Notes under the pieces: model-generated
Databases searched by the model: none
Told to the model about the DNA's origin: nothing
The model's input: the letters and a program-made list of their open reading frames with translations, nothing else
Position numbers and translations under genes: made by a program
Shown: piece after piece, positions 1-63,009 of the stretch
Layout of the letters: the number at the start of each line of letters is the position of its first letter
Numbering within the stretch: position 1 is the first letter of the stretch
IMG/VR virus record: IMGVR_UViG_3300042514_001623
Span: 1-63,009 of that record
Strand: one strand, 5' to 3'
Length of the DNA stretch: 63,009 bases
Source: a virus
Taxonomy: Duplodnaviria > Caudoviricetes

Positions 1-127
1 GCATCTGGCGCGGCATCCTCGTGAAGAAGATGGAGCACACCATCGCCTTCAACGCCGGCTCGAAGTTCCAGTACGTGCCGGTGGCCAACCGCCTGACCGC
101 GACGGAAGCCGAGGGCACGGTGGCCGC
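1..127. repeat. Terminal direct repeat, copy 1 (identical to 62883-63009); circular-assembly overlap
   Basis: GCATCTGGCGCGG...GGTGGCCGC is identical at both contig ends; the capsid ORF reads in frame across the junction. Confidence 0.95.
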
Positions 128-395
128 AGGCCTGAGCACCACGCACCGCGTTGAACGCGCGGTGCTGCTGGGCGCGCAGGCCCTGGCGCGCGCCGAGGGC
201 TCCTCGAACAGTGGCGTGCAGGCCGCCATCATCGAGAACAAGTACAACGCCGGCCGCAACTACGAGTACATGGGCGAGTTCATGGGCGGCGAGGCGAAGT
301 TCCGCTTCGCCTTCCCGAACGCCGCCGGTGACGCGGAAGCGACCGACAACGGCGTGTTCGTCATCGACTCGGTGAGCCGCATCGTCGGCAACTGA
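1..395 (+). CDS. Major capsid protein, 3' part (ORF starts at 61982 and wraps through the junction; ~431 aa)
   Basis: In frame with ATG 61982 after removing the 127-nt overlap; follows portal and scaffold. Confidence 0.85.
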   Translation, partial: IWRGILVKKMEHTIAFNAGSKFQYVPVANRLTATEAEGTVAAGLSTTHRVERAVLLGAQALARAEGSSNSGVQAAIIENKYNAGRNYEYMGEFMGGEAKFRFAFPNAAGDAEATDNGVFVIDSVSRIVGN

Positions 396-462
396 TCCCC
401 CGCAACCCTGAACGGCTGGCGCTCCGGCGCCGGCCATCCTCCTCTTTCCGAAGGAAATCACC

Positions 463-918
463 ATGCCTCAGTACAAGGCCAACGGCCTCTCCAACAACGC
501 TGCGCACATGCAGGCTTTCGGCAACGCCGTGCTCGAACACGACACGACCGTGCTGCCCGCTGCGCTGGCCCTCAACGACACCGTGGACCTCCTGCGCGTG
601 GCCGGCGGCACCAAGCTCATCGAGCTCTGGAAGACCAACGGCGACTGCGACACGGGCACGACGCTGCAGTACAGCCTGGGCTACCGCCGCGCCAACAGCG
701 ATGGCGTCATCACCCCGGTGGCCAACTACTTCGGCGCAGCCCTCACGGACCTGCAAGCCGCGGTGACTGGCACCAACCCGACGCGCTACGCCTTCGCGCC
801 CATCACGTTCGATGAGGACGTGTTCATCACCGCGACCATCACGGCCGCGGCTGCGGGCCAGTCGGGCAACCCGCGCATCGACGTGTTCGCGCACGGCATC
901 GCCCGCGGCATCAAGTGA
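463..918 (+). CDS. Probable capsid decoration/cement protein (151 aa)
   Basis: RBS AAGGA; directly after MCP; beta-rich composition; followed by terminators. Confidence 0.6.
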   Translation: MPQYKANGLSNNAAHMQAFGNAVLEHDTTVLPAALALNDTVDLLRVAGGTKLIELWKTNGDCDTGTTLQYSLGYRRANSDGVITPVANYFGAALTDLQAAVTGTNPTRYAFAPITFDEDVFITATITAAAAGQSGNPRIDVFAHGIARGIK

Positions 919-943
919 CGCGCTGACACCTCGTGTCTCCTGG

Positions 944-992
944 CGGGCGAAAGCCCGTTTTTCGGCCCCGGGCTCACCCCCGGGGTTTTTTT
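944..992 (+). terminator. Two tandem intrinsic terminators
   Basis: CGGGC-GAAA-GCCCG-T5 (944-962) and CCCCGGG-N6-CCCGGGG-T7 (966-992). Confidence 0.8.
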
Positions 993-1006
993 CTTGGAGC
1001 GAGCCA

Positions 1007-1375
1007 ATGAGCAACCTTTCCGTGCGGTACGTGGGCCAGAAGACCCAGCGCGCCGATACCGTGGCCGGCACCGGCCTGACGTGGTACGGCCACGGCGACA
1101 TCCAAAGCGTGCCGCTGGCCGCCTGGGACAAGCTCAAGCGCCACCCGGACGTGTGGGAACTGGTGGACACCACCACCGAAGCCCCGAAGACCGAGGGCAC
1201 CCTGGGCGCCGCATCTGGTGCCCTCGTCGGCAACGAGGACACCTCGGACCCCGAAACCCCGCCAGCCGACCGTGACGCCATCGTGGCGCAACTGGAAGCC
1301 CGCGGCATCAAGTTCGACAAGCGGATCAAGGACGTGACCAAGCTGGCCGCGCTGCTGACCGCCGAGGAGGCCTGA
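1007..1375 (+). CDS. Hypothetical virion-module protein (122 aa)
   Basis: GGAG RBS before ATG 1007; phage-like codon use; packed in operon. Confidence 0.7.
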   Translation: MSNLSVRYVGQKTQRADTVAGTGLTWYGHGDIQSVPLAAWDKLKRHPDVWELVDTTTEAPKTEGTLGAASGALVGNEDTSDPETPPADRDAIVAQLEARGIKFDKRIKDVTKLAALLTAEEA

Positions 1376-1376
1376 C

Positions 1377-2084
1377 ATGGGCACGCTTACCGGCCAGCAG
1401 ATCATCGACCGCGCGTGGATCATCTTGCAGGACACCAACGGCGCCACCGGCGTGCGGTGGCCCGCCACGGAGCAGATCCTGTGGGTGAACGACGGTCAAC
1501 GCGAGGTGGTGATGAACCTGCCGAGCGCCTACGTCAAGACGACCATCGCAGCGCTTCAGGCCGGTACGCGGCAGACCCTGGCGGGCCTGGGCTTCACGGA
1601 CGGCATCCAGTTTATGAAGATGCCGCGCAACTACGCCTCAGACGGCACCACGCCAGGCCGCGCCGTGACCATCAAGCCCATGCTGTGGCTGGATGAGCAG
1701 CGGCCGAACTGGCACAGCGACCCGGCGGCCCCGGCGATTCACTGCTTCTTCGATCCGGCAGACCCCAAGACCTTCTACGTGTGGCCGCCCGCGAACGGCA
1801 CCGGCAGGGGCGAGGTGGTCTATGCGGCGTCGCCGGCCGAACTGGCTTCGCTCAGCAACACCATCGTGCTGGACGACATCTACGCCAACGCCTTGCAGTA
1901 CTACGTGCTTTTCCGCAGCTTCAGCAAGAACGCGACCTACACCAAGGCCCCGCAGCTTGCCGCGCAGTACTACCAGCTGTTCCTGCAGGCCCTGGGCATC
2001 AAGGACGCGCGAGTGAAGGCGCTGGACGCGAACCTGCAGATGGCCGCTGACGGCGCCGGTGTGGCCGGCTCGCAGGCGAACTGA
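1377..2084 (+). CDS. Head-tail adaptor-like protein (DUF6682-like)
   Basis: IIDRAWIILQD...RW...W.NDGQREV motif typical of podovirus adaptors; position. Confidence 0.65.
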   Translation: MGTLTGQQIIDRAWIILQDTNGATGVRWPATEQILWVNDGQREVVMNLPSAYVKTTIAALQAGTRQTLAGLGFTDGIQFMKMPRNYASDGTTPGRAVTIKPMLWLDEQRPNWHSDPAAPAIHCFFDPADPKTFYVWPPANGTGRGEVVYAASPAELASLSNTIVLDDIYANALQYYVLFRSFSKNATYTKAPQLAAQYYQLFLQALGIKDARVKALDANLQMAADGAGVAGSQAN

Positions 2085-2093
2085 GGGTAGCCC

Positions 2094-3734
2094 GTGCTGA
2101 TCGCCGCGTGGTCCAACTTCCTCGGCTGCAACCGCAAGGTGCACCCCAAGCGCTTGCCCGAGGGGGTGGGCGCCAACGCGGTGAACCTGCGGCTGGGCTT
2201 CGCTGACCTGCGCGCGTGGCGCGAGGCCAGCACGGTGGTGACGACCGGCGGCGCGACGCCCCTCATCAGCGCCTACCGCATGAACCGCGCGACCGTGAGC
2301 GACACGAGCGCATGGATTCAGTGGACCACGGACGTGGACGTGGTGCGCAGCCTGAACCCGAACGACAGCACCGAGGAGATCTACTACACCGGCGACGGCG
2401 TGCCCAAGCGCACCGACAACGTGCTCGGCCTGCCGGCAGCACCCGGGCCGGCAGCCTCACGCACGCTGGGCATCCCCAAGCCCACGGCAGCGCTGACTGC
2501 CACGGTGTTGGTACCGGGCAGCGGCACCGACCAGACCCGGGTGTACGTCGACCTGTTCCGCAACGACCAAGGCCGGGCCAGCGCCCCGGGCGTGCCGCGC
2601 TCGATCGTGTGCAAGCCCGACGCCACGGTAACGCTGGACGGCTTCGACACGGTGCCCAGCGGCTACCCGGACGTGACCCTGCGCGACATCTACGTGAGCG
2701 TGGACGGCAGCGAGTACCGACGCTGCAACCAGATTGCGGTGGCTACCACCAGCGTGGTGGACACGGGCGCGCGTGGCGAGGTGATGGAAAGCGGCGGCAG
2801 CACCAGCAAACCCGCGTGGGAGATGCCCCCGAGCGGCCTGAAAGGGCTGATCGAGCTCTACAACGGCATGCTCGGCGGGTTCGTCGGCAAGCAGTTCATG
2901 GTGTGCGAGCCTGGCAAGCCCTGGGCGTGGCCGGTGGAGTACCAGGACACGGTGTTTGACGACATCGTGGGCACCGGCAAGTGGGGCCAGAACTGGGTGT
3001 TGCTGACGACCTCCACGCCCGTGGTGCTGCGCGGCGGCCCGTTGCTGTTCGACAAGCAGCCGGTGCAGTTCTTCCAGGCCTGCGTGAGCAAGCGCAGCGT
3101 GGTGAGCATGGGCAACGGCGTGTGCTGGGCCTCGCCGCGGGGCTTGTGCTTCATCGGCGACAGCGGCGTGCGCGTGCTGACCGAAGACATCCTGAGCCCC
3201 GAGCAGTGGGAGGCGCTAAACCCTTCCAGCATCACCGGCGCGCGCATTGAAGGTGGCATGTACTACGGCGCCTACAACGACGGCACGGCCAAGGCCTTCA
3301 TGCTCGACCCGAACAACCCGCGCGGGATCATCTTCCTGACCCAGGGCGCGCGGGGCGTGTTCTACGACCCCATCAGCGACCGGCTGTACTTGCAGGACAC
3401 CGGCAACGTCATCAGGCGCTGGAACCACCCGAGCGCGGCGCTGCTGACGGGCACCTTCCTCACCGAAGTGAAGCGGCACCCGCAGCCCACCAACCCGGGC
3501 TTTGCCATGATCGTCGCGGACGAGCCGGTGAGCGTGGCGTTCAAGCTCTATGCCGCGGTGCTGCAGGCCGACAAGACCACGGTGTGGACGGAGATGTTCA
3601 GCCGCACGGTGACCAGCGGCGAGCCGTTCAGCCTGCCCGCGGGATACATGGCGCAGGACTTCCAAGTGGAAGTGCAGACCACCGGCCCGGTGCAGGGCGT
3701 GCTGCTGGCCGAAGACGTGGCGGATCTCCCCTGA
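2094..3734 (+). CDS. Tail nozzle/stabilisation-type virion protein (546 aa)
   Basis: Size, position after adaptor, beta-propeller-like sequence (PWAWP, CVSKRSVV, SP.GL motifs). Confidence 0.6.
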   Translation: MLIAAWSNFLGCNRKVHPKRLPEGVGANAVNLRLGFADLRAWREASTVVTTGGATPLISAYRMNRATVSDTSAWIQWTTDVDVVRSLNPNDSTEEIYYTGDGVPKRTDNVLGLPAAPGPAASRTLGIPKPTAALTATVLVPGSGTDQTRVYVDLFRNDQGRASAPGVPRSIVCKPDATVTLDGFDTVPSGYPDVTLRDIYVSVDGSEYRRCNQIAVATTSVVDTGARGEVMESGGSTSKPAWEMPPSGLKGLIELYNGMLGGFVGKQFMVCEPGKPWAWPVEYQDTVFDDIVGTGKWGQNWVLLTTSTPVVLRGGPLLFDKQPVQFFQACVSKRSVVSMGNGVCWASPRGLCFIGDSGVRVLTEDILSPEQWEALNPSSITGARIEGGMYYGAYNDGTAKAFMLDPNNPRGIIFLTQGARGVFYDPISDRLYLQDTGNVIRRWNHPSAALLTGTFLTEVKRHPQPTNPGFAMIVADEPVSVAFKLYAAVLQADKTTVWTEMFSRTVTSGEPFSLPAGYMAQDFQVEVQTTGPVQGVLLAEDVADLP

Positions 3735-3735
3735 C

Positions 3736-6261
3736 ATGGCGCGCGTGCCCAACATCCGAGGCACGGACAGCGTGCCCTCGGGGCCGCTGGCGTGGCTGAA
3801 GGACTGGCTGGAGAGCGTGCGCACCTGGGTTCGCATGCGCGACCCGGCCGAGCCCAGCGTGGGCGACCCGCTGGACAAGTTCACGACCCGCGGCGAGCTC
3901 ATCGCCTGGGGCGCGGTGACGCGCAACGCGGACGGCAGTTTCAGCGGTACCGGCGCCGGCGGCAGCACGACGATCATCCTGCCGCCTGGCGTTGAAGGTG
4001 GCGGCGGCGACCCCTACGTGCCCGACCTGACCCCGCCGCCGACGCCTACCGGCCTGGTGGTGTCGGCCGGCATTACCAACGTCTACATCGAGTTGGACGC
4101 GCCGACCTACACGGTGGGCCATGGCCACGCGCAGACCAACATCTACGGGGCCATCTGGGCCGAGGGCGATACCGAGCCGACCTTCAGCGACCCACGCACC
4201 AAGCTGATCGACAACATCGTGGGCCCGGGGACGATCCACGCCTACGCCAGCAACCCGGCCACGCGGTGGTGCATCTGGATCAAGTTCCAGTCGGTGGACG
4301 GCGTGGAGTCGACGGCGCCTGCCGGCGGCACGCACGGCGCGCAGGCCACCACCGGGCAGGACGTGGCCGCGCTGTTGGAGATCCTGACCGGCCAGATCAC
4401 GGCGAGCCAGCTGTTCACCGACCTTGCAACGCCGATCCTGAGCCTGCAGGAGCGCCTGGACGATGCGGCATCGGACGCGCTGGCGGCCATGCTGAGCGTG
4501 CACGAAGAGCAGCAGAGCAGGGCGGCGGCGCTGCTGGACGAGGCGCGCGACCGCGGCACGGCGCTGACGGAGACGCGGCGCGTCATCAACGAGGGCGACG
4601 CGCAACTGGCGCAGAGCATCACGACCCTGACGGCCACGGTGGGCGGCAACCAGGCCGCGGTGCTGGCGGCGCTGCAGGTGGAGCAACTCACCCGGGCGAG
4701 CGCCATTGAGGCTGAAGCCGCGCTGCGCGAATCCCTGGCGGCGCAGGTCAACGACCCGGCCACGGGCCTGCCGGCCACGCGCGCCACGCTGCTGACCGAC
4801 TACAGCACGACCGCGAACATGAACGCGGCCATTGCCAGCAGCGCGAGCAGCCTCACGGCGGCTTTCTCGGCGGCCGACACCACGACCCTGGCCGCAGCCA
4901 ACGCCTTCACCTACAGCCGGGCGGCCATCGACGGCGCCATCAGCACGAGCGCCACGAGCATCACGGCGGCCTACACCGCGGCGGATGCGAGCACGCTGGC
5001 GAGCGCCAACGCCTTCACCTACTCGCGCGCCACCATCGACGGCGCGATTGCGGCCAGCACGGCCACGGTCAACGCGCGGCTGGACAGCTTCGCCGGCACC
5101 GGATCCACGGTGGAGGTGGCCTACAGCGCGCAGGCCAGCAGCCTCACCGGCTTGGCAGGCCAGTACACGGTCAAGATCGACCTGAACGGCTACGTGAGCG
5201 GGTTCGGGCTGGCCAGCACGGCGGTTGGGGCGACGCCTTTCAGCCAGTTCATCGTGCGGGCCGACAGCTTCAGCATCGCCAGCCCGAGCGGGCCCGGCAT
5301 CACGCCTATCGTGCCTTTTATCGTGCGCACGACGCCGGGCACGGTCAACGGCGTGTCCTACCCGGCCGGGGTCTACATCGACGCGGCCTACATCCTTGAC
5401 CTGACCGCCGCGGTGGCCCGGCTGGGCAACGCCTGGATTGACGACGCGAAGGTGGCCAACCTGAGCGCGGCCAAGCTCACTGCGGGCGACGGCACGATCG
5501 GCGGCGACCTCAAGAGCTCGGCGTTCACCAGCGGGAGCGTAGGCTGGCGCATCCGGCCCAGCGGCGTGGCCGAGTTCAACAACGTGACCGTGCGCGGCGC
5601 GGTGTTTGCCAGTTCGGGCACCTTCGCCGGCTCTCTGGTGGCGGCCACGGGCACGTTCGCCGGCAGCTTGAGCGCGGCGACTGGCACCTTCTCGGGCAGC
5701 CTGAGCGCAGCCAGCGGCACGTTCACCGGGGCCCTGAGCGGCGCGACGGGCACCTACACCGGCACCCTGACCGTGGGCACGGCCGCGCGCAGCGGCACGA
5801 CCATGACCGGCCTAGGGTTCAAAGCAGACGGCGCAGACGGCACCGGGTGCTGGGGCAACGCCACCACGAACCTCACCTTCGATGGCACGGCCATGAAGAT
5901 GAACGGCGCGTGGATCACGGCCGCGAACCTGAACCTCGGGTCCTTCACGCTCACGGTGGACGACTCGGCGGTGACGGCATCGGGCCCGAGCCCGGTGGAC
6001 GTGTCGCAGGCCGTGACCGTGACGGCAACGGGTGGCACTGGGCCAATCACCTACTCCTGGCGGATGGTGCAGGACGGCGCCATCGCCAACGGGCCGGTGG
6101 AGCTCTACTTCAGCGGCAACGTCTTCGCCGCGTCCATCACCGTGGGTGCCCGCGCGACCAACACCGGCTCGCAGATCACCGGCTACGCCATCTGCACAGC
6201 CCGCGACGCGAACGGCCGCACGGCCGAGGCGGCGGTTTTTTTGTCGGCGACCTGCGTATGA
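3736..6261 (+). CDS. Tail fibre/host-specificity protein with DUF1983-like domain
   Basis: QYTVKIDLNGYVSGFGL...FIVRADSFSI motif of lambda-J-like C-terminal domain; coiled-coil and internal repeats. Confidence 0.7.
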   Translation: MARVPNIRGTDSVPSGPLAWLKDWLESVRTWVRMRDPAEPSVGDPLDKFTTRGELIAWGAVTRNADGSFSGTGAGGSTTIILPPGVEGGGGDPYVPDLTPPPTPTGLVVSAGITNVYIELDAPTYTVGHGHAQTNIYGAIWAEGDTEPTFSDPRTKLIDNIVGPGTIHAYASNPATRWCIWIKFQSVDGVESTAPAGGTHGAQATTGQDVAALLEILTGQITASQLFTDLATPILSLQERLDDAASDALAAMLSVHEEQQSRAAALLDEARDRGTALTETRRVINEGDAQLAQSITTLTATVGGNQAAVLAALQVEQLTRASAIEAEAALRESLAAQVNDPATGLPATRATLLTDYSTTANMNAAIASSASSLTAAFSAADTTTLAAANAFTYSRAAIDGAISTSATSITAAYTAADASTLASANAFTYSRATIDGAIAASTATVNARLDSFAGTGSTVEVAYSAQASSLTGLAGQYTVKIDLNGYVSGFGLASTAVGATPFSQFIVRADSFSIASPSGPGITPIVPFIVRTTPGTVNGVSYPAGVYIDAAYILDLTAAVARLGNAWIDDAKVANLSAAKLTAGDGTIGGDLKSSAFTSGSVGWRIRPSGVAEFNNVTVRGAVFASSGTFAGSLVAATGTFAGSLSAATGTFSGSLSAASGTFTGALSGATGTYTGTLTVGTAARSGTTMTGLGFKADGADGTGCWGNATTNLTFDGTAMKMNGAWITAANLNLGSFTLTVDDSAVTASGPSPVDVSQAVTVTATGGTGPITYSWRMVQDGAIANGPVELYFSGNVFAASITVGARATNTGSQITGYAICTARDANGRTAEAAVFLSATCV
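4870..5060 (+). repeat. Two copies of a 36-aa (108-nt) coding repeat
   Basis: AADTTTLAAANAFTYSRAAIDGAI / AADASTLASANAFTYSRATIDGAI; GCCAACGCCTTCACCTAC at 4897 and 5005. Confidence 0.8.
5614..5770 (+). repeat. About five copies of an 11-aa (33-nt) coding repeat (S/T)GTFxGxLxAA
   Basis: SGTFAGSLVAA-TGTFAGSLSAA-TGTFSGSLSAA-SGTFTGALSGA-TGTYTGTL. Confidence 0.85.
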
Positions 6262-6782
6262 AGACCTGGGCCAAGATCGAAGGCGGCTACATCGTGGCCG
6301 TGGCCAGCGCCGCGCGGCAGCCGGTGGGGCAGTGGGAAGAACTGCCCACGGGTGCGTGGCCCGGCTGGCAGGCCCGGCCCAGCCCGGCGCACAAGCCCCG
6401 GCGCGTCGGGAATTTGGTGGCCTGGGAAGACCCGCGGACCTTGGAGCAGGCCCGCGAGCAAAGGCTGGCACAGATCCAAGCCGAGCGCGACGCTGTGCTG
6501 TTTGGCGGTTTCCAGTGGGACGGCAGCACGTTCGACTCGAACGCCGACAGCCAATCGCGCCTGATGGGGCTTCGCGTGGACGCCATGTTGCCCACGTTCA
6601 CGCCACGCGGTTGGCGGCTGGCCGACAACACCTGGCGCACGCTCAGCGCCGCCGATGCGGCTGGCATCTGGGTGGCGCTCACCGAGCACATGGAGGCCCA
6701 GTTCCGGCGCTTTGAGGCGCGCGAGGCCGCCATCAACGCAGCAACAACCGTGGCGGCAGTGGATGCCGTGACCTGGGAGTAA
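6258..6782 (+). CDS. Tail-fibre assembly/DUF4376-like protein (174 aa)
   Basis: ATGA overlap with upstream gene; ERD...GF.WDG..FDS...SQ..L...W.LADN motif. Confidence 0.75.
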   Translation: MKTWAKIEGGYIVAVASAARQPVGQWEELPTGAWPGWQARPSPAHKPRRVGNLVAWEDPRTLEQAREQRLAQIQAERDAVLFGGFQWDGSTFDSNADSQSRLMGLRVDAMLPTFTPRGWRLADNTWRTLSAADAAGIWVALTEHMEAQFRRFEAREAAINAATTVAAVDAVTWE

Positions 6783-6785
6783 GAC

Positions 6786-7850
6786 ATGGCTTGGTACTCG
6801 ACCGGCACCGTGAACGTGACCAACGGCAGCGCGGCCCTCGTGGGCGTGGGCACGGCCTGGCTGGATGCGGTGCAACCCGGCTGGGCCTTCTTCGGCCCCG
6901 ATGGGCGGCCGTATCAGGTGCTGACGGTCAACAGCAACACCAGTATCACGCTGGCAAAGAACTACACCGGCACCACGTTGACCGGGCAGGCCTACGACCT
7001 GATCCCCACGCAGGGCTTCGTGCGGACCCTGGCGCAGCGCGTGTCAGACCTGATTGCCACCTACGCGGGCTTCGTGACCACGCGCCTTGCGGGCCTGTTC
7101 GGCGCTGGCAGCGTGAGCGCCCCGGGCGTGGCGCGCGAGGGGGACACCAACACGGGCATCTACTGGCCGGCGGATGACGAGGTGGCCGTGGCAACGGGTG
7201 GAGTGCAGCGCGTGCGCGTGGACTCCGCAGGCCGGGTAGGCATCGGGGGCTCGCCCACGACCAACCGCCTGGAGGTGTACCACGCCACCAACGGCATCGG
7301 CTTCCGGCTGCGCAACACGAACACGAACGTGGAACTGGCCGCGCGCACCGACGCGGACACAGCGGGTATTGACGCCGGCAACGCGACCGGCGGCATGACC
7401 TTCTCAATCAACACGACCGAGCGCTTGCGGATCGGCGCAGCCGGCAACGTGGGCATTGGCACTGCAAGCCCATCCGCGCGCCTGCACATCGACACGACCA
7501 CCAGCGGCTCGGGGCTGATCGTCGGGCAACTGAACCAGACAGGCTCGCAGGTGAATATCGGCATCGGCTTCCGCACGGCGGGCTTGCCTTTCCTGGGCAC
7601 CAACACAGCGTCCAATCCTTTGGAGATTGGCACACGCTCTGCCGCGTCCGTCGTTTTCGTGAGCGACGACATCGAGCGCATGCGGATCGACGCAGCGGGC
7701 AACTGGCTGCTGCGCAACCCCCCATCGACCCCGCCGGCCCTTGCGACGAACGGCGACCTGACGCTGAACCCCACCAGCAACACCAACGTCCGCATCAGCT
7801 ACCGGGGCAGCGATGGCGTAACCCGCGTGGGCGACATCCCGCTGGCTTGA
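6786..7850 (+). CDS. Tail fibre protein (354 aa)
   Basis: MAWYSTGTVNVTNGS..VG.GT.W N-terminal anchor; G.VGIG / ERMRID..GN fibre repeats. Confidence 0.8.
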   Translation: MAWYSTGTVNVTNGSAALVGVGTAWLDAVQPGWAFFGPDGRPYQVLTVNSNTSITLAKNYTGTTLTGQAYDLIPTQGFVRTLAQRVSDLIATYAGFVTTRLAGLFGAGSVSAPGVAREGDTNTGIYWPADDEVAVATGGVQRVRVDSAGRVGIGGSPTTNRLEVYHATNGIGFRLRNTNTNVELAARTDADTAGIDAGNATGGMTFSINTTERLRIGAAGNVGIGTASPSARLHIDTTTSGSGLIVGQLNQTGSQVNIGIGFRTAGLPFLGTNTASNPLEIGTRSAASVVFVSDDIERMRIDAAGNWLLRNPPSTPPALATNGDLTLNPTSNTNVRISYRGSDGVTRVGDIPLA

Positions 7851-7904
7851 CGGCAAATCTTGGGAGCAACATCCCGCCCGCAACCCTGACCGAGAGCGCA
7901 GCCC

Positions 7905-9773
7905 ATGAGCACTGCTGACCCCTACGCGGCCCTTGCCCGACTGCCCGGCAGCACTTTTCGGAAAGAGGTGATTCCGGCCTACTCGTCCGGTGACGTGTAC
8001 GCGCCCGAGTCGACCACGCTGGGCATCGACACCTCAATCTTCAGCGGCGACCGCGCGCAGTTCCAGAGCAAGTACAACTGGCCGGAAGACCTGGGTGATG
8101 GCCGCTACGCGCTGACCTTCCAGGCCCCCGGCGGCCACAAGTACGACACCCTTCGGGCGACCTACAAGCTCGACCCGGCCACGGGCGAGTACGTCATGGA
8201 GAGCGCGCCGGTGAGCACCCGGCAGGTTTCCAGCAGCCAGAACATGCGCGATGCGGCCGAGAAGGGCATCCCCTTCGTTGCGGCCGTGCTGGGCGGGGCC
8301 TACGGTCTTTCGCAGCTTGCAGGCGCGGGTGCGACAGCCGGCGCTACGGGCAAGTCGGGTCTGGACGCCTACATGCTGACCGGCGCCTCGGAGATGTCCA
8401 CCGTGGGCGGCGCGGCAGCCGGTGGCGGCGGGGCGGGTGCGGTGGGCTCCGGTTCGCTGGCCTCGGCCATCGCAGCGCCTATGGAAGCCGGTCTGCTGAG
8501 CACTGGCGGCGCGGCCACGGCCGGCCCCACCGCAGCCGGCACCACGGCCGCAACACCAACCCTGGCCAGCGCCGCGTCATCGGCAGGCCCGGCCACCATG
8601 GCCAACACTTTCGGGAGCACCGGCATGAGCGGTTTCGGCGACTGGATTCAACTCGGCGGGCTGGTGAACAGCATCGTCAACAAGCCCAAGGCCCCGGACA
8701 CGAGCGGCCTGAACGAGGCTGCACGGGCGAACGCGGGCATTGCCGACCGGCAGCAAGGCCTGGCCGAAAAGCAGTACGCCGACTCGCTGGCCCTGTTCAA
8801 CGAGTTCAAGCCCTTCCTCGTGCAGCAGATGCAGACCTCTGCCAGCGAGCAGCAGAAGAGCATCGGCCGCAGCGACGACCAGTGGAACAGCTACCTGACC
8901 ACGTACCGGCCGCTGGAACTGCAGATGGCCGAGAAGTCGGCCAACTGGGCCAGCGAGCCACGCATGCGCGCAGAAGCCGAGCGCGCTGGCGCCGAGGTGC
9001 AAGGCCAGTTCGACCGAGCGCGCACGATCACCAGCCGCAACCTGAGCATGGCCGGCGCCAGCCCCGAGAAGATCGCGGCGCTGGAAGCCGCCGGCCGGCT
9101 GGAAGAGGCCAAGGCAGTGGGCGGCGCGCAGGGCGAGACGCGGCGCGCGGTGGAGAAGGAGGGCATGGCCTATCTGGACAACGTGGCCCGCTTCGGCCGC
9201 GGCATGCCCAGCACCGGCCTGGCGGCGGCAGGGCTGGCCGGTAGCCAAGGCGCGCAGGCCACGGGCGGTTACGGCACGCTGGCGAATGCGCAGACGCAGC
9301 CCGCCGCCGCAGCGAACCCGCTATTCAACAGCGCCGTGAGCGCGAACAACAGTTCGGGCAGCCTGTTCGACCGGCTTTCGGGCACGCAGGCCGACGCCAA
9401 CCTGCAGAGCTACAACCAGACCATGGGCACGCTGGCCGGGCTGAACCAGTGGGCCAACAGCGGCAGCAGCTGGTTCACGAGCAGCAAGAAGACCAAGAAC
9501 GTCGGCGGCGACGTGAAGGGGGCTGCTGACAAGGTGGAGAAATCCGGCGCCAAGCACTGGGCCTACAAGGATGGCGAGGGCGACGGCAACACCAAGGCTC
9601 GCATCGGGCCCATGGCTGAAGACCTCGCTGCGGTGGCGCCCGAGGTGAGCGACGGCAAGCGCGTGGACGCGATTTCCCTGGCCGGGCTGCACCACGCTGC
9701 CATCGGCGAGCTCACCCGCGAGGTGAAGGCCCTGAAGCGCCGCCTGACCCTGGCTGACGCCGCAACCGCCTGA
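7905..9773 (+). CDS. Probable internal virion/ejection protein with C-terminal peptidase S74 (ICA)-like domain
   Basis: Ala/Gly-rich helical body; C-terminal SSKKTK.V...W.YK...IGPMAEDL...coiled coil. Confidence 0.6.
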   Translation: MSTADPYAALARLPGSTFRKEVIPAYSSGDVYAPESTTLGIDTSIFSGDRAQFQSKYNWPEDLGDGRYALTFQAPGGHKYDTLRATYKLDPATGEYVMESAPVSTRQVSSSQNMRDAAEKGIPFVAAVLGGAYGLSQLAGAGATAGATGKSGLDAYMLTGASEMSTVGGAAAGGGGAGAVGSGSLASAIAAPMEAGLLSTGGAATAGPTAAGTTAATPTLASAASSAGPATMANTFGSTGMSGFGDWIQLGGLVNSIVNKPKAPDTSGLNEAARANAGIADRQQGLAEKQYADSLALFNEFKPFLVQQMQTSASEQQKSIGRSDDQWNSYLTTYRPLELQMAEKSANWASEPRMRAEAERAGAEVQGQFDRARTITSRNLSMAGASPEKIAALEAAGRLEEAKAVGGAQGETRRAVEKEGMAYLDNVARFGRGMPSTGLAAAGLAGSQGAQATGGYGTLANAQTQPAAAANPLFNSAVSANNSSGSLFDRLSGTQADANLQSYNQTMGTLAGLNQWANSGSSWFTSSKKTKNVGGDVKGAADKVEKSGAKHWAYKDGEGDGNTKARIGPMAEDLAAVAPEVSDGKRVDAISLAGLHHAAIGELTREVKALKRRLTLADAATA

Positions 9774-9784
9774 AGGACCGCAGC

Positions 9785-11047
9785 ATGAACCGAATGATGA
9801 CCCTGGGCGATGTCATCGACGCCGGCAACAAGGGCCGCGACGACCGCCAGCGCCAAGAGCAGTACCAGCGCGGGCTGAAGCAGCAGCAGATCGGCGACGG
9901 CGCCAACGCGCGAGCCAGCGAGGTGTTCCGCGCGGCCATGGATGGCGGTGAGGACCGCGACATCGCCATGTTGCGCGCCAGCGAGGCCTACGGCCAGCAG
10001 TTTGCCGAGGCCGGGCAGTGGCAGGACTACCTGAAGCACGAGGCCGCGGTGCACCCGCAGCGCCTGCGCGTGCGCGCCAAGGCCTTGCAGCAGTTCCAGA
10101 TGGACAAGAACCCCGAAAAGCTGCTGCGCACGGTGTACGCGACGGTCCCTGACGGCAACGACATCGAGGCGATTGAGAACCTGCCAGGCGGCGCCCCGGT
10201 GGACCGCGGCACGGCACCCACGGCGGCCAAGACTGCGCCCATGACGCTGGGGCAGGTGCAAGGCAAGTTCGACACCGAGGTGATGAACCCGTTGGGCGTG
10301 AAGGCCGAAGCGCCGCCGCCGGTGGTGAACCCTGGCACGCCAGGCGACGGCCGGCTGGGCGCCCCGAGCGGCCCCGCGGCGCTGCGCGTGCGCCTGAAGA
10401 ACGGCGAAGTGCGGCCGGTGGATCTCAACGGCTTCCTGAAGGGCGTGCAGCAGTCGCTGCAAGACCCGGTGAAGTCGGCCGAGAAGGAGATCGAACTGAA
10501 CTTCTTGCGCGCGCAGGAGGCCATCAAGGCCGCCCGTGCCGAAGGGCTGGAGCGCGTGAAGGGCGAAGAGACGCGCAAGACAGAGAAGGTCAAAGGCACG
10601 TTTCAGGCTGACCGCGACGCGCGGCAGGCCGCCGACCGGCGCACGCTGGCCGACATCAACAACACGGCCGACCTCGAACGCACGCGCATCACCGCGGCAG
10701 CAACCACGGGGGCTGCCGGCATCCGCGCCGGCGGCGGCAAGGACGATGACGACGGCGAGATCAAGACCCTGGCGCAGGCCAACCGCGCGGTGGAGACGGC
10801 GCGCAACGCGCTGAACCAGGCCACGACGGCCGCCAGCAAGATCCGGCTCGATGGCATGGACGGCCTGAGCCTGAGCGGCGAGGAACGCGCCGCGCGCGTG
10901 GACGCCGACCCGCAGGTGAAAGCCGCCCGCGCAGAATACGAGCGCGCTCTGGCCGTGCGCAACGACCTCGCATCCGGCAAGAAGCCCGCCGCAGGCACCA
11001 AGCGCCCCGCCGACGCCCGCCTCAACCAGTTCCAGGTGATTCGCTGA
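9785..11047 (+). CDS. Probable internal virion/ejection protein (420 aa)
   Basis: Helical, charged; lies between ejection-like gene and giant protein. Confidence 0.6.
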   Translation: MNRMMTLGDVIDAGNKGRDDRQRQEQYQRGLKQQQIGDGANARASEVFRAAMDGGEDRDIAMLRASEAYGQQFAEAGQWQDYLKHEAAVHPQRLRVRAKALQQFQMDKNPEKLLRTVYATVPDGNDIEAIENLPGGAPVDRGTAPTAAKTAPMTLGQVQGKFDTEVMNPLGVKAEAPPPVVNPGTPGDGRLGAPSGPAALRVRLKNGEVRPVDLNGFLKGVQQSLQDPVKSAEKEIELNFLRAQEAIKAARAEGLERVKGEETRKTEKVKGTFQADRDARQAADRRTLADINNTADLERTRITAAATTGAAGIRAGGGKDDDDGEIKTLAQANRAVETARNALNQATTAASKIRLDGMDGLSLSGEERAARVDADPQVKAARAEYERALAVRNDLASGKKPAAGTKRPADARLNQFQVIR

Positions 11048-14000
11048 TGACGATGACCACGTTCAAGGTCCGCGGGCCTGATGGCCAGATCCTCAACATC
11101 CGCGGCCCTGCCGATGCGACCGACGAGGAACTGCAGGCGGTTGCGGCGGCGAACTGGACGCCTTCGCGCGTGGGCACCGAGCGCGGCCGCGCCACGCTGG
11201 CGCAAGCCAAGCCCCTGAGCTACCTGCCCGACCCGCTGGAGCCGGCATCGCCGAACGCCACGGCCGACATGCTCAACGCCGGGGTCGACGCCGGTGCACC
11301 GCAGACCGAAGCCGGCGGCAGCGTGCTCGATCGGCCGCGCGACCCGCTGGCCCAGGGCTTCCGCGCCGCCAGCCAGCAGCAGCGCACCCTGGCCGACACC
11401 GCCGCCACGGCCAAGAATGACCGCTTCTTGAGCGCGCGGGCCAGCGAGGCCACGCCGATGCAGAAGCAGGCCATGGCCCTGGACGAGTCCGGCGCCGGTG
11501 GCATCAAGCGCGGTGCCATCGCCGGTGGCGCGCAACTTGGGCAGATCGGCCTGGGCGCCATGCGCCTGGTGGGCGACCTGACCGGCTCCGAAACCATCGA
11601 AGGCATCGCTGCGGCGGGCAGCAGGGCCGCCGAAGGCACGTCCATGGCCTCGATGCAGGGCCTGGAAGGCGGCGAGAAGCTGGCCGCGCAGGTGACGAGC
11701 TCGATCATCAACTCGGCGCCGGCCCTGGCGCTGGGCGTCATCGGCGGGCCGGCGCTCACCACGCTGTTCGCGCAGAGCACCCTGGCCGAATACAACGCTG
11801 GCCGCAACGCGGGCTTTGATCCCGGCGAGTCGCTGGGCCGCGGCATCATCATGGGCATTGGTGAAGCCGCTGGCGAGCGTTTCGGCCTGTCCGAGCAGAT
11901 CGCGCTGCTGAAGGGCGCGGCCAAGGGCTTGCCGCAAGGCGAGGTTGCGCGGCTGTTCGGCAACATGCTGGTCAAGGAAATCCCGGGCGAGCAGTTGACA
12001 ACGCTGGTGCAGACCCTGGCGGACAAGATCGGCCCGGCGGCGCTGAACCCCGATGCCACGCTGGCGGACTATCTGGAAGCCGCGGCCGACACGCTGAAGG
12101 TGACGGTGGGGCAGTCCCTGGTGATGGGCGGCGGCCCGGCCGCAGTCACGACCGCGCGCAACACCTTCCGCGCGGCAGACCAGGCCGCAGCAGGCCCCGA
12201 GGCGCAGGCCGCGCAGGAGATCAACGCGGCAGCAGCCTCGTTCGAGGGCTTCTTCAAGCCCGCCGACACGGCCGCCATGCCCACCCAGGCCCGTGCCGAG
12301 AGCGTCAAGCGCTTCGATGAACTGGCCGCGGCGTTCGGGCTGGACCCCAAGGCCGCAGCGCGCGTGCGCGAGCAGGCCGGCGCCATGCCCACCGCGCAGG
12401 TGCCGGGCTTCCTGGCCCGCGTCACGCAGGCGCTGAACAAGCGCGGGTTCTTCCGCCAGCCGGTGGACGAGACGGGCGTGCAGGAACTGCGCACTCGCAT
12501 CGAGCCGGCGCTGGCGCCCGCAGGCACCAACGCAGCGACGGAGAGGCCCGCTGTCGAACAGCCTGACGTGGCAGGAACTGCCGGAGTGGCTGCTGGAGCC
12601 GGTGATGCAGGGGCACCTGCTGCTGTGGGAAGCGGCGTGGCTGTGGGACCACTGCCTGATGCAGACGGAGGAGTTCAGCCCGCTGCCGCCGCAACTGTTC
12701 CCAGCAGCGGAGAAGCTGGCCCTGCTGGAGATGGAGGCGCTGCCGGGCCTGCACTGACCCTGCTGCCCATCGACGCCGACGCGGCGCTGGCGAACATGGA
12801 GCGCCAGAGCGCGCAGGACTACGCCGACACCAAGGCCGCCGGCCGCATGCCCGAGCAGCCCGACTTCGAGCCGCGCGAGAGCACCGACATCCTGAACCCG
12901 AAGGGCGCAGCCTGGGCGGCCAAGGTGGGCGCGAACAAGCGCCTGAAAGAGCTCGGCGACGGCTACCGCCTGGCGCGCGTGAGCACGGGCTGGGTTATCA
13001 AGCCCGTGGCTCCCGTCAATACAATCGACACCGCATCGGCGCCCGCCGGCCCTATCGCGCAAGCGCCCGGGTCGCAGTCCGCTTCAGGGGCACCAGAAGC
13101 TGCCGGCGCCGATGCACTCATCAATGCAGCAGTCGAACCCCAAGCCCCGGAATCGTCAGCGACGACGCAGCCGAGGCCGCAAACACTCAATCTGGACGCC
13201 GTATCGGACAAAGGCCTTCTCAACGCATCTCTTGCTGACGCCGAGTTGCTTGCCAGCGTTGCCAAGACTGAGCCCGCTGGCAACAAGTTGCTTGGCTCTC
13301 TCAATGTCGAAACTAAGAGGCTTGTGCTCTCGGCCGTGAGCCGACTTGTCAACGACCGCGAGATTTTCAAGCGCGTTGTTGAGCTTGTCCCCGTCGAGGT
13401 GATGAACGTCCTTACCGGCAATAGCAGCGGGGCCGATGGCGGCAGCGACTACCGCGCGGTGCTCAAGAACTTGGCGGCCGTTGACGCTGAAAACCCGATA
13501 CCCGTCCTCGTTGACGCTGCCGACACGTTTGTTCGTGTCACGGCAAACGCTGCTGCAGAAAAGCTTGCGATGTCCAATGGTGCCGGCGCGGCTGCGCCTG
13601 ACCGCGACTCCGCATTGAGCGCAGTTGAAGTGGACGCAGGCTCTTTGCCGCCAAGCGAATTGGCAGGACGTGTTGCAGAAGAAAACGCCAGATGGCGTTC
13701 GCGCGATGCGGGAGTCAGTTCTGAGGACGGCAGCACCGCATTGGCTACACTGGACGATAGGCAAGTCAATTCTCCAACCAGGATTGATGAGCTAGGGTCG
13801 TCATCGGATGCAACCAATGACGGCCCGCCTACTGTACGTGCATCCAGAGCAAGCGCAAAGCCGCAGGGCGTGGCTGCCGAACAGTCGCCAGCCGAAGCGC
13901 CTGCCCCCGCCGACGCGGCCCCGCCCCCCGGCTACGAGGCCATCGAGCACACCACCGGCAAGGGCAAGGTTCTGCGCGGCGTGGTGGTGAAGGGCATCAA

Positions 14001-17000
14001 GGGCGAGGATGCCCTGAAGCTGGACGGCGGCACCTTCAAGAAGGACGGCGGCTACTTCGTGCGCGAGAAGCACTGGGGCCGGTTGCCTCCCGTGGTCGCC
14101 GGCAACGACCGCGGGGAATCTGCGCCTGCTGATGCGCCAGCCAGTGCAAGTACAGATGCACAGCCGGCCGCTGCGGTCGACAAGGCGAAGAAGGACCAGA
14201 AGGCTGAGTTTGACCGTATCCGCGCAGAGATTGCGGCCAAGAAGGCCCCCGCCCCCGTCGACACGTCACCAGGACGTGCACAGAAACCGGCGGAAAGTGA
14301 ACAGGTTGCGCCGAGCCTGGGCAAGGCGCTGCAGACGGCCATGGGCAAATCCGGCTGGGCCGCAGAAGACAAGGGCGAGGGCAACACGTTCTGGAGCAAG
14401 CGCCAGGGCCAAGAGCGCTACACCGCGCGCTGGGACCGTGAGCAGGGCCGCGTGGAAGTCACGGCACTGGAAGCCGGCGGCGTTGAGACGCAGATTGCCT
14501 TCTTCGAGGCAACCGACGCCCAAGATGCAGCGCGGCGAGCGGACAAGGCAGTCGCTGATGACTTGGCCGAAATCGCAGCGCGCAATGGCTCCGCTTCTTC
14601 CCCCGCGCCCGAGAAAACAACGCCTGCCACCGAGGTGAGTTCTTCACCGGCAGAGCCCGAAGTCACCTCGTCGCAGCAGCCGCTGAGCGACGCCGAGCAG
14701 AAGGAACTGGACCGCATGCTGGGCCTGAACGCATCGGTCGGGTTCAAGGACATGGGCGGCCACTGGATGGCCGAGGCCACCGGCAACAGCCTGCGCATGC
14801 CGGTGCGGGCCCGCGGGTCTAGCAAGGACGCGGCGCGAAGGAACCTGCTGCAGGCCGTGCGCCAAGCGCGCGAGGAGCAGCAGGCCACCGCGGCCCCGAG
14901 TGCGGCGGCCGCGCCTACCCCAAGACCCGTGCAAACGACGGCCAGCCGCGTAGCCGATGCTCGGGCCATCGGAGCCCAGGCCTACGCAGAGGACGCCGAC
15001 CGCGTGCCGCCGCAAGCCTTCACGACCGCAGAAAAGCGGGCGTGGCTGGATGGCTACGACAACGCGCCGCCGCGGGCGTCCGCAGCACCGGCCCCCGCCC
15101 CCGCCGCCGCCGACCCCACCCTGGACGACGAACTGAACGACGCCCTGGGCAAGCTGGGCGACGTGCTGGGCGACGTGTTCGGCGCCAAGAAGAACATCAC
15201 CGGCCCGCAGTACGGCGCTGCCGACCTGCTGCCGGCTCTGTCCAAGGTGGTTGAACTGCTGGTGCGCAAGGGCTTCAAGAGCTTCGCCCAGGCCGCTGGC
15301 AAGGCCGCGGCGCTGATGCGCGCCAACGAGAAGACCGCGGCGCACGTCGACGCCATCACCCCGCGCCAGTGGAAGGCCGCCTACAACGCCATCGCCGAAG
15401 GCACCGAGGGCACCGACACTGAGGAAGCCCTGTCTGCGATGACGGCCGAGCAGGTCAAGGCCATCGTCAGCCCGGCCATTCCGCCAGCAGCGGAATCCGC
15501 GCCGGCGCCGGAAGCGCAGAATCAGGCCAAGGAGCCCGCCAATGGAAATGCACCACGCCAACTGGATCGCCCAGGCCAACGAGCACTGGAAGGAGCACCA
15601 GCCGACCCGGTACAAGCGCCTGATGCAGGCGGGCGAACTGGGCAAGGCGCTGAAGGAAGCGGCAGCGCAGACGGCGACCGAGTTCCAGGCGCTGAAGGAG
15701 CAGGGGCTGGACGCCCTGGCGGCGTGGGAGATGGTGCGGGAGCGCTACCTGTTCCCGGCCGAGGAGCCGGGCGCAAGCCCCGCGGAGAGCCCAAGCCAAG
15801 GGTACGGCGCGATGCGCGACCTGACGCAGACCCTGGGCTCTTTGGGGATGGAGCCGGACCCGATCCGCAAGGACTGACCGCGCCCAACGTGGCGCCGCCG
15901 GCCCCGCCGGCATTCACGCCCACGGACTTCGAGATTGCCGACGACCTGGCGCTCGGCGAGGGCGGCCAGAAAGCCAAGTACCGCGGCAACGTCGAAGCCA
16001 TCCGCCTGCTGCGCGACCTTGAGGCCACTGGCCGCACCGCCACGCCGGCCGAGCAGCGTGTGCTGGCGCGCTACGTGGGCTGGGGCGGCATCGCGCAGGC
16101 CTTCGATGCGGGCAACAAGGACTGGACGCGCGAGTACGCCGAGCTTAAGGAACTGCTGACCCCGGAAGAGTGGGCCACGGCCAACGAGAGCACCCAGTAC
16201 GCGCACTACACCTCGCGCGAGATCATCGGCGGCATCTACGAGGCGCTGGCCCGCATGGGCTTCACCGGCGGCAAGATCCTTGAGCCTGGCAGCGGCGTGG
16301 GGAACTTCGTCGGGCTGATGCCGGCGGGCCTGCGCACTTCAAGCCGCTTCACCGGCGTGGAGCGCGAGGCCATCGCTGTGGGCATCGCCAAGCAGCTGTA
16401 CCCGCGCCAGAACATCCAGCGCGCCGACTTCACCGAGTTCATCGGCAACGATGGCTTCTTCGACCTGGCCATCGGCAACCCGCCTTTCGCGCGCAACCCG
16501 CTGACCGACAAATCGGGCCGCAAGCACCTCACGGGCTTGTCGGTGCACAACTACTTCTTCGCCAAGGCCGTGGACATGCTGCGCGAGGGCGGCATCCTGG
16601 CGCAGGTGGTGTCCAACAGCTTCTTGGACGCCAAGCGCGACACCGCGCGCCGCTACATCGCCGATCGCACCGAGTTCCTGGGCGCCATCCGCCTGCCCAA
16701 CAACGCCTTCGCCAAGAACGCGAACACCGAAGTCACGACCGACATCGTGTTTCTGCGCAAGCTGCCCGAAAGCGAGTGGGGCAGCCGCAGCGGCAAGGAG
16801 AACCGCGACCGCTGGCTGGACACGCAGAACATCACCGACCCGAACGGCGGCGATGACATCCCGGTGAACCGCTACTTCGCCGAGAACCCCGAGATGATGC
16901 TGGGCCAGATGGGCCGCTACGGCACCATGTACGGGCCCGGCCAGCCGGCCCTGGTGGCCAAGCCCGGCCAGGACACGGCCGCACTGCTGCGCGCTGCCAT

Positions 17001-20000
17001 CGCGCGCCTGCCCGAGGGCGTCTACACCCCGCCGGCCGTGGCCAACACCGCCGCCATGGGCGACGCGGCCATCGTGGCGCTGCGCAACCCCAAGGTGCAG
17101 GAGGGCGGCCACTACGTCGAAGGCGACAAGCTGTACCGCCGCCTGCAGGACGTGGCCGGCGAGGCCCGCGCGGTTGAACTGACCCCGGACACCCAGTGGA
17201 CCGAGAAGACCAAGCTGGGCGAGGAAGGCTTTGCGCGCATCAAGGCGCTGGCAGGCCTGCGGCAGACCCTGCGCGACCTGCTGGCGGCCGAACTGGCCGA
17301 CGCCAAGGACATCGAGGCGCTGCGCACGCGCCTGAACACGGAGTACGACGCCTACGCCAAGCGGCACGGCCTCATCAACGACCGGCCCAGCGCCCGGGTG
17401 TTCGATGACGACCCCGACTACCCGCTGCTGGCTTCGCTGGAGCACGGCTTCACGCCGGGCATCGGCGCTGCGGCCGCGCGGAAGATGGGCGTCAAGCCCA
17501 TGCTGGCCACGGCCAAGAAGGGCCCGATCTTCAAGGCCCGGGTGATCGAGAAGCGCACCGCGCCGACCCGCGCCAGCAGCCCGGCCGACGCCCTGAACAT
17601 CAGCATGGCCGAGCGCGGCCGCATCGACGCGGCCTACATCGGTGAACTGCTGGGGATCAGCGGCGAGGAAGCGCTGCGCGACATGAGCCAGGGCGCCAAG
17701 CCGCTGCTGTTCATGGACCCGGCCAGCAACGAGTACGTGCTGCGCGACGCCTACCTCTCCGGCAACGTGCGCGCCAAACTCGCGCAGGCCCGCCAGGCCG
17801 GGATGATGGCCAACGCCCGCGCGCTCGAAGAAGTGCAGCCGCCCGACGTGAGCGCCGGCGAGATTTCGGTGCGCGTGGGCTCGCCTTGGGTGCCGACGCC
17901 GGTGTACGAGGCTTTCGCGCGCCACCTGTTCGGCGACGGCACCTCGGCCAAGTTCATCTACGTGAAGGCCAACTCTTCCTTCATGGACGCCATATCGGGC
18001 GAATCCGACGTGGCTTCCAGCGCCACCTGGGGCACGCCCAGCTACCCGGGCCCGCAGATCCTGACCTCGCTGATGAACAACCGCGAGATCAAGGTGATGT
18101 TCAAGGACGCGGACGGCAGCCTGAAGGTCGACCGCGAAGCCACCGATGCGGCGAACCAGAAGGCCACCGAGATCAAGCAGGCCTTCAGCGACTGGGTGTT
18201 CAGCGACCCGGAGCGCGCTGACGTGCTGACCAAGGCCTACAACGAGGCCAACAACAACTACGTGACGCGCGCCTTCGACGGTGGCTACATGCAGTTCCCG
18301 GGCAAGGTGCCCGACAGCATCATCAAGTTCCGCCGCCACCAGCGCAACGCCATCGCGCGCATCGTGCAGGACCGCACCGCGCTGCTGGACCATGTGGTGG
18401 GCGCCGGCAAGACCTTCACCGTGATCTCCGCGGCGATGGAGCTCAAGCGCACCGGGCTGGCGAACAAGCCTCTCATCATGGTGCCGAACCACTTGGTGAA
18501 GCAGTGGGCGGCCGACTTCTACCGCCTGTACCCCGGCGCCAACATCCTCACGGCCACCAAAAAGGACTTCGAGAAGACCAACCGCCGCCGCTTCCTGGCC
18601 AAAATCGCCACGGGCAACTGGGATGCCGTCATCATGGCGCACTCATCGTTCGGCTTCATCAAGCCGGCGCCCGAGTTCGAGGCCCAGTTCAACGAGCAGC
18701 AGGTCAAGAACGTGATGGACACCATCGACGCGGTGAACGCGGGCGATGCTGACGAGGGCACCAAGAAGCGCACGGTCAAGCAACTGGCCGCGTTGAAAGA
18801 GCGGCTGGAGAACCGCATCGACGCGCTGCGCCAGAAGCCGATCGACGCGCTGCTGGACTTCAAGGAAATCGGGGTCGATCAGCTGTTCGTGGACGAGGCG
18901 CACTTGTTCAAGAACCTGATGTTCACGACCAAGATGCAGAACGTGCGCGGCCTGGGCGACTCGGCCGGCTCGCAGCGCGCCTACGACCTGTTCATCAAGA
19001 CGAACCAGCTGTACGCGCAGAACGGCCGCGGCCAGGGCGTGGTCTTCGCCACCGGCACGCCGGTGTCCAACTCGCTGGCCGAGATGTATCACATGATGCG
19101 GTACCTGATGCCGCAGGCCCTGCAGGAGGGCGGCTTCGAGTCGTTCGACGCCTGGGCCAACACCTTCGCATCCGTCGAACAGGTGTGGATGCAGAAGATC
19201 TCGGCCAACGGCTTCAAGGCCGACAACCGCATGAGCACCTTCGTGAACACACACGAACTGCTCAAGATGTTCGATCAGGTTGCGGACACCGTGACCATGG
19301 ACGACATCAAGAAGGCCTACGCCGAAGAGAACGACGGCCGCGAGTTCCCCCTGCCCAAGCTGAAGACCGGCCGCCGCCAGCCGGTGTCCCTGGACAAGAG
19401 CCAGGCGCAGGAGGACTACATGGCCGCGGTGGCGGCCCGTGCCCAGGCCATTGAGGGCAAGCGCACCAATGAGAAGGGCATGGACAACGCCCTGAAGATC
19501 ATGGGCGACGCGCGCAAGGCCGCCATGGACATCCGGCTGGTGGATGTCACCATCACCGAGCGCGAGAAGGGCGGCCGCATCGACCGCGCCGCCGACGAGA
19601 TCGCAGCGCGCTACCGCCAGTACGGCGACGTGAAGGGCACGCAACTTGTTTTCTCGGACCTGGGCACGCCGATCAAGCACGCCCGCGAGGAAATGAAGGA
19701 GTGGGAGGCGCTGCAGGCCCGCATCCAGAAGGGCGTGGACCCGGAAACCGTGACCGCGGCGAACTTTGGCAACGAGGCCGCCATGAAGGTGGTGGAGGAC
19801 GCCGAAGACGCGCAGCGCGAGATGGACGAGAAGGGCGCCGACTGGCTGGACGCCGTGAAGGCGGCCTTGCGCGGTTTCTCGGTGTACGACGACCTGCGCG
19901 CAGCGCTGGTGGAGCGGGGCATTCCCGACAGCGAGATCGCCTTCATCCACGACTACAACACCGACGACCAGAAACTCAGCCTGTTCCGCAAGATGAACGC

Positions 20001-23000
20001 GGGCGACATGCGCGTGCTCATCGGCTCCACGCCCAAGCTGGGCGCCGGCACCAACGTGCAGGACCGCCTGGTGGCGCTGCACCACCTTGACGTGCCTTGG
20101 AAGCCCAGCGACGTGGAGCAGCGCGAGGGCCGGATCATCCGCCAGGGCAACAAGCTCATGGACACGGTGCCCGGCTTCGAGGTGGAGATCCTGGCCTACG
20201 TGACCAAGGACACCCTGGACATGCGCATGTGGCAGGTTCAGGAGACGAAGCTGAAAATGATTAATCAGCTTCGCACGCGCCAGATCAGCCGCGAGATCGA
20301 CAACGCTTTCGAGGACATGGAAATGTCCGCGGGCGAGATGCAGGCCGCCGCCACCGGCAACATGGACCTGCTGAAGGAGATCCAGCTTCGCACCGACGTG
20401 AAGAAGCTAGAGCAGGCCAAGCGCAGTTTCGACGCCACGCGCAACGATCTCGTGTCGCGCCGCCGGCGCGCAGACGAGGCGGTGGCCACCCTGCCGGCCA
20501 AGATTGCCCGCGCCGAGAAGATGGCCGAGGCATCCAAGGCCTACACCGACGCGCAGAAGGCGCAGGCCGAGCGTTTCTCGGTGACGGTCAACGGCAAGGC
20601 CTACACCGACGCCCGCGAGGCTGGCGCGGTGCTGCAGGCCTTCGTGGACGCCAAGCAGTTCACCAAGAAGGGCACCGACATCGTTCTGACGCCTGAGCAG
20701 TACCAGGCCATGGACGAGGACGAGCGTTCGGCCAGCAACGGCTGGCAAGAGCGCCCGGTGCCGCTGAAGGTGGAAATGGACGGCAAGACCTACACGGCGC
20801 GCGCTGCGCTGGGTGAGGCTTTCGCCGACCTGCGCGGCGACGTGAACGACGCGCCGCTATGGCAGGTGGACGGGCAGACCTACATCCGCCGCACCAAGGC
20901 CGCCGCGGCCATCGCGCAGCGCGTGGCCGACAGCATGGCCGAGATGACCGAGGCCGAGGTGGGCCGCATCGGCCCCTTCACCGTCACGGTGGAAGGCCAG
21001 CCGCCCAGCGCCTACGCCACGGGCACGACGGGCCTGGAGGTGGTGATTCGCGCGCCTGGCGGTGTGGAGGCGAGCACGACGCTGAACTTCAAGGACATCG
21101 CCAGCGAGGACGACGCCCGCAAGGCGGCAACCGGCGTCATCAACGCGGCCATGAGCCTTGCCAGCGGTGGCCAGCAGCAGGTGTTGTGGCTGCGCAGTGA
21201 CTTGGAGCGACAGCAGCGCGTGCTGGCCGACTTGGCCACGGCCAAGGTGGCGGCCGATTTCCCGCAGCAGGACAAACTGGAAGCAGCCCGCGCGGCGCAC
21301 AAGGAAGTGCTGGCGCGACTGGCGGCCAAGCCCGAGCAGCCTGCAGCGCCCGAGGCCGATGAGGCCGCCGGCGACACCGCACTCAGCCGCGGCGCTGGCC
21401 GCGGTGTGGCCATGGCCGACGCCGAAGCGGCCCGCGACGCCCTGCTGCGCGCGATGCCCAAGGCGCCGCGCATCACCCTGCTGGAACGTGTCGACCAAGC
21501 CCCGGCAAGCCTGCTGAGCAAGATCAGCAGCGCTGGCGCGAGTGCCGACGTGGAGGGCGCCTTCCACGAGGGCGAGGTGTTCATCTTCCCGGGCAACATC
21601 GACAGCCTGGAGCGCCTGCAGTTCGTCATGGCGCACCACGAGTTGCGGCACTACGGGCTGCGCTCGCTGATGCCCAACCAGAACCGCCGCGGCCCGCTGC
21701 TGCTGGCCATCTACAACACCAACCCCGAGATCCGCCGGCAGGCCGACGACAAGATGGCCGCCGGCCTGGCTGGCAGCAAGGTGCTGGCGGTGGAGGAAGC
21801 CCTGGCCGACATGCCGGTGGAGCAGATGCAGGCGCTGAAGGGCGGCCCGCGGCTGCTGGCGGCGCTGCGCGACGTGCTGCGCAAGCTGGCCGAGGTGTTC
21901 CGCAGCCTGGGCTGGGTGCGCGTGGCCGATGCCCTGGAGCCGGCGACGTGGACCGATGCTGACGTGGTGGCCCTGGTGCGCCGGGCTGAAGCGGTGAGCC
22001 GCACGGGTGGGCCGCTGTTCCGGGTGGGGGATACGGCTTTCAGCCGCAGCCCGAGCGTCGCCACCAAGGCCTTGACCGCCGCCCTGTCCAAGCCCGGCGC
22101 CGCGCTGCGCGACGTGCGCCTGCCCGCCGGGTACGTGGTGGGCGACTGGTTCGGCAACAGCCTGGGCCGCCTCCACTGGTGGCACAAGACCGTGGGCACG
22201 CCCTACAACCTGGCAGAGCGTGAGCGCAGCTTCCGGCCGGTGTTCGAGTCGATCCAGAACTTCATGGACGACATCAGCCACTACGCCACCGAGGCGGCCA
22301 ACCTCGCGCCGAGCATCCTGCCCAAGCTGGAGAGCATCACCGACATCCTGAAAGCCCCGCTGCCGCCGGCCGACGTGAAGGCCTTGGCCGCGCCGGTGTT
22401 CGAGGGCACGCTGGGCTGGGGCCGCGACTTGGACGGCAAGCCGGTGCGCATGGTGGATCTTGAGGCGAAGGCCGCACAGCTGAGCGCCGAGGACAAGGCG
22501 CAGGAGATGCTGCGCCGCCGGCTGCTGAACCCGCGCGTGCTGAAGATGTGGCAAGGCCTGCCGCTGGAGCAGTTCGAGGCGGCTGTGGAGACGCGCTACC
22601 AGAACGAGGTGCTCAAGCCCGGTGTGGTGTGGTCCGATGGCGAGCTGCGCACGATGTTCGGTCTGAGCCCGCGCCAGATTGCGCTGTACCGCGAGTTCCG
22701 CAGCGCCACCGACAAGAGCCTGGACGATCTCACCATCACCACCATGCTGCGCGTGGGTGGCGAGGAAGTGGCGGACCTGCGCGAGCAGGTGCTGGCTGAG
22801 CCCGACCTGATGACGGCGGCCGAGCTCATCCGCGACCGGCTGTTCGACCTGGCAGAGCAGCAGCCCGAGAACGCCGACGCGATGAACGCGCGTGGCAACG
22901 GCATCATCGACATCGCCGACCGGGTGGAAGACCTGAAGGACCGCGGCTACGCGCCGCTTTCGCGTTTCGGGCAGTACACCCTGGACGTGGTGACGCCGGA

Positions 23001-24990
23001 TGGCGTGCGCCAGTTCTTCGGCATGTACGAGAGCCGCAGCGAGCGCGCCAAGGCCGTGCGCCTGATGCGTGAGAACTTCCCCGATGCCGACATCAAGCAG
23101 GGCACCACCTCGGAGGAGGAGTTCAAGCTGTTCGCGGGTGTCACGCCCGAGACGCTGGAACTGTTCGGCGACAAGCTGGGCCTGAGCGACGAAGTGGCCA
23201 AGAGCAGCCTGTTCCAGAAGTGGCTGCAGGTGGCCAAGGCCAACCGATCGGGCATGAAGCGGCTGATCCACCGCAAGGGCGTGCCTGGCTTCAGCGAGGA
23301 CGTGGGCCGCGTGCTGGCCTCGTTCATCTACTCCAACGCGCGCCAGGCTTCCAGCAACCTGCACGCTGGCGCGGCCGAGCGGGCCATCGAGGAGATCCCG
23401 CAGAGCAAGGGCCAGTTGAAGGACTACGCCGTTCGCCTGAACGAGTACGTCAAGAACCCGCAGGAGGAGGCGCAGGCGCTGCGCTCCGTGCTGTTCGCGC
23501 AGTTCCTGGGCGGCAGCATCGCTTCGGCCATCGTCAACGCCACGCAGCCGTTCATGGTGACGCTGCCCTACCTGACCCAGTTCGGCGGGGTGGGCAAGGC
23601 CGGTGCGCGCATGGCCGCGGCGCTGAAAGACGTGGGCCGGCGCGAGTTCCCCAAGGACAAGGGCCTGACGGAGGCGCTGAACCGCGCGGCCGAGGACGGC
23701 ATCGTGGCGCCGCAGGAGGTGTTCTTCCTGCAGGCGCAGGCCAGCGGCAAGGCACAGCTTCAGTCCGGCGACGGCACGCTGCTGGGCAACGCCGGGGCGC
23801 GCGTGAACAACGGGATCTCGCGCCTGACCCTGGCGTGGGGAAAGCCGTTCAGCTTCGCGGAGTTGTTCAACCGGCGCCTGACCTTCATCGCGGCGTACCG
23901 CACGGCGCAAGAGGAGGGGATGTCGCGGCCCTACGAGTTCGCCATCAAGGCGGTGCGCGAGACGCAGTTCCTCTACAACAAGGGCAACCGGCCGCGCTGG
24001 GCCCGTGGGGCGGTGGGTGCGCTGCTGTTCACGTTCAAGACCTACAGCGTCAGCATGGTGGAGCACCTGGCGCGCAACGCCAAGACCCCGCAGGGCCGCC
24101 GCGCGCTGCTGGCCGCGCTGGTGATGATCGCCATGATGGCGGGCCTGGATGGCCTGCCGTTCATGGAAGACGTGGAGGACGTGATCGACGGCGTGATGCA
24201 GCGGGTGTTCGACAAGAATTTCTCGCTGCGCTTTGAGCGCAACCAGTGGATCGCGCGGCAACTGATCGCCCTGGTGGGTGAAGACCTGGGCCAGCCGGTG
24301 GCCGATTTCCTGGCCAAGGGCGTCACCGGCCTGCCCGGGGCGCCGTTCGACGTGTCCGGCCGCCTGGGCCTGCACAACATCATCCCGGGCACTGGCGTGT
24401 TCCTGAAGAAGGACAGCTACGCCCGCGACGTGGCCGACGTGGCCGGCGCGGCTGGCAGTTTCGTGGCGCGGATGTTCGACGCCATCGGCAAGGCCGCCGA
24501 GGGCCGCATGAAGGAGGCCCTGGTGCTGGCTTCGCCCATCGCCGTGCAGAACGCGGTGAAGGGCGGGATGATGGCGCAGACCGGCATGTACCCGGACACG
24601 CGCGAGAACATGGTGGTCAAGACCACCCTGGCCGATGCCGGGTTCAAGGCCGCGGGCTTCCAGCCCAAGGTGGTGCAGAAGGCGCAGCAGGTGGCCGGGG
24701 AGAGCGCCCGAGCCGTGGCCCTGGTGCGCCAGGTGGAAACAGAGATCGTCACCGCCATGGCGAAAGCCCTGGCCCGTTCCGATCCCGCCGGATTGCGCGA
24801 GGCGCTGGAACGGCTAGATTCGTGGAACCGGAAGAACCCCGGCTCGCCCATTCGCATCACCCCGAGCCAAGTGCGCGAGCGCTTGAAGAGCATGACCACC
24901 GAGAAGTCTGTTCGCCTGTTGAAGTCTGCGCCGCGCGAGATGCGGCCGGGCTTGGCCGAGCGCTTCCAGCAGCTGGAGCCGCAGGAATGA
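11047..24990 (+). CDS. Giant DarB-like polyvalent virion protein: N6-adenine methyltransferase + SNF2-type helicase + HExxH domain + PLxRFG domain (4647 aa)
   Basis: LEPGSGVG (~16280), NPPF (~16477), VGAGKT (~18400), DEAH (18892), QREGRIIRQGN (~20120), HELRH (~21637), PLSRFG (~22954). Confidence 0.85.
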   Translation: MTMTTFKVRGPDGQILNIRGPADATDEELQAVAAANWTPSRVGTERGRATLAQAKPLSYLPDPLEPASPNATADMLNAGVDAGAPQTEAGGSVLDRPRDPLAQGFRAASQQQRTLADTAATAKNDRFLSARASEATPMQKQAMALDESGAGGIKRGAIAGGAQLGQIGLGAMRLVGDLTGSETIEGIAAAGSRAAEGTSMASMQGLEGGEKLAAQVTSSIINSAPALALGVIGGPALTTLFAQSTLAEYNAGRNAGFDPGESLGRGIIMGIGEAAGERFGLSEQIALLKGAAKGLPQGEVARLFGNMLVKEIPGEQLTTLVQTLADKIGPAALNPDATLADYLEAAADTLKVTVGQSLVMGGGPAAVTTARNTFRAADQAAAGPEAQAAQEINAAAASFEGFFKPADTAAMPTQARAESVKRFDELAAAFGLDPKAAARVREQAGAMPTAQVPGFLARVTQALNKRGFFRQPVDETGVQELRTRIEPALAPAGTNAATERPAVEQPDVAGTAGVAAGAGDAGAPAAVGSGVAVGPLPDADGGVQPAAAATVPSSGEAGPAGDGGAAGPALTLLPIDADAALANMERQSAQDYADTKAAGRMPEQPDFEPRESTDILNPKGAAWAAKVGANKRLKELGDGYRLARVSTGWVIKPVAPVNTIDTASAPAGPIAQAPGSQSASGAPEAAGADALINAAVEPQAPESSATTQPRPQTLNLDAVSDKGLLNASLADAELLASVAKTEPAGNKLLGSLNVETKRLVLSAVSRLVNDREIFKRVVELVPVEVMNVLTGNSSGADGGSDYRAVLKNLAAVDAENPIPVLVDAADTFVRVTANAAAEKLAMSNGAGAAAPDRDSALSAVEVDAGSLPPSELAGRVAEENARWRSRDAGVSSEDGSTALATLDDRQVNSPTRIDELGSSSDATNDGPPTVRASRASAKPQGVAAEQSPAEAPAPADAAPPPGYEAIEHTTGKGKVLRGVVVKGIKGEDALKLDGGTFKKDGGYFVREKHWGRLPPVVAGNDRGESAPADAPASASTDAQPAAAVDKAKKDQKAEFDRIRAEIAAKKAPAPVDTSPGRAQKPAESEQVAPSLGKALQTAMGKSGWAAEDKGEGNTFWSKRQGQERYTARWDREQGRVEVTALEAGGVETQIAFFEATDAQDAARRADKAVADDLAEIAARNGSASSPAPEKTTPATEVSSSPAEPEVTSSQQPLSDAEQKELDRMLGLNASVGFKDMGGHWMAEATGNSLRMPVRARGSSKDAARRNLLQAVRQAREEQQATAAPSAAAAPTPRPVQTTASRVADARAIGAQAYAEDADRVPPQAFTTAEKRAWLDGYDNAPPRASAAPAPAPAAADPTLDDELNDALGKLGDVLGDVFGAKKNITGPQYGAADLLPALSKVVELLVRKGFKSFAQAAGKAAALMRANEKTAAHVDAITPRQWKAAYNAIAEGTEGTDTEEALSAMTAEQVKAIVSPAIPPAAESAPAPEAQNQAKEPANGNAPRQLDRPGQRALEGAPADPVQAPDAGGRTGQGAEGSGSADGDRVPGAEGAGAGRPGGVGDGAGALPVPGRGAGRKPRGEPKPRVRRDARPDADPGLFGDGAGPDPQGLTAPNVAPPAPPAFTPTDFEIADDLALGEGGQKAKYRGNVEAIRLLRDLEATGRTATPAEQRVLARYVGWGGIAQAFDAGNKDWTREYAELKELLTPEEWATANESTQYAHYTSREIIGGIYEALARMGFTGGKILEPGSGVGNFVGLMPAGLRTSSRFTGVEREAIAVGIAKQLYPRQNIQRADFTEFIGNDGFFDLAIGNPPFARNPLTDKSGRKHLTGLSVHNYFFAKAVDMLREGGILAQVVSNSFLDAKRDTARRYIADRTEFLGAIRLPNNAFAKNANTEVTTDIVFLRKLPESEWGSRSGKENRDRWLDTQNITDPNGGDDIPVNRYFAENPEMMLGQMGRYGTMYGPGQPALVAKPGQDTAALLRAAIARLPEGVYTPPAVANTAAMGDAAIVALRNPKVQEGGHYVEGDKLYRRLQDVAGEARAVELTPDTQWTEKTKLGEEGFARIKALAGLRQTLRDLLAAELADAKDIEALRTRLNTEYDAYAKRHGLINDRPSARVFDDDPDYPLLASLEHGFTPGIGAAAARKMGVKPMLATAKKGPIFKARVIEKRTAPTRASSPADALNISMAERGRIDAAYIGELLGISGEEALRDMSQGAKPLLFMDPASNEYVLRDAYLSGNVRAKLAQARQAGMMANARALEEVQPPDVSAGEISVRVGSPWVPTPVYEAFARHLFGDGTSAKFIYVKANSSFMDAISGESDVASSATWGTPSYPGPQILTSLMNNREIKVMFKDADGSLKVDREATDAANQKATEIKQAFSDWVFSDPERADVLTKAYNEANNNYVTRAFDGGYMQFPGKVPDSIIKFRRHQRNAIARIVQDRTALLDHVVGAGKTFTVISAAMELKRTGLANKPLIMVPNHLVKQWAADFYRLYPGANILTATKKDFEKTNRRRFLAKIATGNWDAVIMAHSSFGFIKPAPEFEAQFNEQQVKNVMDTIDAVNAGDADEGTKKRTVKQLAALKERLENRIDALRQKPIDALLDFKEIGVDQLFVDEAHLFKNLMFTTKMQNVRGLGDSAGSQRAYDLFIKTNQLYAQNGRGQGVVFATGTPVSNSLAEMYHMMRYLMPQALQEGGFESFDAWANTFASVEQVWMQKISANGFKADNRMSTFVNTHELLKMFDQVADTVTMDDIKKAYAEENDGREFPLPKLKTGRRQPVSLDKSQAQEDYMAAVAARAQAIEGKRTNEKGMDNALKIMGDARKAAMDIRLVDVTITEREKGGRIDRAADEIAARYRQYGDVKGTQLVFSDLGTPIKHAREEMKEWEALQARIQKGVDPETVTAANFGNEAAMKVVEDAEDAQREMDEKGADWLDAVKAALRGFSVYDDLRAALVERGIPDSEIAFIHDYNTDDQKLSLFRKMNAGDMRVLIGSTPKLGAGTNVQDRLVALHHLDVPWKPSDVEQREGRIIRQGNKLMDTVPGFEVEILAYVTKDTLDMRMWQVQETKLKMINQLRTRQISREIDNAFEDMEMSAGEMQAAATGNMDLLKEIQLRTDVKKLEQAKRSFDATRNDLVSRRRRADEAVATLPAKIARAEKMAEASKAYTDAQKAQAERFSVTVNGKAYTDAREAGAVLQAFVDAKQFTKKGTDIVLTPEQYQAMDEDERSASNGWQERPVPLKVEMDGKTYTARAALGEAFADLRGDVNDAPLWQVDGQTYIRRTKAAAAIAQRVADSMAEMTEAEVGRIGPFTVTVEGQPPSAYATGTTGLEVVIRAPGGVEASTTLNFKDIASEDDARKAATGVINAAMSLASGGQQQVLWLRSDLERQQRVLADLATAKVAADFPQQDKLEAARAAHKEVLARLAAKPEQPAAPEADEAAGDTALSRGAGRGVAMADAEAARDALLRAMPKAPRITLLERVDQAPASLLSKISSAGASADVEGAFHEGEVFIFPGNIDSLERLQFVMAHHELRHYGLRSLMPNQNRRGPLLLAIYNTNPEIRRQADDKMAAGLAGSKVLAVEEALADMPVEQMQALKGGPRLLAALRDVLRKLAEVFRSLGWVRVADALEPATWTDADVVALVRRAEAVSRTGGPLFRVGDTAFSRSPSVATKALTAALSKPGAALRDVRLPAGYVVGDWFGNSLGRLHWWHKTVGTPYNLAERERSFRPVFESIQNFMDDISHYATEAANLAPSILPKLESITDILKAPLPPADVKALAAPVFEGTLGWGRDLDGKPVRMVDLEAKAAQLSAEDKAQEMLRRRLLNPRVLKMWQGLPLEQFEAAVETRYQNEVLKPGVVWSDGELRTMFGLSPRQIALYREFRSATDKSLDDLTITTMLRVGGEEVADLREQVLAEPDLMTAAELIRDRLFDLAEQQPENADAMNARGNGIIDIADRVEDLKDRGYAPLSRFGQYTLDVVTPDGVRQFFGMYESRSERAKAVRLMRENFPDADIKQGTTSEEEFKLFAGVTPETLELFGDKLGLSDEVAKSSLFQKWLQVAKANRSGMKRLIHRKGVPGFSEDVGRVLASFIYSNARQASSNLHAGAAERAIEEIPQSKGQLKDYAVRLNEYVKNPQEEAQALRSVLFAQFLGGSIASAIVNATQPFMVTLPYLTQFGGVGKAGARMAAALKDVGRREFPKDKGLTEALNRAAEDGIVAPQEVFFLQAQASGKAQLQSGDGTLLGNAGARVNNGISRLTLAWGKPFSFAELFNRRLTFIAAYRTAQEEGMSRPYEFAIKAVRETQFLYNKGNRPRWARGAVGALLFTFKTYSVSMVEHLARNAKTPQGRRALLAALVMIAMMAGLDGLPFMEDVEDVIDGVMQRVFDKNFSLRFERNQWIARQLIALVGEDLGQPVADFLAKGVTGLPGAPFDVSGRLGLHNIIPGTGVFLKKDSYARDVADVAGAAGSFVARMFDAIGKAAEGRMKEALVLASPIAVQNAVKGGMMAQTGMYPDTRENMVVKTTLADAGFKAAGFQPKVVQKAQQVAGESARAVALVRQVETEIVTAMAKALARSDPAGLREALERLDSWNRKNPGSPIRITPSQVRERLKSMTTEKSVRLLKSAPREMRPGLAERFQQLEPQE
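12551..12757 (+). CDS. Putative overprinted small ORF in +1 frame of the giant gene (68 aa from CTG, or 50 aa from ATG 12605)
   Basis: +1 frame uses CTG/GAG/CCG codons (WQELPEWLLEPVMQGHLLLWEAAWLWDHCL...) while the main frame switches to GCT/GGA; GGAGAGG at 12540 and GGAG at 12595. Confidence 0.5.
   Translation: MSNSLTWQELPEWLLEPVMQGHLLLWEAAWLWDHCLMQTEEFSPLPPQLFPAAEKLALLEMEALPGLH
13156..13764 (-). CDS. HNH homing endonuclease (Zn-finger + HNH + HTH), nested antisense inside the giant gene
   Basis: CxxC...FC...C repeats, GYRV...EHR, VHHLDGDKLNNALENL; GGAGA RBS 6 nt before TTG. Confidence 0.85.
   Translation of the reverse strand: MPIVQCSQCGAAVLRTDSRIARTPSGVFFCNTSCQFAWRQRACVHFNCAQCGVAVRRSRAGTIGHRKLFCSSVCRDTNKRVGSVNEDGYRVFSVNGRQVLEHRAVVAAAIGPAAIAGKDVHHLDGDKLNNALENLAVVDKSAHGREHKPLSFDIERAKQLVASGLSLGNAGKQLGVSKRCVEKAFVRYGVQIECLRPRLRRR
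13831..13859 (-). promoter_or_regulatory. Putative sigma70 promoter for the nested HNH gene
   Basis: Minus strand TTTGCG/TTGCGC - 16/17 nt - TACAGT, ~65 nt upstream of the HNH start. Confidence 0.4.
15542..15877 (+). CDS. Overprinted ORF in +1 frame of the giant gene (111 aa; TnpV-like)
   Basis: AAGGAG 7 nt before ATG; protein-like HWKEHQPTRYKRLMQAGEL...AWEMVRERYLFP; main frame here is low-complexity G/A/P/R. Confidence 0.65.
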   Translation: MEMHHANWIAQANEHWKEHQPTRYKRLMQAGELGKALKEAAAQTATEFQALKEQGLDALAAWEMVRERYLFPAEEPGASPAESPSQGYGAMRDLTQTLGSLGMEPDPIRKD

Positions 24991-25103
24991 ACAACCTCGG
25001 CGGCTGGTCCGTGCTCGCCGGGCTTCTTACGCTGGCCTGGACCCTGGGCCCGTGGGGCCTGCTGATCGTGGCCGCCCTGGCCGCGCTGTTCAGCAGGCCC
25101 TGA
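24987..25103 (+). CDS. Small hydrophobic membrane peptide (38 aa)
   Basis: ATGA overlap with giant gene stop; almost entirely hydrophobic. Confidence 0.5.
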   Translation: MNNLGGWSVLAGLLTLAWTLGPWGLLIVAALAALFSRP

Positions 25104-25222
25104 CCTTCGCGCCGGCGCAACGCCGGCACCGCACCCGCTGACTGCCCGCTTGCCCTGGAAACAGGGCCGGCGGCGCAGCCACGTCTACCCCCGGCGCAAG
25201 CCGACACCCGAGGAGCGCGCCC

Positions 25223-25486
25223 ATGCCGGCACGACTGCTACGCCCCGACCTCCTGACACACGCCCTGGTAGGCAACGTCATCACAACCGCCTGCTTGCCG
25301 CTAGGACGGCCCGTGGCCCTGGCCGTGTGCCTGCTGGCCGCCATCGGCCGCGAGATCTACGCCTGGCGCAAGCGCGGTTGGCGCATGAGCCGCGAAGACG
25401 CCAAGGAGCACGCGCTGGACATCGGCGCAACCATGGCCGGGGGTTTCCTGGCCGCAACCGCCTTCACCATGGGGAGCAAGGCATGA
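25223..25486 (+). CDS. Small membrane protein (87 aa)
   Basis: GAGGAG RBS; hydrophobic helices; D..H...G / E...D pattern. Confidence 0.6.
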   Translation: MPARLLRPDLLTHALVGNVITTACLPLGRPVALAVCLLAAIGREIYAWRKRGWRMSREDAKEHALDIGATMAGGFLAATAFTMGSKA

Positions 25487-25701
25487 AGCTGAAACCGATC
25501 CCGAACTGGCGCCAGTCCTGGCGCATGCTGAGTGTGCAGGTGGCCGCGGCCGCCGTGGCCTGGGGCAGCCTGCCCACCGAGATGCAGACCGCGGTGCTCA
25601 CCGCGCTGGGTGTCGGCCCCGAGCGCGTGCCCGCGGTGCTGGGCGCGCTGTTCCTGCTGGGCCGGCTGATCGACCAACCCAAGACGCGGGAGGGCGAGTG
25701 A
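25483..25701 (+). CDS. Putative holin (72 aa)
   Basis: LIPNWRQSWRMLSVQ-type N-terminus, two TM segments, immediately before endolysin. Confidence 0.7.
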   Translation: MKLKPIPNWRQSWRMLSVQVAAAAVAWGSLPTEMQTAVLTALGVGPERVPAVLGALFLLGRLIDQPKTREGE

Positions 25702-26090
25702 TGGACGCCCGCAGCGAGAAGAACCTGCAGGGCGTGCACCCTGACCTGGCGCGCGTGGTGCGCATCGCATGGGAGCGCATGGACGGCCGCGCCGACAAAC
25801 TGCGCTTCATCGCCATCGAGGGCCTGCGCACCAAGAAGCGCCAGGCCGAACTGATGGCCGCCGGTGCGTCGCAGACCATGAACGGCCGGCACCTGACCGG
25901 GCACGCCGTCGACCTGATGGCCACCGTGGCCGGCGCCGCGCGCTGGGACTGGCCGCTGTACGCAACGCTGGGCGCGCACGTCAAGGCCGTGGCGGCCGAG
26001 CTCGGCGTGCCGATCACCTGGGGGGGTGACTGGGCGCGTTTGCGCGACGGTCCTCACTTCGAGTTGTCGCGCAAGGAGTACCCGGCGTGA
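25701..26090 (+). CDS. Endolysin, peptidase M15 family (L-Ala-D-Glu type)
   Basis: GVHPDL, EGLRT..RQ..L, H..GHAVD, WGGDW...DGPHFEL. Confidence 0.9.
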   Translation: MDARSEKNLQGVHPDLARVVRIAWERMDGRADKLRFIAIEGLRTKKRQAELMAAGASQTMNGRHLTGHAVDLMATVAGAARWDWPLYATLGAHVKAVAAELGVPITWGGDWARLRDGPHFELSRKEYPA

Positions 26091-26116
26091 GCACGGCCGC
26101 TGTTTTGGCCCCGCCG

Positions 26117-26614
26117 TCAGATGGTGCAGTGCCCGTGCAAAGCGCGTTTCGCGGACAAGTAGGCGTGATGCGCTTCTTCGGCAGTCCTAAACGTACCAAG
26201 CCTGATCGTCACGCCATTCTGGACGATAGAGGAGCGGAACCCGCTTCCATGAGGATGCGCGCCAAGCAGACCAGAACTGCTGCCGGATTTAGCCCGGCGC
26301 TGATTCTCTCCGTTCTGAGACTTGGTGGCTTCGCGCAGATTGGCAATCCGGTTGTCGTCGCGGACTCCGTTGATGTGGTCAACGAAGGTGCGCGGCCACT
26401 CACCATAAACGTAAAGCCAAGCCAAACGGTGGGCTGCGTAATTGGTCTTTCCGAACATGATCGTGCGATAGCCGCTGGCGCGAACGTACCCGCACGGTTG
26501 GCCGGTTGTGACGCCCCGTACTGGCGCAATCCAGGTGAAAGCGCCGGTGTCGGGGTTGTAGCGCACCGTGCGACGAAGCTCGTCGGCGGTCAACCTAGAA
26601 TTGAAATTGCTCAT
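26117..26614 (-). CDS. HNH endonuclease with AP2-like C-terminus
   Basis: YNPDTGAFTW, AHRLAWLY..G.WP, DHINGVRDDNRIANLR, LGTF.T.EEA; AAGGAG RBS. Confidence 0.92.
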   Translation of the reverse strand: MSNFNSRLTADELRRTVRYNPDTGAFTWIAPVRGVTTGQPCGYVRASGYRTIMFGKTNYAAHRLAWLYVYGEWPRTFVDHINGVRDDNRIANLREATKSQNGENQRRAKSGSSSGLLGAHPHGSGFRSSIVQNGVTIRLGTFRTAEEAHHAYLSAKRALHGHCTI

Positions 26615-26700
26615 GCCATTCGCTCCTTACAGCGGTGGGGTGGGAAGTGGCAGGGTTGGCTGGCAGGCCAACTCTGCTGCGCCTATTTTAGGCGCGCGCC

Positions 26701-27024
26701 ATGAACACTGTTGCAGTGGCCTTCGTAGCCGGCGCGGTCATTTCAGGTGTCGCGGCATTCCAGGTCCAAGCCTGGCGGTGGGGCGCGGCCGACGCGGCCC
26801 GGCTGGAAGCCCAGGCCGAGGCCCAGCGCCTGCAGGCCCGGGTGGCCGATGAAGCCGCAGCACGTCACGAGGCCGAGAAGGCCGCCATTGCGGCGCAGCG
26901 CCGCACCATCACCAAGGAGGTGGTCAAACTCACCGAGCGTGAGTCAATGCAGGCGCAATGTCTGGACGCTGCTGCTTTGGAGCTTGTCAGGCAGGCCGCT
27001 TCGCCTGAGCCCGCCAAGCCTTGA
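26701..27024 (+). CDS. i-spanin (Rz-like)
   Basis: N-terminal TM, coiled coil, C-terminal Cys; in lysis cassette. Confidence 0.75.
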   Translation: MNTVAVAFVAGAVISGVAAFQVQAWRWGAADAARLEAQAEAQRLQARVADEAAARHEAEKAAIAAQRRTITKEVVKLTERESMQAQCLDAAALELVRQAASPEPAKP

Positions 27025-27649
27025 ATGCGGCGTTGTCGCATGCAATCTCTGGTGGGCAGCCTAGCCGATTCACACGACCATAAACCGTGGGGCGAGCGAC
27101 GCCATTCTGTTTTGCCAAGTCGGAAAGACAAACCTCGCCGCCGCCAGTTTTAACCATAACGCTGGACCGCCTGTTTGCCGACTGCTCTGCAGGAGTCGCC
27201 CAACGGCAATTACCTGGGAAGTATCCCTTGTTGTTGTCGATCCGATCAAGGCTGTGCAAAACGCTGGGCGGATTCCCCACGTCTCTCAAAAAAGCCTCAA
27301 AGCTGTTTACCCACTCATCGCAGACCGTAATGCCGCGCGCGCCGTACCTAGCGTATGACTGCGACTCTGGAGAGAGGCAGCGCGTTTTCATTGAAAGCCA
27401 CGCCGTGTATGGCTTCGTCTTGGTCAAACCGTGTGATGTGCGCGACCTGTTGCGTTCGGCTGCCGCCTCTGACGCCAAGCATCCACAGGACTTTGTACCT
27501 TTGGCACTCGCAAGATTAGCTGCAGAAACCTTGTGCTCTCGCCCGCAATCGCATTTGCAGATCCAAGCGACTTTGCCAGTCGCTGTGCGGTCAGGTGCTA
27601 CTGCGGTAAGTCGACCGAACTTCTGGCCGGATAGGTCTTTGATTGGCAT
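26987..27649 (-). CDS. HNH-type homing endonuclease (GQKFGRL/YGARGI type)
   Basis: DLSGQKFGRL, W.CKCDCG, SCGC, W.SMK.RC, YGARGI.VC.EW, SLDRIDNNKGY.P.NCRWAT. Confidence 0.9.
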   Translation of the reverse strand: MPIKDLSGQKFGRLTAVAPDRTATGKVAWICKCDCGREHKVSAANLASAKGTKSCGCLASEAAAERNRSRTSHGLTKTKPYTAWLSMKTRCLSPESQSYARYGARGITVCDEWVNSFEAFLRDVGNPPSVLHSLDRIDNNKGYFPGNCRWATPAEQSANRRSSVMVKTGGGEVCLSDLAKQNGVARPTVYGRVNRLGCPPEIACDNAAFKAWRAQAKRPA

Positions 27650-27655
27650 CTAATG

Positions 27656-27684
27656 ATTCTAAAGGCTGTGCAACACCATGACAA
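27656..27684 (-). promoter_or_regulatory. Putative sigma70 promoter giving a leaderless HNH mRNA
   Basis: Minus strand TTGTCA-17-TAGAAT ending 6 nt before ATG at 27649. Confidence 0.5.
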
Positions 27685-27929
27685 CCCGCCACGCAATAAT
27701 GCTCCTGCTTTCTGGCTTGCTGCCGGCTTGCGCCTCGTTGAAGCCGCCGCCCGCGGCACCGACCCTGCCGGCCAGCCTGCGCCAGCCTTGCCCGCCTCTG
27801 CCGCTGCCCGCTGATGGGAGCGGCGCCGCGGTGCTGCGCACGATGGTGGAGTGGGGGGCGATGTACCGCGAGTGCGCCGACCGCCATGCAGCGGTGGTGA
27901 GGGCGGCGCAGCCAACCCACCCCGAGTAA
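27678..27929 (+). CDS. o-spanin (Rz1-like lipoprotein)
   Basis: Lipobox LLPAC, Pro-rich, L..PC..L, Y.EC..RH. Confidence 0.8.
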   Translation: MTTRHAIMLLLSGLLPACASLKPPPAAPTLPASLRQPCPPLPLPADGSGAAVLRTMVEWGAMYRECADRHAAVVRAAQPTHPE

Positions 27930-28031
27930 GCCGCTGACACGGTACGGCACGATCTCGGGCTCTTGGCCCTCTGCTTTGGCCACGGCTGCATCCAGCAGCG
28001 CCCCGGTGAGGGTGGAGGTGTTGTGCTTCAT
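27930..28031 (-). pseudogene. N-terminal remnant of a NinX/DUF2591-like gene
   Basis: MKHNTSTLTGALLDAAVAKAEG, after which the frame runs into the antisense strand of the o-spanin. Confidence 0.45.
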
Positions 28032-28372
28032 GCGCGGACCCCGATAGCAGCCATGAATGCCGCGTGATGCGACTGCTGCAGGCGCCTGACGTGCGGGCTG
28101 GGGTCGGCGTAGAAGATGGGGCCGCTGGCCGAGTCGTACACGTTGCGCCCCGCATGGTCCTGCACCCACACGCGGTCGGCCTGGAACGCCAGCGGGTCAT
28201 CCAGCATGGCTTGGCGCCGCAGCACCTCGGTGCCCGTCAGGATCTCGTGCTGACGCAGCACCGCGATGCCCGAAAGCGGCGCAGCCACCAGCGGCACCAC
28301 TGGCATCAGCACCCCGCTGCGGATGATGGCCGGGGCGGCGAGGAAGGTCTTGAGTAGGTTGCGGCGGTTCAC
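28028..28372 (-). CDS. Hypothetical protein with twin-arginine-like N-terminus (114 aa)
   Basis: AGGAGG RBS; MNRRNLLK..LAAPAIIR. Confidence 0.65.
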   Translation of the reverse strand: MNRRNLLKTFLAAPAIIRSGVLMPVVPLVAAPLSGIAVLRQHEILTGTEVLRRQAMLDDPLAFQADRVWVQDHAGRNVYDSASGPIFYADPSPHVRRLQQSHHAAFMAAIGVRA

Positions 28373-28449
28373 GGGGCCTCCTGGGGAGATTCTGAGGGAG
28401 ATTGTTGGGGAATAGAGGGGAATACCGGGGCTGCGGCGGCGTCATCCAC

Positions 28450-29766
28450 CTATGCAGCGCGCCCCTTCGTGCCCTTGGGCTCCCCGGCCGCACTGGTTCG
28501 AGTCCAATCGCGCCTACCAACATCCGGCCCCGTCTTCTCCTCGGAAGACGGGGTTTTTTGTTGCCCGGACGCCAGGGCCTGGGGAGATTCCAGGGGGATT
28601 TCCTGCCCGGTCATGGCCGCCGCCAGGCGCTGCCGTTCGCTGCCGCCGTCGTTTTCGGGAATCCAGCGCGCGTAGGTGTCCAGCAGCATCTTGACGCTGT
28701 GCCCGGCCTGCGCCGCGATGTACCCGGGCTTGATGCCCCGCATCAGCGCCACCGTGCAGTAGGTGTGCCGGGTGCAGTACGGCCGGCGCCGGCGCACGCC
28801 CAGCAGCTTCAGCGTGGGAACCCAGTAGTGCTCGCGCTGGCTGCGTTCATCGTGCCAGGGCCTGCCCGTCACCGGGTTCTCGAAGATGTCCACCTCGCGG
28901 CCCTCGGTGTCGCGCTTCATGGCGGTGTAGGGCTTCATGGCCTTCAGCGCGTCCAGGGCCGGCGGCACGAGATCCACGTCGCGCACGGTGTGCGTCTTCG
29001 ATCCCTCGCGCTCGGAACCCATGAACGTGCGCACGCGCTGCACCCGGGCCGTGGCCGCGTTCCAGTCGATGTCTTCCCAGCGCAGGGCGATGATCTCCTC
29101 GGGCCGCATGCCGGTGAAGAACGCAAAGGCGAAGTAGGCCCACACGCGGATGTCGTAGCGCTTGCGCATGCTGGACAGGATGGCGTCGCGCTCCGCGATG
29201 GTCAGCGGGTCGGGCAGCTTCTTGACCACGCGGCGGTTCGTGATGTCGGCCAGCGGGTTCTCCAGCGCCTTCGGGCCGCGGAACTCCATGGCGAAGACCC
29301 CCCGCAGCGGGATCATGTAGTTGTTGAACAACCGCGCCGAGGACCACGGGTAGCTGCCGATCTTCACGCTCAGCACCTTGTGGGTCAGTTCGGCCAGCGG
29401 CTTGTCGGCGCCCAGCACCTGCTTCCACACCTTCAGGGCGTTGCGGTACTGCGCGCGGGTGGCCGGTGCGAGCTCGCCCTGGGCCTTCAGCCAGTCGTCG
29501 GCCAGCGCGCCGAAGGTCAGCGCAGCGGCGGGCGCGGCGGCGGCGCGCGGCGAGTCGGGGAAGAACTCGGCCAGGTCGAACGTGCCGGCCGCGATGCGCG
29601 CCCGGATGGCCGCGATGACGCGGTGGGCGTGCTTGATGTTGGGCCCCGTGGGCAACATCGGCACGCCGTTGGTGGTGAGGGTTTCGCGCATGCTCACGCC
29701 GGCGACGGTGAACGCCAGCCGGATGCTCTTGGCGCGGATCTCTACGCCGCTGCCGCCACGGCCCAT
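28450..29766 (-). CDS. int: Tyrosine integrase with N-terminal arm-binding domain
   Basis: TGMRPEE, K(T), YCTRHTY, AGHS..M....Y catalytic pattern. Confidence 0.93.
   Translation of the reverse strand: MGRGGSGVEIRAKSIRLAFTVAGVSMRETLTTNGVPMLPTGPNIKHAHRVIAAIRARIAAGTFDLAEFFPDSPRAAAAPAAALTFGALADDWLKAQGELAPATRAQYRNALKVWKQVLGADKPLAELTHKVLSVKIGSYPWSSARLFNNYMIPLRGVFAMEFRGPKALENPLADITNRRVVKKLPDPLTIAERDAILSSMRKRYDIRVWAYFAFAFFTGMRPEEIIALRWEDIDWNAATARVQRVRTFMGSEREGSKTHTVRDVDLVPPALDALKAMKPYTAMKRDTEGREVDIFENPVTGRPWHDERSQREHYWVPTLKLLGVRRRRPYCTRHTYCTVALMRGIKPGYIAAQAGHSVKMLLDTYARWIPENDGGSERQRLAAAMTGQEIPLESPQALASGQQKTPSSEEKTGPDVGRRDWTRTSAAGEPKGTKGRAA
28494..28519 (+). other. attP core: 3' end (T-arm, acceptor strand, CCA) of a tRNA, probably tRNA-Val(GAC)
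   Basis: TGGTTCGAGTCCAATCGCGCCTACCA; no tRNA 5' half upstream; adjacent to and inside int. Confidence 0.8.
28528..28559 (+). terminator. Intrinsic terminator after the attP tRNA fragment
   Basis: CCCCGTCTTC-N6-GAAGACGGGG-T6. Confidence 0.8.
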
Positions 29767-29966
29767 TCGTGGTATCCCTTCATGCTGATTAGGATGCGGC
29801 CGTCAGGGGCGCGCTTCCAGTGTGTGTGTTCAAGCCACACGCCGTCTTCGATCTTGCGGCGGATGGCCTTCTCGGAGTATCCGGTGCACGCGGATGCAAG
29901 GGTGATCGTGACCCATTGCGCCGGCGCCACCAGCACCGGCCGGGTTTCGGTGGGCTGGTTCATCAA
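29742..29966 (-). CDS. xis: Excisionase
   Basis: TGYSEKAIRRKIEDGVW...W.RAPDGRILI; directly upstream of int. Confidence 0.85.
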   Translation of the reverse strand: MMNQPTETRPVLVAPAQWVTITLASACTGYSEKAIRRKIEDGVWLEHTHWKRAPDGRILISMKGYHEWAVAAAA

Positions 29967-30634
29967 TCCTCCTGCGCCTCAGTGCTGCGCAGCGTTTTCA
30001 GGCGCTGCTCGATGTCTCGCCCGGCCTCGTCGCGGCCCACGGCGTGCCGGCTGCGGTAGCGCAAGAACTCGCGCATCTGCGCCGTGAAGGTTTCGGTCTT
30101 GCGGTCCATGACGCCCATCAGGGACAAGCCAAAGCGGTTGGTCGACTCCACCGCGCCCAGGCGCAACGGGCGCTTGCCCGTGCCAGCGCATGCGGTGCAC
30201 AGCACCATCGGCACGCCGAACCCGCCGGTGAAGCCGCGCCCGGTGCAGTGCTTGCAGTTCGGGCAGATCCACATATCCAGGGCCCGCGCGGCGATCAGGC
30301 GCACCTCGCGGTCCTCGGCCGTGAGGTGGGTCCGCGCGGCGTGCTGCAGGGCAAAGACCATCAGCGCGTCCATCGTGCTGCGCAGGCTTTTCAGCCGGTT
30401 CATGCTGATGGCGTGCGCCGTGGAAAGGCTGGCCGCGGCGAGCTCGCGCTGGTTCAGGAAGTCCCACTCCATGCGCAGGCGGTACAGCCGCGCTCCCAGG
30501 CCGTCAGACGTCCACCCCGACGCGATGAGCATGTCCACGTCGCCGAAGCGATCGGGCGTCACCTCAAGGTGTGAGCTCTCCGTGGCGCGGCTGTACTTTT
30601 CGCCGATGTCGGGGCGGTCTTCAGGTAGGGTCAT
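29963..30634 (-). CDS. Antiterminator Q-like protein with CxxCxGxG Zn finger (223 aa)
   Basis: CKHCTGRG and CTACAGTG; distal end of the nin-like operon. Confidence 0.55.
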   Translation of the reverse strand: MTLPEDRPDIGEKYSRATESSHLEVTPDRFGDVDMLIASGWTSDGLGARLYRLRMEWDFLNQRELAAASLSTAHAISMNRLKSLRSTMDALMVFALQHAARTHLTAEDREVRLIAARALDMWICPNCKHCTGRGFTGGFGVPMVLCTACAGTGKRPLRLGAVESTNRFGLSLMGVMDRKTETFTAQMREFLRYRSRHAVGRDEAGRDIEQRLKTLRSTEAQED

Positions 30635-30660
30635 GCTGCGGGTGGGGTGGGGTTGCTGGG

Positions 30661-31197
30661 TCAGAACGCGGCGATGAGCTCGTGCAGCGCGCGGCTGTAG
30701 CTCTCCATGGCCGCCAGTTGGGCATTCATGCGGCCCTGTTCCTCGGCGGGCAGGCTGGCGAAGACCGGGCCCTTGCCGAACGTGCTCAGCTTGACGATGC
30801 GCTCGTCCAGTTCTGCGGCCTCGGCGCGCACGCGGTCGCGGTGGTCGGCCGGCACGCTGGCCAGCTTCTCCTTCAGGGCGTAGCCCAGCAGCGGCCACAG
30901 TTCCTGCTTCGCGTTCTCGAACGCCACCTTTTCCCCGATGGCCGCGTCGTCGTTCTCGGGTGACACCGCCACAGAGGGCCGGCCAGTGACGGCAAAGCCG
31001 TTCGGCGTGGTGATGACGCACCACCGCAGCACCTGCCCGCACGGTGCGACGTGCCTGACGAACTCGTGCATGGTGATGGCTCTGGCGAGGTCAGCCGGCG
31101 TGACGCGCGGCGCGGTCAGGCCCTTGGCTTTGATCTCCTGCTCGATGGCGTTGTCGTCGGTGCGGGGGGATTCGATGCGGTTCATGGGGAGGTTCAT
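30661..31197 (-). CDS. Phage Gp49/Gp66-family domain fused to a crAss001_48/T4-Y16Q-like helical domain
   Basis: APRVTP...CVI...NGF.VTG....SPEN.D..IG..A...A...LW.L.GY.L, then RV..E..EL..RI.KL..F...F..L...EQ.....Q...M..Y...L...I. Confidence 0.75.
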   Translation of the reverse strand: MNLPMNRIESPRTDDNAIEQEIKAKGLTAPRVTPADLARAITMHEFVRHVAPCGQVLRWCVITTPNGFAVTGRPSVAVSPENDDAAIGEKVAFENAKQELWPLLGYALKEKLASVPADHRDRVRAEAAELDERIVKLSTFGKGPVFASLPAEEQGRMNAQLAAMESYSRALHELIAAF

Positions 31198-31243
31198 CCT
31201 TCGATCAATGCCGCAGCGCGGCGGGTGGGGGAAGTGGTGGCCT

Positions 31244-31696
31244 TCACACGAGGCCTTTCTGGCGCAGACGCACCAGGGAACGTAGGTGGCCCTCGAACCA
31301 CGCTAGGCGCACGTCGGCAGCGCTGATGCCGCCCGGGGCCTTGGCCTGGCCGTCGACCACGGCATCGCAGGCGGTGCAGCAGTACGCGCCGCACAGGTCC
31401 AGGGCCTTGATCGACCTGCCCTTGCCGGCGGCGCCCAGCGGGGCGTGGCTCCAGATGGTCTTGTCGGGGTCGAAGGTGCACGCGCCGGGGATGCGCACGG
31501 TGCAGTCCTCGCCGCGGGCGCTGTCTCGGATGGCCTGCTGCTTGCGGTCGGGTGTCTTCGGCTCGACCTTCGTGCTGGCCGGCGTCGCGGCCATGGCCAG
31601 GGCCAGCAGCCCGCTACCCCGCGCGATGGGGCGCGGCGCCAGGTTCAGGCTCTCCACGGTCTTGACCGGGCGGGGCGGGTGCTTGCGGGTCAGCAT
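31244..31696 (-). CDS. DUF1364/YbcO-like nuclease-fold protein
   Basis: SARGEDCTVRIPG.C, H....GKG..IK..D..GAY.C..C...VDG. Confidence 0.75.
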   Translation of the reverse strand: MLTRKHPPRPVKTVESLNLAPRPIARGSGLLALAMAATPASTKVEPKTPDRKQQAIRDSARGEDCTVRIPGACTFDPDKTIWSHAPLGAAGKGRSIKALDLCGAYCCTACDAVVDGQAKAPGGISAADVRLAWFEGHLRSLVRLRQKGLV

Positions 31697-31929
31697 GCGT
31701 ACACCTCCACCCAATCAAGCTGCCGCGGATCTCGCGCAGGCACCGGCCGGGCTTCCACGAACCGCACGCGCCGAGACTTGGCGCGCGGCTTGCCGTCCTT
31801 GCGCAGTACCTGCGGCAGCACACGGGGCAGGCCCAGGCGTTGCGCGCAAACAGGCCCCACCGGGCCGGCGTCGATGCGCCCGGCCTCCTTCTTGATGCGC
31901 TGGTGGCAGCGCACGCACACGAGGGGCAT
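31690..31929 (-). CDS. Small Zn-binding hypothetical protein
   Basis: CVRC...GPVC motif; coupled starts and stops. Confidence 0.55.
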   Translation of the reverse strand: MPLVCVRCHQRIKKEAGRIDAGPVGPVCAQRLGLPRVLPQVLRKDGKPRAKSRRVRFVEARPVPARDPRQLDWVEVYAC

Positions 31930-32129
31930 CACCGCTTGCCCTCCTTCACGCGCCACGCATCGCTGCCACGCTCGCGTGCATCGCGCAGGCGCTCGGCGGC
32001 CTCCGCATCGCGGGGCTTGCCAGCAGCAGGTGCACACAGTTCTGCGGCGATGCGGGGCCGGTAGCCACCAAGCCACGCGCGCATCTCGGGCGTGAAGAAC
32101 AAGAACCCCGGCTGCTCCCATGGCTTCAT
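31929..32129 (-). CDS. Hypothetical protein (66 aa)
   Basis: Overlapping start and stop with neighbours. Confidence 0.5.
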   Translation of the reverse strand: MKPWEQPGFLFFTPEMRAWLGGYRPRIAAELCAPAAGKPRDAEAAERLRDARERGSDAWRVKEGKR

Positions 32130-32344
32130 CCCTGCCACTCCCAAGCCAGCGGCCGAATACCGTGCGCGCCCCTGCGCTCCCCGTGGCCGTTGGGCTTCAG
32201 CAGGCCGTGGTTGTGGAATGACGCGACCCAGTTCCTTGCGCCTTCAGGGTGCGTGTCCAGCGTTTCCGCCAGGTCGGCAACTGTGAACCGGCGTAGGCGC
32301 TTCATGGCAGCGGCCACCTTGGCCCCGTTGCTCTTGCCGGCCAT
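32126..32344 (-). CDS. Small winged-helix-like protein
   Basis: FTVADLAETL......RNW....HGLL. Confidence 0.55.
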   Translation of the reverse strand: MAGKSNGAKVAAAMKRLRRFTVADLAETLDTHPEGARNWVASFHNHGLLKPNGHGERRGAHGIRPLAWEWQG

Positions 32345-32829
32345 CACAACGTGCACCCTGGGTGCAACTCACGCTTCTTGGACACGTAAGCGGCATGGGC
32401 TTCTTCTGGCGTGTTGAACGTACCAATGTGAATCCGCACGCCCTTAGACATGATCGTCGCCGCCCATTTGCCGTGCCTTGGCGAAGCTCCTAGCAAACCG
32501 CATTTGTTGTTTGAAAGGGCCCGTCTTAAGTTTTGGCAGTTGATTGCTTTTGGCACGTCCCGCAAATTGCAGAATCGGTTATCCAGTGGGTTCCCGTTGA
32601 TGTGGTCCACGAAACCGGAAGGCCAACTGCCAGTCACATAGAGGAACGCCAGCCGATGCACCTGGCAAGGCGCACCTTCTAGGCGAATCACCCTGTAGCC
32701 ATCGCTTCTTAGGTTGCCTGCCAAGTCGCCAGCGCGTGCCGACCCTCTGCGAACCTTCCACCGGAATTCGCCAGTGTCTTGGTTGTATTCAAGAAGCTCT
32801 TTGAGAAGCGATTGAGTCAATGTGCTCAT
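32344..32829 (-). CDS. HNH endonuclease with AP2-like C-terminus
   Basis: YNQDTGEFRW, HRLAFLYVTG.WP, DHINGNPLDNRFCNLR; lower GC. Confidence 0.92.
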   Translation of the reverse strand: MSTLTQSLLKELLEYNQDTGEFRWKVRRGSARAGDLAGNLRSDGYRVIRLEGAPCQVHRLAFLYVTGSWPSGFVDHINGNPLDNRFCNLRDVPKAINCQNLRRALSNNKCGLLGASPRHGKWAATIMSKGVRIHIGTFNTPEEAHAAYVSKKRELHPGCTL

Positions 32830-32832
32830 TGA

Positions 32833-33111
32833 TTAAACCCACCCAGCCTTTCCAGCCAGCACAGCGGCTTCCACGTAGGTGACGCCCAGCCGCGTGGTGA
32901 GCGTGCGGCGCTGGTCCTCGATGGTCTTCTCGGTCTTGCCCCGCTTCCCGGCGATCACCTTGTTGCTGTGGCCCTTGGCCAGCAGCACCAGAACTTCCAC
33001 CTCTGCGGCCGTGAGGCACGACAGCCGCGCCTCGGCCTGCGCGCGGATTTCCTCCAGCGGCGTGGTGATGGGCACGGTGTGGCCGGCGGGCTTGGCTTGA
33101 AACCGGCTCAT
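32833..33111 (-). CDS. LuxR/GerE-type HTH protein (92 aa)
   Basis: LTAAEVEVLVLLAKGHSNKVIA....TEKTIE......RLG. Confidence 0.75.
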   Translation of the reverse strand: MSRFQAKPAGHTVPITTPLEEIRAQAEARLSCLTAAEVEVLVLLAKGHSNKVIAGKRGKTEKTIEDQRRTLTTRLGVTYVEAAVLAGKAGWV

Positions 33112-33527
33112 CGCTTGAACACCAGCATGGCCGCGTCTCTGCCGTGTTCGTTCGTGCGGCCCTGCCAGCCCGTCAGCTTGGCGAACGGCACCGCTTCCAG
33201 CTTTGGCCCCTTGTCCTTGGGGCTCACGGCTTTGTAGGCGCAGCCCAGCATGGACAGCCACTCAGCCCACACGCTGCAATCCCGCTTGATGCTGCCGGCG
33301 CCTTGCTGCTTTTTGTCCGCGCGCTTGCCGAAGTAGCCGGTGCGCAGGCGCGCGTCTTCGTACACCACGGAGTGCAGCACGCCCTCGTTGTGCATGAGCT
33401 GCACGCGGAGCATCGCGGCCACGATGCCCATGCTGTTCACCTCTTCCAGCCGGCCCGTGGTTTTGTCCCACAAGGCAAAGCCGGTGGTGACGCCGGGGTC
33501 GATGCCTACGATCAGGTAGCCGCTCAC
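33108..33527 (-). CDS. RuvC-like (RNase H fold) Holliday junction resolvase
   Basis: VGIDPGVTTGFA, V.E, H.RDAA. Confidence 0.7.
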   Translation of the reverse strand: MSGYLIVGIDPGVTTGFALWDKTTGRLEEVNSMGIVAAMLRVQLMHNEGVLHSVVYEDARLRTGYFGKRADKKQQGAGSIKRDCSVWAEWLSMLGCAYKAVSPKDKGPKLEAVPFAKLTGWQGRTNEHGRDAAMLVFKR

Positions 33528-34006
33528 GCCTGCACCTCCTGCCCCTTCTTCGCGCGCACCGGGCGCACGCCCGTAGAGCCCTCGGGCCAGTCGCGGCCCA
33601 GCGATGTCCTGCTCCACCGCACCCCGCGCAGGTCGCCGAAGGCATGGGCGTAGTCGATGACTTCCACCATCTCGGCGATGGTCATGTCGCTGGTGCTCTT
33701 GCCCCGGCTCAACGACACAAGGCCGTTGCACTCAAGGTCGCGCACCACGCGCTGCCCGTGGATCGTGGCCGTGATGAGGTCTTTCCAGCCCTCCTCATCA
33801 AACCGGCCGCCGTCCCACTCGACTTGCTGGCTCAGGTCTTTCAGGCAGGACCACATCAGCCGGTTCTGCGCCAGGCTGCGGCTGTCCGTCTTGATCGTGA
33901 CGATCAGGTACTTGCCGGCGGCCAGCAGCGGCTTGATCTGCGCCCACAAGGCCAGCAAGGCGCGGTGCGCGGCGGCAAGCTCGCGGAGTTCGACGGTCCA
34001 CTTCAC
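33524..34006 (-). CDS. ninB: NinB/Orf-family recombination protein
   Basis: RSLAQNRLMW..L.D.S.QV.W, STS.M...EM. Confidence 0.85.
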   Translation of the reverse strand: MKWTVELRELAAAHRALLALWAQIKPLLAAGKYLIVTIKTDSRSLAQNRLMWSCLKDLSQQVEWDGGRFDEEGWKDLITATIHGQRVVRDLECNGLVSLSRGKSTSDMTIAEMVEVIDYAHAFGDLRGVRWSRTSLGRDWPEGSTGVRPVRAKKGQEVQA

Positions 34007-34094
34007 AGCGTGCCCCCTGCCGGCCGGCGCGTCGCGTGCGTAGGTGAGGTAGTAGCGCTCATAGAGAAACAGCCAAATGCTTTCTTCGTTGGTG

Positions 34095-34235
34095 CCGTTT
34101 GGTGGACGGACCCAGCCTGCCGGATGAGTCCTTCACTACGTGCCGTCTGGAGCCACATAGACCCGGTAGCCGCTCGACGCTGGGGCGCTGCCTTCGCCAC
34201 CCCGCCCCTCTGCTTCCGCGTCTTGCCCCCGGTAG
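34095..34235 (-). ncRNA. Candidate structured RNA between primase and ninB
   Basis: Minus-strand stems GGGGCG/CGCCCC and GGACTCA/TGGGTCC, plus a GGTGG/CCACC long-range pair; no convincing CDS. Confidence 0.35.
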
Positions 34236-34295
34236 AGGTGTCGTGTCCCGCGCGCCGGTGTCTGCTTGGCGTCCGCGCGGGGCATCGAGGCCCGC

Positions 34296-35207
34296 TCACG
34301 GCACAGGCTCCATCACGTAGCGGGCCTGGGCCAGCACCGCGCGTTCCAGCTTCCGCGGCGAGCCTTCGCCAAGTTCCTTGAGGAAATCAGCCCAGTCGCT
34401 GCCTTCAATGCCCGTGGGGTAGGCCACACCGCAGCCGATCAACTCGGCCGCGTTGCGCGCCTTGTCCAGGCCGGGGTTGAAGCCGCGGCGGGCCAGCGTG
34501 GCGTGGTCGTTGTCGGCGCCGATCACCACGCTGCCCGACAGCTTCAAGCGCCCCACCACCGGCAGCAGGTTGCCGGCGTCAAAGGCCACCACCACGCGCG
34601 CCTGGCGCATGCTCTGAAACACCGCAAGGCCGGTGGCCAAGCCCTCGCACACCACGGTGACGGCCGGGCGCTGGCGATCCAGCACCAGGCACCCCGCCTT
34701 GACAGGCGCACCCGGCCAGAAACGCTTGGCGCCGTCTGCGGTGATGGTCTGCACGCTGATGAGCCATTCACCCAGCCACACAGGCACCACCAGCAGCCCG
34801 TCGTGCGTGCGCAGGCTCGCGCAGCCCAGCGGGCTCAGGCCCTTGTCGGCGATGTACTTGTGCGGCCGGTTCAGCGGGCGCGCAGCAGCCCAGAACGTGC
34901 GGGCGCTGCGCATGGCCTGCAGTCGGTGCGCGCGCTCGCGCTCGCGCTGCTGGCGTGTCTGCTCGGCCATGCGCGCCACAGCAGCCGCATCGACCTTCGC
35001 GTGTTCGTCCTTCCAGTGGCCCAGCGCCTCGCCGCCGCCGCTGCCCCAATCACCCCAGGAGCCATGGCCATCCGGGTGCAGCACAAACCAGCCGTTGCGC
35101 TTGCCTGGCTTGCTTTCGGTCGGGCAGCGGCGGATGACGCCATCGGCCTTGATGTCGCTGCTGCGCGGGCGCAGGCCAGCGAAGCGGAGTGCCTGCTCAA
35201 AGCTCAT
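34296..35207 (-). CDS. TOPRIM-domain DNA primase (303 aa)
   Basis: CEGLATG, VAFDAGNL, ADND, DWAD; coupled to helicase. Confidence 0.88.
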   Translation of the reverse strand: MSFEQALRFAGLRPRSSDIKADGVIRRCPTESKPGKRNGWFVLHPDGHGSWGDWGSGGGEALGHWKDEHAKVDAAAVARMAEQTRQQRERERAHRLQAMRSARTFWAAARPLNRPHKYIADKGLSPLGCASLRTHDGLLVVPVWLGEWLISVQTITADGAKRFWPGAPVKAGCLVLDRQRPAVTVVCEGLATGLAVFQSMRQARVVVAFDAGNLLPVVGRLKLSGSVVIGADNDHATLARRGFNPGLDKARNAAELIGCGVAYPTGIEGSDWADFLKELGEGSPRKLERAVLAQARYVMEPVP

Positions 35208-36703
35208 GCCGGCACCGCCTCGCGCTGCGCGGCCTTCTGGCGGCCCTTGGCCCAGCGGATCTGGTTCGCCCGGATGCGATTGCGGACCTCGGCCGTGCAC
35301 GGCTCGGGCGTCGTCGTCTCGACGCGCGCCTTGGCGAACGTGCCAGTAAGCTCGTGGTACATGGCCTGCGCCTTGCGCTGCGCGCGCTCCATGTCCTGCG
35401 TGCCTTCCAGCACGTAAGACACGATCTGCGGCCACAGCTTCTTGCGCAGCAGGCCCTGGTCGCCGTGAGCGATGAGTTCCTTCAGCGTGCCAGGCACATG
35501 CTGCACCGCGGCCTTCTTCGGGTACTCGTGGCCGCAGTTCGGGCAGAACGGCATCGGCCGGTGCAGGTGGCCGCAGCTTCCGCACTTGACCGGCTCGGCC
35601 TCAACCTTCTTCTCGGCCTTCTTCTTGTCCTTGGGCTTGCCGTCGTCCAGTTCGGCTAAGCCGTTGTCGAAGAACTCTTCGGTGTCAGCCCAAAACCGGG
35701 CCATGTTCCCTGAGTGGCACAGCACCAGGCAGTCCGTCTTGTTGTCCGCGATGCGAAGGCCGCGGCCCAGCAGCTGGATGTGCTCGGCCAAGCTCTTGCG
35801 CAGGGGCCGGGCCATGATGATGCAGCCCACGTCAGGCACGTCGAACCCACGCGAGGCAGCAGTGACAGTGATGAGGCCGCGAATGCTGCTGTCAGGCTTT
35901 CGGAACTCCAGCGTGACATCCGCGCGGTCTTCGTCCTTGTCCTTGTAGGTGTAGCTGGCCACGTTGATGCCCGCGGCCAGAAACTGGCGCTGCAGTTCCT
36001 CAACGTGCGTGGTGTCTACCGCGCTGCAAATGAACTTGCGGCTCTCGCCGTGCTTCAGGTACTCGGCCACCACGTCGCCCACCACTTCCAGCGCCTTCTT
36101 GCTGGCCTGGGTGTCGTCCCACTCGCCGGTGGACTTCACCGCGACGCCACTCATGTCGGGCTCGACGCACGAGAAAACGCGGTACGGGGAAAGCCACTTC
36201 TGGTCTATCAGTTCGCGCGTGGTCGTCACGTTGATGACGACATCGAACCACTTGCCCAGGCCCTTGGTAAAAGGCGTGGCGGTCAAGCCGATCACCACCG
36301 ACTCGTCTTGCTGCAGGCGGGCCTTGTGGCATGCGTGCAGAACGTGCGCCTCATCGAACACGTCCACTTGCGTTTCTGGCCAGCGGCGGCGGGCCAGCGT
36401 CTGCACGCTGCACAACTGCAGCGGCATCGACGGGCGGAACCGGACGTGGCCGCCCTGGATGACGCCGTGGTCAAGCCCGTAGCGGTCGAAGGTGTCGCTG
36501 GTCTGCTGGATCAGGGAGAGCCGGTCCACCACGAACGCGGCGCGGTTCCCCTTCTCCTTCACCATCTCCATGAGGGCCGACGCCAGCACGGTCTTGCCGC
36601 CGCCGGTGGGGGCCACGATGAGGATGCGCTTATGGCCCTGACGCACTGCATCGCGCGCAAGGTCGAACGCGCGCGCCTGGTAATCGCGGAGAGAGACTTT
36701 CAT
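35204..36703 (-). CDS. SF2 DEAH helicase with C-terminal Zn ribbon
   Basis: LRDYQ, PTGGGKT, DEAH, TAT, GFDVP, Q..GRGLR, CxxC/CxxC. Confidence 0.93.
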   Translation of the reverse strand: MKVSLRDYQARAFDLARDAVRQGHKRILIVAPTGGGKTVLASALMEMVKEKGNRAAFVVDRLSLIQQTSDTFDRYGLDHGVIQGGHVRFRPSMPLQLCSVQTLARRRWPETQVDVFDEAHVLHACHKARLQQDESVVIGLTATPFTKGLGKWFDVVINVTTTRELIDQKWLSPYRVFSCVEPDMSGVAVKSTGEWDDTQASKKALEVVGDVVAEYLKHGESRKFICSAVDTTHVEELQRQFLAAGINVASYTYKDKDEDRADVTLEFRKPDSSIRGLITVTAASRGFDVPDVGCIIMARPLRKSLAEHIQLLGRGLRIADNKTDCLVLCHSGNMARFWADTEEFFDNGLAELDDGKPKDKKKAEKKVEAEPVKCGSCGHLHRPMPFCPNCGHEYPKKAAVQHVPGTLKELIAHGDQGLLRKKLWPQIVSYVLEGTQDMERAQRKAQAMYHELTGTFAKARVETTTPEPCTAEVRNRIRANQIRWAKGRQKAAQREAVPA

Positions 36704-37536
36704 GCGGCCACCTTCTGCTGGCGGGCCACTGCCTCAACGGCGGCGGCGATCTTGGACGGGTCTTCCTGGCCCACGGCCTTGCCGCAGCGCATCAGTTGCC
36801 GCATCACCCACTTCTCGCGGTCGGTCGATTCCTTGGCGCGGTCCATCGCTTCGGACTGCTGGCGCACCGCGTGGTCGTAGGCGCGGCGCCACTTGATGGC
36901 CTCGGCCTTCAGGTCGTCGGCTTCGGCCGCCTTTACTTCGCCGGTCAGCGCCTCGATCTCGCGCAGCGCCTCTTCCAGGGCCGCCACCGTGTCAAGGTCG
37001 CCGTGCGCCTCTTCGGCCTGGCGCGCGGCTTCGGCCTCTTGTGCCGTCTGCTGCTTCAGCACCTTGGCGCCGGCGGCTTCAAGGCGAGCACTGACCCGTG
37101 CACCGTCCTTCAGGTCGCGTTCGCGCTTGGCGGCGAGCTCTGCTTCAAAGACCTGCTCGGGCACAGCGGCCAGCCGTTGCGCGCGGCTGGACAGGTCGTA
37201 GCTGATGCCCGCCTCGGCCAGCGCAGGTGCCCTCGTTTGAGGTGCCCTCGTCGCCAACGAGGGCACCTCCTTGGGCGTGTGCTGGTTGATGCCAAGCCCG
37301 GCTGCGCCGCGGTTCAGCCCGCCCTCGGCCTTCTGCGCCGTGATGAGTTCACCCAGCCGGCGCTCGGCGCGAATGCGGATCTCGGCCGCCTGCGCCTGCA
37401 AGGTCTGGTCCTTCGCCATGCGCCCGTAGGCCTGCATCGCGGCGGCCTTGTCGGCCCATTCCTTCACCTCGTCCACGCGCACGCACTCGGCGATGGCGTA
37501 GCAGGCGGCTTCGTACTTGATGAGTGCTTGCGTCAT
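36700..37536 (-). CDS. Hypothetical DNA-binding/coiled-coil protein (278 aa)
   Basis: VDEVK...DKA.A...Y, AERRLGE.., LAEAGIS..LSSR.Q.LA motif. Confidence 0.7.
   Translation of the reverse strand: MTQALIKYEAACYAIAECVRVDEVKEWADKAAAMQAYGRMAKDQTLQAQAAEIRIRAERRLGELITAQKAEGGLNRGAAGLGINQHTPKEVPSLATRAPQTRAPALAEAGISYDLSSRAQRLAAVPEQVFEAELAAKRERDLKDGARVSARLEAAGAKVLKQQTAQEAEAARQAEEAHGDLDTVAALEEALREIEALTGEVKAAEADDLKAEAIKWRRAYDHAVRQQSEAMDRAKESTDREKWVMRQLMRCGKAVGQEDPSKIAAAVEAVARQQKVAA
37225..37268. repeat. 12-bp motif AGGTGCCCTCGT: two direct copies and one inverted copy
   Basis: 37225-37236, 37240-37251, inverted 37257-37268. Confidence 0.85.
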
Positions 37537-37823
37537 GGGGTTTGAAAGCTGAAGCGCTCGCAGCGCTGGAGAAGGTCAGGAACAGGCGCGTGCCTGGGCG
37601 AGGTGTGGGGAAGCCAGCCCTGCGCGGCAGCGAAGCACGCACCGGAGCGCTGCAGGTGCTCGCACTCCAGGCACACGCGCCGGTCGTCGCGGTCGTCGTC
37701 GCGGTCTGCCAAGCGGTCGGCCAGCTTCTCGGCCGCGCGCTCGCTCAAGCCGCGGCGCTGAAACATGGCGATGCGGAAGGCCATGCGCGCGATCTGCTTG
37801 TCGTTCAGGGCAGGGCGCGTCAT
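37533..37823 (-). CDS. Hypothetical protein with Cys cluster (96 aa)
   Basis: R...F..RGL....AE.LA....RD...DDRR.C.EC. Confidence 0.7.
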   Translation of the reverse strand: MTRPALNDKQIARMAFRIAMFQRRGLSERAAEKLADRLADRDDDRDDRRVCLECEHLQRSGACFAAAQGWLPHTSPRHAPVPDLLQRCERFSFQTP

Positions 37824-38071
37824 GCCGAGTCCTCCGGCATGTCATCCAGAAGCGGAGGATTGCCACGCGAGGTGTTCATCACGAGACTGGCCCTGCGATA
37901 TTCCTTCTGAGCCCAGGCGCGGAGGATCTCGTTGACCTTCTTGGTACGGTCCTTCCCTTCGTCGGTGCACACGGCATCGAGCACGGCAAGAACCTCCACG
38001 GGGACCATCGGACGGACTTCGGCCTCAAGACGGTTCGGGTTCGCAGGACGACTCAGCAGGGGTTCACTCAT
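37820..38071 (-). CDS. Putative CII-position regulator (RHH-like)
   Basis: Position downstream of cro; LAVLDAV....G..R...V.EIL..W. Confidence 0.5.
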   Translation of the reverse strand: MSEPLLSRPANPNRLEAEVRPMVPVEVLAVLDAVCTDEGKDRTKKVNEILRAWAQKEYRRASLVMNTSRGNPPLLDDMPEDSA

Positions 38072-38226
38072 GGGCGACGACACTCAGTTGCAGGTGCATG
38101 CGATGGCAGCGGCCTCGCTGGCGTACTGGCTGGGCAAGATCCGCGAGGCCGTGGCGCTGGAGTACCAACGCAAGGCGCTCGAAGTGCTGGGCAGGGATGC
38201 CCGCGTGGGGCGGAGGCCGTGAGGCA

Positions 38227-38547
38227 TCAGGCGGCCACCCGCGCAACGTCAAGGCAAGGGCGGCCCCAAATGGCCGGGCCGCGCAACTGGTTGCAACTCG
38301 CGCAAACGGGCACGACGTGAAGCGGGCGCGAGTAATCGCGGTGGTCGTACCGCGTAGCTGGCTTTCCGCAATCCACACACGTCTGTCCCACAGCGCGGGG
38401 AACCTTGCCGGCCTTTACAGCGCGCAGCAGCTTGGACGATGCAGACTGGCGGATGCGCGCGTGCTCGCTACTGCACGGGTAGCACATCAGGCAGGACTTG
38501 TGACGGCGCAGCACTTCGCAGCCGCAGTGAAAACACTTGCGCGTCAT
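38227..38547 (-). CDS. Zn-finger/HNH-like protein (106 aa)
   Basis: CxxC motifs; AV..G......C..CG.....DH.DYS.PL.V...C..C. Confidence 0.7.
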   Translation of the reverse strand: MTRKCFHCGCEVLRRHKSCLMCYPCSSEHARIRQSASSKLLRAVKAGKVPRAVGQTCVDCGKPATRYDHRDYSRPLHVVPVCASCNQLRGPAIWGRPCLDVARVAA

Positions 38548-38750
38548 GCAGCTACCTCAAGCGCAGCCGATATGTGCGGCGCGAACTTGCGGACCGTCTC
38601 GATGCCAGGGTTCTCAGTCGTGCCGAGCTTGATCTTGTAGATCGTCGTGGCCGGCACCCCTGAAAGCCGTTCGAGCACTTCCAGTTGCTTCAGGGAAAGC
38701 GGCGCAAGTGCGCTCCGCACTTGGTCAATGCTTGGGAAGTCGATGTCCAT
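38544..38750 (-). CDS. Cro-like HTH (XRE) regulator
   Basis: L...SGVP..TI.KI..G.T.NP...T; divergent from the cI-like gene. Confidence 0.8.
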   Translation of the reverse strand: MDIDFPSIDQVRSALAPLSLKQLEVLERLSGVPATTIYKIKLGTTENPGIETVRKFAPHISAALEVAA

Positions 38751-38757
38751 GGCCGAC

Positions 38758-38826
38758 ACGTTACCGGATGCGGTAACGCTCTGTCAACCACATTCGGTAT
38801 CAGCGCCGGCTTACCGTGTGGGGATG
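38758..38826. promoter_or_regulatory. OR-like switch: leftward promoter and TTACCG-N4-CGGTAA operators
   Basis: Perfect palindrome GTTACCG-GATG-CGGTAAC 38760-38777; degenerate copies ~38785 and ~38811; minus strand TTGACA-18-TAACGT. Confidence 0.75.
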
Positions 38827-39225
38827 GAAGACGACATCAAGTTGGTAGTGCGCGACAACGTGCGCCGCTTGCTTGGCCTCGCTGATGACGAGTCAGGCGT
38901 CGCCAAGCTGATGAAGAAGGGGCTATCGAATGGCAACGCCCAGCGCATCCTGGGCGGCGAGACGAGCTTTGGCGTTGACCTGCTGGCCAAGGTCGCGGGA
39001 GCGTTTGGGCTGCAGGCTTGGCAGCTGTGCGTCCCTGGGCTTGACCCTGAGAAGCGCCCGGTGCTACACGCCCCGTCCGCGCGGTGGCCGTTCCGGGGCG
39101 TAGATCAGGAGGCGATAGCCAGCCTGGTTGGCTTGCAGGCCCAGATGGTGGAGCAGGGCCTACTGGTGGCGCTGGCTGCGGCAGGCGCTCCGTCAAGGAA
39201 ACAGCCGACGCAGGCCGCAGCATGA
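38824..39225 (+). CDS. CI-like repressor (HTH; no S24 peptidase domain; 133 aa)
   Basis: N.RRL...GLS.....RIL.G.TS..VD.L.KVA.AFGL..WQL; divergent from cro. Confidence 0.7.
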   Translation: MEDDIKLVVRDNVRRLLGLADDESGVAKLMKKGLSNGNAQRILGGETSFGVDLLAKVAGAFGLQAWQLCVPGLDPEKRPVLHAPSARWPFRGVDQEAIASLVGLQAQMVEQGLLVALAAAGAPSRKQPTQAAA

Positions 39226-39429
39226 CCAACGTTTACACGTTGCGCCATGACCCCGCTGGGCGTATCTGCAAACGAGATGAATCGCCCCTTGTTCGGGTGG
39301 AGTGCATCCGCCGGCAGTGGGGAATCTTCTGATGCCGGCGGTGATGACGTGGCGCGAGGGCGGAGAAATCTAGGCCGGCGCAGTGCTGGCCGGGCGAGCC
39401 CGGCGCTACCCGGGCAAGGGAGAGAACCG

Positions 39430-39657
39430 ATGAACAAAATTGTTGTCATGCTTCTGGCGCTCGCTGCAAGCTCAATGCTTGCTGGCCCATCCGCAGCGCA
39501 AGGCACCTTCAAAGGCTACAGGTGCACGCAGGACTGCTCCGGCCACAAGGCCGGCTACGAGTGGGCCGCGAAGAAGGGGATCACCAACAAGCGCGACTGC
39601 ACCGGCAACTCGCAGTCCTTTATCGAAGGCTGCTGGGCGTGGGTTGAGGGTAAGTAG
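39430..39657 (+). CDS. Small exported Cys-rich protein (75 aa)
   Basis: Sec signal peptide; CTQDCSGHKAGYEWA...C.GNS.SF.EGC. Confidence 0.75.
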   Translation: MNKIVVMLLALAASSMLAGPSAAQGTFKGYRCTQDCSGHKAGYEWAAKKGITNKRDCTGNSQSFIEGCWAWVEGK

Positions 39658-39957
39658 GTGGGCGTCGAAGCAAACGACCGGATTTCGTTCGTTGCTGAGG
39701 CGACCGCGTACAAGCACGTCATGGTTTGCGCTGCGGAAGCGCTGACAGCCGTGCTACCCCTTCTCGAAGATCGGCAGCGATCTGCTGTGCTGTCGATGCT
39801 GGAAGCGCGGCTGGCGCACTTGCGGGGCGAGTTCGCGGCTGTGGTGCTGCCGGATATTCACCCGGTGGAATCGGACGCCTGGACTCAAGAAGCGCTTGAA
39901 GCCTTGGATCGAGCGGAAGCCGCTTTCCGCGGTTTGGTTCATCTGCCGCTGAAGTGA
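39658..39957 (+). CDS. Hypothetical protein (99 aa)
   Basis: ORF between exported protein and terminator. Confidence 0.5.
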   Translation: MGVEANDRISFVAEATAYKHVMVCAAEALTAVLPLLEDRQRSAVLSMLEARLAHLRGEFAAVVLPDIHPVESDAWTQEALEALDRAEAAFRGLVHLPLK

Positions 39958-39978
39958 TCTCGCCCATCAACCTCTCCC

Positions 39979-40001
39979 AGCCCGCCGCGCGCGGGCTTTT
40001 T
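39979..40001 (+). terminator. Intrinsic terminator closing the immunity operon
   Basis: AGCCCGC-N5-GCGGGCT-TTTT. Confidence 0.75.
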
Positions 40002-40045
40002 GCTGCCCCTCGATTTAGGGGCCGGGCTGCATCGTAGCAAAAACA

Positions 40046-40088
40046 TTACCGAAATCGGTTGACTGCTGATTACCTGATTCGGTAAACT
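40046..40088 (+). promoter_or_regulatory. OL-like promoter with two operators
   Basis: TTACCG-AAAT-CGGTTG (40046-61), TTACCT-GATT-CGGTAA (40070-85); TTGACT-18-TAAACT. Confidence 0.78.
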
Positions 40089-40122
40089 GCGTCTCACGCC
40101 ATCCCGGCGTTGGAGACGCGAA

Positions 40123-40425
40123 GTGCAAACGACTTTTGCCCCGCCTGCGGTCCAAGCTGACCTGCAGGCCATCGTTGACGGCATCAAGGCCCGCCACGCT
40201 GCGGAGCGGGCCCGTCAGCGCGCCCACTACATCCCGATGGCCGCCGAGGCGGTGGCCGACAAGCGCGCCCGGCTGCAGGCTGCGCTGACCGAAGCGCAGC
40301 AGGGCTTCGACCCGGCCTACCCGGAGTGCGACTACTACACCGAGTACACGCGGCAGGCGGCCAAGGCCGCGAACATCGCGTACTGCACCCGTGAGCTGGC
40401 GAAGCTGGGCGAGGTGGCAGCGTGA
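40123..40425 (+). CDS. Hypothetical early protein
   Basis: GGAG RBS; first gene after promoter. Confidence 0.65.
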   Translation: MQTTFAPPAVQADLQAIVDGIKARHAAERARQRAHYIPMAAEAVADKRARLQAALTEAQQGFDPAYPECDYYTEYTRQAAKAANIAYCTRELAKLGEVAA

Positions 40426-40709
40426 GCGCCCTGCTGGACTCCCTGCTGACGCCGGCCCAGCGCGCCGACGTTGCCAGCGAAGACGCCAAGCGCATGCCGG
40501 TGTGGATTTCCATGACCGAGCACGAGCGCCGCACGACGCTGGCCGCGATGCAGGCCTACGGCGGCAGCTTCGTGCAGGCGCTGGCCTGCGCGTGGCGCAT
40601 CGCGGACACGGTGAACAGCGTGCGCCTTGGTGCCGCGATGGCCGACTACGTGCGCCAGTACGGCCCCGGCTCTCCGGTGTACGCGATGGCCGATCGGGGG
40701 CGCGCATGA
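40422..40709 (+). CDS. Hypothetical early protein
   Basis: GTGA overlap; M..YGGSFV..LA.A...AD..N motif. Confidence 0.7.
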   Translation: MSALLDSLLTPAQRADVASEDAKRMPVWISMTEHERRTTLAAMQAYGGSFVQALACAWRIADTVNSVRLGAAMADYVRQYGPGSPVYAMADRGRA

Positions 40710-40888
40710 GCCCCGCCGAGATCAAGGCCAGCAACGAGGAAGCCGAGGCCTTCGCCGCCTACACCGCCCGCACGCACAACGCCGTGGACCGTGCCTTGGC
40801 CTGCGCTGGCCGGTGGGCCGTTGCCATCGTGGCCGGTGCGTGGCTGGGCGTGCACGCAATCAACGTCATCGCGGAGGCTCTGCAATGA
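40706..40888 (+). CDS. Small membrane protein
   Basis: ATGA overlaps; C-terminal TM. Confidence 0.55.
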   Translation: MSPAEIKASNEEAEAFAAYTARTHNAVDRALACAGRWAVAIVAGAWLGVHAINVIAEALQ

Positions 40889-41157
40889 GGCGCGCTGTTG
40901 ACCCCGCACAGCTGATGGCCGCGTTCGACTGCAACGTCGAACCCTGGCACATGCCGCACATGACCCGCGCGCTGACCGCGCAGCACTTGGACGCCAAGCA
41001 GCGCGAGCGCGAGACGGCCACCACCCCGCTGGGCGAGTTGCTGCTGGCCTCTGGCGCCGTCGAGGGGCCATTCCGCAAGCCGCACCCCCTTACCCGCTGG
41101 CGCCTGATCGGCCGCCGCATCTCCACCGCCCTGGCCGCACTGGCGCGGGCACTTTGA
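40885..41157 (+). CDS. Hypothetical protein
   Basis: GGAGG RBS, ATGA overlap. Confidence 0.55.
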   Translation: MRRAVDPAQLMAAFDCNVEPWHMPHMTRALTAQHLDAKQRERETATTPLGELLLASGAVEGPFRKPHPLTRWRLIGRRISTALAALARAL

Positions 41158-41167
41158 AGGAAACCCT

Positions 41168-42028
41168 GTGAACGCTGTCACCGAGATTAAACACGAGGCC
41201 AGCGCGCTGAGCGCTGCGCCAGAAGCCCCCGCCACCCGCGCGCTGAGCGTGATCGAGCACGCCGTGCGCAGCGGCGCCACGCCCGACCAATTGGAGCGCC
41301 TGCTGGACCTGCAGGTGCGCGCCGACAACCACCAACTCGAACTGATGCGCGAGCGGCGCCGCATGGACGAGGAAGACCGCAAAGCCGCCGCGCTGCTGGC
41401 CTTCCGCCGCGACTTCGCCGCCTTCCGTGGCGAGAACATCATCATCCCCAAGAACGGCTTTGCAGACCGCGCCAAGGCGGGCAGTTTCAACTTCGCCCGG
41501 TTCGGCGACGTGATGCAGATGTTGTCCCCCGCGCTGTCCAAGCACGGGTTCAGCATCCGCCACAACGAGGTGTTCGGGTCCAAGCCCTGGGTGACCGATG
41601 GCGTGGAAAGCACGGTGCCGTGGGTCTACGTCACCTGCTACCTCGAACACCGCGACGGACACAGCGAGCGCCTGGACCTTGAAGGCCCGCCGGGTGATGC
41701 AACGGCGAATACGCCGGCGCAGAACATGCAACTCACGGGCAGCTACCTGAAGCGTCAGGCCACGCTGGCCATCACCGGCACGGCCACGGCCGACGAGGAC
41801 GACGAGAACAAGCTGAAGGGCGAAGGCAAGGCCGGCGCCCAGCAGCCGGACGCTGATGCGCTGGAGGCCCTGCTGGCCACCGGCCGCGATGAGTCCCTGA
41901 AGGGCATGGCCGCGCTGACCGCGTGGTGGGGCTCGCTGAACGCCCGGCAACGCGCCGACCTGAGCCCCGACTTCCCCGGCCTGCGCAAGGCCGCCCAGGC
42001 CGCCGATCAGCAGGGGGGTGCCAAGTGA
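41168..42028 (+). CDS. ERF-family ssDNA annealing protein
   Basis: P.LSKHG, V...L.H..GHSE, Q.....SY.KR.....ITG.A..DEDD. Confidence 0.85.
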   Translation: MNAVTEIKHEASALSAAPEAPATRALSVIEHAVRSGATPDQLERLLDLQVRADNHQLELMRERRRMDEEDRKAAALLAFRRDFAAFRGENIIIPKNGFADRAKAGSFNFARFGDVMQMLSPALSKHGFSIRHNEVFGSKPWVTDGVESTVPWVYVTCYLEHRDGHSERLDLEGPPGDATANTPAQNMQLTGSYLKRQATLAITGTATADEDDENKLKGEGKAGAQQPDADALEALLATGRDESLKGMAALTAWWGSLNARQRADLSPDFPGLRKAAQAADQQGGAK

Positions 42029-42921
42029 GCAACCTCATTGTTCGCTGCAGCAGCATCGGCCGGCTGATGGCCGCGCCGACGAGCGCTGACCTTGACCCGG
42101 CCTTGGTGGACGACGAGGTGCGCCGCATCCTGGCGCTGAAGAAGCGCACCGACGAGGAAACCTCGGTGCTGGACGAGGTGCGCCGCAAGAGCCTGAGCGC
42201 TGGCGGCAAGACGCACGTTCGGGAACTGGTGCGCGAAGCGGTGTACGGCTTTGAGCCGGCCGAGATCGCCACGCGGCCCATCCTGAAGGGCAGGGCGGTT
42301 GAGCAGGCCTGCATCGAGATGCTGGCCCGCCTGACCGGCCGCCCGCTGGTGAAGAACACCGAGCGCCGCACCAATGGCCTGATCTCGGGCGAGTGCGACA
42401 TCTTCGACGCCCCGCTGCGCCACGGCCGCGACGTGAAGGCCCCGTACAGCATGGAGAGCATGCCGATCGTGCTGGCCGACTGCTACGACAGTGGCTACGA
42501 GTGGCAGATGCAGGGCTATGAAATCCTGTGGGACGCCGACACCTGGAGCGTGGACTACGTGCTGGTGGACACGCCCGAGGAACTGATCGGGCTGGAGCCG
42601 GCGGCGCTGCACTACGTGAGCCACATCCCCGAGGCGCTGCGCTGGACGACGTGGACCGTCAAGCGCGACCGCGCGCTGCAGTCGCTGATCGAGGACAAGG
42701 TGCTGGCTGCGCGCCGGTACTACCGCCAGGTGCTCAACGAGTTCGACAGAACCCACGGAGTGCGCACTGACAAAACCGACGAAACCCCTATTTCGTCAGT
42801 TTCGTCAGTTGCCCCCGAGGGGGTTCCCGACAAATCGCGCCCCGACATGGACGCCCCCTGGGACTTGCCCACGGCGCCCGTGGAGCGCCCGCGCGCTGCG
42901 CTGGCACCGGCTGACTTCTGA
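42025..42921 (+). CDS. Lambda-exonuclease/YqaJ-like exonuclease
   Basis: RCSSIG.LM, KG...E, GECDI, DVK, YEWQMQGY. Confidence 0.8.
   Translation: MSNLIVRCSSIGRLMAAPTSADLDPALVDDEVRRILALKKRTDEETSVLDEVRRKSLSAGGKTHVRELVREAVYGFEPAEIATRPILKGRAVEQACIEMLARLTGRPLVKNTERRTNGLISGECDIFDAPLRHGRDVKAPYSMESMPIVLADCYDSGYEWQMQGYEILWDADTWSVDYVLVDTPEELIGLEPAALHYVSHIPEALRWTTWTVKRDRALQSLIEDKVLAARRYYRQVLNEFDRTHGVRTDKTDETPISSVSSVAPEGVPDKSRPDMDAPWDLPTAPVERPRAALAPADF
42766..42809. repeat. Imperfect 19-bp inverted repeat built from CTGACGAAA units
   Basis: ACTGACAAAACCGACGAAA-CCCCTA-TTTCGTCAGTTTCGTCAGT. Confidence 0.8.
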
Positions 42922-42948
42922 CCCTTCCCCAACGCCAGAAAGGCACCT

Positions 42949-43305
42949 ATGAGCGACAAACCCGACACCACCCGCGCCGCCACCAACGTCCCCGAGTTCT
43001 TCGGCGAATTGGACGGCGGCCAGTTCGAGCACATGACTTCCGTTGCCCTGTCCGAAGTGGCCGCGGCGGTGGTCGACCGCGAGAAGAAGGGCGAGGTGAC
43101 GATCACCATGAAGTTCGAGCACATCAAGGGCACGCCCCAGGTGCGCATCGAGCACACCACCAAGTTCACGCGCCCGACGATGAGCGGCAAGCGCAGCGAA
43201 GAAGCCAAGGGCGCCACCGTGATGCACGTCGGCCGCTACGGCAAGTTGTCGATCACGCAGGCCTCGCTGGTGCCCAAGGCCGAGCAGACCCGCATCCCCG
43301 ACTGA
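42949..43305 (+). CDS. Conserved phage protein, usual partner of DUF2303 (YfdP-like)
   Basis: F..ELDGG.F......ALSEVA.AVV...KKG.V; adjacent to DUF2303 gene. Confidence 0.7.
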   Translation: MSDKPDTTRAATNVPEFFGELDGGQFEHMTSVALSEVAAAVVDREKKGEVTITMKFEHIKGTPQVRIEHTTKFTRPTMSGKRSEEAKGATVMHVGRYGKLSITQASLVPKAEQTRIPD

Positions 43306-43330
43306 ACACCCCAACACCCGAGACACACCC

Positions 43331-44146
43331 ATGTTCACCAAAGACGCCATCGAGAAACTGTCCGAAGCCGAAGCCATCAGCGCAGCCAACAGGGAGGTGA
43401 CGGCTTCAAACGTCGTTGCCCTGCCGAGCGACTTCGAGTTGCGCGACCTGGAGGCCAAGGCCCCGCACCGCCGCCGCGCCCGCGGCACGATGACCACCAG
43501 CACGGTGGCCGACTTCGCGGGCTACACCGAAACCCACGCCGAAGACGGCGCTACCGTGTTCGTGAACCAAGACGACATGAGCGCCACGGCTGTGCTGAAC
43601 CTGGGCACGCCGCTGGAGCCCGGCCATGCCGACAACCGCGCGAAGCTGCAGCCCAAGAAGACCGCCGCCTACATCGCGCTGCAGGCAGTGGCGAACGGCC
43701 GCGCCATCACCCAGCAGGCCGTGGCTGAGTTCATGGAGGACTGGCCCGGTGAACTGGAGTTCTTCAACGCGCAGTCCGACAAGTTGACCCCGAGCCAAGC
43801 CATCACGGCAGTGCGCAGGATCACCATTGAAGGCCTGAACCGCGTGGAGAGCGCCACGCAGCAGTTGAGCGCCGAGCGCAGCACCTTCGAGCGCATCGAG
43901 GCCAAGGGCACGGACCTGATTCCGACCACGATCTACTTCCGCTGCTGCCCCTACGTGGACTTCGCATCGCGCCTGTTCGTGCTGCGCCTGGGCATCGTCA
44001 CTGGCGCCAAAGACCCGGCCATCACGTTGCGCGTGCAGAACGCGGAGAAGCACGCCGAGGAGATGGCCGCCGAGCTCGCCAGCCTGGTGCGCGGTGCGGT
44101 GAAGGACACGCCGGTGCTGCTGGGCAGCTACAGCCCGAGCGCATGA
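43331..44146 (+). CDS. DUF2303/YfdQ-family protein
   Basis: LE...P.R.R.RG, A.AVLNLGT...PGHADN.A, Q...AEF.EDW. Confidence 0.82.
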   Translation: MFTKDAIEKLSEAEAISAANREVTASNVVALPSDFELRDLEAKAPHRRRARGTMTTSTVADFAGYTETHAEDGATVFVNQDDMSATAVLNLGTPLEPGHADNRAKLQPKKTAAYIALQAVANGRAITQQAVAEFMEDWPGELEFFNAQSDKLTPSQAITAVRRITIEGLNRVESATQQLSAERSTFERIEAKGTDLIPTTIYFRCCPYVDFASRLFVLRLGIVTGAKDPAITLRVQNAEKHAEEMAAELASLVRGAVKDTPVLLGSYSPSA

Positions 44147-44346
44147 GCGACGCGATTGAGGGCTTCCGGGCCCTTGACGACCACCGCAAGGCACTGCGCG
44201 CCAAGTACGGCGTGAACTGCCCGCAGTGCGCCGTGAAGCGGCCCCGGGCCCACCCCTCAATCCTTCTGCCGCAGCAGCGGTGCCGTGTGGACGGCTACCG
44301 CGACCCGCGGCCGGAGCTCACGAACGAACAGTGGAGCAGCACATGA
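44143..44346 (+). CDS. Small Cys-containing hypothetical protein
   Basis: YGV.CP.C...RP...P.ILLPQQRC.V.GY.DPRP. Confidence 0.7.
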   Translation: MSDAIEGFRALDDHRKALRAKYGVNCPQCAVKRPRAHPSILLPQQRCRVDGYRDPRPELTNEQWSST

Positions 44347-44870
44347 AGATGGCAAAGGCCAGCGAGGCCGACATGCAGATGGCATCAGAGCTTGCCAACG
44401 CGCTTGAAGCACTGAGCAGCCGCTGGGGCGCGACGATGCCGGAAAAGATCGACAGGGCCGCGCCTGACGCCAATGAAGCCTTTTCCGTCGATGACCCTGA
44501 CCACTGCCGCCGGGTGTGCGAATACCTCATCGCGCTGACGCGCAGCGCCTCCCTGTGCCGCGTGGTGTGGGGCATGGACGTGCTGCTGGACCCGCGCAAC
44601 AAGATCGTGGACCCCGACGCTGACACCCTGGAGCACCACCCGGAAACGGTTGCCTGCAGGGCTGCCACCCTGCCAAAGCCGCTGGCCGACTGGGACGAAG
44701 ACAAGGGCGCCGTGCTGTGGTGGAGGTTCCCGGTCGAGGAACCACCGTACTGCGGGCACCCCAACTGCGACGACTGGCCCGGCTATCACACGCACTGGAC
44801 GCCGCTGATCGTGCCTGACGCGCCGGCCGCCGCCAAAACAACCCAGATCACCGAGGACACCCATGCTTGA
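44343..44870 (+). CDS. Hypothetical protein
   Basis: C-terminal W.ED.G.VLWW.FP.EEPPY.G.P...WPGYHTHWT phage motif. Confidence 0.7.
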   Translation: MKMAKASEADMQMASELANALEALSSRWGATMPEKIDRAAPDANEAFSVDDPDHCRRVCEYLIALTRSASLCRVVWGMDVLLDPRNKIVDPDADTLEHHPETVACRAATLPKPLADWDEDKGAVLWWRFPVEEPPYCGHPNCDDWPGYHTHWTPLIVPDAPAAAKTTQITEDTHA

Positions 44871-46113
44871 CTTCCCCAACATCGAAGCCCCGGCCGCCGC
44901 GCCGGCCCCGCGCACCGAGGTTGCCACCGCCGCAGCCCAGGCCCTGGACCTTGCCAAGATCGACCTGGCCGCCGTGGTGCGCCAGCAGTTCGGCGACTGG
45001 CGCGCGGCCACGGCCCAGCTGAAGGCCGACAACGCCAAGACCGTGCTGGACCTGACCACGCAGAGCCGGGTGGACGAAGCCCGGTCCCTGCGCGAGCGCA
45101 CGATCAACAAGCCCATCGCCGAAGCCCGCAAGACCTGCAAGGCGCTGAAATCGACCCTGGCCAGCGCAAGCAAGGTGGCCGGCGACGAGGTGGACGCCCT
45201 GGTGCTGGCCTACGAGGAAGCCGCGGCGCCCATCACCAAGCAGATTGACGAGGCGCAGGCCCGGTTCGACGCTGCCAAGGCCGAGAAAGAGCGCCTGGAG
45301 CGCGAGGCCCAGGAGCGCCACGCCGCGCGCCTGCAGGTGATCGCCGGCTACCTGCTGCGCTGCCAAGAGGTGGGCATGACGGCTGAGCGCATCGCCCTCG
45401 GCATCAAGACCTTGGCCGACAGCGACGTGAGCGACACCGACGCCGCCCGAGCCGAAGCGCTGGCCGGCGCCAAGGCACGCGCGCTGGAGCAGATGGGCAC
45501 GCTGCACGCCCAGGCCGTGGCCCGGGAAGCCGAGGCAGCGCGGCAGGAGGCCATCCGCGTGGAGAACGAGCGCCGGGCCGCCGAGCTTGCCGAGCAGGAG
45601 CGCCGCATTGCCGCCGAAGCCGCCGCCATCCGCAAGGCCGCCGAGGAACTGGCCGCGCGTGAGGCCGCGGCACGGGCTGCGGAGGCCGCTGCCAAGCAAG
45701 CCGAGAACGACCGGCTGGCCGCCTTGGACCTGAAGCGCGCCGCCGAGCTTCAAGCGGAGTTCGAGGCCAGCTGCGCAGCCGCCACGGCGCGCGAGAAGGC
45801 CGCCCAAGAGCGCTACATCGAAGACCGCCAAGCCGACCCGATCCGCGCCGACGACCCCGACGCTGCCCCGCACACCACGGCAGCCGAGATGGGCGGCGAC
45901 CGCGCCGACCCGGGCGAGGCCGTGGGGCTGGCCGAGGTGAACCCGGAGCCGGCAACTGTCAAGGAATCCTTGACAGCTGAGCCCACGCCCGCCGACACCC
46001 TGCGCGCCCTGGCCGCCGAAGCCCGCGCGAGCCGCGTCCCCACGAACCCCAAGATGGGCCCGGAGTGGTGGGCCCGCTGGTTCGCCGCCGTCGATGCGCT
46101 GGAGGTGGCGTGA
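44863..46113 (+). CDS. Long coiled-coil hypothetical protein (416 aa)
   Basis: GAGGA RBS; Ala/Glu/Arg-rich. Confidence 0.75.
   Translation: MLDFPNIEAPAAAPAPRTEVATAAAQALDLAKIDLAAVVRQQFGDWRAATAQLKADNAKTVLDLTTQSRVDEARSLRERTINKPIAEARKTCKALKSTLASASKVAGDEVDALVLAYEEAAAPITKQIDEAQARFDAAKAEKERLEREAQERHAARLQVIAGYLLRCQEVGMTAERIALGIKTLADSDVSDTDAARAEALAGAKARALEQMGTLHAQAVAREAEAARQEAIRVENERRAAELAEQERRIAAEAAAIRKAAEELAAREAAARAAEAAAKQAENDRLAALDLKRAAELQAEFEASCAAATAREKAAQERYIEDRQADPIRADDPDAAPHTTAAEMGGDRADPGEAVGLAEVNPEPATVKESLTAEPTPADTLRALAAEARASRVPTNPKMGPEWWARWFAAVDALEVA
45956..45976. repeat. Perfect 10-bp palindrome inside CDS
   Basis: CTGTCAAGGA-A-TCCTTGACAG. Confidence 0.8.
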
Positions 46114-46550
46114 TGGGCCTGCGCTGCACCAAATGCGGCCGGCGCGGGCACGTCATGGAGCGCTGCACCGTTGACCTGCAAGCCGCCGCCCGCGAAGCTT
46201 GCGCGGCCATCCTGCGGGTCGCGCGTCAGTACCCGCAGGGGATTGAGCGCCGCACGCTGCTGGACGAGGCCGGCATCAAGCATGACCGGGGATTCAAGAT
46301 TCTCATAGCCCTGCGCAAATCGGGCGAGGTGGTCAAGCGGCAGACCGTAGACCGGCAGACGCTGTTCACCGCAGCCGAGCACGAAGCCGAGATGCTGGCC
46401 CATGTGGAGGCAGCAGCGAAGACCGCAGCAAACAAGGCCCCCGGCCGCCAGTGGCCCGAGGGCAACACATGGACCCCGCCAGCGCCGCGAATCCCCAGCG
46501 TGTGGCACCTGGCGCAGATGGCCGCCAACGAAGATCGGAGGGCTGCATGA
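46113..46550 (+). CDS. Hypothetical protein with Zn-knuckle (CxxCxxxGHxxxxC)
   Basis: CTKCGRRGHVMERC; GGAGG RBS. Confidence 0.65.
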   Translation: MGLRCTKCGRRGHVMERCTVDLQAAAREACAAILRVARQYPQGIERRTLLDEAGIKHDRGFKILIALRKSGEVVKRQTVDRQTLFTAAEHEAEMLAHVEAAAKTAANKAPGRQWPEGNTWTPPAPRIPSVWHLAQMAANEDRRAA

Positions 46551-46861
46551 GCATCAAAGCACTGCGCGAGGCGCTGGCTGCGCCCGACAACTGGTTTGCG
46601 CGCGCGACATGGACACCGGCCGACTTTGACGATGCAGGCTACAGCGCTGCGCCGCGCGCCTACATCGCCGCAGCCTGCACCGCCGCCCCGGCTCTGCTGG
46701 CACGGTGCGATGAGCTGGCGGAGGCCGCACGGCAGGCGCTGGAGGCGCTTGAAGACGCACGCCACCACATGAGCGCATCGGGCGCATTCACTGAGATTCA
46801 ACTGGCCGCGCAAGACGCACTGCGCGTCGCCCTCAACAGCACACAGGAGAGCGCCAAGTGA
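46547..46861 (+). CDS. Hypothetical protein
   Basis: GGAGG RBS, ATGA overlap; YIAAA....P.LL motif. Confidence 0.65.
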   Translation: MSIKALREALAAPDNWFARATWTPADFDDAGYSAAPRAYIAAACTAAPALLARCDELAEAARQALEALEDARHHMSASGAFTEIQLAAQDALRVALNSTQESAK

Positions 46862-47058
46862 GCACACCACGCGACGACCGCCCCGCATACATGGCCGCCA
46901 TGCTGAGCGGCAACCACGTTCAGGCGCTGGCGATCGAGCGCCGCCACGGCTTGGACGGTTACCCGCCCGACCTGGTGAGCGTGGGCCTCAAGGCTGCTGC
47001 TGAAGGCCGCGATGCGCTGGAAGCCGTCGAAGCCCACATTGAGGAGAGCGCATCATGA
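46858..47058 (+). CDS. Hypothetical protein
   Basis: AGGAG RBS, GTGA overlap. Confidence 0.65.
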   Translation: MSTPRDDRPAYMAAMLSGNHVQALAIERRHGLDGYPPDLVSVGLKAAAEGRDALEAVEAHIEESAS

Positions 47059-47804
47059 GCACCAAGACCGAGGCCGGGCCGGTGGCGCCGGTTTGCTATT
47101 GCCCTCCTGAGCTGCTGCTGAAGCTAGACGACGAGGATTATCGCGCTGGATGGATGGCGCGCGTGAAAAGCGCGCCGAATGCCGTGTTCAGCGTCCCCCT
47201 CTACGCCCACCCGCCCGCACAAGAGCATCCCAACCTAGCGTGCAAGTCAGTGCAAAAGCGCCTTGCTACGCAGTGGGGCTACGTGCCCGCACAAGAGCAG
47301 CCGGCGCCCGGTGGAATGCCGAACGGCTACGAGGCCATGACTACCTGCTACAAGCGGTACGTCTCGCCTGCGCAGTACGCCGCCTTCTCGCCCGGGGTGC
47401 AGAAGTGGTATCGGCCTTTCTGGACTGCCACCCACCCCACGCCAGCCGAGCGCGCAGAGCAGCCACAAGCCGAGCAGGAACTGCGCGAGCTGCTGGCTGT
47501 GCGTGTGGCCGGTGCGCTGCTGTACGCCGACGATGGCGAATTGCAGGACGCCAGCGAACTGCCGGCCATCGACTTCAAGCGGGACGCCCCGGGCGAGATT
47601 GCTCGCAAGCTGACAGACCGGGGCCTGAAGCGCCTGACGCGCGCAGAGCAGCCCCCGCGCGATGCCGTGCAGCAGGGGCTGACGGATGAGCAGATTGATG
47701 CACTGTGGCGCCAGGCCGCATCCGCAGACGGATTCACTACGGCGCAGTTCGTGCGCGAGTTCGCCCGCGCCATCGAGCGCGCCACCCTGAAAGGCCAGCC
47801 ATGA
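47055..47804 (+). CDS. Mosaic hypothetical protein (249 aa)
   Basis: PLYAHP, LYADDGELQD, LTDEQI...FARAIE phage modules. Confidence 0.7.
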   Translation: MSTKTEAGPVAPVCYCPPELLLKLDDEDYRAGWMARVKSAPNAVFSVPLYAHPPAQEHPNLACKSVQKRLATQWGYVPAQEQPAPGGMPNGYEAMTTCYKRYVSPAQYAAFSPGVQKWYRPFWTATHPTPAERAEQPQAEQELRELLAVRVAGALLYADDGELQDASELPAIDFKRDAPGEIARKLTDRGLKRLTRAEQPPRDAVQQGLTDEQIDALWRQAASADGFTTAQFVREFARAIERATLKGQP

Positions 47805-48103
47805 GCGGCGGGGACAGTGCGGGTCGGGGGGTGTTGAGCGAGGGGCTAGGCCTGGCTCCGGAGCGCCTGAGCGAAGACCGCGCACGCACGCTTATTGAGG
47901 CATGGCTGGACGAGCACGCCCAAGGATACCCGGACTACTCGCTGTGCGAAGACGGCGACGATGCCTGGGCCTTCTGGATCGCCGAGAAGGACACCACCAG
48001 TTACCTGCATTCCGATGGCCGCGTGGAGTGGTACGGCACCGGGTGGCCGGAGATCTACCAGTACGACGGCGACTCCGGCCTGTGGTCGTCGGCAAGGGCC
48101 TAA
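47801..48103 (+). CDS. Cassette A ORF, hypothetical (100 aa)
   Basis: Reads across a degenerate R' (GCTAGGC 47845); stop in GCCTAAC. Confidence 0.65.
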   Translation: MSGGDSAGRGVLSEGLGLAPERLSEDRARTLIEAWLDEHAQGYPDYSLCEDGDDAWAFWIAEKDTTSYLHSDGRVEWYGTGWPEIYQYDGDSGLWSSARA

Positions 48104-48116
48104 CGGACAGTTAGGC
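48098..48116 (+). repeat. Collapsed mini-attC (R''-5 nt-R')
   Basis: GCCTAAC-GGACA-GTTAGGC. Confidence 0.65.
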
Positions 48117-48137
48117 ATCACTGCAACGAGGAACACG

Positions 48138-48338
48138 ATGAAGAAACTACAACTTACCCCGTGGTTCAAGGCGGCGACACAGAAGCCAGTCCGTCGCGGC
48201 TGGTACGACTTCTATGACGGACTTTGGGGCCAGCATGTGCGCGCCATGTGGAACGGCACCTACTGGGTTTGGCAGGAAGGCACCCGCATCGACCCATACC
48301 CGTGCGACAAGTGGCGCGGGGTTTCGGGTGATGCCTAA
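48138..48338 (+). CDS. Cassette B ORF, Trp-rich hypothetical (66 aa)
   Basis: GAGGA RBS; LTPWF...KPVR.G.Y...W.G..W...WRG; stop in GCCTAAC. Confidence 0.7.
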   Translation: MKKLQLTPWFKAATQKPVRRGWYDFYDGLWGQHVRAMWNGTYWVWQEGTRIDPYPCDKWRGVSGDA

Positions 48339-48441
48339 CGCGCGAGCTAACCGGCCCGCAGAGGGCCAGAGGAGTGACAGGTGAGCACAGACGATACGAG
48401 CCCCGCTACTGCGGGTCCGGTGGTTCAGCGCGGTGTTAGGC
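48333..48441 (+). repeat. attC-like site (109 bp)
   Basis: GCCTAAC...CCGGCCCGCAG / CTGCGGGTCCGG...GTTAGGC with bulged bases. Confidence 0.8.
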
Positions 48442-48743
48442 CCTGCGCGTGGTGGCGCGAGAGCATTTACGCGGAATGCTGGCCGTGCGTGACCGTAGAC
48501 GAAAAGGAGGCCGAGTTCTGGCGCTCCGAAGGGCTGACGGTTGTTGAGCTGGGTGACGTGGCCGCAGAACGCGCAGAGTCGGCGCGGCTTCGCCACCTCC
48601 TGAATCTGGCGCGCGACGACTACAACACTGCGGCGCAGCGGCTGCAAGACATTGGCGACTACGCGCACGACCACAGCACCGGCCCAGCAGTGCCGGATGC
48701 GCTGTGGGAAGTGTGCTCAATGGCCTACGGTTCAGGGGCCTAA
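48381..48743 (+). CDS. Cassette C ORF, hypothetical (120 aa), starting inside the upstream attC
   Basis: GAGGAG RBS and GTG in the attC loop; stop in GCCTAAC. Confidence 0.7.
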   Translation: MSTDDTSPATAGPVVQRGVRPCAWWRESIYAECWPCVTVDEKEAEFWRSEGLTVVELGDVAAERAESARLRHLLNLARDDYNTAAQRLQDIGDYAHDHSTGPAVPDALWEVCSMAYGSGA

Positions 48744-48860
48744 CGTTCGAGTTCACCCGGACTCCAACAGCGCGAGGATCACAAATTGAATGAGAAAGCC
48801 ACAAATTCCGATGAGAGCCGGCCCGCTGTTGGTGGTCCGGGGTGCAACGAGGGGTTAGGC
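48738..48860 (+). repeat. attC-like site (123 bp)
   Basis: GCCTAAC...CCCGGACTCCAACAGCG / CGCTGTTGGTGGTCCGGG...GTTAGGC. Confidence 0.8.
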
Positions 48861-49178
48861 CCGCTGCCAACCATCCGGCCCGGTGAAACAGACGCGGAGT
48901 TTGTGGCGCAGATTGAGGCCACGCACTGCCGGCCGCTGACGCCACCGGAGCGGATGCCGCAATACATCCGCGACGAGTTGCCTGATGAACTGGCAGCCCA
49001 TCGTTTGCAGGCGTGGGCAGATGCGCGCGTGGCCGCAGAGCGCGCGAGATTCCTGCGCCTCATTGCGCGGCACTGCGAAGACGCCTGCGTGGCCGCCGTA
49101 CTCGAAGACTCAGTGCGCCTCGGGTTGGATGTGGGGCCTAACGTCGGAAATCAGGCGGACCCGGAGGCGAAGCCGTAG
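48786..49178 (+). CDS. Cassette D ORF, hypothetical (130 aa), starting in one attC and ending in the next
   Basis: GAGGA RBS and TTG in the attC loop; reads through GCCTAAC at 49136. Confidence 0.6.
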   Translation: MNEKATNSDESRPAVGGPGCNEGLGPLPTIRPGETDAEFVAQIEATHCRPLTPPERMPQYIRDELPDELAAHRLQAWADARVAAERARFLRLIARHCEDACVAAVLEDSVRLGLDVGPNVGNQADPEAKP

Positions 49179-49205
49179 GGGCTCGCCTGCATTGACCAGT
49201 TAGGC
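49136..49205 (+). repeat. attC-like site (70 bp)
   Basis: GCCTAAC...CAGGCG..CCC...GGC-GAA-GCC...GGG..CGCCTG...GTTAGGC. Confidence 0.8.
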
Positions 49206-49233
49206 CACGGCTCCGAAGCGAAAGGACAAAAGC

Positions 49234-49515
49234 ATGCAAGCGTTGAGCGACCTGATAACTGCGGCAGTGCAACTGGCCGGCGCAGATGACACCGTGAGCC
49301 ACGGCGCGCGGCTGTGGCACAGCGAAGGCGGCCGGCGCTGCCCGCTTGGCTGGGAGGACTGCTCGCAGGCGGTGTACATGGACCTGAAGACCGGCGAGTA
49401 CGACTATGGCGATCCTGGCGGCCCTGGGCATGCGGACTGCGAACGCAACTGCGCTCACGGCATGTTGCCTGCGCCGGAAGACGAGAACGAAGGCCCGTAT
49501 GCCTTGGTGGCCTAA
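49234..49515 (+). CDS. Cassette E ORF, Cys/His-rich hypothetical (93 aa)
   Basis: AAGGA RBS; W.S.GGR.CP....CSQ.VY......YDYG..GGP...C; stop in GCCTAAC. Confidence 0.72.
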   Translation: MQALSDLITAAVQLAGADDTVSHGARLWHSEGGRRCPLGWEDCSQAVYMDLKTGEYDYGDPGGPGHADCERNCAHGMLPAPEDENEGPYALVA

Positions 49516-49614
49516 CGTTGGAGCTGAACGGGCACCAACGGCAGGCACAGATTAACCCGGAGCGCGCCACGGCAACCCTGCCGTTGGGGCTCCGATTCGA
49601 GCGACGAGTTAGGC
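49510..49614 (+). repeat. attC-like site (105 bp)
   Basis: GCCTAAC...CCAACGGCAGG / CCTGCCGTTGG...GTTAGGC. Confidence 0.8.
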
Positions 49615-49640
49615 CACGCTGTGGCCGGAGCGAGAAAACG

Positions 49641-49871
49641 ATGGCAAAGCGATTCACCAAGGCGGCACTTGTCGAACAACTGCGCGACCTTGCGGACAAC
49701 GTGCAGCAGACCCGCCACTTTGACGGCGGCAACGGCACCGCGCAGCTTCGCCCGCGCGGATGCGATGAAGCCACCCAAGCGCTGATTGATAAGGCTGTGG
49801 ACTATGGCCGCTGGCGCACGCTCCACAACTTGGCCGCGGACGTGGAGTGCGGGTGTATTGGCGTGGCCTAA
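49641..49871 (+). CDS. Cassette F ORF, hypothetical (76 aa)
   Basis: GGAG RBS; stop in GCCTAAC (49866-72). Confidence 0.68.
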   Translation: MAKRFTKAALVEQLRDLADNVQQTRHFDGGNGTAQLRPRGCDEATQALIDKAVDYGRWRTLHNLAADVECGCIGVA

Positions 49872-49880
49872 CCCGTAGAT

Positions 49881-50246
49881 ATGCCACCTTTCCAAAGTCC
49901 GCGCAGGCCCGCGAGCCGCTGGGCCGCATACAACGCAACGCCAGGCGCGCACAAGCGCCGGAGCGCCGCGCGTGAGGCCGCCAGCATTGCCGGCCCGGCC
50001 CCGGCATACCCGCCGCTGGCCCCGTTGCATGGGGATTGGCTGGGCGGGTCCATAAACGGCAAGACCGTCATCATGCGGCTGATGCGAGATCCGCAGCACC
50101 GTTCTGACCAGTGGGCGGGCGAGATCGACGGCGAGGCGGTGACGGACGCCGCCGGCCTGACGCGGCTGTGGGAACTGCTGAGCAAGCGCTGGCCCAAGGC
50201 GCCGAGCCGGCGCACGCTGGCTGGGTTGGGAAAGCGCGAAGGGTGA
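49881..50246 (+). CDS. Hypothetical protein (121 aa)
   Basis: ORF after the last R'' box. Confidence 0.5.
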   Translation: MPPFQSPRRPASRWAAYNATPGAHKRRSAAREAASIAGPAPAYPPLAPLHGDWLGGSINGKTVIMRLMRDPQHRSDQWAGEIDGEAVTDAAGLTRLWELLSKRWPKAPSRRTLAGLGKREG

Positions 50247-50400
50247 CACCCTCCCCAAGTTGGGTGCAGAATCCCTCCAGCCCGCGCAAGGGCGCCACGT
50301 CATCGGGCCTTCCAGGCCCCACGCTTCCCGGCTGTGCCGGGTGACTGCTGCTAGACAGCACAGACTGGTAGGGCGAACTCGCCCCTAAATTTCCACCATC

Positions 50401-50438
50401 AGCCCGCCCCGGGAAACCGCGGCGGGCTTTGTCGTTCT
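50401..50438 (+). terminator. Terminator-like hairpin before the late module
   Basis: AGCCCGCC...GGCGGGCTTTGTCGTTCT; same flanks as the 60886 hairpin. Confidence 0.55.
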
Positions 50439-50448
50439 GGAAGCGCTT

Positions 50449-50888
50449 ATGACCCCTGCCATCGTGCGCGGCGCCTTCCGCTACGGTGACAGCCGCCCCT
50501 TCGCTCGCCTAGTTACGCTGCTGCGCGGCGGCGACTCGGCGCACTGCGAAGCCGCGTGGCAGTGGGAAGGCTCGCTGCATCGGTGCGTGTCGGCCTCGGG
50601 CTGGACGGCGGCGTGCGCGCCAAGGACATCGAGATGCCGGCCGACAGGTGGCGCATCTACGAGGTGCCTGCGCGCGCAATGCCGCAAGCCTGGGGGCTGC
50701 TGCGGGCGTCGCACGGCTACGACGTGCTGGGCCTGCTGGGCATCCTCTGGCCGATCCTGGGGCATCGCACGCGCCGCTGGTTTTGCAGCGAGGCCGTCGC
50801 CGACATGCTCGGCCTGCCCGAACCTCAACTGTTCGACCTGCGAACCCTCGAATCCGTGTGCGCCTTGATTGGGCGTCGCGTGCAGTAA
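50449..50888 (+). pseudogene. Frameshifted permuted papain-like (NlpC/P60, YiiX-like) protein
   Basis: Frame 1 carries SAHCE...CVSAS; after ~50599 another frame carries LDGGVR.K...YD..G...WFCSE; one-base loss. Confidence 0.7.
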
Positions 50889-50914
50889 CACAACAGCCGT
50901 TTTAGGAGCCACAC

Positions 50915-51391
50915 ATGGCCGCTTTCGTTTTCAACATCGCCCTGGGCCGCGTTGCCGAGCTCTACCGCCGCGTCAAGGGCAACGACCCCGCCAACAGCGC
51001 CCTGGTGCTGGTGGCCATCAACAACGGCGGCACCACCGACGCCACCATGCAGGACTACACCACGCTGTCGGCCTTGCTGGCCGATGCTGGCGTGGCCGAG
51101 GTCACCAACAGCGGCTACAGCCGCAAGGTGCTCACCGACGCCGAGCTGGCATCGGTGCCCGCGCCCGACAGCACGAACAACCGCATCGAGCTGAGTCTGC
51201 CGGCGCAGACCTGGGCCACCATCGGTGCGGGCACGGCCTGGACTGACCTGGTGGTCTGCTACGACCCTGACACCACGACGGGCACCGACGCCGACCTGAT
51301 CCCGCTGACGCTGAGTGACTTCGTGAAGACCCCAGACGGTGGCGACATCCCGATGGCGGCCGGCGTGTTCTTCCGGGGCAGCGCGGCCTGA
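50915..51391 (+). CDS. Probable virion structural protein (158 aa)
   Basis: AGGAG RBS; FVFNIA.GR..E...NDP, E.T..GY.RK.L motif of minor virion proteins. Confidence 0.7.
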   Translation: MAAFVFNIALGRVAELYRRVKGNDPANSALVLVAINNGGTTDATMQDYTTLSALLADAGVAEVTNSGYSRKVLTDAELASVPAPDSTNNRIELSLPAQTWATIGAGTAWTDLVVCYDPDTTTGTDADLIPLTLSDFVKTPDGGDIPMAAGVFFRGSAA

Positions 51392-51403
51392 CGGGTCTGA
51401 GCC

Positions 51404-53002
51404 GTGGCTGTCTCAATCGTTGACGGCACGGCCGCCGCTGCCTGGCTGGCCGCAACCACTCAGCGCGCACAGCTCGAAGCCCTGGCGGCGCCGTGGGGCG
51501 GGTCTGCGGTGACGGCGCGCTTCTTCAGCGCTGGCGGCGACTTGCTGCGCACGCAGACCCTGCCGGCCCTGAGCATCGACACGGTGGCGGCTCCGTACCG
51601 TTTCAACCTCGGCCGCTACGTGGCAGACACCCATGTGGCCGAGGGCACGGCTGCGCGCCTGGATCTTCGCGCGGGCTCTACAGACATCGTGCGGCTGGAC
51701 TGCGGCCTGACGGGCTCGGGCGCCAGCGTAGAGCTTGCAGGGCCGCTGAAAGAGCTTTGCCCGCCCGACCTGGCCGGCGTGGAGTTGCTGGCGGATAGCG
51801 CGCTGCCTGCCGGGCCGCCGAACACGCTGCTGCTGACCGACGACGGGATGATGGCGAATGGCACTTTGCCCCTCGGCTCTCTTGAGTTGGACGGGGCGGT
51901 GTTCGTCGGCCACAACTCGCAAGACGGCCCGCGCGTGGCAAAGCATGTGCTTGCCACCGGCGTGACCACGGTCAGCGACTCGCTGCGCACGGCCATCGGC
52001 AATTCAGACCACTCAGCGCCGTGCGTCGTTGCGCGAAGCGATGGCAGGCTGACGGCCTTCTACTCGCGCCACAACATCGAAAACACCGCGTATCAGCGCA
52101 CCACCGTCAACCCCGGCGACGTGTCGTCTTGGGGCACCGAGGTCAATCTGAACGATGGCGGCGCCATCACCTATCCGAGCGTGATCGTGTGCGGCTCTCG
52201 GTGGCTGCTCACCTTCCGCGTGGACAACTCGTGGCGCTACCGCGTCAGCACTGACGAGGGCGCCACCTGGGGGCCGGGCATCACTGCGGCCACCTACTCG
52301 GGCGACGGCTCGGGCTCGCGGCCTTACCTGCTGCCTGTGTGGAATGCGGCGCAGAGCCGGGTTGACTTCGCCGTCATCGCCCAGGGTGCTGACCGCTTCC
52401 TTGTGCCCTACCTCTGGCACGTCTACGCGACTTTCGACGGCAGCAACGCGCTGACCTTCTTCAAGACCGATGGCACTTCGCTGGGCGCCGCCTTCGATGC
52501 TGCAAACGCCACCGAGATTTACAACGGCGCGCCTGATGGCGTGGACATCGCGTTCCAAATCGTCACGATCAACCCGAGCACCGGCGCGGTCTGGATCATG
52601 GCGCGTCGCATCAACAGCACCACCAGCAGCGACATGCTGCTGTATCGGCAGAACGGCACCGGCTGGCTGGGCCCTTCCACCATCTACAACGCGGGCTATC
52701 CCACAAGCCCAACGCGCACCGACTACGTGCCGGGGGCGGTCTTCCACCCGACCGACCCGACCCGCGTCTTCGGCATCCGGTCAACCGGCTACAGCGGCCC
52801 GAGCCGCTTGGCCGAGTACGCCACCACCGATGGCGGCGCCACATGGGCTTTCGTGCGCGAGATGACTCCGTGGAGCGAAGACAACGTGGAGCTGCTGCGG
52901 CCCCACGCGATTCAGAACGGCACCAAATATCTGGTGGCCTGGGCCAGCGGTCGCTTCACGGAGCTGACCGATTGGGACACATCAATTCTCATGGGAGCCT
53001 GA
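51404..53002 (+). CDS. Virion-associated protein with BNR/Asp-box beta-propeller (sialidase/lyase-like)
   Basis: STDEGATW and TTDGGATW Asp-boxes; DH.AP, YSRHN, TYP motifs. Confidence 0.7.
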   Translation: MAVSIVDGTAAAAWLAATTQRAQLEALAAPWGGSAVTARFFSAGGDLLRTQTLPALSIDTVAAPYRFNLGRYVADTHVAEGTAARLDLRAGSTDIVRLDCGLTGSGASVELAGPLKELCPPDLAGVELLADSALPAGPPNTLLLTDDGMMANGTLPLGSLELDGAVFVGHNSQDGPRVAKHVLATGVTTVSDSLRTAIGNSDHSAPCVVARSDGRLTAFYSRHNIENTAYQRTTVNPGDVSSWGTEVNLNDGGAITYPSVIVCGSRWLLTFRVDNSWRYRVSTDEGATWGPGITAATYSGDGSGSRPYLLPVWNAAQSRVDFAVIAQGADRFLVPYLWHVYATFDGSNALTFFKTDGTSLGAAFDAANATEIYNGAPDGVDIAFQIVTINPSTGAVWIMARRINSTTSSDMLLYRQNGTGWLGPSTIYNAGYPTSPTRTDYVPGAVFHPTDPTRVFGIRSTGYSGPSRLAEYATTDGGATWAFVREMTPWSEDNVELLRPHAIQNGTKYLVAWASGRFTELTDWDTSILMGA

Positions 53003-53003
53003 C

Positions 53004-53411
53004 ATGCTTGGCCCACGCTATCGCTACCGCCTCACCAACTCGCACAACCAGATCGTCACGGTGACGATGCAGGAAACCCGCTTCAAGCGGGACAGCACCG
53101 GGCAGGAGGTGCGCGACTCTGTAGCCACGCCGTTTTCGGCTGTTGCCGTGAGCGGAACGGGGGGCACGCAAACCAGCACGCCCTTCGACAACGGCGCCAC
53201 CGGGACGTTTTGGGATGGCGCTTATCTGGTCATCAGCGCCGTGGCGTCGTTCGCCATCACCAACACTGGCGCGCTGACGGTGTGGCTTGAGCGCAGCCTG
53301 GATGGCGGCACCACCTGGGCCACCAACGGCAGCGCCACGCGCATTCAATCGCGCACGATCACCAACGCTGAAGGCACGTCCACCATCGTGTTTGAAGGTC
53401 TGGTGGAGTAA
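53004..53411 (+). CDS. Hypothetical beta-rich virion protein (135 aa)
   Basis: GGGAG RBS; SLDGGTTW. Confidence 0.65.
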   Translation: MLGPRYRYRLTNSHNQIVTVTMQETRFKRDSTGQEVRDSVATPFSAVAVSGTGGTQTSTPFDNGATGTFWDGAYLVISAVASFAITNTGALTVWLERSLDGGTTWATNGSATRIQSRTITNAEGTSTIVFEGLVE

Positions 53412-53414
53412 GCC

Positions 53415-54851
53415 GTGGCCGTTCGCAGCCGAGTTATCCCGTGGACGCGGCGCCCGCTGCGCCCCGCGCCGCTGCTGAACAAGCACCAGGCGCTGCGCGA
53501 CGGTGCGCCGCTCATCGCGTGGGATGCGGCTGATGGCCTGGTTGACCATCTCGGGCGGGTCTTCTCGGTGGTCGGCACGGTTACGCAGCGCGAGGCTGAC
53601 GGCGGCCCCGAGACTTCGGCCAGCGGCAGCGGCAACCGCCTGGACGCGGCAAATTTCAGCCCGCCGACTGCGGCCTGCACGGTCATCATGGGCGTGCGGG
53701 CGCAGGCCAGCGCGTTTCTGTTCCAGACCCACGCCAGCAGCAACTTCGCGGGCCTGCGGGCGACGATCAACGCCAGCGGTCAACTCGAGTTCACCTTCGG
53801 CCAAGGCGGCGGCACGGGGCCCAGCAACAGGCGCACCTATGTCGTGACGCCCACGCTCACAGCCGGGCAGCTTTACACCTTCGTCATCAGCTTCCGTTCC
53901 ACCACCAGCGGCTACATCAGCATCGACGGCGCGCAGGCTGCGTTTACTGTCACGGGCACAGCTACCGACTACGCCGCAGGCACGGGCGCCGGCATGCTGC
54001 ACGCCATCTACACATCGGGTGCCTACGCCTACGGCACGGGCGCAGGGGCACTTGCGCATTTGGTGGTGCTGCCGCGCTACGTCGAGCCTGAGCTGGGGCA
54101 GTCGCTGGGCCGCAACCCTTGGCAGATCAGGGGGCGCCGCGAGAGCGTTACCTACAACTACAGCGGCGTGCCGGAAATCACCGGCATCACACCCAGCGAA
54201 ACCAGCGTCAGCGTTGCGTGGTCTGGACTGGCCGACGAGTTCCGCATCGACGGGGGCGCGGCCACGGCGCTGCCTGACGGCACCAGCCCCGACACCATCA
54301 CGGGGCTGACGGCAAACCAGCCCTACAGCGCCCCCGGTTTGCAGCTGCGCTTCGAGGGCGGCGCGTGGTCCGATGCGGTGCCGTTCGGCACGACGAACCC
54401 GGCAACGGGCGGCGGTGAGCCCGTTGTTCCTATCCCCCTTCTGGCTGCTGAAGAGACGGACGCAGCCGCCTCGCTGCAGCTGGCTCAGGTCATCCAGGCC
54501 GCGGAAGAGAGCGCCGCGGCATTCAACCTGCTGATGGCGCAGGTGCTGACGCCTGCGCTTGAGGCCGACGAGGCCGTGCAGCTGCTGCAGCCCGGTGCGC
54601 TCGAAGCCGCGCAGGAAACCGACGAGGCCGTGCCCCTGGTGCTTATCAGCCTGGGCGCCATCACAGCAGCCGAAGAGCAAGACCAAGCCGTCGCGCTGCA
54701 GCTCATCTCGCCCATCGCGCTGGGGGTGGCGGTGGAGGCCAGCGCAGCCCTGCAGCTCGGGCCACAAGTCGCCGCTGTCAGCCCGACGCTGTTCAGCCCA
54801 TCGCGGCGCGTCACGATGCGCAGCCCAGCCCGCGCTTTCGGAAGGTACTGA
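53415..54851 (+). CDS. Probable virion protein with lectin-like and Fn3-like parts and acidic AxExDxA repeats
   Basis: GGAG RBS; TITGLTAN.PY; repeated AAEETDAA/ALEADEA/AQETDEA/AEEQDQA. Confidence 0.6.
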   Translation: MAVRSRVIPWTRRPLRPAPLLNKHQALRDGAPLIAWDAADGLVDHLGRVFSVVGTVTQREADGGPETSASGSGNRLDAANFSPPTAACTVIMGVRAQASAFLFQTHASSNFAGLRATINASGQLEFTFGQGGGTGPSNRRTYVVTPTLTAGQLYTFVISFRSTTSGYISIDGAQAAFTVTGTATDYAAGTGAGMLHAIYTSGAYAYGTGAGALAHLVVLPRYVEPELGQSLGRNPWQIRGRRESVTYNYSGVPEITGITPSETSVSVAWSGLADEFRIDGGAATALPDGTSPDTITGLTANQPYSAPGLQLRFEGGAWSDAVPFGTTNPATGGGEPVVPIPLLAAEETDAAASLQLAQVIQAAEESAAAFNLLMAQVLTPALEADEAVQLLQPGALEAAQETDEAVPLVLISLGAITAAEEQDQAVALQLISPIALGVAVEASAALQLGPQVAAVSPTLFSPSRRVTMRSPARAFGRY

Positions 54852-54852
54852 C

Positions 54853-55785
54853 ATGGCCCACCTCGGCGTCATCTTGAAGCAGCCGGGCGAGACGCTTGCT
54901 CATGCCGTGGACTACAGCCTCGTCTTCGGTAATGCCGCGGGCGTGCTGGTTTCCGCCGTGGTCACCGCCGCGTCCGGCATCAGCGTGGCTCAGAGTATTG
55001 CCAGCACGAGCCTGAACCTGATATTCACTGGCGGCACGACAGCCACGGACTACGCCGTCACCATCGTGGCGCAGGTCAACATCGACGGCGTGGCGCAGAC
55101 CGTTGAAGACGAGTTCACAGTGCGCGTGCTGGAAGTGATCCCGTCACTGCTGGCGCCCATTGCCATCAAGCCGTGGATGGCTTGGGCCTCAGACCTGACC
55201 CCAAAAGTGCCCGACGCGCTGCTGCCGTCGATCATGGAGGCCCTGCAGGAGGCCACGCGGCGCCACTTCACCAAGACCCGAGCCTACCGGATCAACGGCA
55301 TCGCGCTGGGTTCAACGGTGGCCGGGCAGTCGGTCTACGTGGTGCCGCTGCCCAGCGGGGTGCAGCTGGTGGGCGTGCCTGACGCCCGGGTGGGCGAAAA
55401 CGACGCCACCGAGATCCAGCGCTATGCCGCAGTTGAGATCCCGCGCGACACCGACCCGACGCCGGACACCCACATTGCCGTGAACGGCACCAACAGCGTG
55501 CTTATCTGGCCGACGCCCACGGTGGCGGGCCAGGCCATCACGATCAACGCGGCCGTGGCGCCGGACGAGACGCTGGAAGGCATCGAGCACCTGCTGTACG
55601 TGGAGCACCAAGAGGCCATCGAGGCCGCGGCCCTGGCCGAGCTCTACGGCGACAAGACCAAACCATGGAGTGACCCCGCCATGGCCCGAGCACTCAACCG
55701 GGAAGGCAAAACCCGCCGGCTGATGCACTCCACCCAGGCCGGACCGCGCAGCGAGCGCATGCGGCTTCGCAGCAATCCCACTTGA
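54853..55785 (+). CDS. Two-domain fibre-adaptor/adaptor-like structural protein (310 aa)
   Basis: KQPGE.L...VDY...GGT..TDY.V N-terminal domain; P.VP......A...A..F..T..W/Y and PWSDP..A C-terminal domain. Confidence 0.6.
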   Translation: MAHLGVILKQPGETLAHAVDYSLVFGNAAGVLVSAVVTAASGISVAQSIASTSLNLIFTGGTTATDYAVTIVAQVNIDGVAQTVEDEFTVRVLEVIPSLLAPIAIKPWMAWASDLTPKVPDALLPSIMEALQEATRRHFTKTRAYRINGIALGSTVAGQSVYVVPLPSGVQLVGVPDARVGENDATEIQRYAAVEIPRDTDPTPDTHIAVNGTNSVLIWPTPTVAGQAITINAAVAPDETLEGIEHLLYVEHQEAIEAAALAELYGDKTKPWSDPAMARALNREGKTRRLMHSTQAGPRSERMRLRSNPT

Positions 55786-55794
55786 AAGCCTCGC

Positions 55795-56088
55795 ATGAGC
55801 ACCACCCCCCACGACGCCCCTGAACAAACAACGAAGCGGGGGAAGGTGGTCTTCGATCCCACGGTCAACTTGGGGCACATCTTGACTTTCTGCGGCTTCA
55901 TGGCCGCCGGCAGCGTGGCCTACCACGACCTCAAGGAAGCCCAGGCCGTGCAGAGCATGCGCGTGGAGATGCTGGCCCGCGAGTTTGAGGCCGAGAAGAA
56001 CCGGACCGGCAACGCCATCTTGGAGATCAAGGGCGACATGAAAGAGATCCGCCGAGGGGTGGATCAACTGCGCGAGCGCAAGCCCTGA
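55795..56088 (+). CDS. Small membrane/coiled-coil protein (97 aa)
   Basis: FDPTVNLGHILT TM segment followed by coiled coil. Confidence 0.7.
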   Translation: MSTTPHDAPEQTTKRGKVVFDPTVNLGHILTFCGFMAAGSVAYHDLKEAQAVQSMRVEMLAREFEAEKNRTGNAILEIKGDMKEIRRGVDQLRERKP

Positions 56089-56104
56089 AGCGCCACGCCT
56101 GACC

Positions 56105-56602
56105 ATGGGAACCCCCAAGACCGTTGACTGGGAGCGCATTGAGGCGGATTACCGCGCCGGTGTGAAATCCCTCCGCGAGATCGCGGCCGCCCATGGCATC
56201 ACCGAGGGCGCCATCCGCAAGCGCGCCAAGCAGCACGGTTGGACCCGCGACCTGAAGGACAAGGTACGCGCCAAGGCTGACGAACCCGGCCTGCGCGTCT
56301 CCGAGCTTGACGAGCACGCTGCCGCTGGTTTCGTCTATGTCATTGGGCTCGACGCGCCCCAGCGCTACTTCAAGATCGGCATGGCGCGCTTTTTCCCGGC
56401 CCGCATGGACGCACACCAGTGCGCCAGCCCGTTTGACCTGTTCGTCGCCTGCGCCTACTTCGTGCCCAACATGCGCGCAGAGGAACAGCGCCTGCATCGG
56501 AGGTTTGCAGAACAGCGCGTCAGGGGCGAGTGGTTCACGCTTTCTGCCGCCGACCTTCAAGAGATCGCCGGGCGGTCCCTTTTGCTTGAGGTGACGGTCT
56601 GA
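56105..56602 (+). CDS. TerS-like HTH fused to a GIY-YIG (T5orf172/MUG113-like) nuclease
   Basis: First ~58 aa paralogous to the next gene; FVYVI...FKIG...R...Q.ASP...E..LH..F...RVRGEWF. Confidence 0.82.
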   Translation: MGTPKTVDWERIEADYRAGVKSLREIAAAHGITEGAIRKRAKQHGWTRDLKDKVRAKADEPGLRVSELDEHAAAGFVYVIGLDAPQRYFKIGMARFFPARMDAHQCASPFDLFVACAYFVPNMRAEEQRLHRRFAEQRVRGEWFTLSAADLQEIAGRSLLLEVTV

Positions 56603-57225
56603 TGGCTCGCAAGCAAGTGGATTGGGAACGTATCGAAACGGATTTCCGTGTCGGCGCCAAGTCCGTGCGCGAGATCGCCGCCGAGCATGGCATCTCTCAC
56701 ACCGCCATCAACAAGCGCGCGAAGGCTGAAGACTGGATCCGCGACCTTCAAGGCAAGGTCAAAGCCAAGGCCGATGCGCTAGTTGCCAAAGCGCTGGTTG
56801 CCAAGGAAGTTTCCGCACATGCGGCGGCAACCGAGAAGGAAACGGTTGAGGTTGAGGCGCAGGTTCAAGCCCGTATCCGCCTGGCGCACCGCGGCGACAT
56901 CACCCGCATGCGCAGCTTGGTGATCCGCCTGCTTGCCGAGTGCGAGGCGGAAGCCGCAGACCCGGACGTGTTCGAGAGCCTGGGCGAGATGCTGCGCAAC
57001 CCCGACGAGCGCGGCCAAGACAAGCTGAACGAGGCCTATCACAAGGCCATCAGCCTTCCCCAGCGCATCAAGGGCGTGAAGGAACTGGCCGAGGCGCTGC
57101 GGGTGCTTGTGGCGATGGAGCGCGAGGCCTACGGCATCGGCGTGGAAGACAAGCCCAAGGCGCCGCTGGAAGGTTTGTCCGACGAAGAGATTGAGGCCCG
57201 CCTGCGTGCTCGCATGCAGCCTTGA
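56602..57225 (+). CDS. terS: Terminase small subunit
   Basis: DWERIE..FR.G..SVREIA..HGISH.AI.KRAK; LER.AYGI; directly before terL. Confidence 0.75.
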   Translation: MARKQVDWERIETDFRVGAKSVREIAAEHGISHTAINKRAKAEDWIRDLQGKVKAKADALVAKALVAKEVSAHAAATEKETVEVEAQVQARIRLAHRGDITRMRSLVIRLLAECEAEAADPDVFESLGEMLRNPDERGQDKLNEAYHKAISLPQRIKGVKELAEALRVLVAMEREAYGIGVEDKPKAPLEGLSDEEIEARLRARMQP

Positions 57226-58669
57226 ACAACTGCCGCAGTCCCGGGCCGCGCGCCTTGAACTGCTGGCACTGCTGGAAGAGAGAGAGCGCCGGGCGCGGCG
57301 CCGCAAGCTCTGGAGCTACTTCCCGGACACCGGACCGCTGCGCCGCGACCTCTACGTGCAGCACATGGAGTTCTTCAAGCTGGGCGCCACGGTGCCGAGC
57401 CGGTGCTTCATGGCCGCCAACCGGGTGGGCAAGACCGAGGGCGGGGGAGGGTACGAAACCACGCTGCACCTGACCGGGCGCTACCCGGACTGGTGGCCTG
57501 GCTACCGCTTCGACAAGCCGATCGACGCATGGGCGGCCGGCGACACGAACGAAACGGTGCGGGACATCATCCAAGACAAGATGGTGGGGCCGGAAAGCGA
57601 CTACGGCACCGGCCTGATCCCCGCCGACGACCTGATCCGCACCGTGCGCAGGCCCAACGGGAACGGGGCGCTGGACTACATCGAGGTGCGCCACATCAGC
57701 GGCGGGGTGTCTCGCCTGGCGTTCAAGAGCTACGAGCAGGGCCGCAAGGCCTTCCAGGGCACCGAGAAAGACCTCATCTGGCTGGACGAGGAGAGCAACG
57801 AGGGCATCCGGGCTGAGTGCGTTATGCGCCTGATGACCACGAACGGGCTGCTGATCGAGACGTTCACCCCGCTGCGGGGCCTGACGCCCAACGTGCTCAA
57901 GTACCTGGGTGAGGATGCCGCCATCCCCGATGGCCGCCGCGGCATCAACGGCGACCGCGGCATCGTGATGGCCGGCTGGGATGACGTGCCACACCTGAGC
58001 GCCGACCAGAAGCGCCGCATGCTGGCCGACGCCGAGCCGCACCTGGTGGAGGCGCGCTCGAAGGGCATCCCGAGCATTGGCAGCGGGGCCATTTATCCCG
58101 TGCCCGAAGAGCAGATCGTGGTGGACGACTTTGCCATCCCCGACCACTGGCCGCGTGCCTACGGCCTGGACGTGGGCTGGAACTGCACCGCGGCCGTGTT
58201 CGGCGCGCTGGACCGCGATTCCGATTGCCTGTACCTCTACAGCCTGCACTACCAGGGCCAGCAGGAGCCCAGCACCCACGTTGCTGGCATCCACGCCCGC
58301 GGGAAGTGGATACCCGGCGTGATCGACCCGGCCAGCCGCGGCCGCAGCCAGAAGGACGGCGAGCAGCTGCTGCAGATCTACCGCGACCTGGGCTTGCCCT
58401 TGATCGAAGCCGACAACTCGCGCGAGTCGGGCCTGTACGAGGTGCACCAGCGGCTGGCCACCGGCCGGCTGAAGGTGTTTCGCAGCCTCAAGCCTTGGCT
58501 GAGCGAGTACCGCATCTACCGGCGCGACGAGCGCGGGAACATCGTCAAAGAGAAAGACCACGCCATGGACGCAACTCGATACCTCGTGGTCAGCGGCATC
58601 CAAGTGGCGCGCGTGAACAACTCCAAGGGCGCGAGCGCCTACCGCCAACTCCGTGGCCTGGAAGACTGA
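57206..58669 (+). CDS. terL: Terminase large subunit (start uncertain)
   Basis: AANRVGKT, FQG...IWLDEE, TFTP, GLDVG, DHAMDATRY. Confidence 0.92.
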   Translation: MLACSLEQLPQSRAARLELLALLEERERRARRRKLWSYFPDTGPLRRDLYVQHMEFFKLGATVPSRCFMAANRVGKTEGGGGYETTLHLTGRYPDWWPGYRFDKPIDAWAAGDTNETVRDIIQDKMVGPESDYGTGLIPADDLIRTVRRPNGNGALDYIEVRHISGGVSRLAFKSYEQGRKAFQGTEKDLIWLDEESNEGIRAECVMRLMTTNGLLIETFTPLRGLTPNVLKYLGEDAAIPDGRRGINGDRGIVMAGWDDVPHLSADQKRRMLADAEPHLVEARSKGIPSIGSGAIYPVPEEQIVVDDFAIPDHWPRAYGLDVGWNCTAAVFGALDRDSDCLYLYSLHYQGQQEPSTHVAGIHARGKWIPGVIDPASRGRSQKDGEQLLQIYRDLGLPLIEADNSRESGLYEVHQRLATGRLKVFRSLKPWLSEYRIYRRDERGNIVKEKDHAMDATRYLVVSGIQVARVNNSKGASAYRQLRGLED

Positions 58670-58680
58670 GAAAGCCCACG

Positions 58681-60771
58681 ATGCAGCTTGAAACCCGCCC
58701 CCTCAAGCCCGTGCGCGAGCACGGTGCCGCCAGCGCCCGCGACGAAGCCAAGGATGGCTACTCGCTCCACGCGCTGGAGGAACTGGTGTCGGACTGCGAG
58801 AGCCAACCCGACTGGCGCGACCGCAGCGACAAGGCCCATGCCTACTACGACATGGGCAAGCAGCTCACGCCCGAGGCCGAGCACAAGATCCGCACCGAGT
58901 GGGGCATCGAGCCGCGCCAGATCAACCTCATCCACGGCGTCGTCAACGGCGTGCTGGGCCAGGAGGCCAAGGCGCGCAGCGACGTGCGCATCGAGGCCGA
59001 CGACGACGATTTTCAGGACGTGGCCGATGTCCTCAGCAAGAAGCACAAGGAGGCCACGCGCGAGGCCAACATCGACATGGCCGTGAGCAACGGCTACGCC
59101 GGCCAGGTCAAGGGCGGCATTGGCTGGGTGGAAGTCAGCCGCGCGGCCGACCCGCTGGACTACCCGTATCGCGTGACCGACGTGCACCGCTCGGAAATCT
59201 GGTGGGACATGCGCGCCACCGACCTGGGCCTGAAGGATGCCCGCTGGCTGGTGCGCAAGCGCTGGATGGACTTGGACGAGGCCATCGCCTGGATGCCCGA
59301 GCACCGCCGCATCCTTGAGCAGGCGCTGAACGGCTGGGATCTCATCGCGCTGCCCGAGGACCACGACAACATCCTGTACCGCAGCTACAGCAACGAGCGC
59401 CGCACGCGCATCCGCCGCGACGAGTGGGCCGACACGCGCCGCCAGCGCATCAAGATGTACGAAGTCTGGTACCGGGTGCCCGCCGAGACGGTGGTGCTGC
59501 ACGTCGGCCCCGGCAAGCGCCTGGCCTACGACGAAACCAACCCGCTGCACATCGAAGCGGTGAGCCGCGGCACGGTCAAGATCAGCCGCGCCATCACCCG
59601 GCAGGTGCGCATGGCCCTGTTCGCTGGCCCGCACCGCCTGCTGGACCAGGGCACGCGCCGCCGGCACTTCCCCTACGTGCCGTTTTTCGCCTTCCGCGAC
59701 GACGAGGACCGCACGCCCTACGGCCTGATCGAAGGGATGATTACCCCGCAGGACGAGTACAACGAGCGCCGCCAGATGATCAACTGGATGCTCAAGGCGC
59801 GGCAACTGGTGGCGGACTCGGACGCGCTGGACGAGGAATACAACAACATCGCCGACATCACCAAGACCATGAACCGCCCGGATATGGTGGCGGTGCTGAA
59901 CCCTGACCGGCGCAACGCCAACGCCTTCCAGATCGCCAACGGCCTGCGCATGGAGCCGTTTCAGGTGGACGTGATGCAGGACAGCAAGGCGCTGATTCAA
60001 GAGGTGCCGCGCGTCTACAGCACCCAACTCGGCCAGGCGCAGCAGGGCGTGACCTCGGGCGTGGCCATCAACAGCCTGACCGAGCAGGGCATCGTCGCCA
60101 TGGGCGAGCTCAACGACAACTACCGCTTCGCCCGCAAGCTGGTGCACGAGCAGGTGCTGGAGATGATCGTTGAAGACCATCTCGATGAAGACCTGAAGGT
60201 GGTCATGGGCGCCGGCCAGAACAAGCGCGTGATCATGCTCAACAGCTGGGATCCGCAGACCGGTGCGCCGATCAACCGCGTGAAGGACGCGCCGGTGAAG
60301 GTGGGCCTGAGCGACGTGCCGACCAGCCCGGCCTTCCGCATGCAGGAGCAGCAGCAGGTGGCCACGATGCTGCAGGCCTTCCGCGGCGACCCGCAGGCCC
60401 TGGCCATCCTGGGCCCGGTGTTCATCGAAGGCAGCAGCCTGAGCAACCGCCAGGCCATTGCCGACGACCTGCGCCGCGCCAAGGGCGTGCCGGTGGCCGG
60501 CGACCGCCAGCAGCAGCAGCAGCAGCAAGCCCAGCAGCAGGAAATGATGGCCCGCACCAAGGCCCTGGAAGACGCGAAGACCGAGGCCGAGGTGGCCAAG
60601 CTGGCCGCCGACGTGCGCGTGGCCGACACCGTGGCGACGTTGAACGCCGCCAAGGCCCGCGAGATCGGGCACACGGTGGCGCGCGACCTGCACAACATCG
60701 ACCGCGAAGAGGCCATGCCAAACCGCGACGCCGACCTAGAGGCCGCGCTGGCCGAGGCCGCGCAGACCTGA
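58681..60771 (+). CDS. Portal protein (P22-like, 696 aa)
   Basis: YYD..Q, N.I...VN.VLG.E, FPYVPF, YGL...M..PQDE.N, SG.AI; after terL. Confidence 0.88.
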   Translation: MQLETRPLKPVREHGAASARDEAKDGYSLHALEELVSDCESQPDWRDRSDKAHAYYDMGKQLTPEAEHKIRTEWGIEPRQINLIHGVVNGVLGQEAKARSDVRIEADDDDFQDVADVLSKKHKEATREANIDMAVSNGYAGQVKGGIGWVEVSRAADPLDYPYRVTDVHRSEIWWDMRATDLGLKDARWLVRKRWMDLDEAIAWMPEHRRILEQALNGWDLIALPEDHDNILYRSYSNERRTRIRRDEWADTRRQRIKMYEVWYRVPAETVVLHVGPGKRLAYDETNPLHIEAVSRGTVKISRAITRQVRMALFAGPHRLLDQGTRRRHFPYVPFFAFRDDEDRTPYGLIEGMITPQDEYNERRQMINWMLKARQLVADSDALDEEYNNIADITKTMNRPDMVAVLNPDRRNANAFQIANGLRMEPFQVDVMQDSKALIQEVPRVYSTQLGQAQQGVTSGVAINSLTEQGIVAMGELNDNYRFARKLVHEQVLEMIVEDHLDEDLKVVMGAGQNKRVIMLNSWDPQTGAPINRVKDAPVKVGLSDVPTSPAFRMQEQQQVATMLQAFRGDPQALAILGPVFIEGSSLSNRQAIADDLRRAKGVPVAGDRQQQQQQQAQQQEMMARTKALEDAKTEAEVAKLAADVRVADTVATLNAAKAREIGHTVARDLHNIDREEAMPNRDADLEAALAEAAQT

Positions 60772-60885
60772 CACCAGTTTCGTCCCTGGCCATGCCCCCC
60801 GCGGCCAGGGAGTAAGAGGGGGAAGTTCCCACCGCCCGGCTTACATCGCGCCGGGTGGATGAGGTATTCAGCGATGGCGAACACG

Positions 60886-60924
60886 AGGCCCGCCCGGAGC
60901 AATCCCGGCGGGCTTTGTCGTTCT
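60886..60924 (+). terminator. Terminator-like hairpin in the portal-scaffold spacer
   Basis: GGCCCGCCCGG-AGCAAT-CCCGGCGGGCTTTGTCGTTCT. Confidence 0.55.
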
Positions 60925-60953
60925 TGGCACCCGGCCGTCAATCGGGATGAGGA

Positions 60954-61949
60954 GTGAGAGTGAACCTGAACGAACTGGAACCCGGAACCCCGGAGTACGA
61001 GGCGGCCCTGGACGCGGCACAAGCCGAAGAAGACGCTGCCAACGACAACGCCGATGGCGCCGCCGCCCCCCAGGGTGACGACGACGATGGCGAGGGAACC
61101 GAAAACGCACCCGCAGCAACCGCTGCCGAGGAACCCGCCGCCGCTGCGCCCGCAGCCGCCACGCCCGAAAAGCCGGCCAACCCTTCCGGGGTGCTGAGCA
61201 AGGATGGGAAGACGGTGCTGAGCTACGCGGTGCTGCAAGCCGCCCGCCGCGATAAAGCCAGCGAGCGCGATGCGCGCCTGGCCGCCGAAGCGGAGGCCGA
61301 GCGCCTGCGCAAGGAGATCGAAGACCTCAGAGCCGGGCGCAAGCCTGCCGCTGAAGCCGCCGACCCCCTGGACGAAGCGCTGGCCGATGCAGCCGAGGAC
61401 TTCCCCGCGCTTACCGCCGTGGCCAAGGTGCTGAAGGAAACCCGTGACGAGCTCGCAGCGCTGAAGGGCGCTGGCAAGACCGCCGCGGCACCTGCAGCCC
61501 AGGAAGCCACCGAGGAAGACGCCGACCCCGTGCAGTCGGCCATCGACGCCGTGCCGGCCCTGGCCACATGGCAAGCCACCGACCCCGAAAAGTTCCGCCG
61601 CGCCCAGCAACTGGACGTGGTGCTTTCGGACTCGCGCAAGTGGGCTGGCAAGCCCATGGCGGAGCGCTTTGCGCACGTCGCGCGCCTGGTGGCCGATGAG
61701 TACGACATCCAGATCGAGGACGAACCCGCCCCTCAACGCACCACCAGAACCACCCCGAACCGGGCCGACCCTCAAGAAGTCATCAGCCGCGCGGCGCGAC
61801 AAACGCCCAACACGCTGAGCGACATGAAGGGCGGTGCTGCCGCGGGCTCCGAAGAACGGCTCGACCGCATGCCACCGCAGCGAATGCTGGCGCGCATGCA
61901 GGAGATGACCGATCAGGAGATCGAGGACCACCTGGCCAAGTTCGGCTGA
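60954..61949 (+). CDS. Capsid scaffolding protein
   Basis: Acidic, Ala-rich, coiled coil; between portal and MCP. Confidence 0.75.
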   Translation: MRVNLNELEPGTPEYEAALDAAQAEEDAANDNADGAAAPQGDDDDGEGTENAPAATAAEEPAAAAPAAATPEKPANPSGVLSKDGKTVLSYAVLQAARRDKASERDARLAAEAEAERLRKEIEDLRAGRKPAAEAADPLDEALADAAEDFPALTAVAKVLKETRDELAALKGAGKTAAAPAAQEATEEDADPVQSAIDAVPALATWQATDPEKFRRAQQLDVVLSDSRKWAGKPMAERFAHVARLVADEYDIQIEDEPAPQRTTRTTPNRADPQEVISRAARQTPNTLSDMKGGAAAGSEERLDRMPPQRMLARMQEMTDQEIEDHLAKFG

Positions 61950-61981
61950 ACCAACCCATCCGAACCTCAAGGAACTGAACC

Positions 61982-63009
61982 ATGTCTGGTACCAACGTCG
62001 CACGCGGCTCGAACCTCGCGCTGCAACAGTATTCCGTGGCCGTCACCGCCCAGGTGATCCGCGCCCCGGGCAACCTCAACGCCCTGACCGGCCCCGCGCC
62101 GAAGCAGAGCGACGCCGAAGCGAACATGAAGCAGCAGACCTCTGCTGACATGCCGTTCGTGCGCATCACCGACCTGTCCACCGACCCGAAGGGCGACAAG
62201 GTGACGGTCGACGCCTTCAACATCGTCGGCGGCAAGCCCATCATGGGCGACCGCAACGCCGAGGGCAAAGGCAAGCGCCTGAGCTCTTCGTCGTTCGACA
62301 TGCTGATCGACCTCGCCACGTTCAACGTGGACGCCGGCGGCAAGATGAGCCGCCAGCGCACCCGCCACGAACTGCGCCGCATCGCCCGCGCGGCCATCGC
62401 CGGCTACTTCCCGCGCCTCATCTGGCAGCGTGCACTGACCCACCTGGCCGGCGCGCGTGGCTTCCAGACGGGTTCCTCGTGGGACATCCCGCTGGCCAGC
62501 GATGAGGACTTCGCCGAGATCATGGTGAACCCGGTGAAGGCGCCGACCTACAACCGGCACCTCGTCATCGACGGCACCAACCTCGTGCAAGGCGGCCTGC
62601 AACTGCAGACCTGCGACAGCGCGGACAAGTGGAGCCTGGCGGCGCTGGACAACCTGGCCCTGTACCTGGAGAGCCTGGACACCAAGCTGCCGCCGCCGCG
62701 CATCACCGGCGACGATCAGGCCTATGACAGCCCCCTCAAGGGCTGCCTGTACCTGAGCCCCGGCCAGTACAACGACCTCATCACCGATGCCAGCGCGGGC
62801 AACAACCTGCGCGCCTTCCAGGCCGCGGTGGAGCAGCGTCAGAAGTGGGCCAAGGGCACGGCGCTGTTCATGGGCGAGTGCGGCATCTGGCGCGGCATCC
62901 TCGTGAAGAAGATGGAGCACACCATCGCCTTCAACGCCGGCTCGAAGTTCCAGTACGTGCCGGTGGCCAACCGCCTGACCGCGACGGAAGCCGAGGGCAC
63001 GGTGGCCGC
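61982..63009 (+). CDS. Major capsid protein (N4-gp56/DUF4043-like), 5' part; continues at 128-395
   Basis: AAGGA RBS; DL....GD.V..D, P.MGD...EG.G, GGKMS.QRT.H.LR, HLAGARG. Confidence 0.88.
   Translation, partial: MSGTNVARGSNLALQQYSVAVTAQVIRAPGNLNALTGPAPKQSDAEANMKQQTSADMPFVRITDLSTDPKGDKVTVDAFNIVGGKPIMGDRNAEGKGKRLSSSSFDMLIDLATFNVDAGGKMSRQRTRHELRRIARAAIAGYFPRLIWQRALTHLAGARGFQTGSSWDIPLASDEDFAEIMVNPVKAPTYNRHLVIDGTNLVQGGLQLQTCDSADKWSLAALDNLALYLESLDTKLPPPRITGDDQAYDSPLKGCLYLSPGQYNDLITDASAGNNLRAFQAAVEQRQKWAKGTALFMGECGIWRGILVKKMEHTIAFNAGSKFQYVPVANRLTATEAEGTVA
62883..63009. repeat. Terminal direct repeat, copy 2
   Basis: Identical to 1-127. Confidence 0.95.

Follow-up and report, generated by a model that had tools for sequence, protein, structure and literature searches.

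How can a complete endonuclease gene lie on the opposite strand of a giant phage gene and leave the reading frame of that gene intact? The question is raised by a locus in the window, a stretch of 63,009 nt from a virus of the class Caudoviricetes (IMG/VR record IMGVR_UViG_3300042514_001623). An earlier note, made from the sequence alone, described the locus as a complete 202-aa zinc-finger/HNH/helix-turn-helix gene on the minus strand of the gene for a 4647-aa virion protein, and proposed that it is a homing element whose antisense strand is translated as a tolerated linker of the host protein. The features of the locus are collected in Table 1.

Table 1. Coordinates of the HNH gene, its surroundings and its host gene, given as positions in the window
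Feature	Position	Strand	Remarks
Host gene, polyvalent virion protein (predicted)	11047..24990	plus	4647-aa ORF
Allele-specific segment	13153..13917		765 nt, 255 host codons; from the alignment of the window and L002
HNH endonuclease gene	13156..13764	minus	202 codons; TTG start, TGA stop at 13158-13156
HNH leader (conserved 5' element)	13765..13836	minus	72 nt; carries the Shine-Dalgarno site
Hairpin B	13765..13788		9-bp stem; arms 13765-13773 / 13780-13788
Shine-Dalgarno site GGAGA	13771..13775	minus	6 nt before TTG; same in the L003 copy
Hairpin A	13795..13826		10-bp inverted repeat, 12-nt loop; arms 13795-13804 / 13817-13826
Window-specific Ala/Pro-rich linker	13837..13917	plus	aligns to neither L002 nor L003
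Small conserved host-protein module	13918..14100	plus	similarity to L002 resumes here

The antisense gene and its host

The minus-strand reading frame is a member of a large endonuclease family. It matches the Pfam family HNH_3 (PF13392) with an E-value of 5.7e-10 and 39.1 bits, against a cut-off of 24.8; 18 of the 20 PHROG families that match it are HNH endonucleases (best 2.1e-14), and phmmer finds 6110 relatives at E<=1e-3, of which 12 reach E<=1e-30; the closest is a 199-aa protein with 46% identity over the full length. A search of 5.8 billion predicted proteins for matches of near-equal length returned one distant relative only. The encoded protein combines two CxxC zinc ribbons, an HNH core and a C-terminal helix-turn-helix (residues 148-202). 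All 11 columns that are invariant in a 48-sequence alignment of the family are kept, comprising C48, C51, C70, C74 and L135 as well as the histidines and asparagines of the HNH motif (H102, H121, H122, N130, N134 and H143). The AF2 model of the protein has a mean pLDDT of 94.6, and the best solved fold for its core is that of I-HmuI (PDB 1u3e), with Z 7.8, rmsd 2.1 over 67 residues and 27% identity, 2 units of Z above the next match. Comparison of the model with the PDB by Foldseek gave no match at E<=1e-3, I-HmuI being at the top with E 4.7e-3 and probability 0.98, and a profile search of PDB sequences placed I-HmuI at E 0.0031, ranked below designed-repeat and zinc-finger noise. Family membership and modelled fold identify the frame as a genuine and intact gene of an HNH_3 / I-HmuI-like endonuclease with predicted nuclease activity, much as the earlier note had read it. 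A chance antisense reading frame was considered and is rejected by the family, fold and selection evidence.

The host gene is predicted to belong to the polyvalent / PLxRFG class of giant virion proteins, on account of its modules, its C-terminus and its neighbour genes. Pfam modules are found at residues 1793-1880 (Eco57I), 2426-2623 (SNF2/ResIII) and 2962-3034 (Helicase_C) of its product, which would combine an N6-adenine methylase, a SNF2/ResIII helicase and a C-terminal structural region of PLxRFG type. The C-terminal ~980 aa are 46% identical to a 'structural protein / PLxRFG domain-containing protein' represented in 71 phage records, and the gene is flanked by virion and tail genes on one side and a holin gene on the other. 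The region 12000-15000 (blastn) and the first 1500 aa of the giant protein (tblastn) have no match among 50,697 phage records. The small module downstream of the HNH gene has relatives at 10 viral-contig loci and matches no Pfam family.

The relative position of the two frames ties their codons to each other. The offset between the frames (13762-11047 = 2715 = 3 x 905) is a multiple of three, and every HNH codon is therefore the exact reverse complement of one host codon. The host frame runs across the HNH gene with no stop and with junctions that are in phase. GC content falls to 0.565-0.62 across 13100-13900, against about 0.70 alongside, and the GC content of third codon positions in the host frame drops from 0.83-0.90 outside to 0.63 in the cassette and 0.46 in the leader; the composition of the cassette in the host frame is foreign. 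The low-GC patch, the codon register and the unbroken 4647-aa frame are all as the earlier note had described them.

Allelic variation and further copies

The HNH segment behaves as a cassette, with a patchy presence between near-identical alleles of the host gene. An alternative allele, L002, matches the window at about 98% identity as far as 13148-13152 and resembles it once more from 13918; where the window has positions 13153-13917, L002 has about 405 nt of its own, unrelated and in frame. The clean in-frame indel that the homing interpretation anticipated is found in part: L002 is without the segment and still in frame, but the two alleles differ by a replacement (765 vs 405 nt). The length of the linker, put at ~280 aa in the original description, also has to be corrected, as the allele-specific segment comprises 255 codons. 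The alternative module of L002 has no Pfam family and no endonuclease-like ORF in any frame, and a search for relatives of the L002 flanks found only L002 itself. Both alleles occur together in a lake-water metagenome run (X9), at contig depths of 12 and 17.7. One contig of this run joins 13152 to 13918 with different letters between them, and another covers 13088-13968 with 0 differences from the window. A loose contig end at 13152 in a further run (X21) reads into L002-type sequence; in X21, X22 and X24, parts of the stretch have no contig cover and are uninformative. No RNA run carrying the stretch is found among 24 lake-water runs.

A second DNA copy of the cassette is present at another locus, L003, where the HNH gene is again antisense to a giant gene and in register with it (6949-4003 = 2946 = 3 x 982). 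The two HNH proteins are 66% identical. The L003 host is a different giant gene, with an ORF of >2316 aa and flanks unrelated to the window, and the homology between the two copies stops at 13836. Among 4 loci, no cassette-less relative of the L003 host gene was found, the sole close one being the same contig. No further DNA copies of the cassette were detected in JGI metagenome contigs or GTDB genomes, and a search of IMG/VR returned the L003 contig only; at the DNA level the cassette is rare.

The read-through peptide, that is, the translation of the cassette in the host frame, recurs in five further host proteins of 1088-4547 aa (P0158 and P0159-P0162). These proteins come from a search of called ORFs, and their antisense HNH sequences are deduced from the protein; since such a search returns open frames only, the openness of these five frames is subject to an ascertainment bias. 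The five proteins are compatible with an in-register antisense HNH sequence at 15-16 of the 16 conserved sites, and at 90-156 of 194-202 positions overall, where shuffled controls average 36-40 and never exceed 59. The catalytic and zinc-binding positions are kept or compatible in all seven full copies. At least three or four different flank contexts are represented among the hosts. P0162 contains, in addition, a second and partial copy of the cassette, which is without the first zinc ribbon and the leader.

Selection on the two strands and the leader

The two overlapping frames experience unequal constraints. Omega (dN/dS), estimated from the single sequence pair of the window and L003, is 0.415 in the HNH frame (bootstrap 95% CI 0.28-0.58) and 0.849 in the host frame over the HNH-coding part (CI 0.60-1.20), and the host-frame value is equal to or lower than that of the HNH frame in 0.5% of 2000 replicates. 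Purifying selection acts on the HNH frame, if with moderate constraint only, and not on the host frame. The per-strand comparison proposed in the earlier note comes out in favour of the minus strand (0.42, against 0.85 for the plus frame), and over the HNH-coding part the host-frame interval includes 1. A single-sequence AF2 fold of the plus frame (pLDDT 43.9) was rejected as evidence, because it lacked an alignment and did no better on the small module at its end, which is genuine.

The most strongly conserved part of the cassette lies upstream of the HNH coding sequence. The leader is identical between the window and L003 at 67 of 72 nt, the figure for the coding part being 74%. Within the window the leader sequence occurs once, and the leaders of two other HNH genes in the window have no motif in common with it by eye. 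The ribosome-binding site that had been ascribed to the gene is present in the leader and identical in the second DNA copy. The candidate promoter could not be substantiated: a sigma-70 scan upstream of the HNH gene gave 0 sites, and inspection by eye revealed no sigma-54-like GG-N10-GC spacing.

The leader also contains two hairpins with signs of compensatory change. In hairpin A, the pair 13798-13823 is T.G in the window and T-A in L003, and the protein sequences imply C-G in four of the five further hosts; the protein sequence of P0162 likewise implies two compensatory double changes elsewhere in the stem. Hairpin B lies over the sequence complementary to the HNH start codon and the Shine-Dalgarno site, and the two substitutions between the window and L003 at 13782/13783 swap U-A and U.G pairs in the host-sense RNA. 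The wobble pairs of the window favour host-sense RNA as the strand that folds, and the pair deduced for P0162 favours the other strand.

Taken together, these features suggest, with a probability of about 0.7, that a mobile HNH cassette lies backwards in a linker of the giant gene, is read through by the host and homes by cutting cassette-less alleles. All the computational checks suggested in the earlier note turned out in favour of its interpretation of the locus as a homing element with an antisense linker, which gains support from the in-frame L002 allele, the selection on the HNH frame, the absence of a splicing signal and the six other read-through hosts. We infer three steps, namely read-through translation, antisense transcription and homing cleavage. 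A cassette of ~690 nt, consisting of a free-standing I-HmuI-like homing-endonuclease gene and its conserved 72-nt leader, would have been placed backwards into the linker. The HNH codons avoid TTA, CTA and TCA; in exact register, this leaves the host frame without a stop, so that the ribosome would read on and add about 228 near-unconstrained residues (255 with the adjoining linker) between modules of a host protein in which floppy linkers already join the modules. Most likely, the phage translates straight through the cassette as spare linker. Since the HNH gene is on the opposite strand and has a Shine-Dalgarno site and a hairpin leader of its own, the nuclease would need to be made from a separate antisense transcript. 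In a mixed infection it would cut a cassette-less allele, and recombinational repair would copy the cassette into the cut allele, replacing the resident sequence.

It is less likely, at perhaps one chance in six, that the cassette is read through but has been spread passively by the recombination of mosaic modules, the HNH gene being a decaying passenger or serving the phage in another role. The giant proteins are strongly mosaic, and the window and L002 alleles differ by replacement and not by insertion. Routine shuffling of modules could relocate the cassette even if the endonuclease were inactive; the varied flanks of the hosts and the partial copy in P0162 are consistent with such shuffling. 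However, purifying selection on the HNH frame, the retention of catalytic and zinc-binding positions across the full copies and a nearly invariant leader with its Shine-Dalgarno site give the cassette the appearance expected of an expressed and active nuclease.

An effective interruption of the host gene, by a stop at the cassette, by an internal start for the downstream 3700 residues or by protease excision, is improbable. The open frame would here be a by-product of GC-rich codon usage, and open in-register antisense frames are indeed common in this genome: they occur in about 58% of 255-codon windows of the supported genes of the phage and, of two further HNH genes in the window, at one. 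Opposite the free-standing HNH gene at 26117-26614 lies a fully open shadow ORF of 205 aa with no family match, and resampling gives a probability of an open frame between 0.06 and 0.58, depending on the model. Openness alone is therefore weak evidence of selection. Four of the hosts, P0159-P0162, have only 120-350 aa past the cassette, where they share a C-terminal tail that points to use of the host frame beyond it. Interruption is further opposed by in-phase junctions at either side of the cassette, in the window as well as in L003 and the five hosts known as proteins, by conserved modules that continue in the same frame, and by the cassette having no stop, with no Shine-Dalgarno site or start codon noted at 13918.

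True dual coding, in which a part of the plus frame is functional, for example the 26-residue stretch opposite the leader as a processing or docking motif, is very improbable. This stretch is nearly invariant in six of the seven host proteins, against 36-63% identity among hosts in the remaining read-through peptide, and three of the five nucleotide differences between the leaders of the window and L003 are synonymous in the host frame. Yet the host-frame omega across the HNH-coding part argues against a functional plus frame, and the 26 residues lie opposite the Shine-Dalgarno site, the start codon and two hairpins with co-varying pairs, so that its conservation is explained by selection at the nucleotide level.

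That the segment is spliced out, be it as an intein or as an intron of group I or II whose endonuclease gene is antisense (such genes exist in nuclear group I introns; PMC9548176), is hardly credible: Rfam cmscan of both strands of 12500-14500 at E<=1 finds no intron, though highly divergent ones might be missed, Pfam lists five families in the full-length giant protein, with no Hint or intein domain among them, and an intron would need no open in-phase frame in seven hosts. The sole Rfam match in the region is PhotoRC-I (16.4 bits, E 0.39), which is noise, and no intein blocks are visible in the host-frame translation, in agreement with the first description of the locus.

Relation to known endonuclease genes

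I-HmuI of Bacillus phage SPO1 is encoded inside a group I intron, on the sense strand. Like I-HmuI, the HNH protein of the window is modelled as an extended multi-domain DNA binder with a C-terminal helix-turn-helix; unlike I-HmuI, it is encoded without an intron and has two added N-terminal zinc ribbons. Free-standing homing endonucleases of phages lie in or between host genes, as exemplified by T4 mobE, T4 mobA with the gene 60 bypass cassette and the split nrdA of Aeh1; there, the host product is either split into two polypeptides or made by ribosomal bypassing. The cassette resembles them in that a selfish HNH gene has entered a phage gene, with neither intron nor intein, and is tolerated, but differs in that its host frame is whole and apparently read through. 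A position on the strand opposite the host gene is shared with the antisense homing-endonuclease genes of nuclear rDNA group I introns (PMC9548176), which are reported to reside in a spliced intron of an rRNA gene, with no dual coding or read-through.

We also consider, more tentatively and at less than even odds, that the cassette represents an HNH lineage specialised for a backwards, in-register life in the linkers of giant polyvalent genes, with a hairpin leader that drives or gates antisense expression, a GC-rich and stop-free opposite frame, and eventual decay to new linker sequence, as the partial copy in P0162 suggests. If so, the largest phage proteins would repeatedly gain new protein sequence from the antisense strands of selfish nucleases, and gene callers would systematically miss a class of mobile genes.

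The principle of a hidden HNH gene that is read through was already published in 2025 for same-strand, out-of-frame cases. As reported there, 'hidden HNH' insertions in mycobacteriophage DNA methylase genes (the ShiLan domain and Pacc40 gp60; Arsenault, Gosselin & Gogarten 2025, Genes 16:178, PMC11855218) lie on the same strand as the host gene in the +3 frame and have no detectable ribosome-binding site. The authors propose that the HNH protein is translated leaderless from the host mRNA and that the host gene is translated through the insertion, which then forms a tolerated loop; close relatives show a disjunct distribution of the insertions. The cassette and these insertions have in common a complete zinc-finger HNH gene nested in a stop-free host ORF, no intron or intein features and a patchy presence among close relatives. 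The cassette differs from the type described there in lying on the opposite strand and in codon register, in having a strong Shine-Dalgarno site and a conserved hairpin leader, and in its host, which is a giant polyvalent virion protein, by prediction, of a GC-rich phage from lake water. The opposite-strand variant is new, and the terms antisense, reverse, opposite strand and complement have 0 occurrences in PMC11855218.

The locus might accordingly illustrate a second route by which a selfish nuclease can settle in a large or essential ORF with no need for an intron, an intein or a split of the gene. Backwards in-register insertion in GC-rich DNA would keep the opposite frame open almost free of cost, and would provide a natural phage example of the use of both strands over about 228 codons. 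Antisense HNH genes of this kind are invisible to standard annotation, though the family has thousands of members, and the read-through of cassettes could explain some of the 'unknown' stretches in polyvalent proteins. The lake-water runs with both alleles represent a population in which homing can be tested directly. Across the two types of insertion, the HNH protein of the window is 35% identical (E 4e-6) to the product of a hidden, same-strand, +3-frame HNH gene in the methylase gene of Mycobacterium phage Bipolar.

The nested HNH gene and its giant host

The 202-aa Zn-ribbon/HNH/HTH gene that the earlier note had described on the minus strand, inside the giant gene, is upheld by the agreement of Pfam, PHROG, phmmer, alignment and fold. 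The ORF scores 39.1 bits against Pfam HNH_3 (cut-off 24.8), and 18 of the 20 PHROG families matched by its product are HNH endonucleases. Among 1.84 billion representatives, phmmer matches the protein to 6110 sequences at E<=1e-3; 273 of these reach <=1e-10 and 12 reach <=1e-30. Free-standing proteins of ~200 aa that align end to end are among them. All 11 invariant columns of a 48-sequence alignment are retained (four Zn-ribbon Cys, H102, H121, H122, N130, N134, L135 and H143). In the AF2 model (mean pLDDT 94.6), the HNH core has I-HmuI as its best structural match (Z 7.8, rmsd 2.1, 67 residues), and residues 148-202 resemble helix-turn-helix DNA binders (Z 5-5.8). These matches rule out a GC-rich shadow ORF.

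Most other features claimed for the locus are likewise present. GC over 13100-13900 drops to 0.565-0.62 from about 0.70, and the gene has its own ribosome-binding site, a Shine-Dalgarno GGAGA 6 nt 5' of the TTG. The 4647-aa frame is open across the gene, with the codons of the two exactly in register (13762-11047 = 3 x 905). Nor was any intron or intein signature found: Rfam at E<=1 gives just one 16-bit noise match at the cassette, and the Pfam matches of the giant protein do not include a Hint domain. The candidate promoter is not supported, a sigma-70 scan having returned 0 sites for the gene.

Direct terminal repeats are present in the window, a complete viral record of 63,009 bp. Its giant protein contains Eco57I-type methylase, SNF2/ResIII helicase and Helicase_C modules (Pfam), and over its C-terminal ~980 residues it shares 46% identity with proteins that 71 cultured-phage records, most of them from Pseudomonas phages, label 'structural protein' or 'PLxRFG domain-containing protein'. 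The position in the virion block, the enzyme modules and the C-terminal match point to a giant 'polyvalent' virion protein, which we take to resemble Bcep22 gp75 and DarB. An HExxH-like motif stands at about residue 3470 (window 21400-21500), in a stretch 100% identical in the protein of L002, a close relative lacking the cassette; this stretch has no reported Pfam match and is presumably akin to a polyvalent-protein metallopeptidase module.

Features of the nested locus, its host gene and two further endonuclease genes
Feature	Position	Strand	Remarks
Giant ORF	11047..24990	+	4647 aa; flanked by virion/tail genes and holin gene
HNH endonuclease gene	13156..13764	-	202 codons, TTG start
Conserved 5' element (leader)	13765-13836	-	72 nt upstream of HNH start
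Inverted repeat in leader	13795-13804 / 13817-13826		10 bp, 12-nt loop
Hairpin over complement of HNH start region	within 13765-13836		9 bp
HNH_3+AP2 endonuclease gene	26117-26614	-	Pfam E 2.9e-18; 0/165 TTA/CTA/TCA codons
HNH_3+AP2 endonuclease gene	32344-32829	-	Pfam E 1.8e-13; 5/161 TTA/CTA/TCA codons

Alleles, recurrence and leader of the cassette

The HNH segment behaves as a cassette whose alleles form a replacement polymorphism. Up to 13148-13152 L002, from IMG/VR, matches the window at ~98% identity, and likeness resumes at 13918. A near-identical form without the segment and still in frame, as the earlier note had expected, is found in L002, but the expected clean indel is not: in place of the window's 765 nt between 13152 and 13918, L002 has unrelated sequence of about 405 nt, and both are in frame. 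The HNH stop codon (13158-13156) lies only a few bases inside the left breakpoint. Both forms coexist in the public lake-water metagenome run X9, where an 881-nt contig (depth 12) covers 13088-13968 with zero differences from the window and, in a 521-nt contig of depth 17.7, other sequence links 13152 to 13918. A loose contig end at 13152 in another lake-water run, X21, carries L002-type sequence. Over 12349-13148, the window and L002 show 6 differences in the last 200 nt by the left junction against 8 in the 600 nt further off; denser differences near the junction might fit a co-conversion tract, on counts too small for a test.

A second DNA copy, on the 61-kb viral contig L003, encodes an HNH protein 66% identical, over its full length, to that of the window; the gene is likewise antisense and in register, within an ORF (>2316 aa) with flanks unrelated to those in the window. 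Since gene callers report the host ORF and not the nested gene, the plus-frame read-through peptide served as a search query, and was found in P0158 (4547 aa) and P0159-P0162 (1088-1296 aa). At 15-16 of 16 conserved sites the residues of these proteins fit an HNH gene read antisense and in register, as judged from protein only, and they are compatible with it overall at 90-156 of 194-202 positions (shuffled means 36-40, maxima <=59). The search returns open frames only and therefore demonstrates recurrence, not selection for openness. The flanks represent at least 3 or 4 contexts, and P0159-P0162 share a C-terminal tail that lies 120-350 aa past the cassette, in the same frame.

P0157, the 2778-aa host protein of L003, has an Acb1 anti-CBASS phosphodiesterase domain (residues 1155-1298, PF23474, E 1e-38), and P0158 carries an LPD1 domain (residues 2827-2896) and a sub-threshold ART-PolyVal match (residues 3437-3481, 24.8 bits, cut-off 31.2); the polyvalent proteins that house the cassette thus differ widely in cargo. 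P0162 (1296 aa) holds two read-through copies, at residues 634-842 and 1000-1158. The second is partial, without the leader and first Zn ribbon; of its 14 alignable conserved sites, 12 are compatible with the HNH. It resembles an older insertion that decayed where it stood and was retained as protein sequence. A small module ending GGW/Y-x-V-R-like lies directly upstream of the cassette in P0158 (residues 500-547) and P0162 (585-621); its window counterpart (12880-13020) reads TGWVIK, 49 aa upstream. The module may mark a preferred target region; the upstream flank differs in three other hosts.

Window and L003 are identical at 67 of 72 nt in the leader and at 74% in the coding part, and their homology ends abruptly at 13836. 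In 6 of 7 hosts the leader's read-through peptide hardly varies, and the Shine-Dalgarno site falls inside the leader. The window has T.G at stem pair 13798-13823, where L003 has T-A; read back from protein, amino acids imply C-G there in four hosts and, in P0162, two double compensatory changes at other pairs of the same stem. Folding gives z-scores of -2.9 and -4.4 on the host-sense RNA, and of -1.0 and -3.7 on the HNH-sense RNA. The leader may be a promoter or operator, an mRNA leader or a site bound by the enzyme itself.

Selection and the open host frame

Between window and L003, a single sequence pair of 202 aligned codons (Nei-Gojobori, 2000 bootstrap replicates), omega is 0.415 (95% CI 0.28-0.58) for the HNH frame and 0.849 (0.60-1.20, spanning 1) for the host frame; the host-frame value equals or falls below the HNH-frame value in 0.5% of replicates. 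Amino-acid identity in the host frame is 57%, against 66% in the HNH frame. The per-strand comparison proposed earlier thus places constraint on the HNH frame: selection sees the nuclease, and the host frame drifts except for remaining open.

Stop-reverse-complement codons (TTA, CTA, TCA) occur at only 2.9 per 1000 in supported genes of the phage, so that the in-register antisense frame is open in 58% of 255-codon windows in these genes. When codons are resampled synonymously, P(open) comes to 0.58/0.54 under host codon usage and to 0.10/0.06 under the base composition of the cassette itself. Opposite the first HNH_3+AP2 gene runs a fully open, in-register 205-aa plus-strand shadow ORF (26087-26704), which has no family match and is unlikely to be a gene. 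Very long minus-strand ORFs opposite the giant gene, at 10603-13062 (819 aa, in register), 16339-18642 (767 aa) and 20857-24375 (1172 aa), are taken to be GC-rich shadow ORFs, and illustrate the ease of keeping the opposite frame open. Openness is therefore cheap in this phage, which explains why the backwards in-register orientation works and cannot alone prove translation. The evidence overall supports a homing element translated through as part of the host protein, and we put at roughly 0.7 the probability that an inserted homing cassette is expressed here and read through by the host.

Hidden HNH genes in other phages

Full-text open-access papers and bioRxiv yielded no phage example of an antisense, hidden or out-of-frame homing-endonuclease/HNH gene; antisense endonuclease genes are reported in nuclear group I introns (PMC9548176). 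Arsenault, Gosselin & Gogarten 2025 (PMC11855218) describe mycobacteriophage methylase genes with an HNH gene concealed in the +3 frame; the methylase frames are open, and the hosts are proposed to translate through the HNH genes. The nested gene, open host frame and proposed read-through are common to those cases and ours, and the principle is already published. Here, by contrast, the gene lies on the opposite strand and in register; that paper never mentions an opposite-strand case. This form, which occurs in giant virion genes and has its own ribosome-binding site and a hairpin leader, is a new variant. The window HNH is homologous (35% identity, E 4e-6) to one hidden in Mycobacterium phage Bipolar, which is named neither in the main text of that paper nor in that of a second one: a 169-aa ORF (L025:1501..2010) in frame +3 of the methylase CDS 749..2755.

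What the first reader, a model, noticed from the sequence alone, without database searches (positions are those of the whole stretch)
47845..49872. Integron-like attC cassette array inside a phage early region
Seen: six short ORFs (A-F) are separated by sites that begin GCCTAAC and end GTTAGGC (48098-116, 48333-441, 48738-860, 49136-205, 49510-614, plus a lone R'-like half at 47845 and a lone R'' at 49866). The sites share ends but have unrelated, self-complementary interiors with bulged bases. Five ORF stops are the TAA of GCCTAAC. Established: this is the RYYYAAC...GTTRRRY bottom-strand-hairpin architecture of integron attC sites. Inference: the phage builds or shuffles its accessory early genes as integron-type cassettes, transcribed from the phage early promoter at 40059 in place of Pc. 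The cargo looks like phage accessory genes, not typical resistance cassettes.
Basis: partly seen in the sequence, partly recalled or inferred. Interest (0 to 1): 0.92.

Follow-up and report, generated by a model that had tools for sequence, protein, structure and literature searches.

The report
Mirror-oriented integron cassette array in phage
A freshwater phage carries a row of small accessory genes separated by genuine integron recombination sites, but the genes sit on the opposite strand from those in bacterial integrons, an arrangement shared by many related uncultured phages, a few of which carry their own integron integrase.

Summary
GCCTAAC occurs 11 times in the window (about 3 expected), and every copy lies in 48098-49872. 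It defines five GCCTAAC…GTTAGGC sites plus two half-sites between six small ORFs.

A covariance model built from intI-linked attC sites of Burkholderiales chromosomal integrons hits four sites at 40-64 bits. It does so only on the minus strand. So these are true members of that attC family, but inverted: the phage coding strand is the recombinogenic bottom strand.

The window is a complete 63 kb phage with no IntI, so the array is a CALIN. That kind of element was already published for phages (Qi et al. 2023).

What looks new:
- At least 120 IMG/VR contigs carry such sites, and the genes sit on the bottom-type strand in 120 of 137 called units. Bacterial arrays are 18:1 and 51:7 the other way.
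- Site loops often hold the SD and start codon of the downstream gene (122 of 396 viral sites).
- Six IntI-positive phage contigs have the array upstream of, and co-directional with, an intI that lacks a LexA box.

Exchange between phages clusters at the sites, but not only at the IntI crossover point. Homologous recombination therefore probably also contributes.

The parts
47055..47804 (+). Backbone gene (249 aa) immediately upstream of the array.
   Evidence: The homologue in L002/L008 is 56% identical and lies directly before their array. There is no significant family match; the only Pfam hit (CMD) is below its cut-off, and PHROGs gave none.
47801..47851 (+). Fixed leader or half-site. It holds the ATG of ORF A plus a remnant of a site 3' arm, ending in GCTAGGC at 47845-47851.
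   Evidence: Its sequence is nearly identical in L002 up to …TGAGCGAGGGG(C/T)TAGGC and diverges immediately afterwards.
47801..48103 (+). ORF A (100 aa). Its stop is the TAA of GCCTAAC.
   Evidence: It is 54-56% identical at the protein level to ORFs in L002 and L123. No Pfam or PHROG match.
48098..48116 (.). Collapsed 19-bp site consisting of box, 5-nt loop and box.
   Evidence: It folds as a 7-bp stem. Model scores of 13.7 and 13.0 bits are not significant.
48138..48338 (+). ORF B (66 aa). It has its own SD (GAGGAA) after the mini-site, and its stop is the TAA of site 2.
   Evidence: GC3 0.73. No family match.
48333..48441 (+). attC-family site 2, with the recombinogenic bottom strand on the plus strand. 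The loop holds AGAGGAG and the GTG start of ORF C in unpaired positions.
   Evidence: Model R1 scores 47.7 bits on the minus strand (canonical top) against 10.8 bits on the plus strand. Fold.
48381..48743 (+). ORF C (120 aa). It starts in the loop of site 2, and its stop is the TAA of site 3.
   Evidence: GC3 0.74.
48738..48860 (+). attC-family site 3. The loop holds GAGGA and the TTG start of ORF D.
   Evidence: R1 scores 61.7 bits on minus against 10.1 bits on plus.
48786..49178 (+). ORF D (130 aa). It starts in the loop of site 3 and stops at TAG inside site 4. It is internally mosaic.
   Evidence: Residues 49-88 are 97% identical to a segment in L003. Variant contigs diverge at 49044 in three runs.
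49136..49205 (+). attC-family site 4, a short 70-bp site.
   Evidence: R1 scores 40.0 bits on minus against 13.9 bits on plus.
49234..49515 (+). ORF E (93 aa). It has its own SD after site 4, and its stop is the TAA of site 5.
   Evidence: It is 78-82% identical at the protein level to ORFs in L003, L004 and L033 arrays.
49510..49614 (+). attC-family site 5.
   Evidence: R1 scores 63.8 bits on minus against 14.9 bits on plus.
49641..49871 (+). ORF F (76 aa). Its stop is the TAA of the terminal box.
49866..49872 (+). Terminal lone GCCTAAC box, marking the boundary between array and backbone.
   Evidence: Homology to L064 starts exactly at 49866 and runs 564 bp at 92%. Four other contigs have GCCTAAC or GCCCAAC plus 8 nt and ATG before the same backbone gene, with unrelated sequence upstream.
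49881..50246 (+). Backbone gene (121 aa) in the position that intI occupies in the IntI-positive phages.
   Evidence: Homologues are 71-90% identical in L064, L115, L020 and L006. No family or atlas match.
40059..40088 (+). Promoter-like site upstream of the rightward operon that contains the array.
   Evidence: It matches 9 of 12 consensus positions. No terminator-like site lies inside the array. This is a consensus match only.
28450..29766 (-). Ordinary phage tyrosine integrase, not an integron integrase.
   Evidence: It carries Arm-DNA-bind_2 and Phage_integrase domains and matches phrog_1. TIGR02249 scores 14.6 bits against a cut-off of 265.

Best explanation
Region 47801-49872 is a cluster of genuine integron attC sites with no integrase in the genome (a CALIN), in a complete temperate-type phage. 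The sites belong to the attC family of Burkholderiales sedentary chromosomal integrons.

The arrangement is mirrored. The phage coding strand is the strand that integron integrases fold and cleave (5'-GCCTAA|C). Each mobile unit would therefore be |C-site-gene-GCCTAA|: the site lies upstream of its gene, often supplies the gene's Shine-Dalgarno sequence, start codon and first residues from its loop and 3' arm, and the unit ends with the TAA stop.

The array is a hotspot where related phages swap small accessory genes. In relatives these include counter-defence genes such as orphan DNA methyltransferases and Mom.

Shown here: family membership, polarity, conservation of the hairpin, unit-wise differences between phages, and a sharp array/backbone boundary at the box.

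Inferred: exchange is catalysed partly by an IntI supplied in trans (by the host, or by a co-resident phage of the IntI-positive kind) and partly by homologous recombination between the conserved arms.
For: Enrichment and clustering of the boxes.

Family membership:
- The motif GCCTAACGTNNGAGCTAA is found in at least 120 bacterial contigs, mostly Burkholderiales.
- 5 of 5 array-bearing genomes tested have IntI at 426-460 bits (cut-off 265) on the same contig as the array.
- Model R1, built from 58 of those attC sites, hits four window sites at 40-64 bits.

Polarity, by three criteria:
- 73 of 74 motif copies lie on intI's strand in the bacterial arrays.
- R1 scores 40-64 bits on the window's minus strand against 10-15 bits on the plus strand.
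- Bulged G and T bases lie in the arm opposite the AAC triplet of the plus strand, which is the bottom-strand layout described by Nivina et al. 2016 (passages).

Gene orientation:
- Window units: 3 of 3 called are bottom-type.
- Unique viral units: 120 bottom-type against 17 top-type, with 58 not callable. 34 of 39 loci are bottom-majority.
- Bacterial arrays: 18:1 and 51:7 the other way.

SD plus start codon inside sites, reading outward: 122 of 396 viral sites against 6 of 396 in the opposite orientation, and 8 of 95 in intI-linked bacterial arrays.

Hairpin conservation in 148 distinct viral sites: 92.2% of cells paired against 73.8% in shuffles, 29 of 37 pairs with compensatory changes, and 0 of 500 shuffles as high.

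Exchange at the sites:
- L003 equals L004 plus one unit, and L002 and L003 share one site-plus-gene unit in different contexts.
- 15 of 21 informative breakpoints fall at the GCCTAA|C end.
- The backbone boundary lies exactly at 49866.
- In lake metagenome contigs, 8 of 9 listed distinct variant break positions lie within or at most 11 nt from sites.

IntI-positive phage contigs (6 of 6 examined) keep canonical site polarity relative to intI, with the genes co-directional with intI.

Cargo: 4 DNA methyltransferases, Mom and others among 148 representatives.
Against: - No IntI is present in the window, nor in 110 of 117 distinct array-bearing viral records. Only 1 of 14 records rated at least 90% complete has one.
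- The host is unknown. The best portal relatives in 301 Burkholderiales genomes are at most 38% identical, so the availability of IntI in trans is assumed, not shown.
- 6 of 21 breakpoints lie at the GTTAGGC end, where IntI acting on this strand should not cut. One site is a chimera with its breakpoint inside the loop.
- Metagenome variants also break at arm/loop boundaries (48354, 48411, 48848) and inside ORF D.
- Viral sites show little of the bottom-strand G·T wobble bias seen in bacterial sites: 543:431 against 291:44 and 1077:196. This suggests relaxed or different constraint.
- The covariation alignment was fitted to the model.
- Gene-strand calls rest on a GC3-GC2 statistic and leave many units uncalled.
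- No recombination assay or expression data exist.
Confidence: 0.72

Rival explanations
1. The sites are inherited relics of an attC array and are no longer substrates of any integrase. They persist as short conserved repeats, and all shuffling is ordinary homologous or microhomology recombination between the roughly 18-nt conserved arms, for example by the phage's own exonuclease-linked recombination module.
For: - Breakpoints occur at both boxes, inside sites at arm/loop boundaries, and inside one loop leader.
- An exonuclease gene (41923-42921, phrog_5715) and a DUF2303 gene lie upstream in the same operon.
- There is no IntI in the window or in most relatives.
- Strand-specific wobble bias is weak.
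Against: - The hairpin is kept by compensatory changes in stems whose sequence differs from site to site, which sequence-homology recombination does not require.
- Bulged G and T bases are kept in the IntI-specific arm.
- Polarity is uniform within arrays.
- 15 of 21 breakpoints, and the array/backbone boundary, fall at the IntI crossover box.
- Some phages with the same architecture do encode IntI next to the array.
Confidence: 0.17
2. The hairpins work mainly at the RNA level. In the mRNA, which has the same sequence as the bottom strand, each hairpin would present the next gene's SD and start codon in its apical loop, couple its translation to termination at the UAA in the stem base, or set transcript stability. 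Recombination would be a by-product.
For: - SD plus start codon lies in the loop at 122 of 396 viral sites, and only in the coding orientation.
- In site 2 the SD and the GTG start fall in unpaired positions of the predicted fold.
- Stop codons lie in the stem base.
- The hairpin is conserved on the transcribed sequence.
Against: - About two thirds of viral sites, and 3 of the 5 window sites, have no start codon in the loop.
- G·U-type pairs are barely favoured on the coding strand (per-pair counts).
- The boxes, L-box layout and bulges are those of integrase substrates and are shared with intI-linked bacterial sites, where the mRNA is the other strand.
- This rival is compatible with the main explanation and does not replace it.
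Confidence: 0.08
3. These are canonical integron cassettes as the first reader drew them: each ORF followed by its own attC, with GCCTAAC as top-strand R'' and GTTAGGC as R', captured from a host integron.
For: The ORF-then-site order and the TAA-in-box stops look like classical cassettes.
Against: - The model scores 40-64 bits only on the opposite strand.
- The motif's strand relative to intI shows the opposite polarity, as does the position of the bulges.
- ORFs C and D start inside the preceding site.
- Only 7 of 261 viral cargo peptides match the sampled bacterial loci. All seven are in the mirror orientation and lie in loci with few sites.
Confidence: 0.02

Closest known systems
[quoted passage not shown] I read the abstract and sections 2.1 and 3.4.
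   Same: An array of attC sites between small genes in a phage without IntI. DNA methyltransferases are among the cargo. The authors showed that 5 of 6 phage attC sites tested recombine with attI1 under IntI1.
   Different: They found 17 CALINs in 10,705 cultured or deposited phage genomes and describe the gene direction as typical of bacterial arrays. Here the genes are on the bottom strand, site loops carry translation starts, the array sits at a conserved backbone position in a lineage, and at least 120 uncultured viral contigs carry the same site family. I could not see their supplementary tables (closed), which may hold orientation details.
Sedentary chromosomal integrons of Burkholderiales (Rubrivivax and relatives), as fetched here (L253-L257).
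   Same: The same attC family, with the same boxes, arm consensus and bulge layout. The window sites score up to 64 bits against a model built from them.
   Different: The bacterial sites are 126-132 nt and nearly uniform within a genome. Their genes lie on the top strand and diverge from intI. A LexA-box-like motif lies upstream of 4 of 5 intI genes. They show a strong bottom-strand G·T bias. The phage sites are 52-123 nt and heterogeneous, with genes on the bottom strand, and the cargo pool is essentially non-overlapping.
'Reverse integron' of Treponema denticola (passages in PMC4909258).
   Same: intI and the array genes point the same way.
   Different: From my recollection, not from any call, intI lies upstream of the Treponema array and the gene-to-attC relation is canonical, so it is intI that is flipped. 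In the IntI-positive phage contigs, intI keeps canonical polarity relative to the sites, lies downstream of the array, and it is the genes that are flipped.
Promoter-early stem-loop (PeSL) modules that flank shuffled genes in T4-type phages.
   Same: Short conserved stem-loop elements between small early or accessory genes that act as shuffling points and carry expression signals.
   Different: PeSLs are not integrase substrates and are unrelated in sequence. The resemblance is functional only.

Membership tests
attC site (integron cassette recombination site) | Terminal inverse core boxes RYYYAAC … GTTRRRY that are complementary to each other. | tested here: met
   GCCTAAC and GTTAGGC bound all five sites.
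attC site (integron cassette recombination site) | An imperfect hairpin with a second (L) box pair and extrahelical bases on the arm opposite the AAC triplet of the recombined strand. | tested here: met
   Folds with bulges. The extra G and T lie in the 3' arm of the plus strand. The rule is taken from Nivina et al. 2016. It holds for the four long sites but not for the 19-bp site.
attC site (integron cassette recombination site) | A match to an attC covariance model. | tested here: met
   IntegronFinder's general model was not available. The family-specific model R1, built from 58 intI-linked sites, gives 63.8, 61.7, 47.7 and 40.0 bits (E 2e-13 to 1e-7). The 19-bp site is not significant.
attC site (integron cassette recombination site) | Recombined by an integron integrase as a folded bottom strand. 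| not testable with these tools
   This needs a suicide-conjugation or in-vitro assay.
Complete integron | An intI gene (TIGR02249-type, with the IntI-specific domain) next to the array. | tested here: not met
   The best score in the window is 14.6 bits against a cut-off of 265, at an ordinary phage integrase 20 kb away.
Complete integron | An attI site and a Pc promoter at the integrase-proximal end. | tested here: inconclusive
   The integrase-proximal end by site polarity is the lone box at 49866, followed 8 nt later by a 121-aa gene. It lacks the …TCAATTCG… stretch seen before intI in three IntI-positive phage contigs. The only promoter-like site is 7.7 kb upstream at the other end.
CALIN (cluster of attC sites lacking integrase) | At least two attC sites close together with no intI in the replicon. 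| tested here: met
   Four model-supported sites lie within 1.3 kb, in a complete record with terminal repeats and no IntI.
Canonical gene cassette | The ORF lies on the top strand, upstream of its own attC. | tested here: not met
   The ORFs lie on the bottom-type strand. Two of them start inside the preceding site.
Mirror integron array (the class proposed here from IMG/VR contigs) | attC-family sites with genes on the bottom strand, and, where intI is present, the array upstream of and co-directional with it. | tested here: met
   The window meets the gene-strand criterion. The intI criterion cannot apply to it. 6 of 6 IntI-positive contigs show the geometry.

The most novel reading that the evidence does not exclude
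These phages run a phage-adapted 'mirror integron'. Cassettes are coded on the recombinogenic strand, so each attC doubles as the 5' leader and translation start of its own gene, and the unit ends in its own stop codon. New units enter at a box at the promoter-distal end of an early operon. Where intI is present, it is the last gene of that operon and lacks LexA control, so it would be switched on by infection rather than by SOS. Host and phage cassette pools share the same sites but are mutually silent if exchanged. The window phage would be an integrase-less member that relies on IntI in trans to reshuffle counter-defence genes.
Probability: 0.4. Interest if true: 0.88.

Novelty: new variant of a known kind. 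Interest (0 to 1): 0.78.

Why it matters
Integrons are the classic bacterial device for stockpiling and reshuffling genes, and recent work shows that chromosomal integrons store anti-phage defences. If phages keep a mirror-image version of the same device, built on the same site family but with its own gene pool, its own expression logic and sometimes its own integrase, then both sides of the arms race would be using the same recombination chemistry.

This would also:
- give a concrete, testable source of small unknown phage genes that are likely counter-defence factors;
- explain one route of phage mosaicism;
- show that attC strand polarity, so far tied to Pc-driven expression, can be used the other way round.

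The sites and integrases are short and easy to clone, so the idea can be tested directly with the standard attC × attI and attC × attC assays.

Tried and rejected
- A nucleotide search of the region against 50,697 phage records found nothing.
- Protein searches with a tail-fibre-like gene and the portal found only distant cultured relatives. The best was Achromobacter phage CF418P1 at 38.6% portal identity.
- The portal search of 301 Burkholderiales genomes found 6 genomes with matches of at most 38% identity, so no host was identified. That search used a stricter first look and may have missed matches.
- ORFs A-F, the 249-aa gene and the 121-aa gene have no significant family matches; the only hit was a below-cut-off CMD match for the 249-aa gene. 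ESM Atlas look-ups of the 121-aa gene and ORF E gave no usable hit.
- No window backbone gene from 38.6-57.2 kb has a clear homologue in the six IntI-positive contigs, apart from one 34% match. The idea that the window lineage arose by a precise deletion of attI and intI could therefore not be tested.
- MITE or REP-type elements were rejected because the loops are unrelated between sites while the stems covary.
- Intrinsic terminators were rejected because no terminator-like site falls inside the array.
- ORF-length counts (frames of at least 50 codons ending at the box TAA) were too noisy in this GC-rich DNA to call strands: 225 against 177 of 396. I replaced them with a GC3-GC2 statistic.
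- Read laying returned contigs only, so no depth, strand or circular-molecule evidence could be drawn. Parts without cover are not interpreted.
Supplementary files of papers were closed and not requested.
Full report
**1. What is there**

The window is a complete 63,009-bp virus record with direct terminal repeats. Its genes include:
- small terminase, portal and an internal virion protein;
- a 4,647-aa ORF;
- a helicase;
- an ordinary arm-type tyrosine integrase on the minus strand;
- an exonuclease and a DUF2303 gene.

GCCTAAC and its complement occur 11 times against 2.99 expected, and every copy lies in 48098-49872. They bound five sites of 19, 109, 123, 70 and 105 bp, plus a lone GCCTAAC at 49866. 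A degenerate GCTAGGC at 47845 is preceded by the family's conserved arm.

Six plus-strand ORFs lie between the sites. Five stop at the TAA of GCCTAAC. ORF D stops at a TAG inside site 4. The four of these ORFs measured have GC3 of 0.72-0.78, lower than most backbone genes at 0.85-0.94. None has a Pfam or PHROG match.

**2. The sites are real attC sites of a known bacterial family**

The arms next to the boxes follow a consensus. That arm motif occurs in at least 120 bacterial contigs, mostly Burkholderiales such as Rubrivivax, often in long periodic arrays.

All 5 array-bearing genomes tested have a bona fide IntI (426-460 bits, cut-off 265) on the same contig as the array.

I built a covariance model from 58 of 84 eligible (100-140 nt) distinct intI-linked sites. 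On the whole window with filters off, it hits sites 5, 3, 2 and 4 at 63.8, 61.7, 47.7 and 40.0 bits. The next best hit scores 19.7 bits. The 19-bp site is not significant.

**3. Polarity is inverted relative to the genes**

Three independent criteria agree:
- In the five bacterial integrons, 73 of 74 copies of the arm motif lie on intI's strand, which is the canonical bottom strand. In the phage that motif is on the coding strand.
- The model, built in canonical top-strand orientation, scores the window sites only on the minus strand. The plus strand gives 10-15 bits.
- The bulged G and T bases lie in the 3' arm of the plus strand, opposite the arm with the AAC triplet. Nivina et al. 2016 describe this as the bottom-strand layout (passages).

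So the GCCTAAC at each stop codon is the bottom-strand R' box, whose AA|C is the integrase crossover point. The unit an integrase would move is therefore |C-site-gene-GCCTAA|. This explains why ORFs C and D can start inside the preceding site. In site 2 the SD (AGAGGAG) and the GTG start fall in unpaired loop positions of the predicted fold.

**4. This is a class, not a one-off**

The arm motif occurs in at least 120 IMG/VR contigs (capped). The model finds 309 sites at E ≤ 1e-3 in 100 of those loci. Polarity is uniform within a locus in all but 7 of the 123 viral loci (regex finder).

| Measure | Viral arrays | intI-linked bacterial arrays | Other bacterial motif loci |
|---|---|---|---|
| Genes on bottom-type vs top-type strand (not callable) | 120 vs 17 (58) | 1 vs 18 (53) | 7 vs 51 (182) |
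| SD plus start inside the site, coding vs opposite orientation | 122 vs 6 of 396 | 8 vs 1 of 95 | 21 vs 6 of 418 |

Of the 39 viral loci with at least two called units, 34 are bottom-majority.

The hairpin is maintained in the viral sites: 92.2% of cells are paired against 73.8% in shuffles and at most 44% when partners are slid. 29 of 37 pairs have compensatory changes. The caveat is that this alignment was fitted to the model.

The viral cargo is diverse, with 255 ORFs in 214 clusters. It barely overlaps the sampled bacterial loci: 7 of 261 peptides match, all in mirror orientation and in loci with few sites. Where the cargo can be named, it is phage-type: DNA methyltransferases, Mom, HNH endonuclease, dNMP phosphatase and RNA ligase. 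137 of 148 representatives have no Pfam match.

**5. Phages with their own integrase show the same mirror geometry**

Among 117 distinct array-bearing viral records (120 handles), 7 have an IntI above the cut-off. Only 1 of the 14 records rated at least 90% complete has one.

In all six IntI-positive records that I examined, site polarity relative to intI is canonical. The array genes, however, are on intI's strand and the array lies upstream of intI. The three of these contigs that I scanned carry phage genes: primase, ParB, serine integrase, exonuclease VIII, BstA, tail fibre and helicase-primase.

In the three junctions inspected, the last gene ends in GCCTAAC or GCCCAAC, followed by …TCAATTCG… and then intI 50-70 nt later. 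One junction has a direct repeat, as attI sites do.

A CTGT-N8-ACAG motif lies upstream of 4 of 5 bacterial intI genes and 0 of 6 phage intI genes.

Phage IntIs are 47-56% identical to the bacterial ones. The window shares no backbone genes with these contigs, so the architecture occurs in unrelated phages.

**6. How units move**

Evidence from related contigs:
- L003 equals L004 plus exactly one gene and one site.
- L002 and L003 share one site-plus-gene unit, with the site 100% and the gene 99.3% identical, in different contexts.
- Among shared genes with differing context, 15 breakpoints fall at the GCCTAA|C end of a site and 6 at the GTTAGGC end. One site is a chimera broken inside a conserved loop leader.
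- The array/backbone boundary is exact. Homology with L064 starts at 49866, and four further contigs have the box plus 8 nt and ATG before the same backbone gene, with unrelated sequence upstream.

Evidence from four lake-metagenome runs (contigs only):
- Variants diverge at 49143 and 49512 (5' box), at 48862 and 49625 (at or just after the 3' box), at 48354, 48411 and 48848 (arm/loop boundaries) and at 49044 (inside ORF D).
- One contig continues from F's box into a different complete site.
- Ten further loose ends were not shown by the tool.

The sites are therefore exchange hotspots, but not only at the integrase crossover point. The weak G·T strand bias of viral sites (543:431, against 291:44 and 1077:196 in bacteria) also points to relaxed integrase-type constraint. 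My reading is a mixture: integrase-type exchange supplied in trans, plus homologous recombination between the conserved arms. The phage's exonuclease module may contribute to the latter.

**7. What is known and what is new**

CALINs in phages, with methyltransferase cargo and with sites that IntI1 can recombine, were published by Qi et al. 2023: 17 CALINs in 10,705 genomes (abstract and sections 2.1 and 3.4 read). The bare finding is therefore a new member of a known kind.

I found no description of any of the following:
- the mirror gene polarity;
- loop-embedded translation starts;
- the array-then-intI geometry without a LexA box;
- the size of this uncultured freshwater group.

The searches were made, from which I read listings and the passages. 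Supplements were closed, and the library omits most subscription journals.

The Treponema 'reverse integron' also has intI co-directional with its cassettes. As far as I recall, it is intI that is flipped there, not the genes.

**8. Limits**

- The host is not identified.
- There are no expression or recombination data.
- Site statistics outside searches use a simple regex finder that allows one mismatch.
- Both collection scans were capped, so frequencies are unknown.
- IMG/VR contigs can include misbinned host DNA.

Noticed in passing
window 11047-24990 (+): A single 4,647-aa ORF with GC3 of 0.87 sits between virion genes. It is presumably a giant virion-associated protein.
   Followed up: no
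window 47297 joined to 48930; L003 4646-4849: Contigs in 3 of 4 laid runs join 47297 (inside the 249-aa gene) to 48930 (inside ORF D). L003 and L004 hold a gene in which segments 93% and 97% identical to those two window genes are adjacent. This is a shared protein module unrelated to the sites.
   Followed up: partly
L092 1-121, L100 343-468, L096 3486-3611, L073 2016-2141, L086 4577-4702, L033 10870-10995, L053 11784-11906, L012 11857-11982, L068 7336-7461, L065 643-772: Ten viral arrays each contain one full-length (about 126 nt) bacterial-type attC scoring 89-116 bits, among the shorter phage-type sites (35-69 bits) and with the same polarity. This could be a trace of exchange with host integrons.
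   Followed up: no
L002 7659-8715: Between two sites lies a roughly 1 kb insert with several small ORFs and an AT-rich stretch that looks like a promoter by eye. It is a multi-gene unit, possibly with its own promoter.
   Followed up: no
window 47677-47800 (-): A weak model hit (19.7 bits, E 0.009) lies inside the 3' end of the 249-aa gene, next to the half-site at 47801-47851. It may be the decayed other arm of a terminal site.
   Followed up: no
window 50242 onward: In run X4, one contig has a site 3' arm ending in GTTAGGC immediately before window position 50242. In some variants, therefore, a site also lies downstream of the 121-aa boundary gene.
   Followed up: no
window 41923-44146 (+): An exonuclease (phrog_5715) and a DUF2303 protein lie in the same rightward operon, 4-6 kb upstream of the array. 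This may be a phage recombination module.
   Followed up: partly
L254, L255, L256, L257 upstream of intI: CTGT-N8-ACAG motifs lie 102-352 nt upstream of the IntI match in 4 of 5 Burkholderiales integrons, consistent with SOS control. None is present in the six phage intI regions.
   Followed up: yes
L272 1-1326 (-): In one IntI-positive phage contig, a large serine-integrase-like gene (phrog_95) lies directly downstream of intI, so the element carries two recombinases side by side.
   Followed up: no
viral sites overall: Viral sites have a median length of 94 nt, against 128-129 nt for bacterial sites. They almost lack the bottom-strand G·T wobble bias of the bacterial sites.
   Followed up: partly

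Follow-up and report, generated by a model that had tools for sequence, protein, structure and literature searches.

The window analysed here is the complete 63,009-bp record of a temperate phage from lake water, with terminal repeats. Between two conserved genes, at 47769-49872, it carries an array on the + strand with six small gene units (A to F), four full attC-type hairpins and one mini-hairpin; its left edge is marked by a degenerate site and its right edge by a lone core. The motif GCCTAAC, counted on both strands, occurs 11 times in the whole record, always within 48098-49872 and on alternating strands. Dinucleotide shuffles have a mean of 2.99 ± 1.68 copies, and 0 of 100 shuffles reach 11. 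The six GCCTAAC and five GTTAGGC copies strictly alternate, as the inverted outer cores (RYYYAAC/GTTRRRY) that an attC site needs.

Genes and hairpins of the array

The left bound is a conserved 249-aa gene (47055..47804), with a homologue (56% identity) directly before the array of another locus, L001. At the left edge sits a degenerate attC remnant (47769..47851), of repeat family D3, which keeps the TTGAGCGAGGG arm and has the core GCTAGGC where L001 has an intact GTTAGGC. ORF A (47801..48103, 100 aa) starts inside this remnant and stops at the TAA of GCC-TAA-C; its homologue in L001 (6810-7085) spans the GTTAGGC core at 6843. The mini-hairpin (48098..48116) is just GCCTAAC, five bases and GTTAGGC. 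It has no inner (L) stem and does not have the attC layout, and mini-hairpins of like form occur at four other loci (L017, L103, L108 and L207).

Unit B opens with a front flank (48110..48121) that is complementary at 12 of 12 positions to 48328-48339, at the end of ORF B (48138..48338, 66 aa), whose stop is the core TAA. Hairpin B/C (48333..48441) belongs to C by co-inheritance, as we discuss below. ORF C (48381..48743, 120 aa) starts with a GTG in the loop of this hairpin, with AGGAG six bases upstream, and reads through GTTAGGC. The loop of hairpin C/D (48738..48860; fold z-score -3.66) holds the TTG start of ORF D (48786..49178, 130 aa), which stops 37 nt past the core TAA, inside the short hairpin D/E (49136..49205); one cassette does not hold the whole of ORF D, and this counts against a cassette reading. 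ORFs A, C and D all start inside their upstream hairpin, and those of C and D have both their ribosome-binding site and their start codon in the hairpin loop.

ORF E (49234..49515, 93 aa) is a cassette in common with L002/L003 and L032 (tblastn 78-82% over residues 1-77). It is followed by hairpin E/F (49510..49614) and by the front flank of unit F (49608..49619), complementary at 12 of 12 positions to 49861-49872. ORF F (49641..49871, 76 aa) again stops at the core TAA. The lone core GCCTAAC that ends the array (49866..49872) has no hairpin after it, the fold of 49855-49960 being no better than shuffles (z -0.8). The right bound is a conserved 121-aa gene (49881..50246) with homologues beside arrays in L073 (90%), L004 and L028.

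Searches for the function and kin of these genes returned little. PHROGs has no match for ORFs A to F, for the two ORFs downstream, for 46858-47058 or for the 249-aa gene. Pfam has none for ORFs A to F and the two ORFs downstream, and for the 249-aa gene one match below the cut-off and no family above it. In the ESM Atlas, ORF E has no usable match, and ORF C only leads under 0.9. One search for related loci, with ORF E against viral contigs, found no relative, nor did the 249-aa gene against genome contigs. A blastn search of 46000-51500 against the INPHARED phages reports no relatives; its only four matches are short (75-99 bp) and fall on the gene at 50915-51391, which lies past the right edge of the array. 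There is no Rfam match over 47000-51000 at E<=1, and in 46500-51000 we find 0 intrinsic terminators (hairpin plus T-run), where shuffles lead one to expect 3.2.

The hairpins as attC sites

As described in the text of Nivina (2016, PMC5027507), attC sites are 57-141 bp long and have a 5-6-nt unpaired spacer between the R and L stems. [quoted passage not shown] In the predicted folds, the four window hairpins (70-123 nt) have this layout of R stem, spacer, L stem and loop: the outer stem leads to an internal loop of about 5 nt, which is followed by an inner stem with bulges on the 3′ arm of the + strand. Numbered inward from the outer end of the core, the bulges predicted for E/F on the + strand are G16, A20 and T24; those of C/D, read by eye from the predicted fold, are near 16 and 22, and the family consensus has G16 and T23. 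In these folds the extrahelical bases appear to occupy the canonical attC positions. Compared with canonical attC sizes, the 19-nt mini-hairpin and the short D/E site are outside the range or at its edge.

We also compared the hairpins with a covariance model, R1, trained on 70 bacterial sites, which come from arrays in genomes with an integron integrase. Because the pattern that selected the training sites was itself derived from the phage, the independence of the model is not complete. R1 matches the four window hairpins at full length on the + strand only, with 76.4 bits for E/F (E 5e-15), 58.9 for B/C (E 3e-11), 58.1 for C/D (E 5e-11) and 41.1 for D/E (E 2e-7). The best minus-strand match, at D/E, has 10.1 bits (E 1.1), and the left-edge remnant scores 15.9 bits (E 0.057). 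Across the viral contigs there are 363 matches to R1 over 98 loci.

Complementarity between the two ends of a unit

The sequence-only reading had proposed that the end of each unit pairs with its own start beyond the 7-bp core, with matches of 12 bp in B, 9 in C, 9 in D, 10 in E and 12 in F. These lengths are exact, as are the strings at 48110/48328 and 49608/49861. The matches are measured between the flank on the GTTAGGC side before the gene and the flank on the GCCTAAC side at the gene end. Within the window their specificity is modest: the own-gene sum is 52, which 2 of 120 permutations reach (mean 42.2), and the in-array pairing gives 41. C and D can exchange partners (9 in each case), E has 10 both with its own partner and with that of F, and F has 12 with its own vs. 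11 with that of E.

Our viral set, taken from 90 viral loci, has 276 raw units, of which 230 are distinct, and some of its IMG/VR contigs could be misfiled bacterial DNA. In this set the mean perfect extension past the 7-bp core is 2.85 bp. Over 2000 shuffles of the pairings the mean is 0.65 bp (sd 0.065) and the maximum 0.93, so that 0 of them attain the observed value. An own pairing no better than shuffled pairings across homologous arrays had been named as the outcome that would speak against circular cassettes, and what we observe favours them. The in-array pairing of 154 distinct viral hairpins extends for 0.66 bp, and the own-end result is unchanged when the window and five kin found through their proteins are left out (209 units left).

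Bacterial control arrays of the same site type (403 units) have an extension of 3.87 vs. 0.65 for shuffled pairings, again with 0 of 2000 shuffles reaching it. In viral and bacterial sets alike the match is at baseline from position +6, so the limit of the outer stem is 12 bp. Twelve is also the length found in units B and F. At +3, +4 and +5 the match is 0.63, 0.50 and 0.35 in phages vs. 0.88, 0.85 and 0.71 in bacteria. Such an own-end match marks a unit with ends that were formerly the two parts of a single site.

Which hairpin belongs to which gene

A cassette may be read with its hairpin after the gene or before it. The complementarity cannot separate these two polarities, because both predict identical gene-bracketing pairs. 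To assign the hairpins we compared genes that are homologous between records. Co-inheritance with the gene is seen for the 14 nt that precede GTTAGGC (in viruses 11.47 of 14 positions agree vs. 8.05 for random pairs) and not for the 14 nt that follow GCCTAAC (5.84 vs. 5.47). Among discordant pairs the hairpin goes with the downstream gene in 19 viral cases vs. 1, and in the bacterial control the counts are 26 vs. 2. Thus a hairpin is inherited with one fixed neighbour, as is expected of cassettes, since their crossover takes place at a single core. As an example, the E cassette in three arrays keeps its front, GACCA-GTTAGGCCAC, and its end, GTGGCCTAAC, and the three genes upstream are unrelated. 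Counts of linkage by cluster context come from few pairs (4 vs. 2 and 1 vs. 2), and only 1 viral pair of units has both hairpins exact. Identical hairpin interiors mostly lie between genes that are unrelated on both sides.

The strand of the genes bears on the same question. The ORF of a cassette usually lies on the attC top strand, although this is not obligatory. In the bacterial arrays 286 genes are opposite to the motif strand and 67 on it, whereas in the viral arrays 201 are on the motif strand and 50 opposite, and 0 of 37 viral loci have most of their genes opposite to it. All array ORFs of the window lie on the attC bottom strand, not in the usual top-strand arrangement.

The coding strand is the attC bottom strand, and the GTTAGGC before the genes is the uncleaved core. 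The sequence-only reading had labelled the GCCTAAC at the gene end as R″ and had opened the circle at G^TT on the coding strand. That label is reversed: the gene-end GCCTAAC acts like the core that is cleaved in the recombinogenic bottom strand, and the predicted opening is GCCTAA^C, which reads G^TT on the minus strand of the window. With the gene-end GCCTAAC in this role, a gene's own hairpin is the upstream one, not the downstream one.

The units are attC-type cassettes, neither terminators nor generic hairpins. This follows from the footprint together with the covariance match of the four long hairpins to the bacterial-site model, and also from the canonical bulges, the presence of the footprint in bona fide arrays, the one-sided co-inheritance of the hairpins and the absence of terminator-like sites in the region searched. 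On that evidence the earlier inference of attC-type insertion stands; the polarity given with it does not, in view of the bulged arm, the + strand match to the model and the count of 19 vs. 1.

The sequence-only reading had suggested comparing the fold of each circularised cassette with that of the site in the array. When this is done in silico with the GCCTAA^C polarity, 4 of the 5 circles fold better than the site in the array; for C/D, circularisation brings no gain. The B/C circle has -30.3 kcal/mol with this polarity and -33.3 kcal/mol with the polarity first proposed, vs. -27.2 kcal/mol in the array.

Integrase and likely host

The best match to the integron integrase model TIGR02249 in the phage genome has 14.6 bits against a cut-off of 265 and, since the genome is complete, the array is a CALIN (a cluster of attC sites without an integron integrase) and not a complete integron. 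We find no intI, attI or promoter Pc in the phage, and no integron integrase in five related virus records.

The genome has a sole tyrosine recombinase, on the minus strand at 28450..29766. Its Pfam domains (Arm-DNA-bind_2, which binds the arm sites, plus Phage_integrase) and its 14.6 bits for TIGR02249 identify it as a phage integrase and not an integron integrase, and it is the only PF00589 match in the genome.

In bacterial genomes, the pattern derived from the phage sites is found in 93 stretches, mostly in Burkholderiales. The five such genomes that were tested all have an integron integrase (447-475 bits, cut-off 265), and at 3 of the 5 integrase loci the motif strand faces away from intI, as in canonical integrons. 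The phage sites are of the same attC family as those that Burkholderiales, Rubrivivax, Piscinibacter and Pseudaquabacterium among them, have in their chromosomal integrons. Because of this shared family, the recombinase is likely an integron integrase that the host cell provides. The host is likely a member of the Burkholderiales, to judge by site type and base composition.

Variation of array content

The gene content of the viral units is extremely varied, the 276 units falling into 225 clusters. L003 lacks one unit that L002 has; the difference is a gene with its downstream hairpin, and the junction lies in GTTAGGC, the side that the GCCTAA^C polarity does not predict. In assembled contigs from four lake-metagenome runs, the arrays branch at both cores; one joint skips A-C, another puts F before D, and one unitig (49511-49872) consists of the E/F hairpin and gene F. 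Contigs in X14, X23 and X18 depart from the window just after GTTAGGCC, at 48442/48443 and 48861, again on the unpredicted side. These loose ends may come from other cassettes with the same arm.

Mechanism and alternative explanations

We consider it highly probable that 47769-49872 is an integron-type attC cluster that lacks an integron integrase, in the complete genome of a temperate phage, whose cassettes are read from the attC bottom strand, with the crossover at GCCTAA^C and a host integrase as the likely agent. Each unit would be a gene cassette, composed of a hairpin and the gene downstream of it, and the two ends of its circle would form one attC site with an outer stem of at most 12 bp, made of the 7-bp core and at most 5 more. 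Opening the circle and inserting it in a row would leave the halves of that stem at the two ends of one gene, which is the footprint first noticed. The crossover would fall directly after the TAA stop codon, and the genes would lie on the attC bottom strand, unlike those of bacterial arrays. The host integron integrase would do the cutting; we infer both this agent and its timing.

A broader proposal is that a wide group of freshwater Burkholderiales phages keep integrase-less attC arrays as the variable compartment of their early operon, a phage-specific pool of bottom-strand cassettes shuffled by the SOS-induced integrase of the host; we offer it tentatively, as possible and still rather doubtful. 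The host integrase would be induced by the SOS response simultaneously with the prophage. With the genes on the bottom strand, the strand that must fold for recombination would be just the one set free by early transcription, and this could explain the extreme turnover of units. On this view, integrons would serve gene exchange among phages as well as among bacteria.

It is possible, but we think unlikely, that the hairpins now serve mainly as phage RNA or DNA signals (processing, translation control, attenuation), that homologous recombination reshuffles the units, and that the own-end match is a relic of an integron. Such a relic would fit a phage without an integron integrase, the start codons and ribosome-binding sites in the loops of C and D, the junctions on the unpredicted side, and an own-end match that at +3 to +5 is weaker than the bacterial one, which resembles decay. 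It could also draw on the interiors that are >=90% identical between unrelated genes in 26 of 35 viral pairs, as these provide homology for general recombination. But two equally conserved arms should then lose their linkage on both sides, and the loss is one-sided in the phages, just as it is in integrons. The extreme variety of genes also tells against a relic, as do the lack of any terminator-like site or Rfam family in the region searched and the attC features that are intact in 363 model matches over the 98 viral loci, which argues for continued selection on the site.

We give still less credence to the canonical polarity, in which the attC of a cassette follows its gene, the circle is opened at the G^TT of the front GTTAGGC and the genes lie on the top strand. 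The footprint fits it equally well, the B/C circle folds best with it, and it accounts for the L002/L003 difference, which is exactly a gene and its downstream hairpin, and for the contigs that branch just after GTTAGGCC. However, the bulged bases are on the coding-strand arm opposite AAC, R1 matches the + strand only, the gene-to-motif orientation is the reverse of the bacterial one, the hairpin arm goes with the downstream gene, and each excision would split ORFs A, C and D. Finally, GC-rich inverted repeats around short ORFs by chance or base composition, with no common mechanism, could be argued from the window itself, where only B and F discriminate while C, D and E pair equally with a neighbour, but that explanation is negligible given the shuffles (0/100 for 11 cores, 0/2000 for the own-end match in viruses or bacteria) and the E-values of R1.

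Comparison with known systems

The closest system is that of the sedentary integrons on the chromosomes of Burkholderiales (Rubrivivax, Piscinibacter, Pseudaquabacterium, Aquabacterium, Methylibium). In addition to the covariance match, the cores, the arms and the positions of the bulges are alike, and so are the 12-bp limit of the own-end stem, the near-identical hairpin interiors between unrelated genes, and the linkage of hairpin and gene on the corresponding side relative to the polarity of the site. The phage differs in lacking intI, attI and Pc, in having its genes on the bottom strand instead of the top strand, and in its small units, read as part of a phage early operon. Few cassettes are held in common: between 276 viral and 415 bacterial units there are 4 tblastx pairs (E<1e-6), 2 in the same orientation and 2 in opposite ones.

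The early operons of phages have hairpins of other kinds between their genes, such as RNase III sites (in T7-like phages), terminators and REP-like repeats. The hairpins of the array are likewise imperfect, with an internal loop, and placed between short early genes, but the array has no T-run terminator and no Rfam family. Those hairpins are not known to have own-end complementarity, one-sided linkage or identity with integron sites.

Phage attC clusters without an integron integrase, CALINs, have already been published (Qi et al. 2023, PMC9892861). According to that paper, a survey of 10,705 NCBI phage genomes found integron components in 21 phages, 17 of them CALINs, the hosts include Tetrasphaera, Polaribacter, Pseudoalteromonas, Vibrio and Shewanella, and IntI1 recombines 5 of the 6 phage attC sites tested. 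The present array is likewise such a cluster. It differs in belonging to a family from uncultured freshwater phage contigs (the 363 matches over 98 loci), and in that the arrays occupy a conserved place between two conserved genes. A consistent bottom-strand orientation of the genes is not described in the sections of that paper covered here; in the literature that we searched, we find neither the reversed orientation nor the abundance in viral contigs.

The original papers for the cassette boundary rule are reportedly those of Hall and Stokes. By this rule, as stated in the text of Joss et al. (2009, PMC2674596), a cassette begins with the first T of one R′ and ends with the G of the next, and therefore it has its own attC only in the circular form. 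This is the principle that the sequence-only reading invoked; the footprint is its consequence in the sequence, and the rule applies here on the minus strand of the window. Going beyond the rule, the match reaches 5 bp past the 7-bp core, measured on hundreds of units; we found no statement of this extension in a literature search that was not directed at it.

The footprint is textbook integron biology, and on its own it confirms only that the cassettes are real. What matters is the setting, a complete phage genome without an integron integrase but with the attC type of its likely hosts' chromosomal integrons, in an arrangement that recurs in many viral contigs with the genes consistently on the strand opposite to bacterial usage. 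If the host integrase acts on these arrays, phages would join the gene-exchange network of integrons and not merely be its targets. The reversed orientation would then offer a natural test of the links between strand choice, transcription and the expression of cassettes. With its many unit pairs, the set also yields a clean measure of the outer stem of the attC in its circular form, 12 bp.

An array of attC-type sites in the phage genome

The virus record (63,009 bp, direct terminal repeats, estimated completeness 100%) has a GC content of about 68%, and the array closes a rightward run of short, overlapping genes and immediately precedes a rightward block of larger ones. It reads gene A, GCCTAAC, 5 nt, GTTAGGC, gene B, and then a hairpin and a gene repeated through gene F; hairpins stand between B/C, C/D, D/E and E/F, and a lone GCCTAAC closes the right end. 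All 11 genomic copies of GCCTAAC, counted on both strands, fall within 48098-49872 with their strands alternating, where shuffles give 2.99 ± 1.68 copies and reach 11 in 0 of 100 cases. The cassette ORFs (48138-49871) have a third-position GC of 0.71-0.78, compared with 0.80-0.98 in the other called genes, and the GC of the 48-50 kb bin (0.647) is below that of both adjacent bins (0.680, 0.689).

In the predicted folds, an outer stem leads through an internal loop of about 5 bases to an inner stem, which carries single-base bulges and ends in a variable loop. The extrahelical bases of attC sites are usually a G at 16 and a T at 23 or 24, sometimes with a base at 20, and the spacer is 5-6 bases (Nivina 2016, PMC5027507). 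For the E/F hairpin, the predicted plus-strand fold places bulges G16, A20 and T24 on the arm that faces GCCTAAC.

A scan of bacterial genomes using the core, a gap, and the arm plus core identified 93 stretches, mostly in Burkholderiales genomes and MAGs, with carriers that include Rubrivivax, Piscinibacter, Pseudaquabacterium, Aquabacterium and Methylibium. All five bacterial genomes tested have an integron integrase (447-475 bits). At three of the five integrase loci the array begins beside the integrase gene intI, and the arm motif has the orientation expected of the bottom (recombinogenic) strand; at the other two, the short flank examined contained no motif match. A covariance model trained on 70 bacterial sites, themselves chosen by a pattern derived from the phage sites, matches the four hairpins of the window full-length on the plus strand (76.4, 58.9, 58.1 and 41.1 bits; E-values 5e-15 to 2e-7), and a degenerate fifth site at 47769-47851 with 15.9 bits, while the top minus-strand match has 10.1 bits. 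The array region has no terminator-like sites and no Rfam match. These results support the sequence-only reading in its view that the units are real attC cassettes.

The mini-hairpin at 48098-48116 is of a type (two cores with 4-7 bases between) that recurs in three viral arrays (L017 at 3166, L103 at 4863, L108 at 8542) and one bacterial array (L207 at 1224). Excision by the integrase should leave a whole site, unlike these core-only mini-hairpins.

The two ends of a cassette match each other

The sequence-only reading had noted that the front (GTTAGGC-side) flank of each gene is complementary to the end (GCCTAAC-side) flank of the same gene. We reproduce the perfect complementarities exactly: 12 bp for B, 9 for C, 9 for D, 10 for E and 12 for F. 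Within the window, B supplies the specificity, with a narrow contribution from F (12 bp with its own partner against 11 with that of E); C and D can swap partners, and E matches its own partner and that of F equally well. Own-gene matches total 52, a value that 2 of 120 permutations reach, and in-array pairing, across one hairpin, totals 41.

Among the matches listed, 230 distinct viral gene units (276 raw) from 90 loci have an own-gene match averaging 2.85 bp past the 7-bp core. Shuffled pairings average 0.65, with a maximum of 0.93, and none of 2000 reaches the observed value; in-array pairing extends 0.66 bp (154 distinct hairpins, among the matches listed). An own-gene match no better than shuffled pairings, which would have spoken against cassettes, is thus not what viral arrays show. 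Since the profile is the same without the window and its closest kin, the footprint is real and general.

As a control, bacterial arrays of the same site family (403 distinct units) have an own-end extension of 3.87 bp with a mode of 5 (184 of 403 units), against 0.65 in shuffles (0 of 2000 reach 3.87) and 0.80 for in-array pairing. The fraction of bacterial units matching at positions +1 to +5 is 0.93, 0.88, 0.88, 0.85 and 0.71, and falls to 0.21 at +6; for phage units it is 0.88, 0.83, 0.63, 0.50 and 0.35, with baseline afterwards. Given this drop at +6, the circular site can have an outer stem of at most 12 bp, a length that units B and F attain. By definition, only the circular form of a cassette contains its own attC (Joss et al. 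2009, PMC2674596).

Which core is cut

Either polarity encloses the same gene, so the footprint is blind to the choice of cut core. In the sequence-only reading each gene is followed by its own attC and the circle opens at G^TT. We find this polarity reversed, by four lines of evidence that agree on the coding strand being the bottom strand. One is the position of the bulges together with the strand of the covariance model matches.

The second is gene orientation. With the motif placed on the plus strand, bacterial units read mainly from the minus strand (286 to 67, 62 unclear) and viral units mainly from the plus strand (201 to 50, 22 unclear, among the matches listed). Many units are open on both strands, and a stricter test requires a frame ending in the TAA of the core; the minus-to-plus counts are then 158 to 18 in bacteria and 36 to 76 in viruses (among the matches listed). 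Of 37 viral loci with at least three called units, again among the matches listed, 23 are mostly plus, 14 mixed and none mostly minus.

Third, ORFs A, C and D begin within the upstream hairpin, the ribosome-binding motifs of C and D lie in the hairpin loop, and the protein homology of ORF A spans the core in viral locus L001.

The fourth line is co-inheritance, comparing homologous genes from different records. In viral units, homologues agree at 11.47 of the 14 nt preceding GTTAGGC, well over the background of 8.05; over the 14 nt following GCCTAAC, agreement stays close to background (5.84 vs. 5.47). Among discordant pairs, the predicted side prevails 19 to 1 for phage units; the bacterial control gives 26 to 2. 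The E cassette occurs in three arrays with unrelated upstream genes, yet an unusual spacer, core and flank, GACCA-GTTAGGCCAC, is common to all three, and the matching end GTGGCCTAAC is retained although the C-terminal coding sequence differs. Together, the four lines and the E cassette place the predicted crossover at GCCTAA^C, immediately after the stop codon, which makes a cassette the hairpin and the gene downstream of it.

With the GCCTAA^C polarity, circles closed in silico have the better fold at four of five sites (circle vs. in-array, kcal/mol: A/B -13.3 vs. -6.8, B/C -30.3 vs. -27.2, D/E -23.1 vs. -20.8, E/F -35.6 vs. -31.2); C/D is the sole case without gain (-30.2 vs. -31.7).

Results at odds with the predicted side

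Some results point the other way. What separates viral loci L003 and L002 is one gene and the hairpin downstream of it, and the junction lies within GTTAGGC. Some assembled lake-metagenome contigs break away from the window directly behind GTTAGGCC (48442/48443 and 48861); other lake contigs depart at or just after GCCTAAC (49143, 48737, 49511). One of the 20 discordant viral pairs is against the predicted side, and the B/C site folds better under the G^TT polarity. Such misfits could come from rare recombination events on the other strand, from general recombination within the conserved arms, or from contigs that belong to other cassettes with an arm in common.

The mini-hairpin before B and the frame of D also fit poorly with the cassette layout. 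ORF D (48786-49178) is in another frame, bypasses the core TAA at 49139-49141, and ends at 49178 inside the next hairpin, perhaps because of a frameshift or an incorrect frame call; its GC3 signal is weak in all frames. A 115-bp piece of it (48930-49044) has 97.5% protein identity with a gene of L002/L003 (L002 4646-4849), where it follows a piece resembling residues 54-83 of the 249-aa gene that bounds our array on the left. In the lake contigs this piece is deeply covered and forms branch points of its own; it marks a mosaic joint inside genes, independent of the attC cores.

Related arrays and population variation

The stretch is present in 24 lake or freshwater runs, at 0.49 to 0.99 of sampled words; two of the 24 may be the source sample. 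We examined variation in four runs as assembled contigs, a form unable to show circles. One contig joint, 47830 to 48848, omits units A-C; a back-joint in lake contigs puts F ahead of D with 21 other letters between; and a unitig at depth 124 (49511-49872) is exactly the E/F hairpin plus gene F.

The 249-aa left-flank gene led to three viral contigs in which the same kind of array directly follows its homologue (13+13, 5+5 and 4+4 cores). A scan of viral contigs with a 16-letter pattern from the conserved 3′ arm matched at least 115 stretches. Among the matches listed, 41 of 118 loci have at least two core-to-core hairpins, 34 have one and 43 none; the covariance model has 363 matches at E ≤ 0.001 in 98 loci; and gene content is highly diverse, with 225 clusters from 276 units. 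Among 276 viral and 415 bacterial units, 4 viral-bacterial pairs are similar by tblastx (E < 1e-6).

Hairpins whose interiors are 90% or more identical have unrelated genes to either side in 26 of 35 pairs from viral loci (L001-L118) and in 1558 of 1686 from bacterial loci (L121-L213). The attC site family is homogenised, as Vibrio repeats are. L054, a 4.5-kb viral contig with ten GCCTAAC and eleven GTTAGGC, has a GC (0.48) far below that of other loci and units mostly too short or ambiguous for strand calling; it may come from a different host group or be a misfiled bacterial array.

A possible mechanism and its precedents

An integron integrase would cut and join the cassettes at GCCTAA^C. 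The phage and five related virus records (two complete) have no integron integrase, and the enzyme would therefore be supplied by the host, whose own chromosomal integrons would use the same type of site. The sole tyrosine recombinase of the genome (28450-29766, minus strand) has an arm-binding domain and a phage-integrase domain, and scores 14.6 bits against the integron-integrase model TIGR02249 (cut-off 265). Integron integrases are SOS-induced, and so are many prophages; shared induction would make the two coincide in time. Transcription of genes coded on the bottom strand would, we propose, expose the folding strand.

The cassette proteins (66-130 aa) have no known family in PHROGs or Pfam, and ESM Atlas searches with C and E identified none. 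Both the turnover of these genes and their location in the early operon hint at possible accessory functions.

Elements of this kind are already published. Qi et al. (2023, PMC9892861) scanned 10,705 phage genomes and report integron parts in 21 phages, 17 integrase-less attC clusters among them, with IntI1 recombining 5 of 6 phage attC sites. The literature searched has no description of this freshwater attC family or of its abundance in viral contigs, nor of phage arrays whose genes lie consistently on the bottom strand, an orientation on which the supplementary tables of Qi et al. may bear.

Elsewhere in the genome, one ORF of 4647 aa (11047-24990, plus strand), in the large rightward gene block ahead of the integrase module, has Eco57I-type methylase (residues ~1793-1880) and SNF2/ResIII/Helicase_C (~2426-3034) domains, and a 178-aa protein (30661-31197, minus strand) has an N4 gp49 / Sf6 gp66 domain and a crAss001_48-related domain. 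Past the right-flank gene of the array, a 200-bp gap without a convincing ORF (50247-50448) has a single promoter-like site (50243-50272) and, near 50400-50436, a GC-rich inverted repeat followed by TTTGTCGTT.
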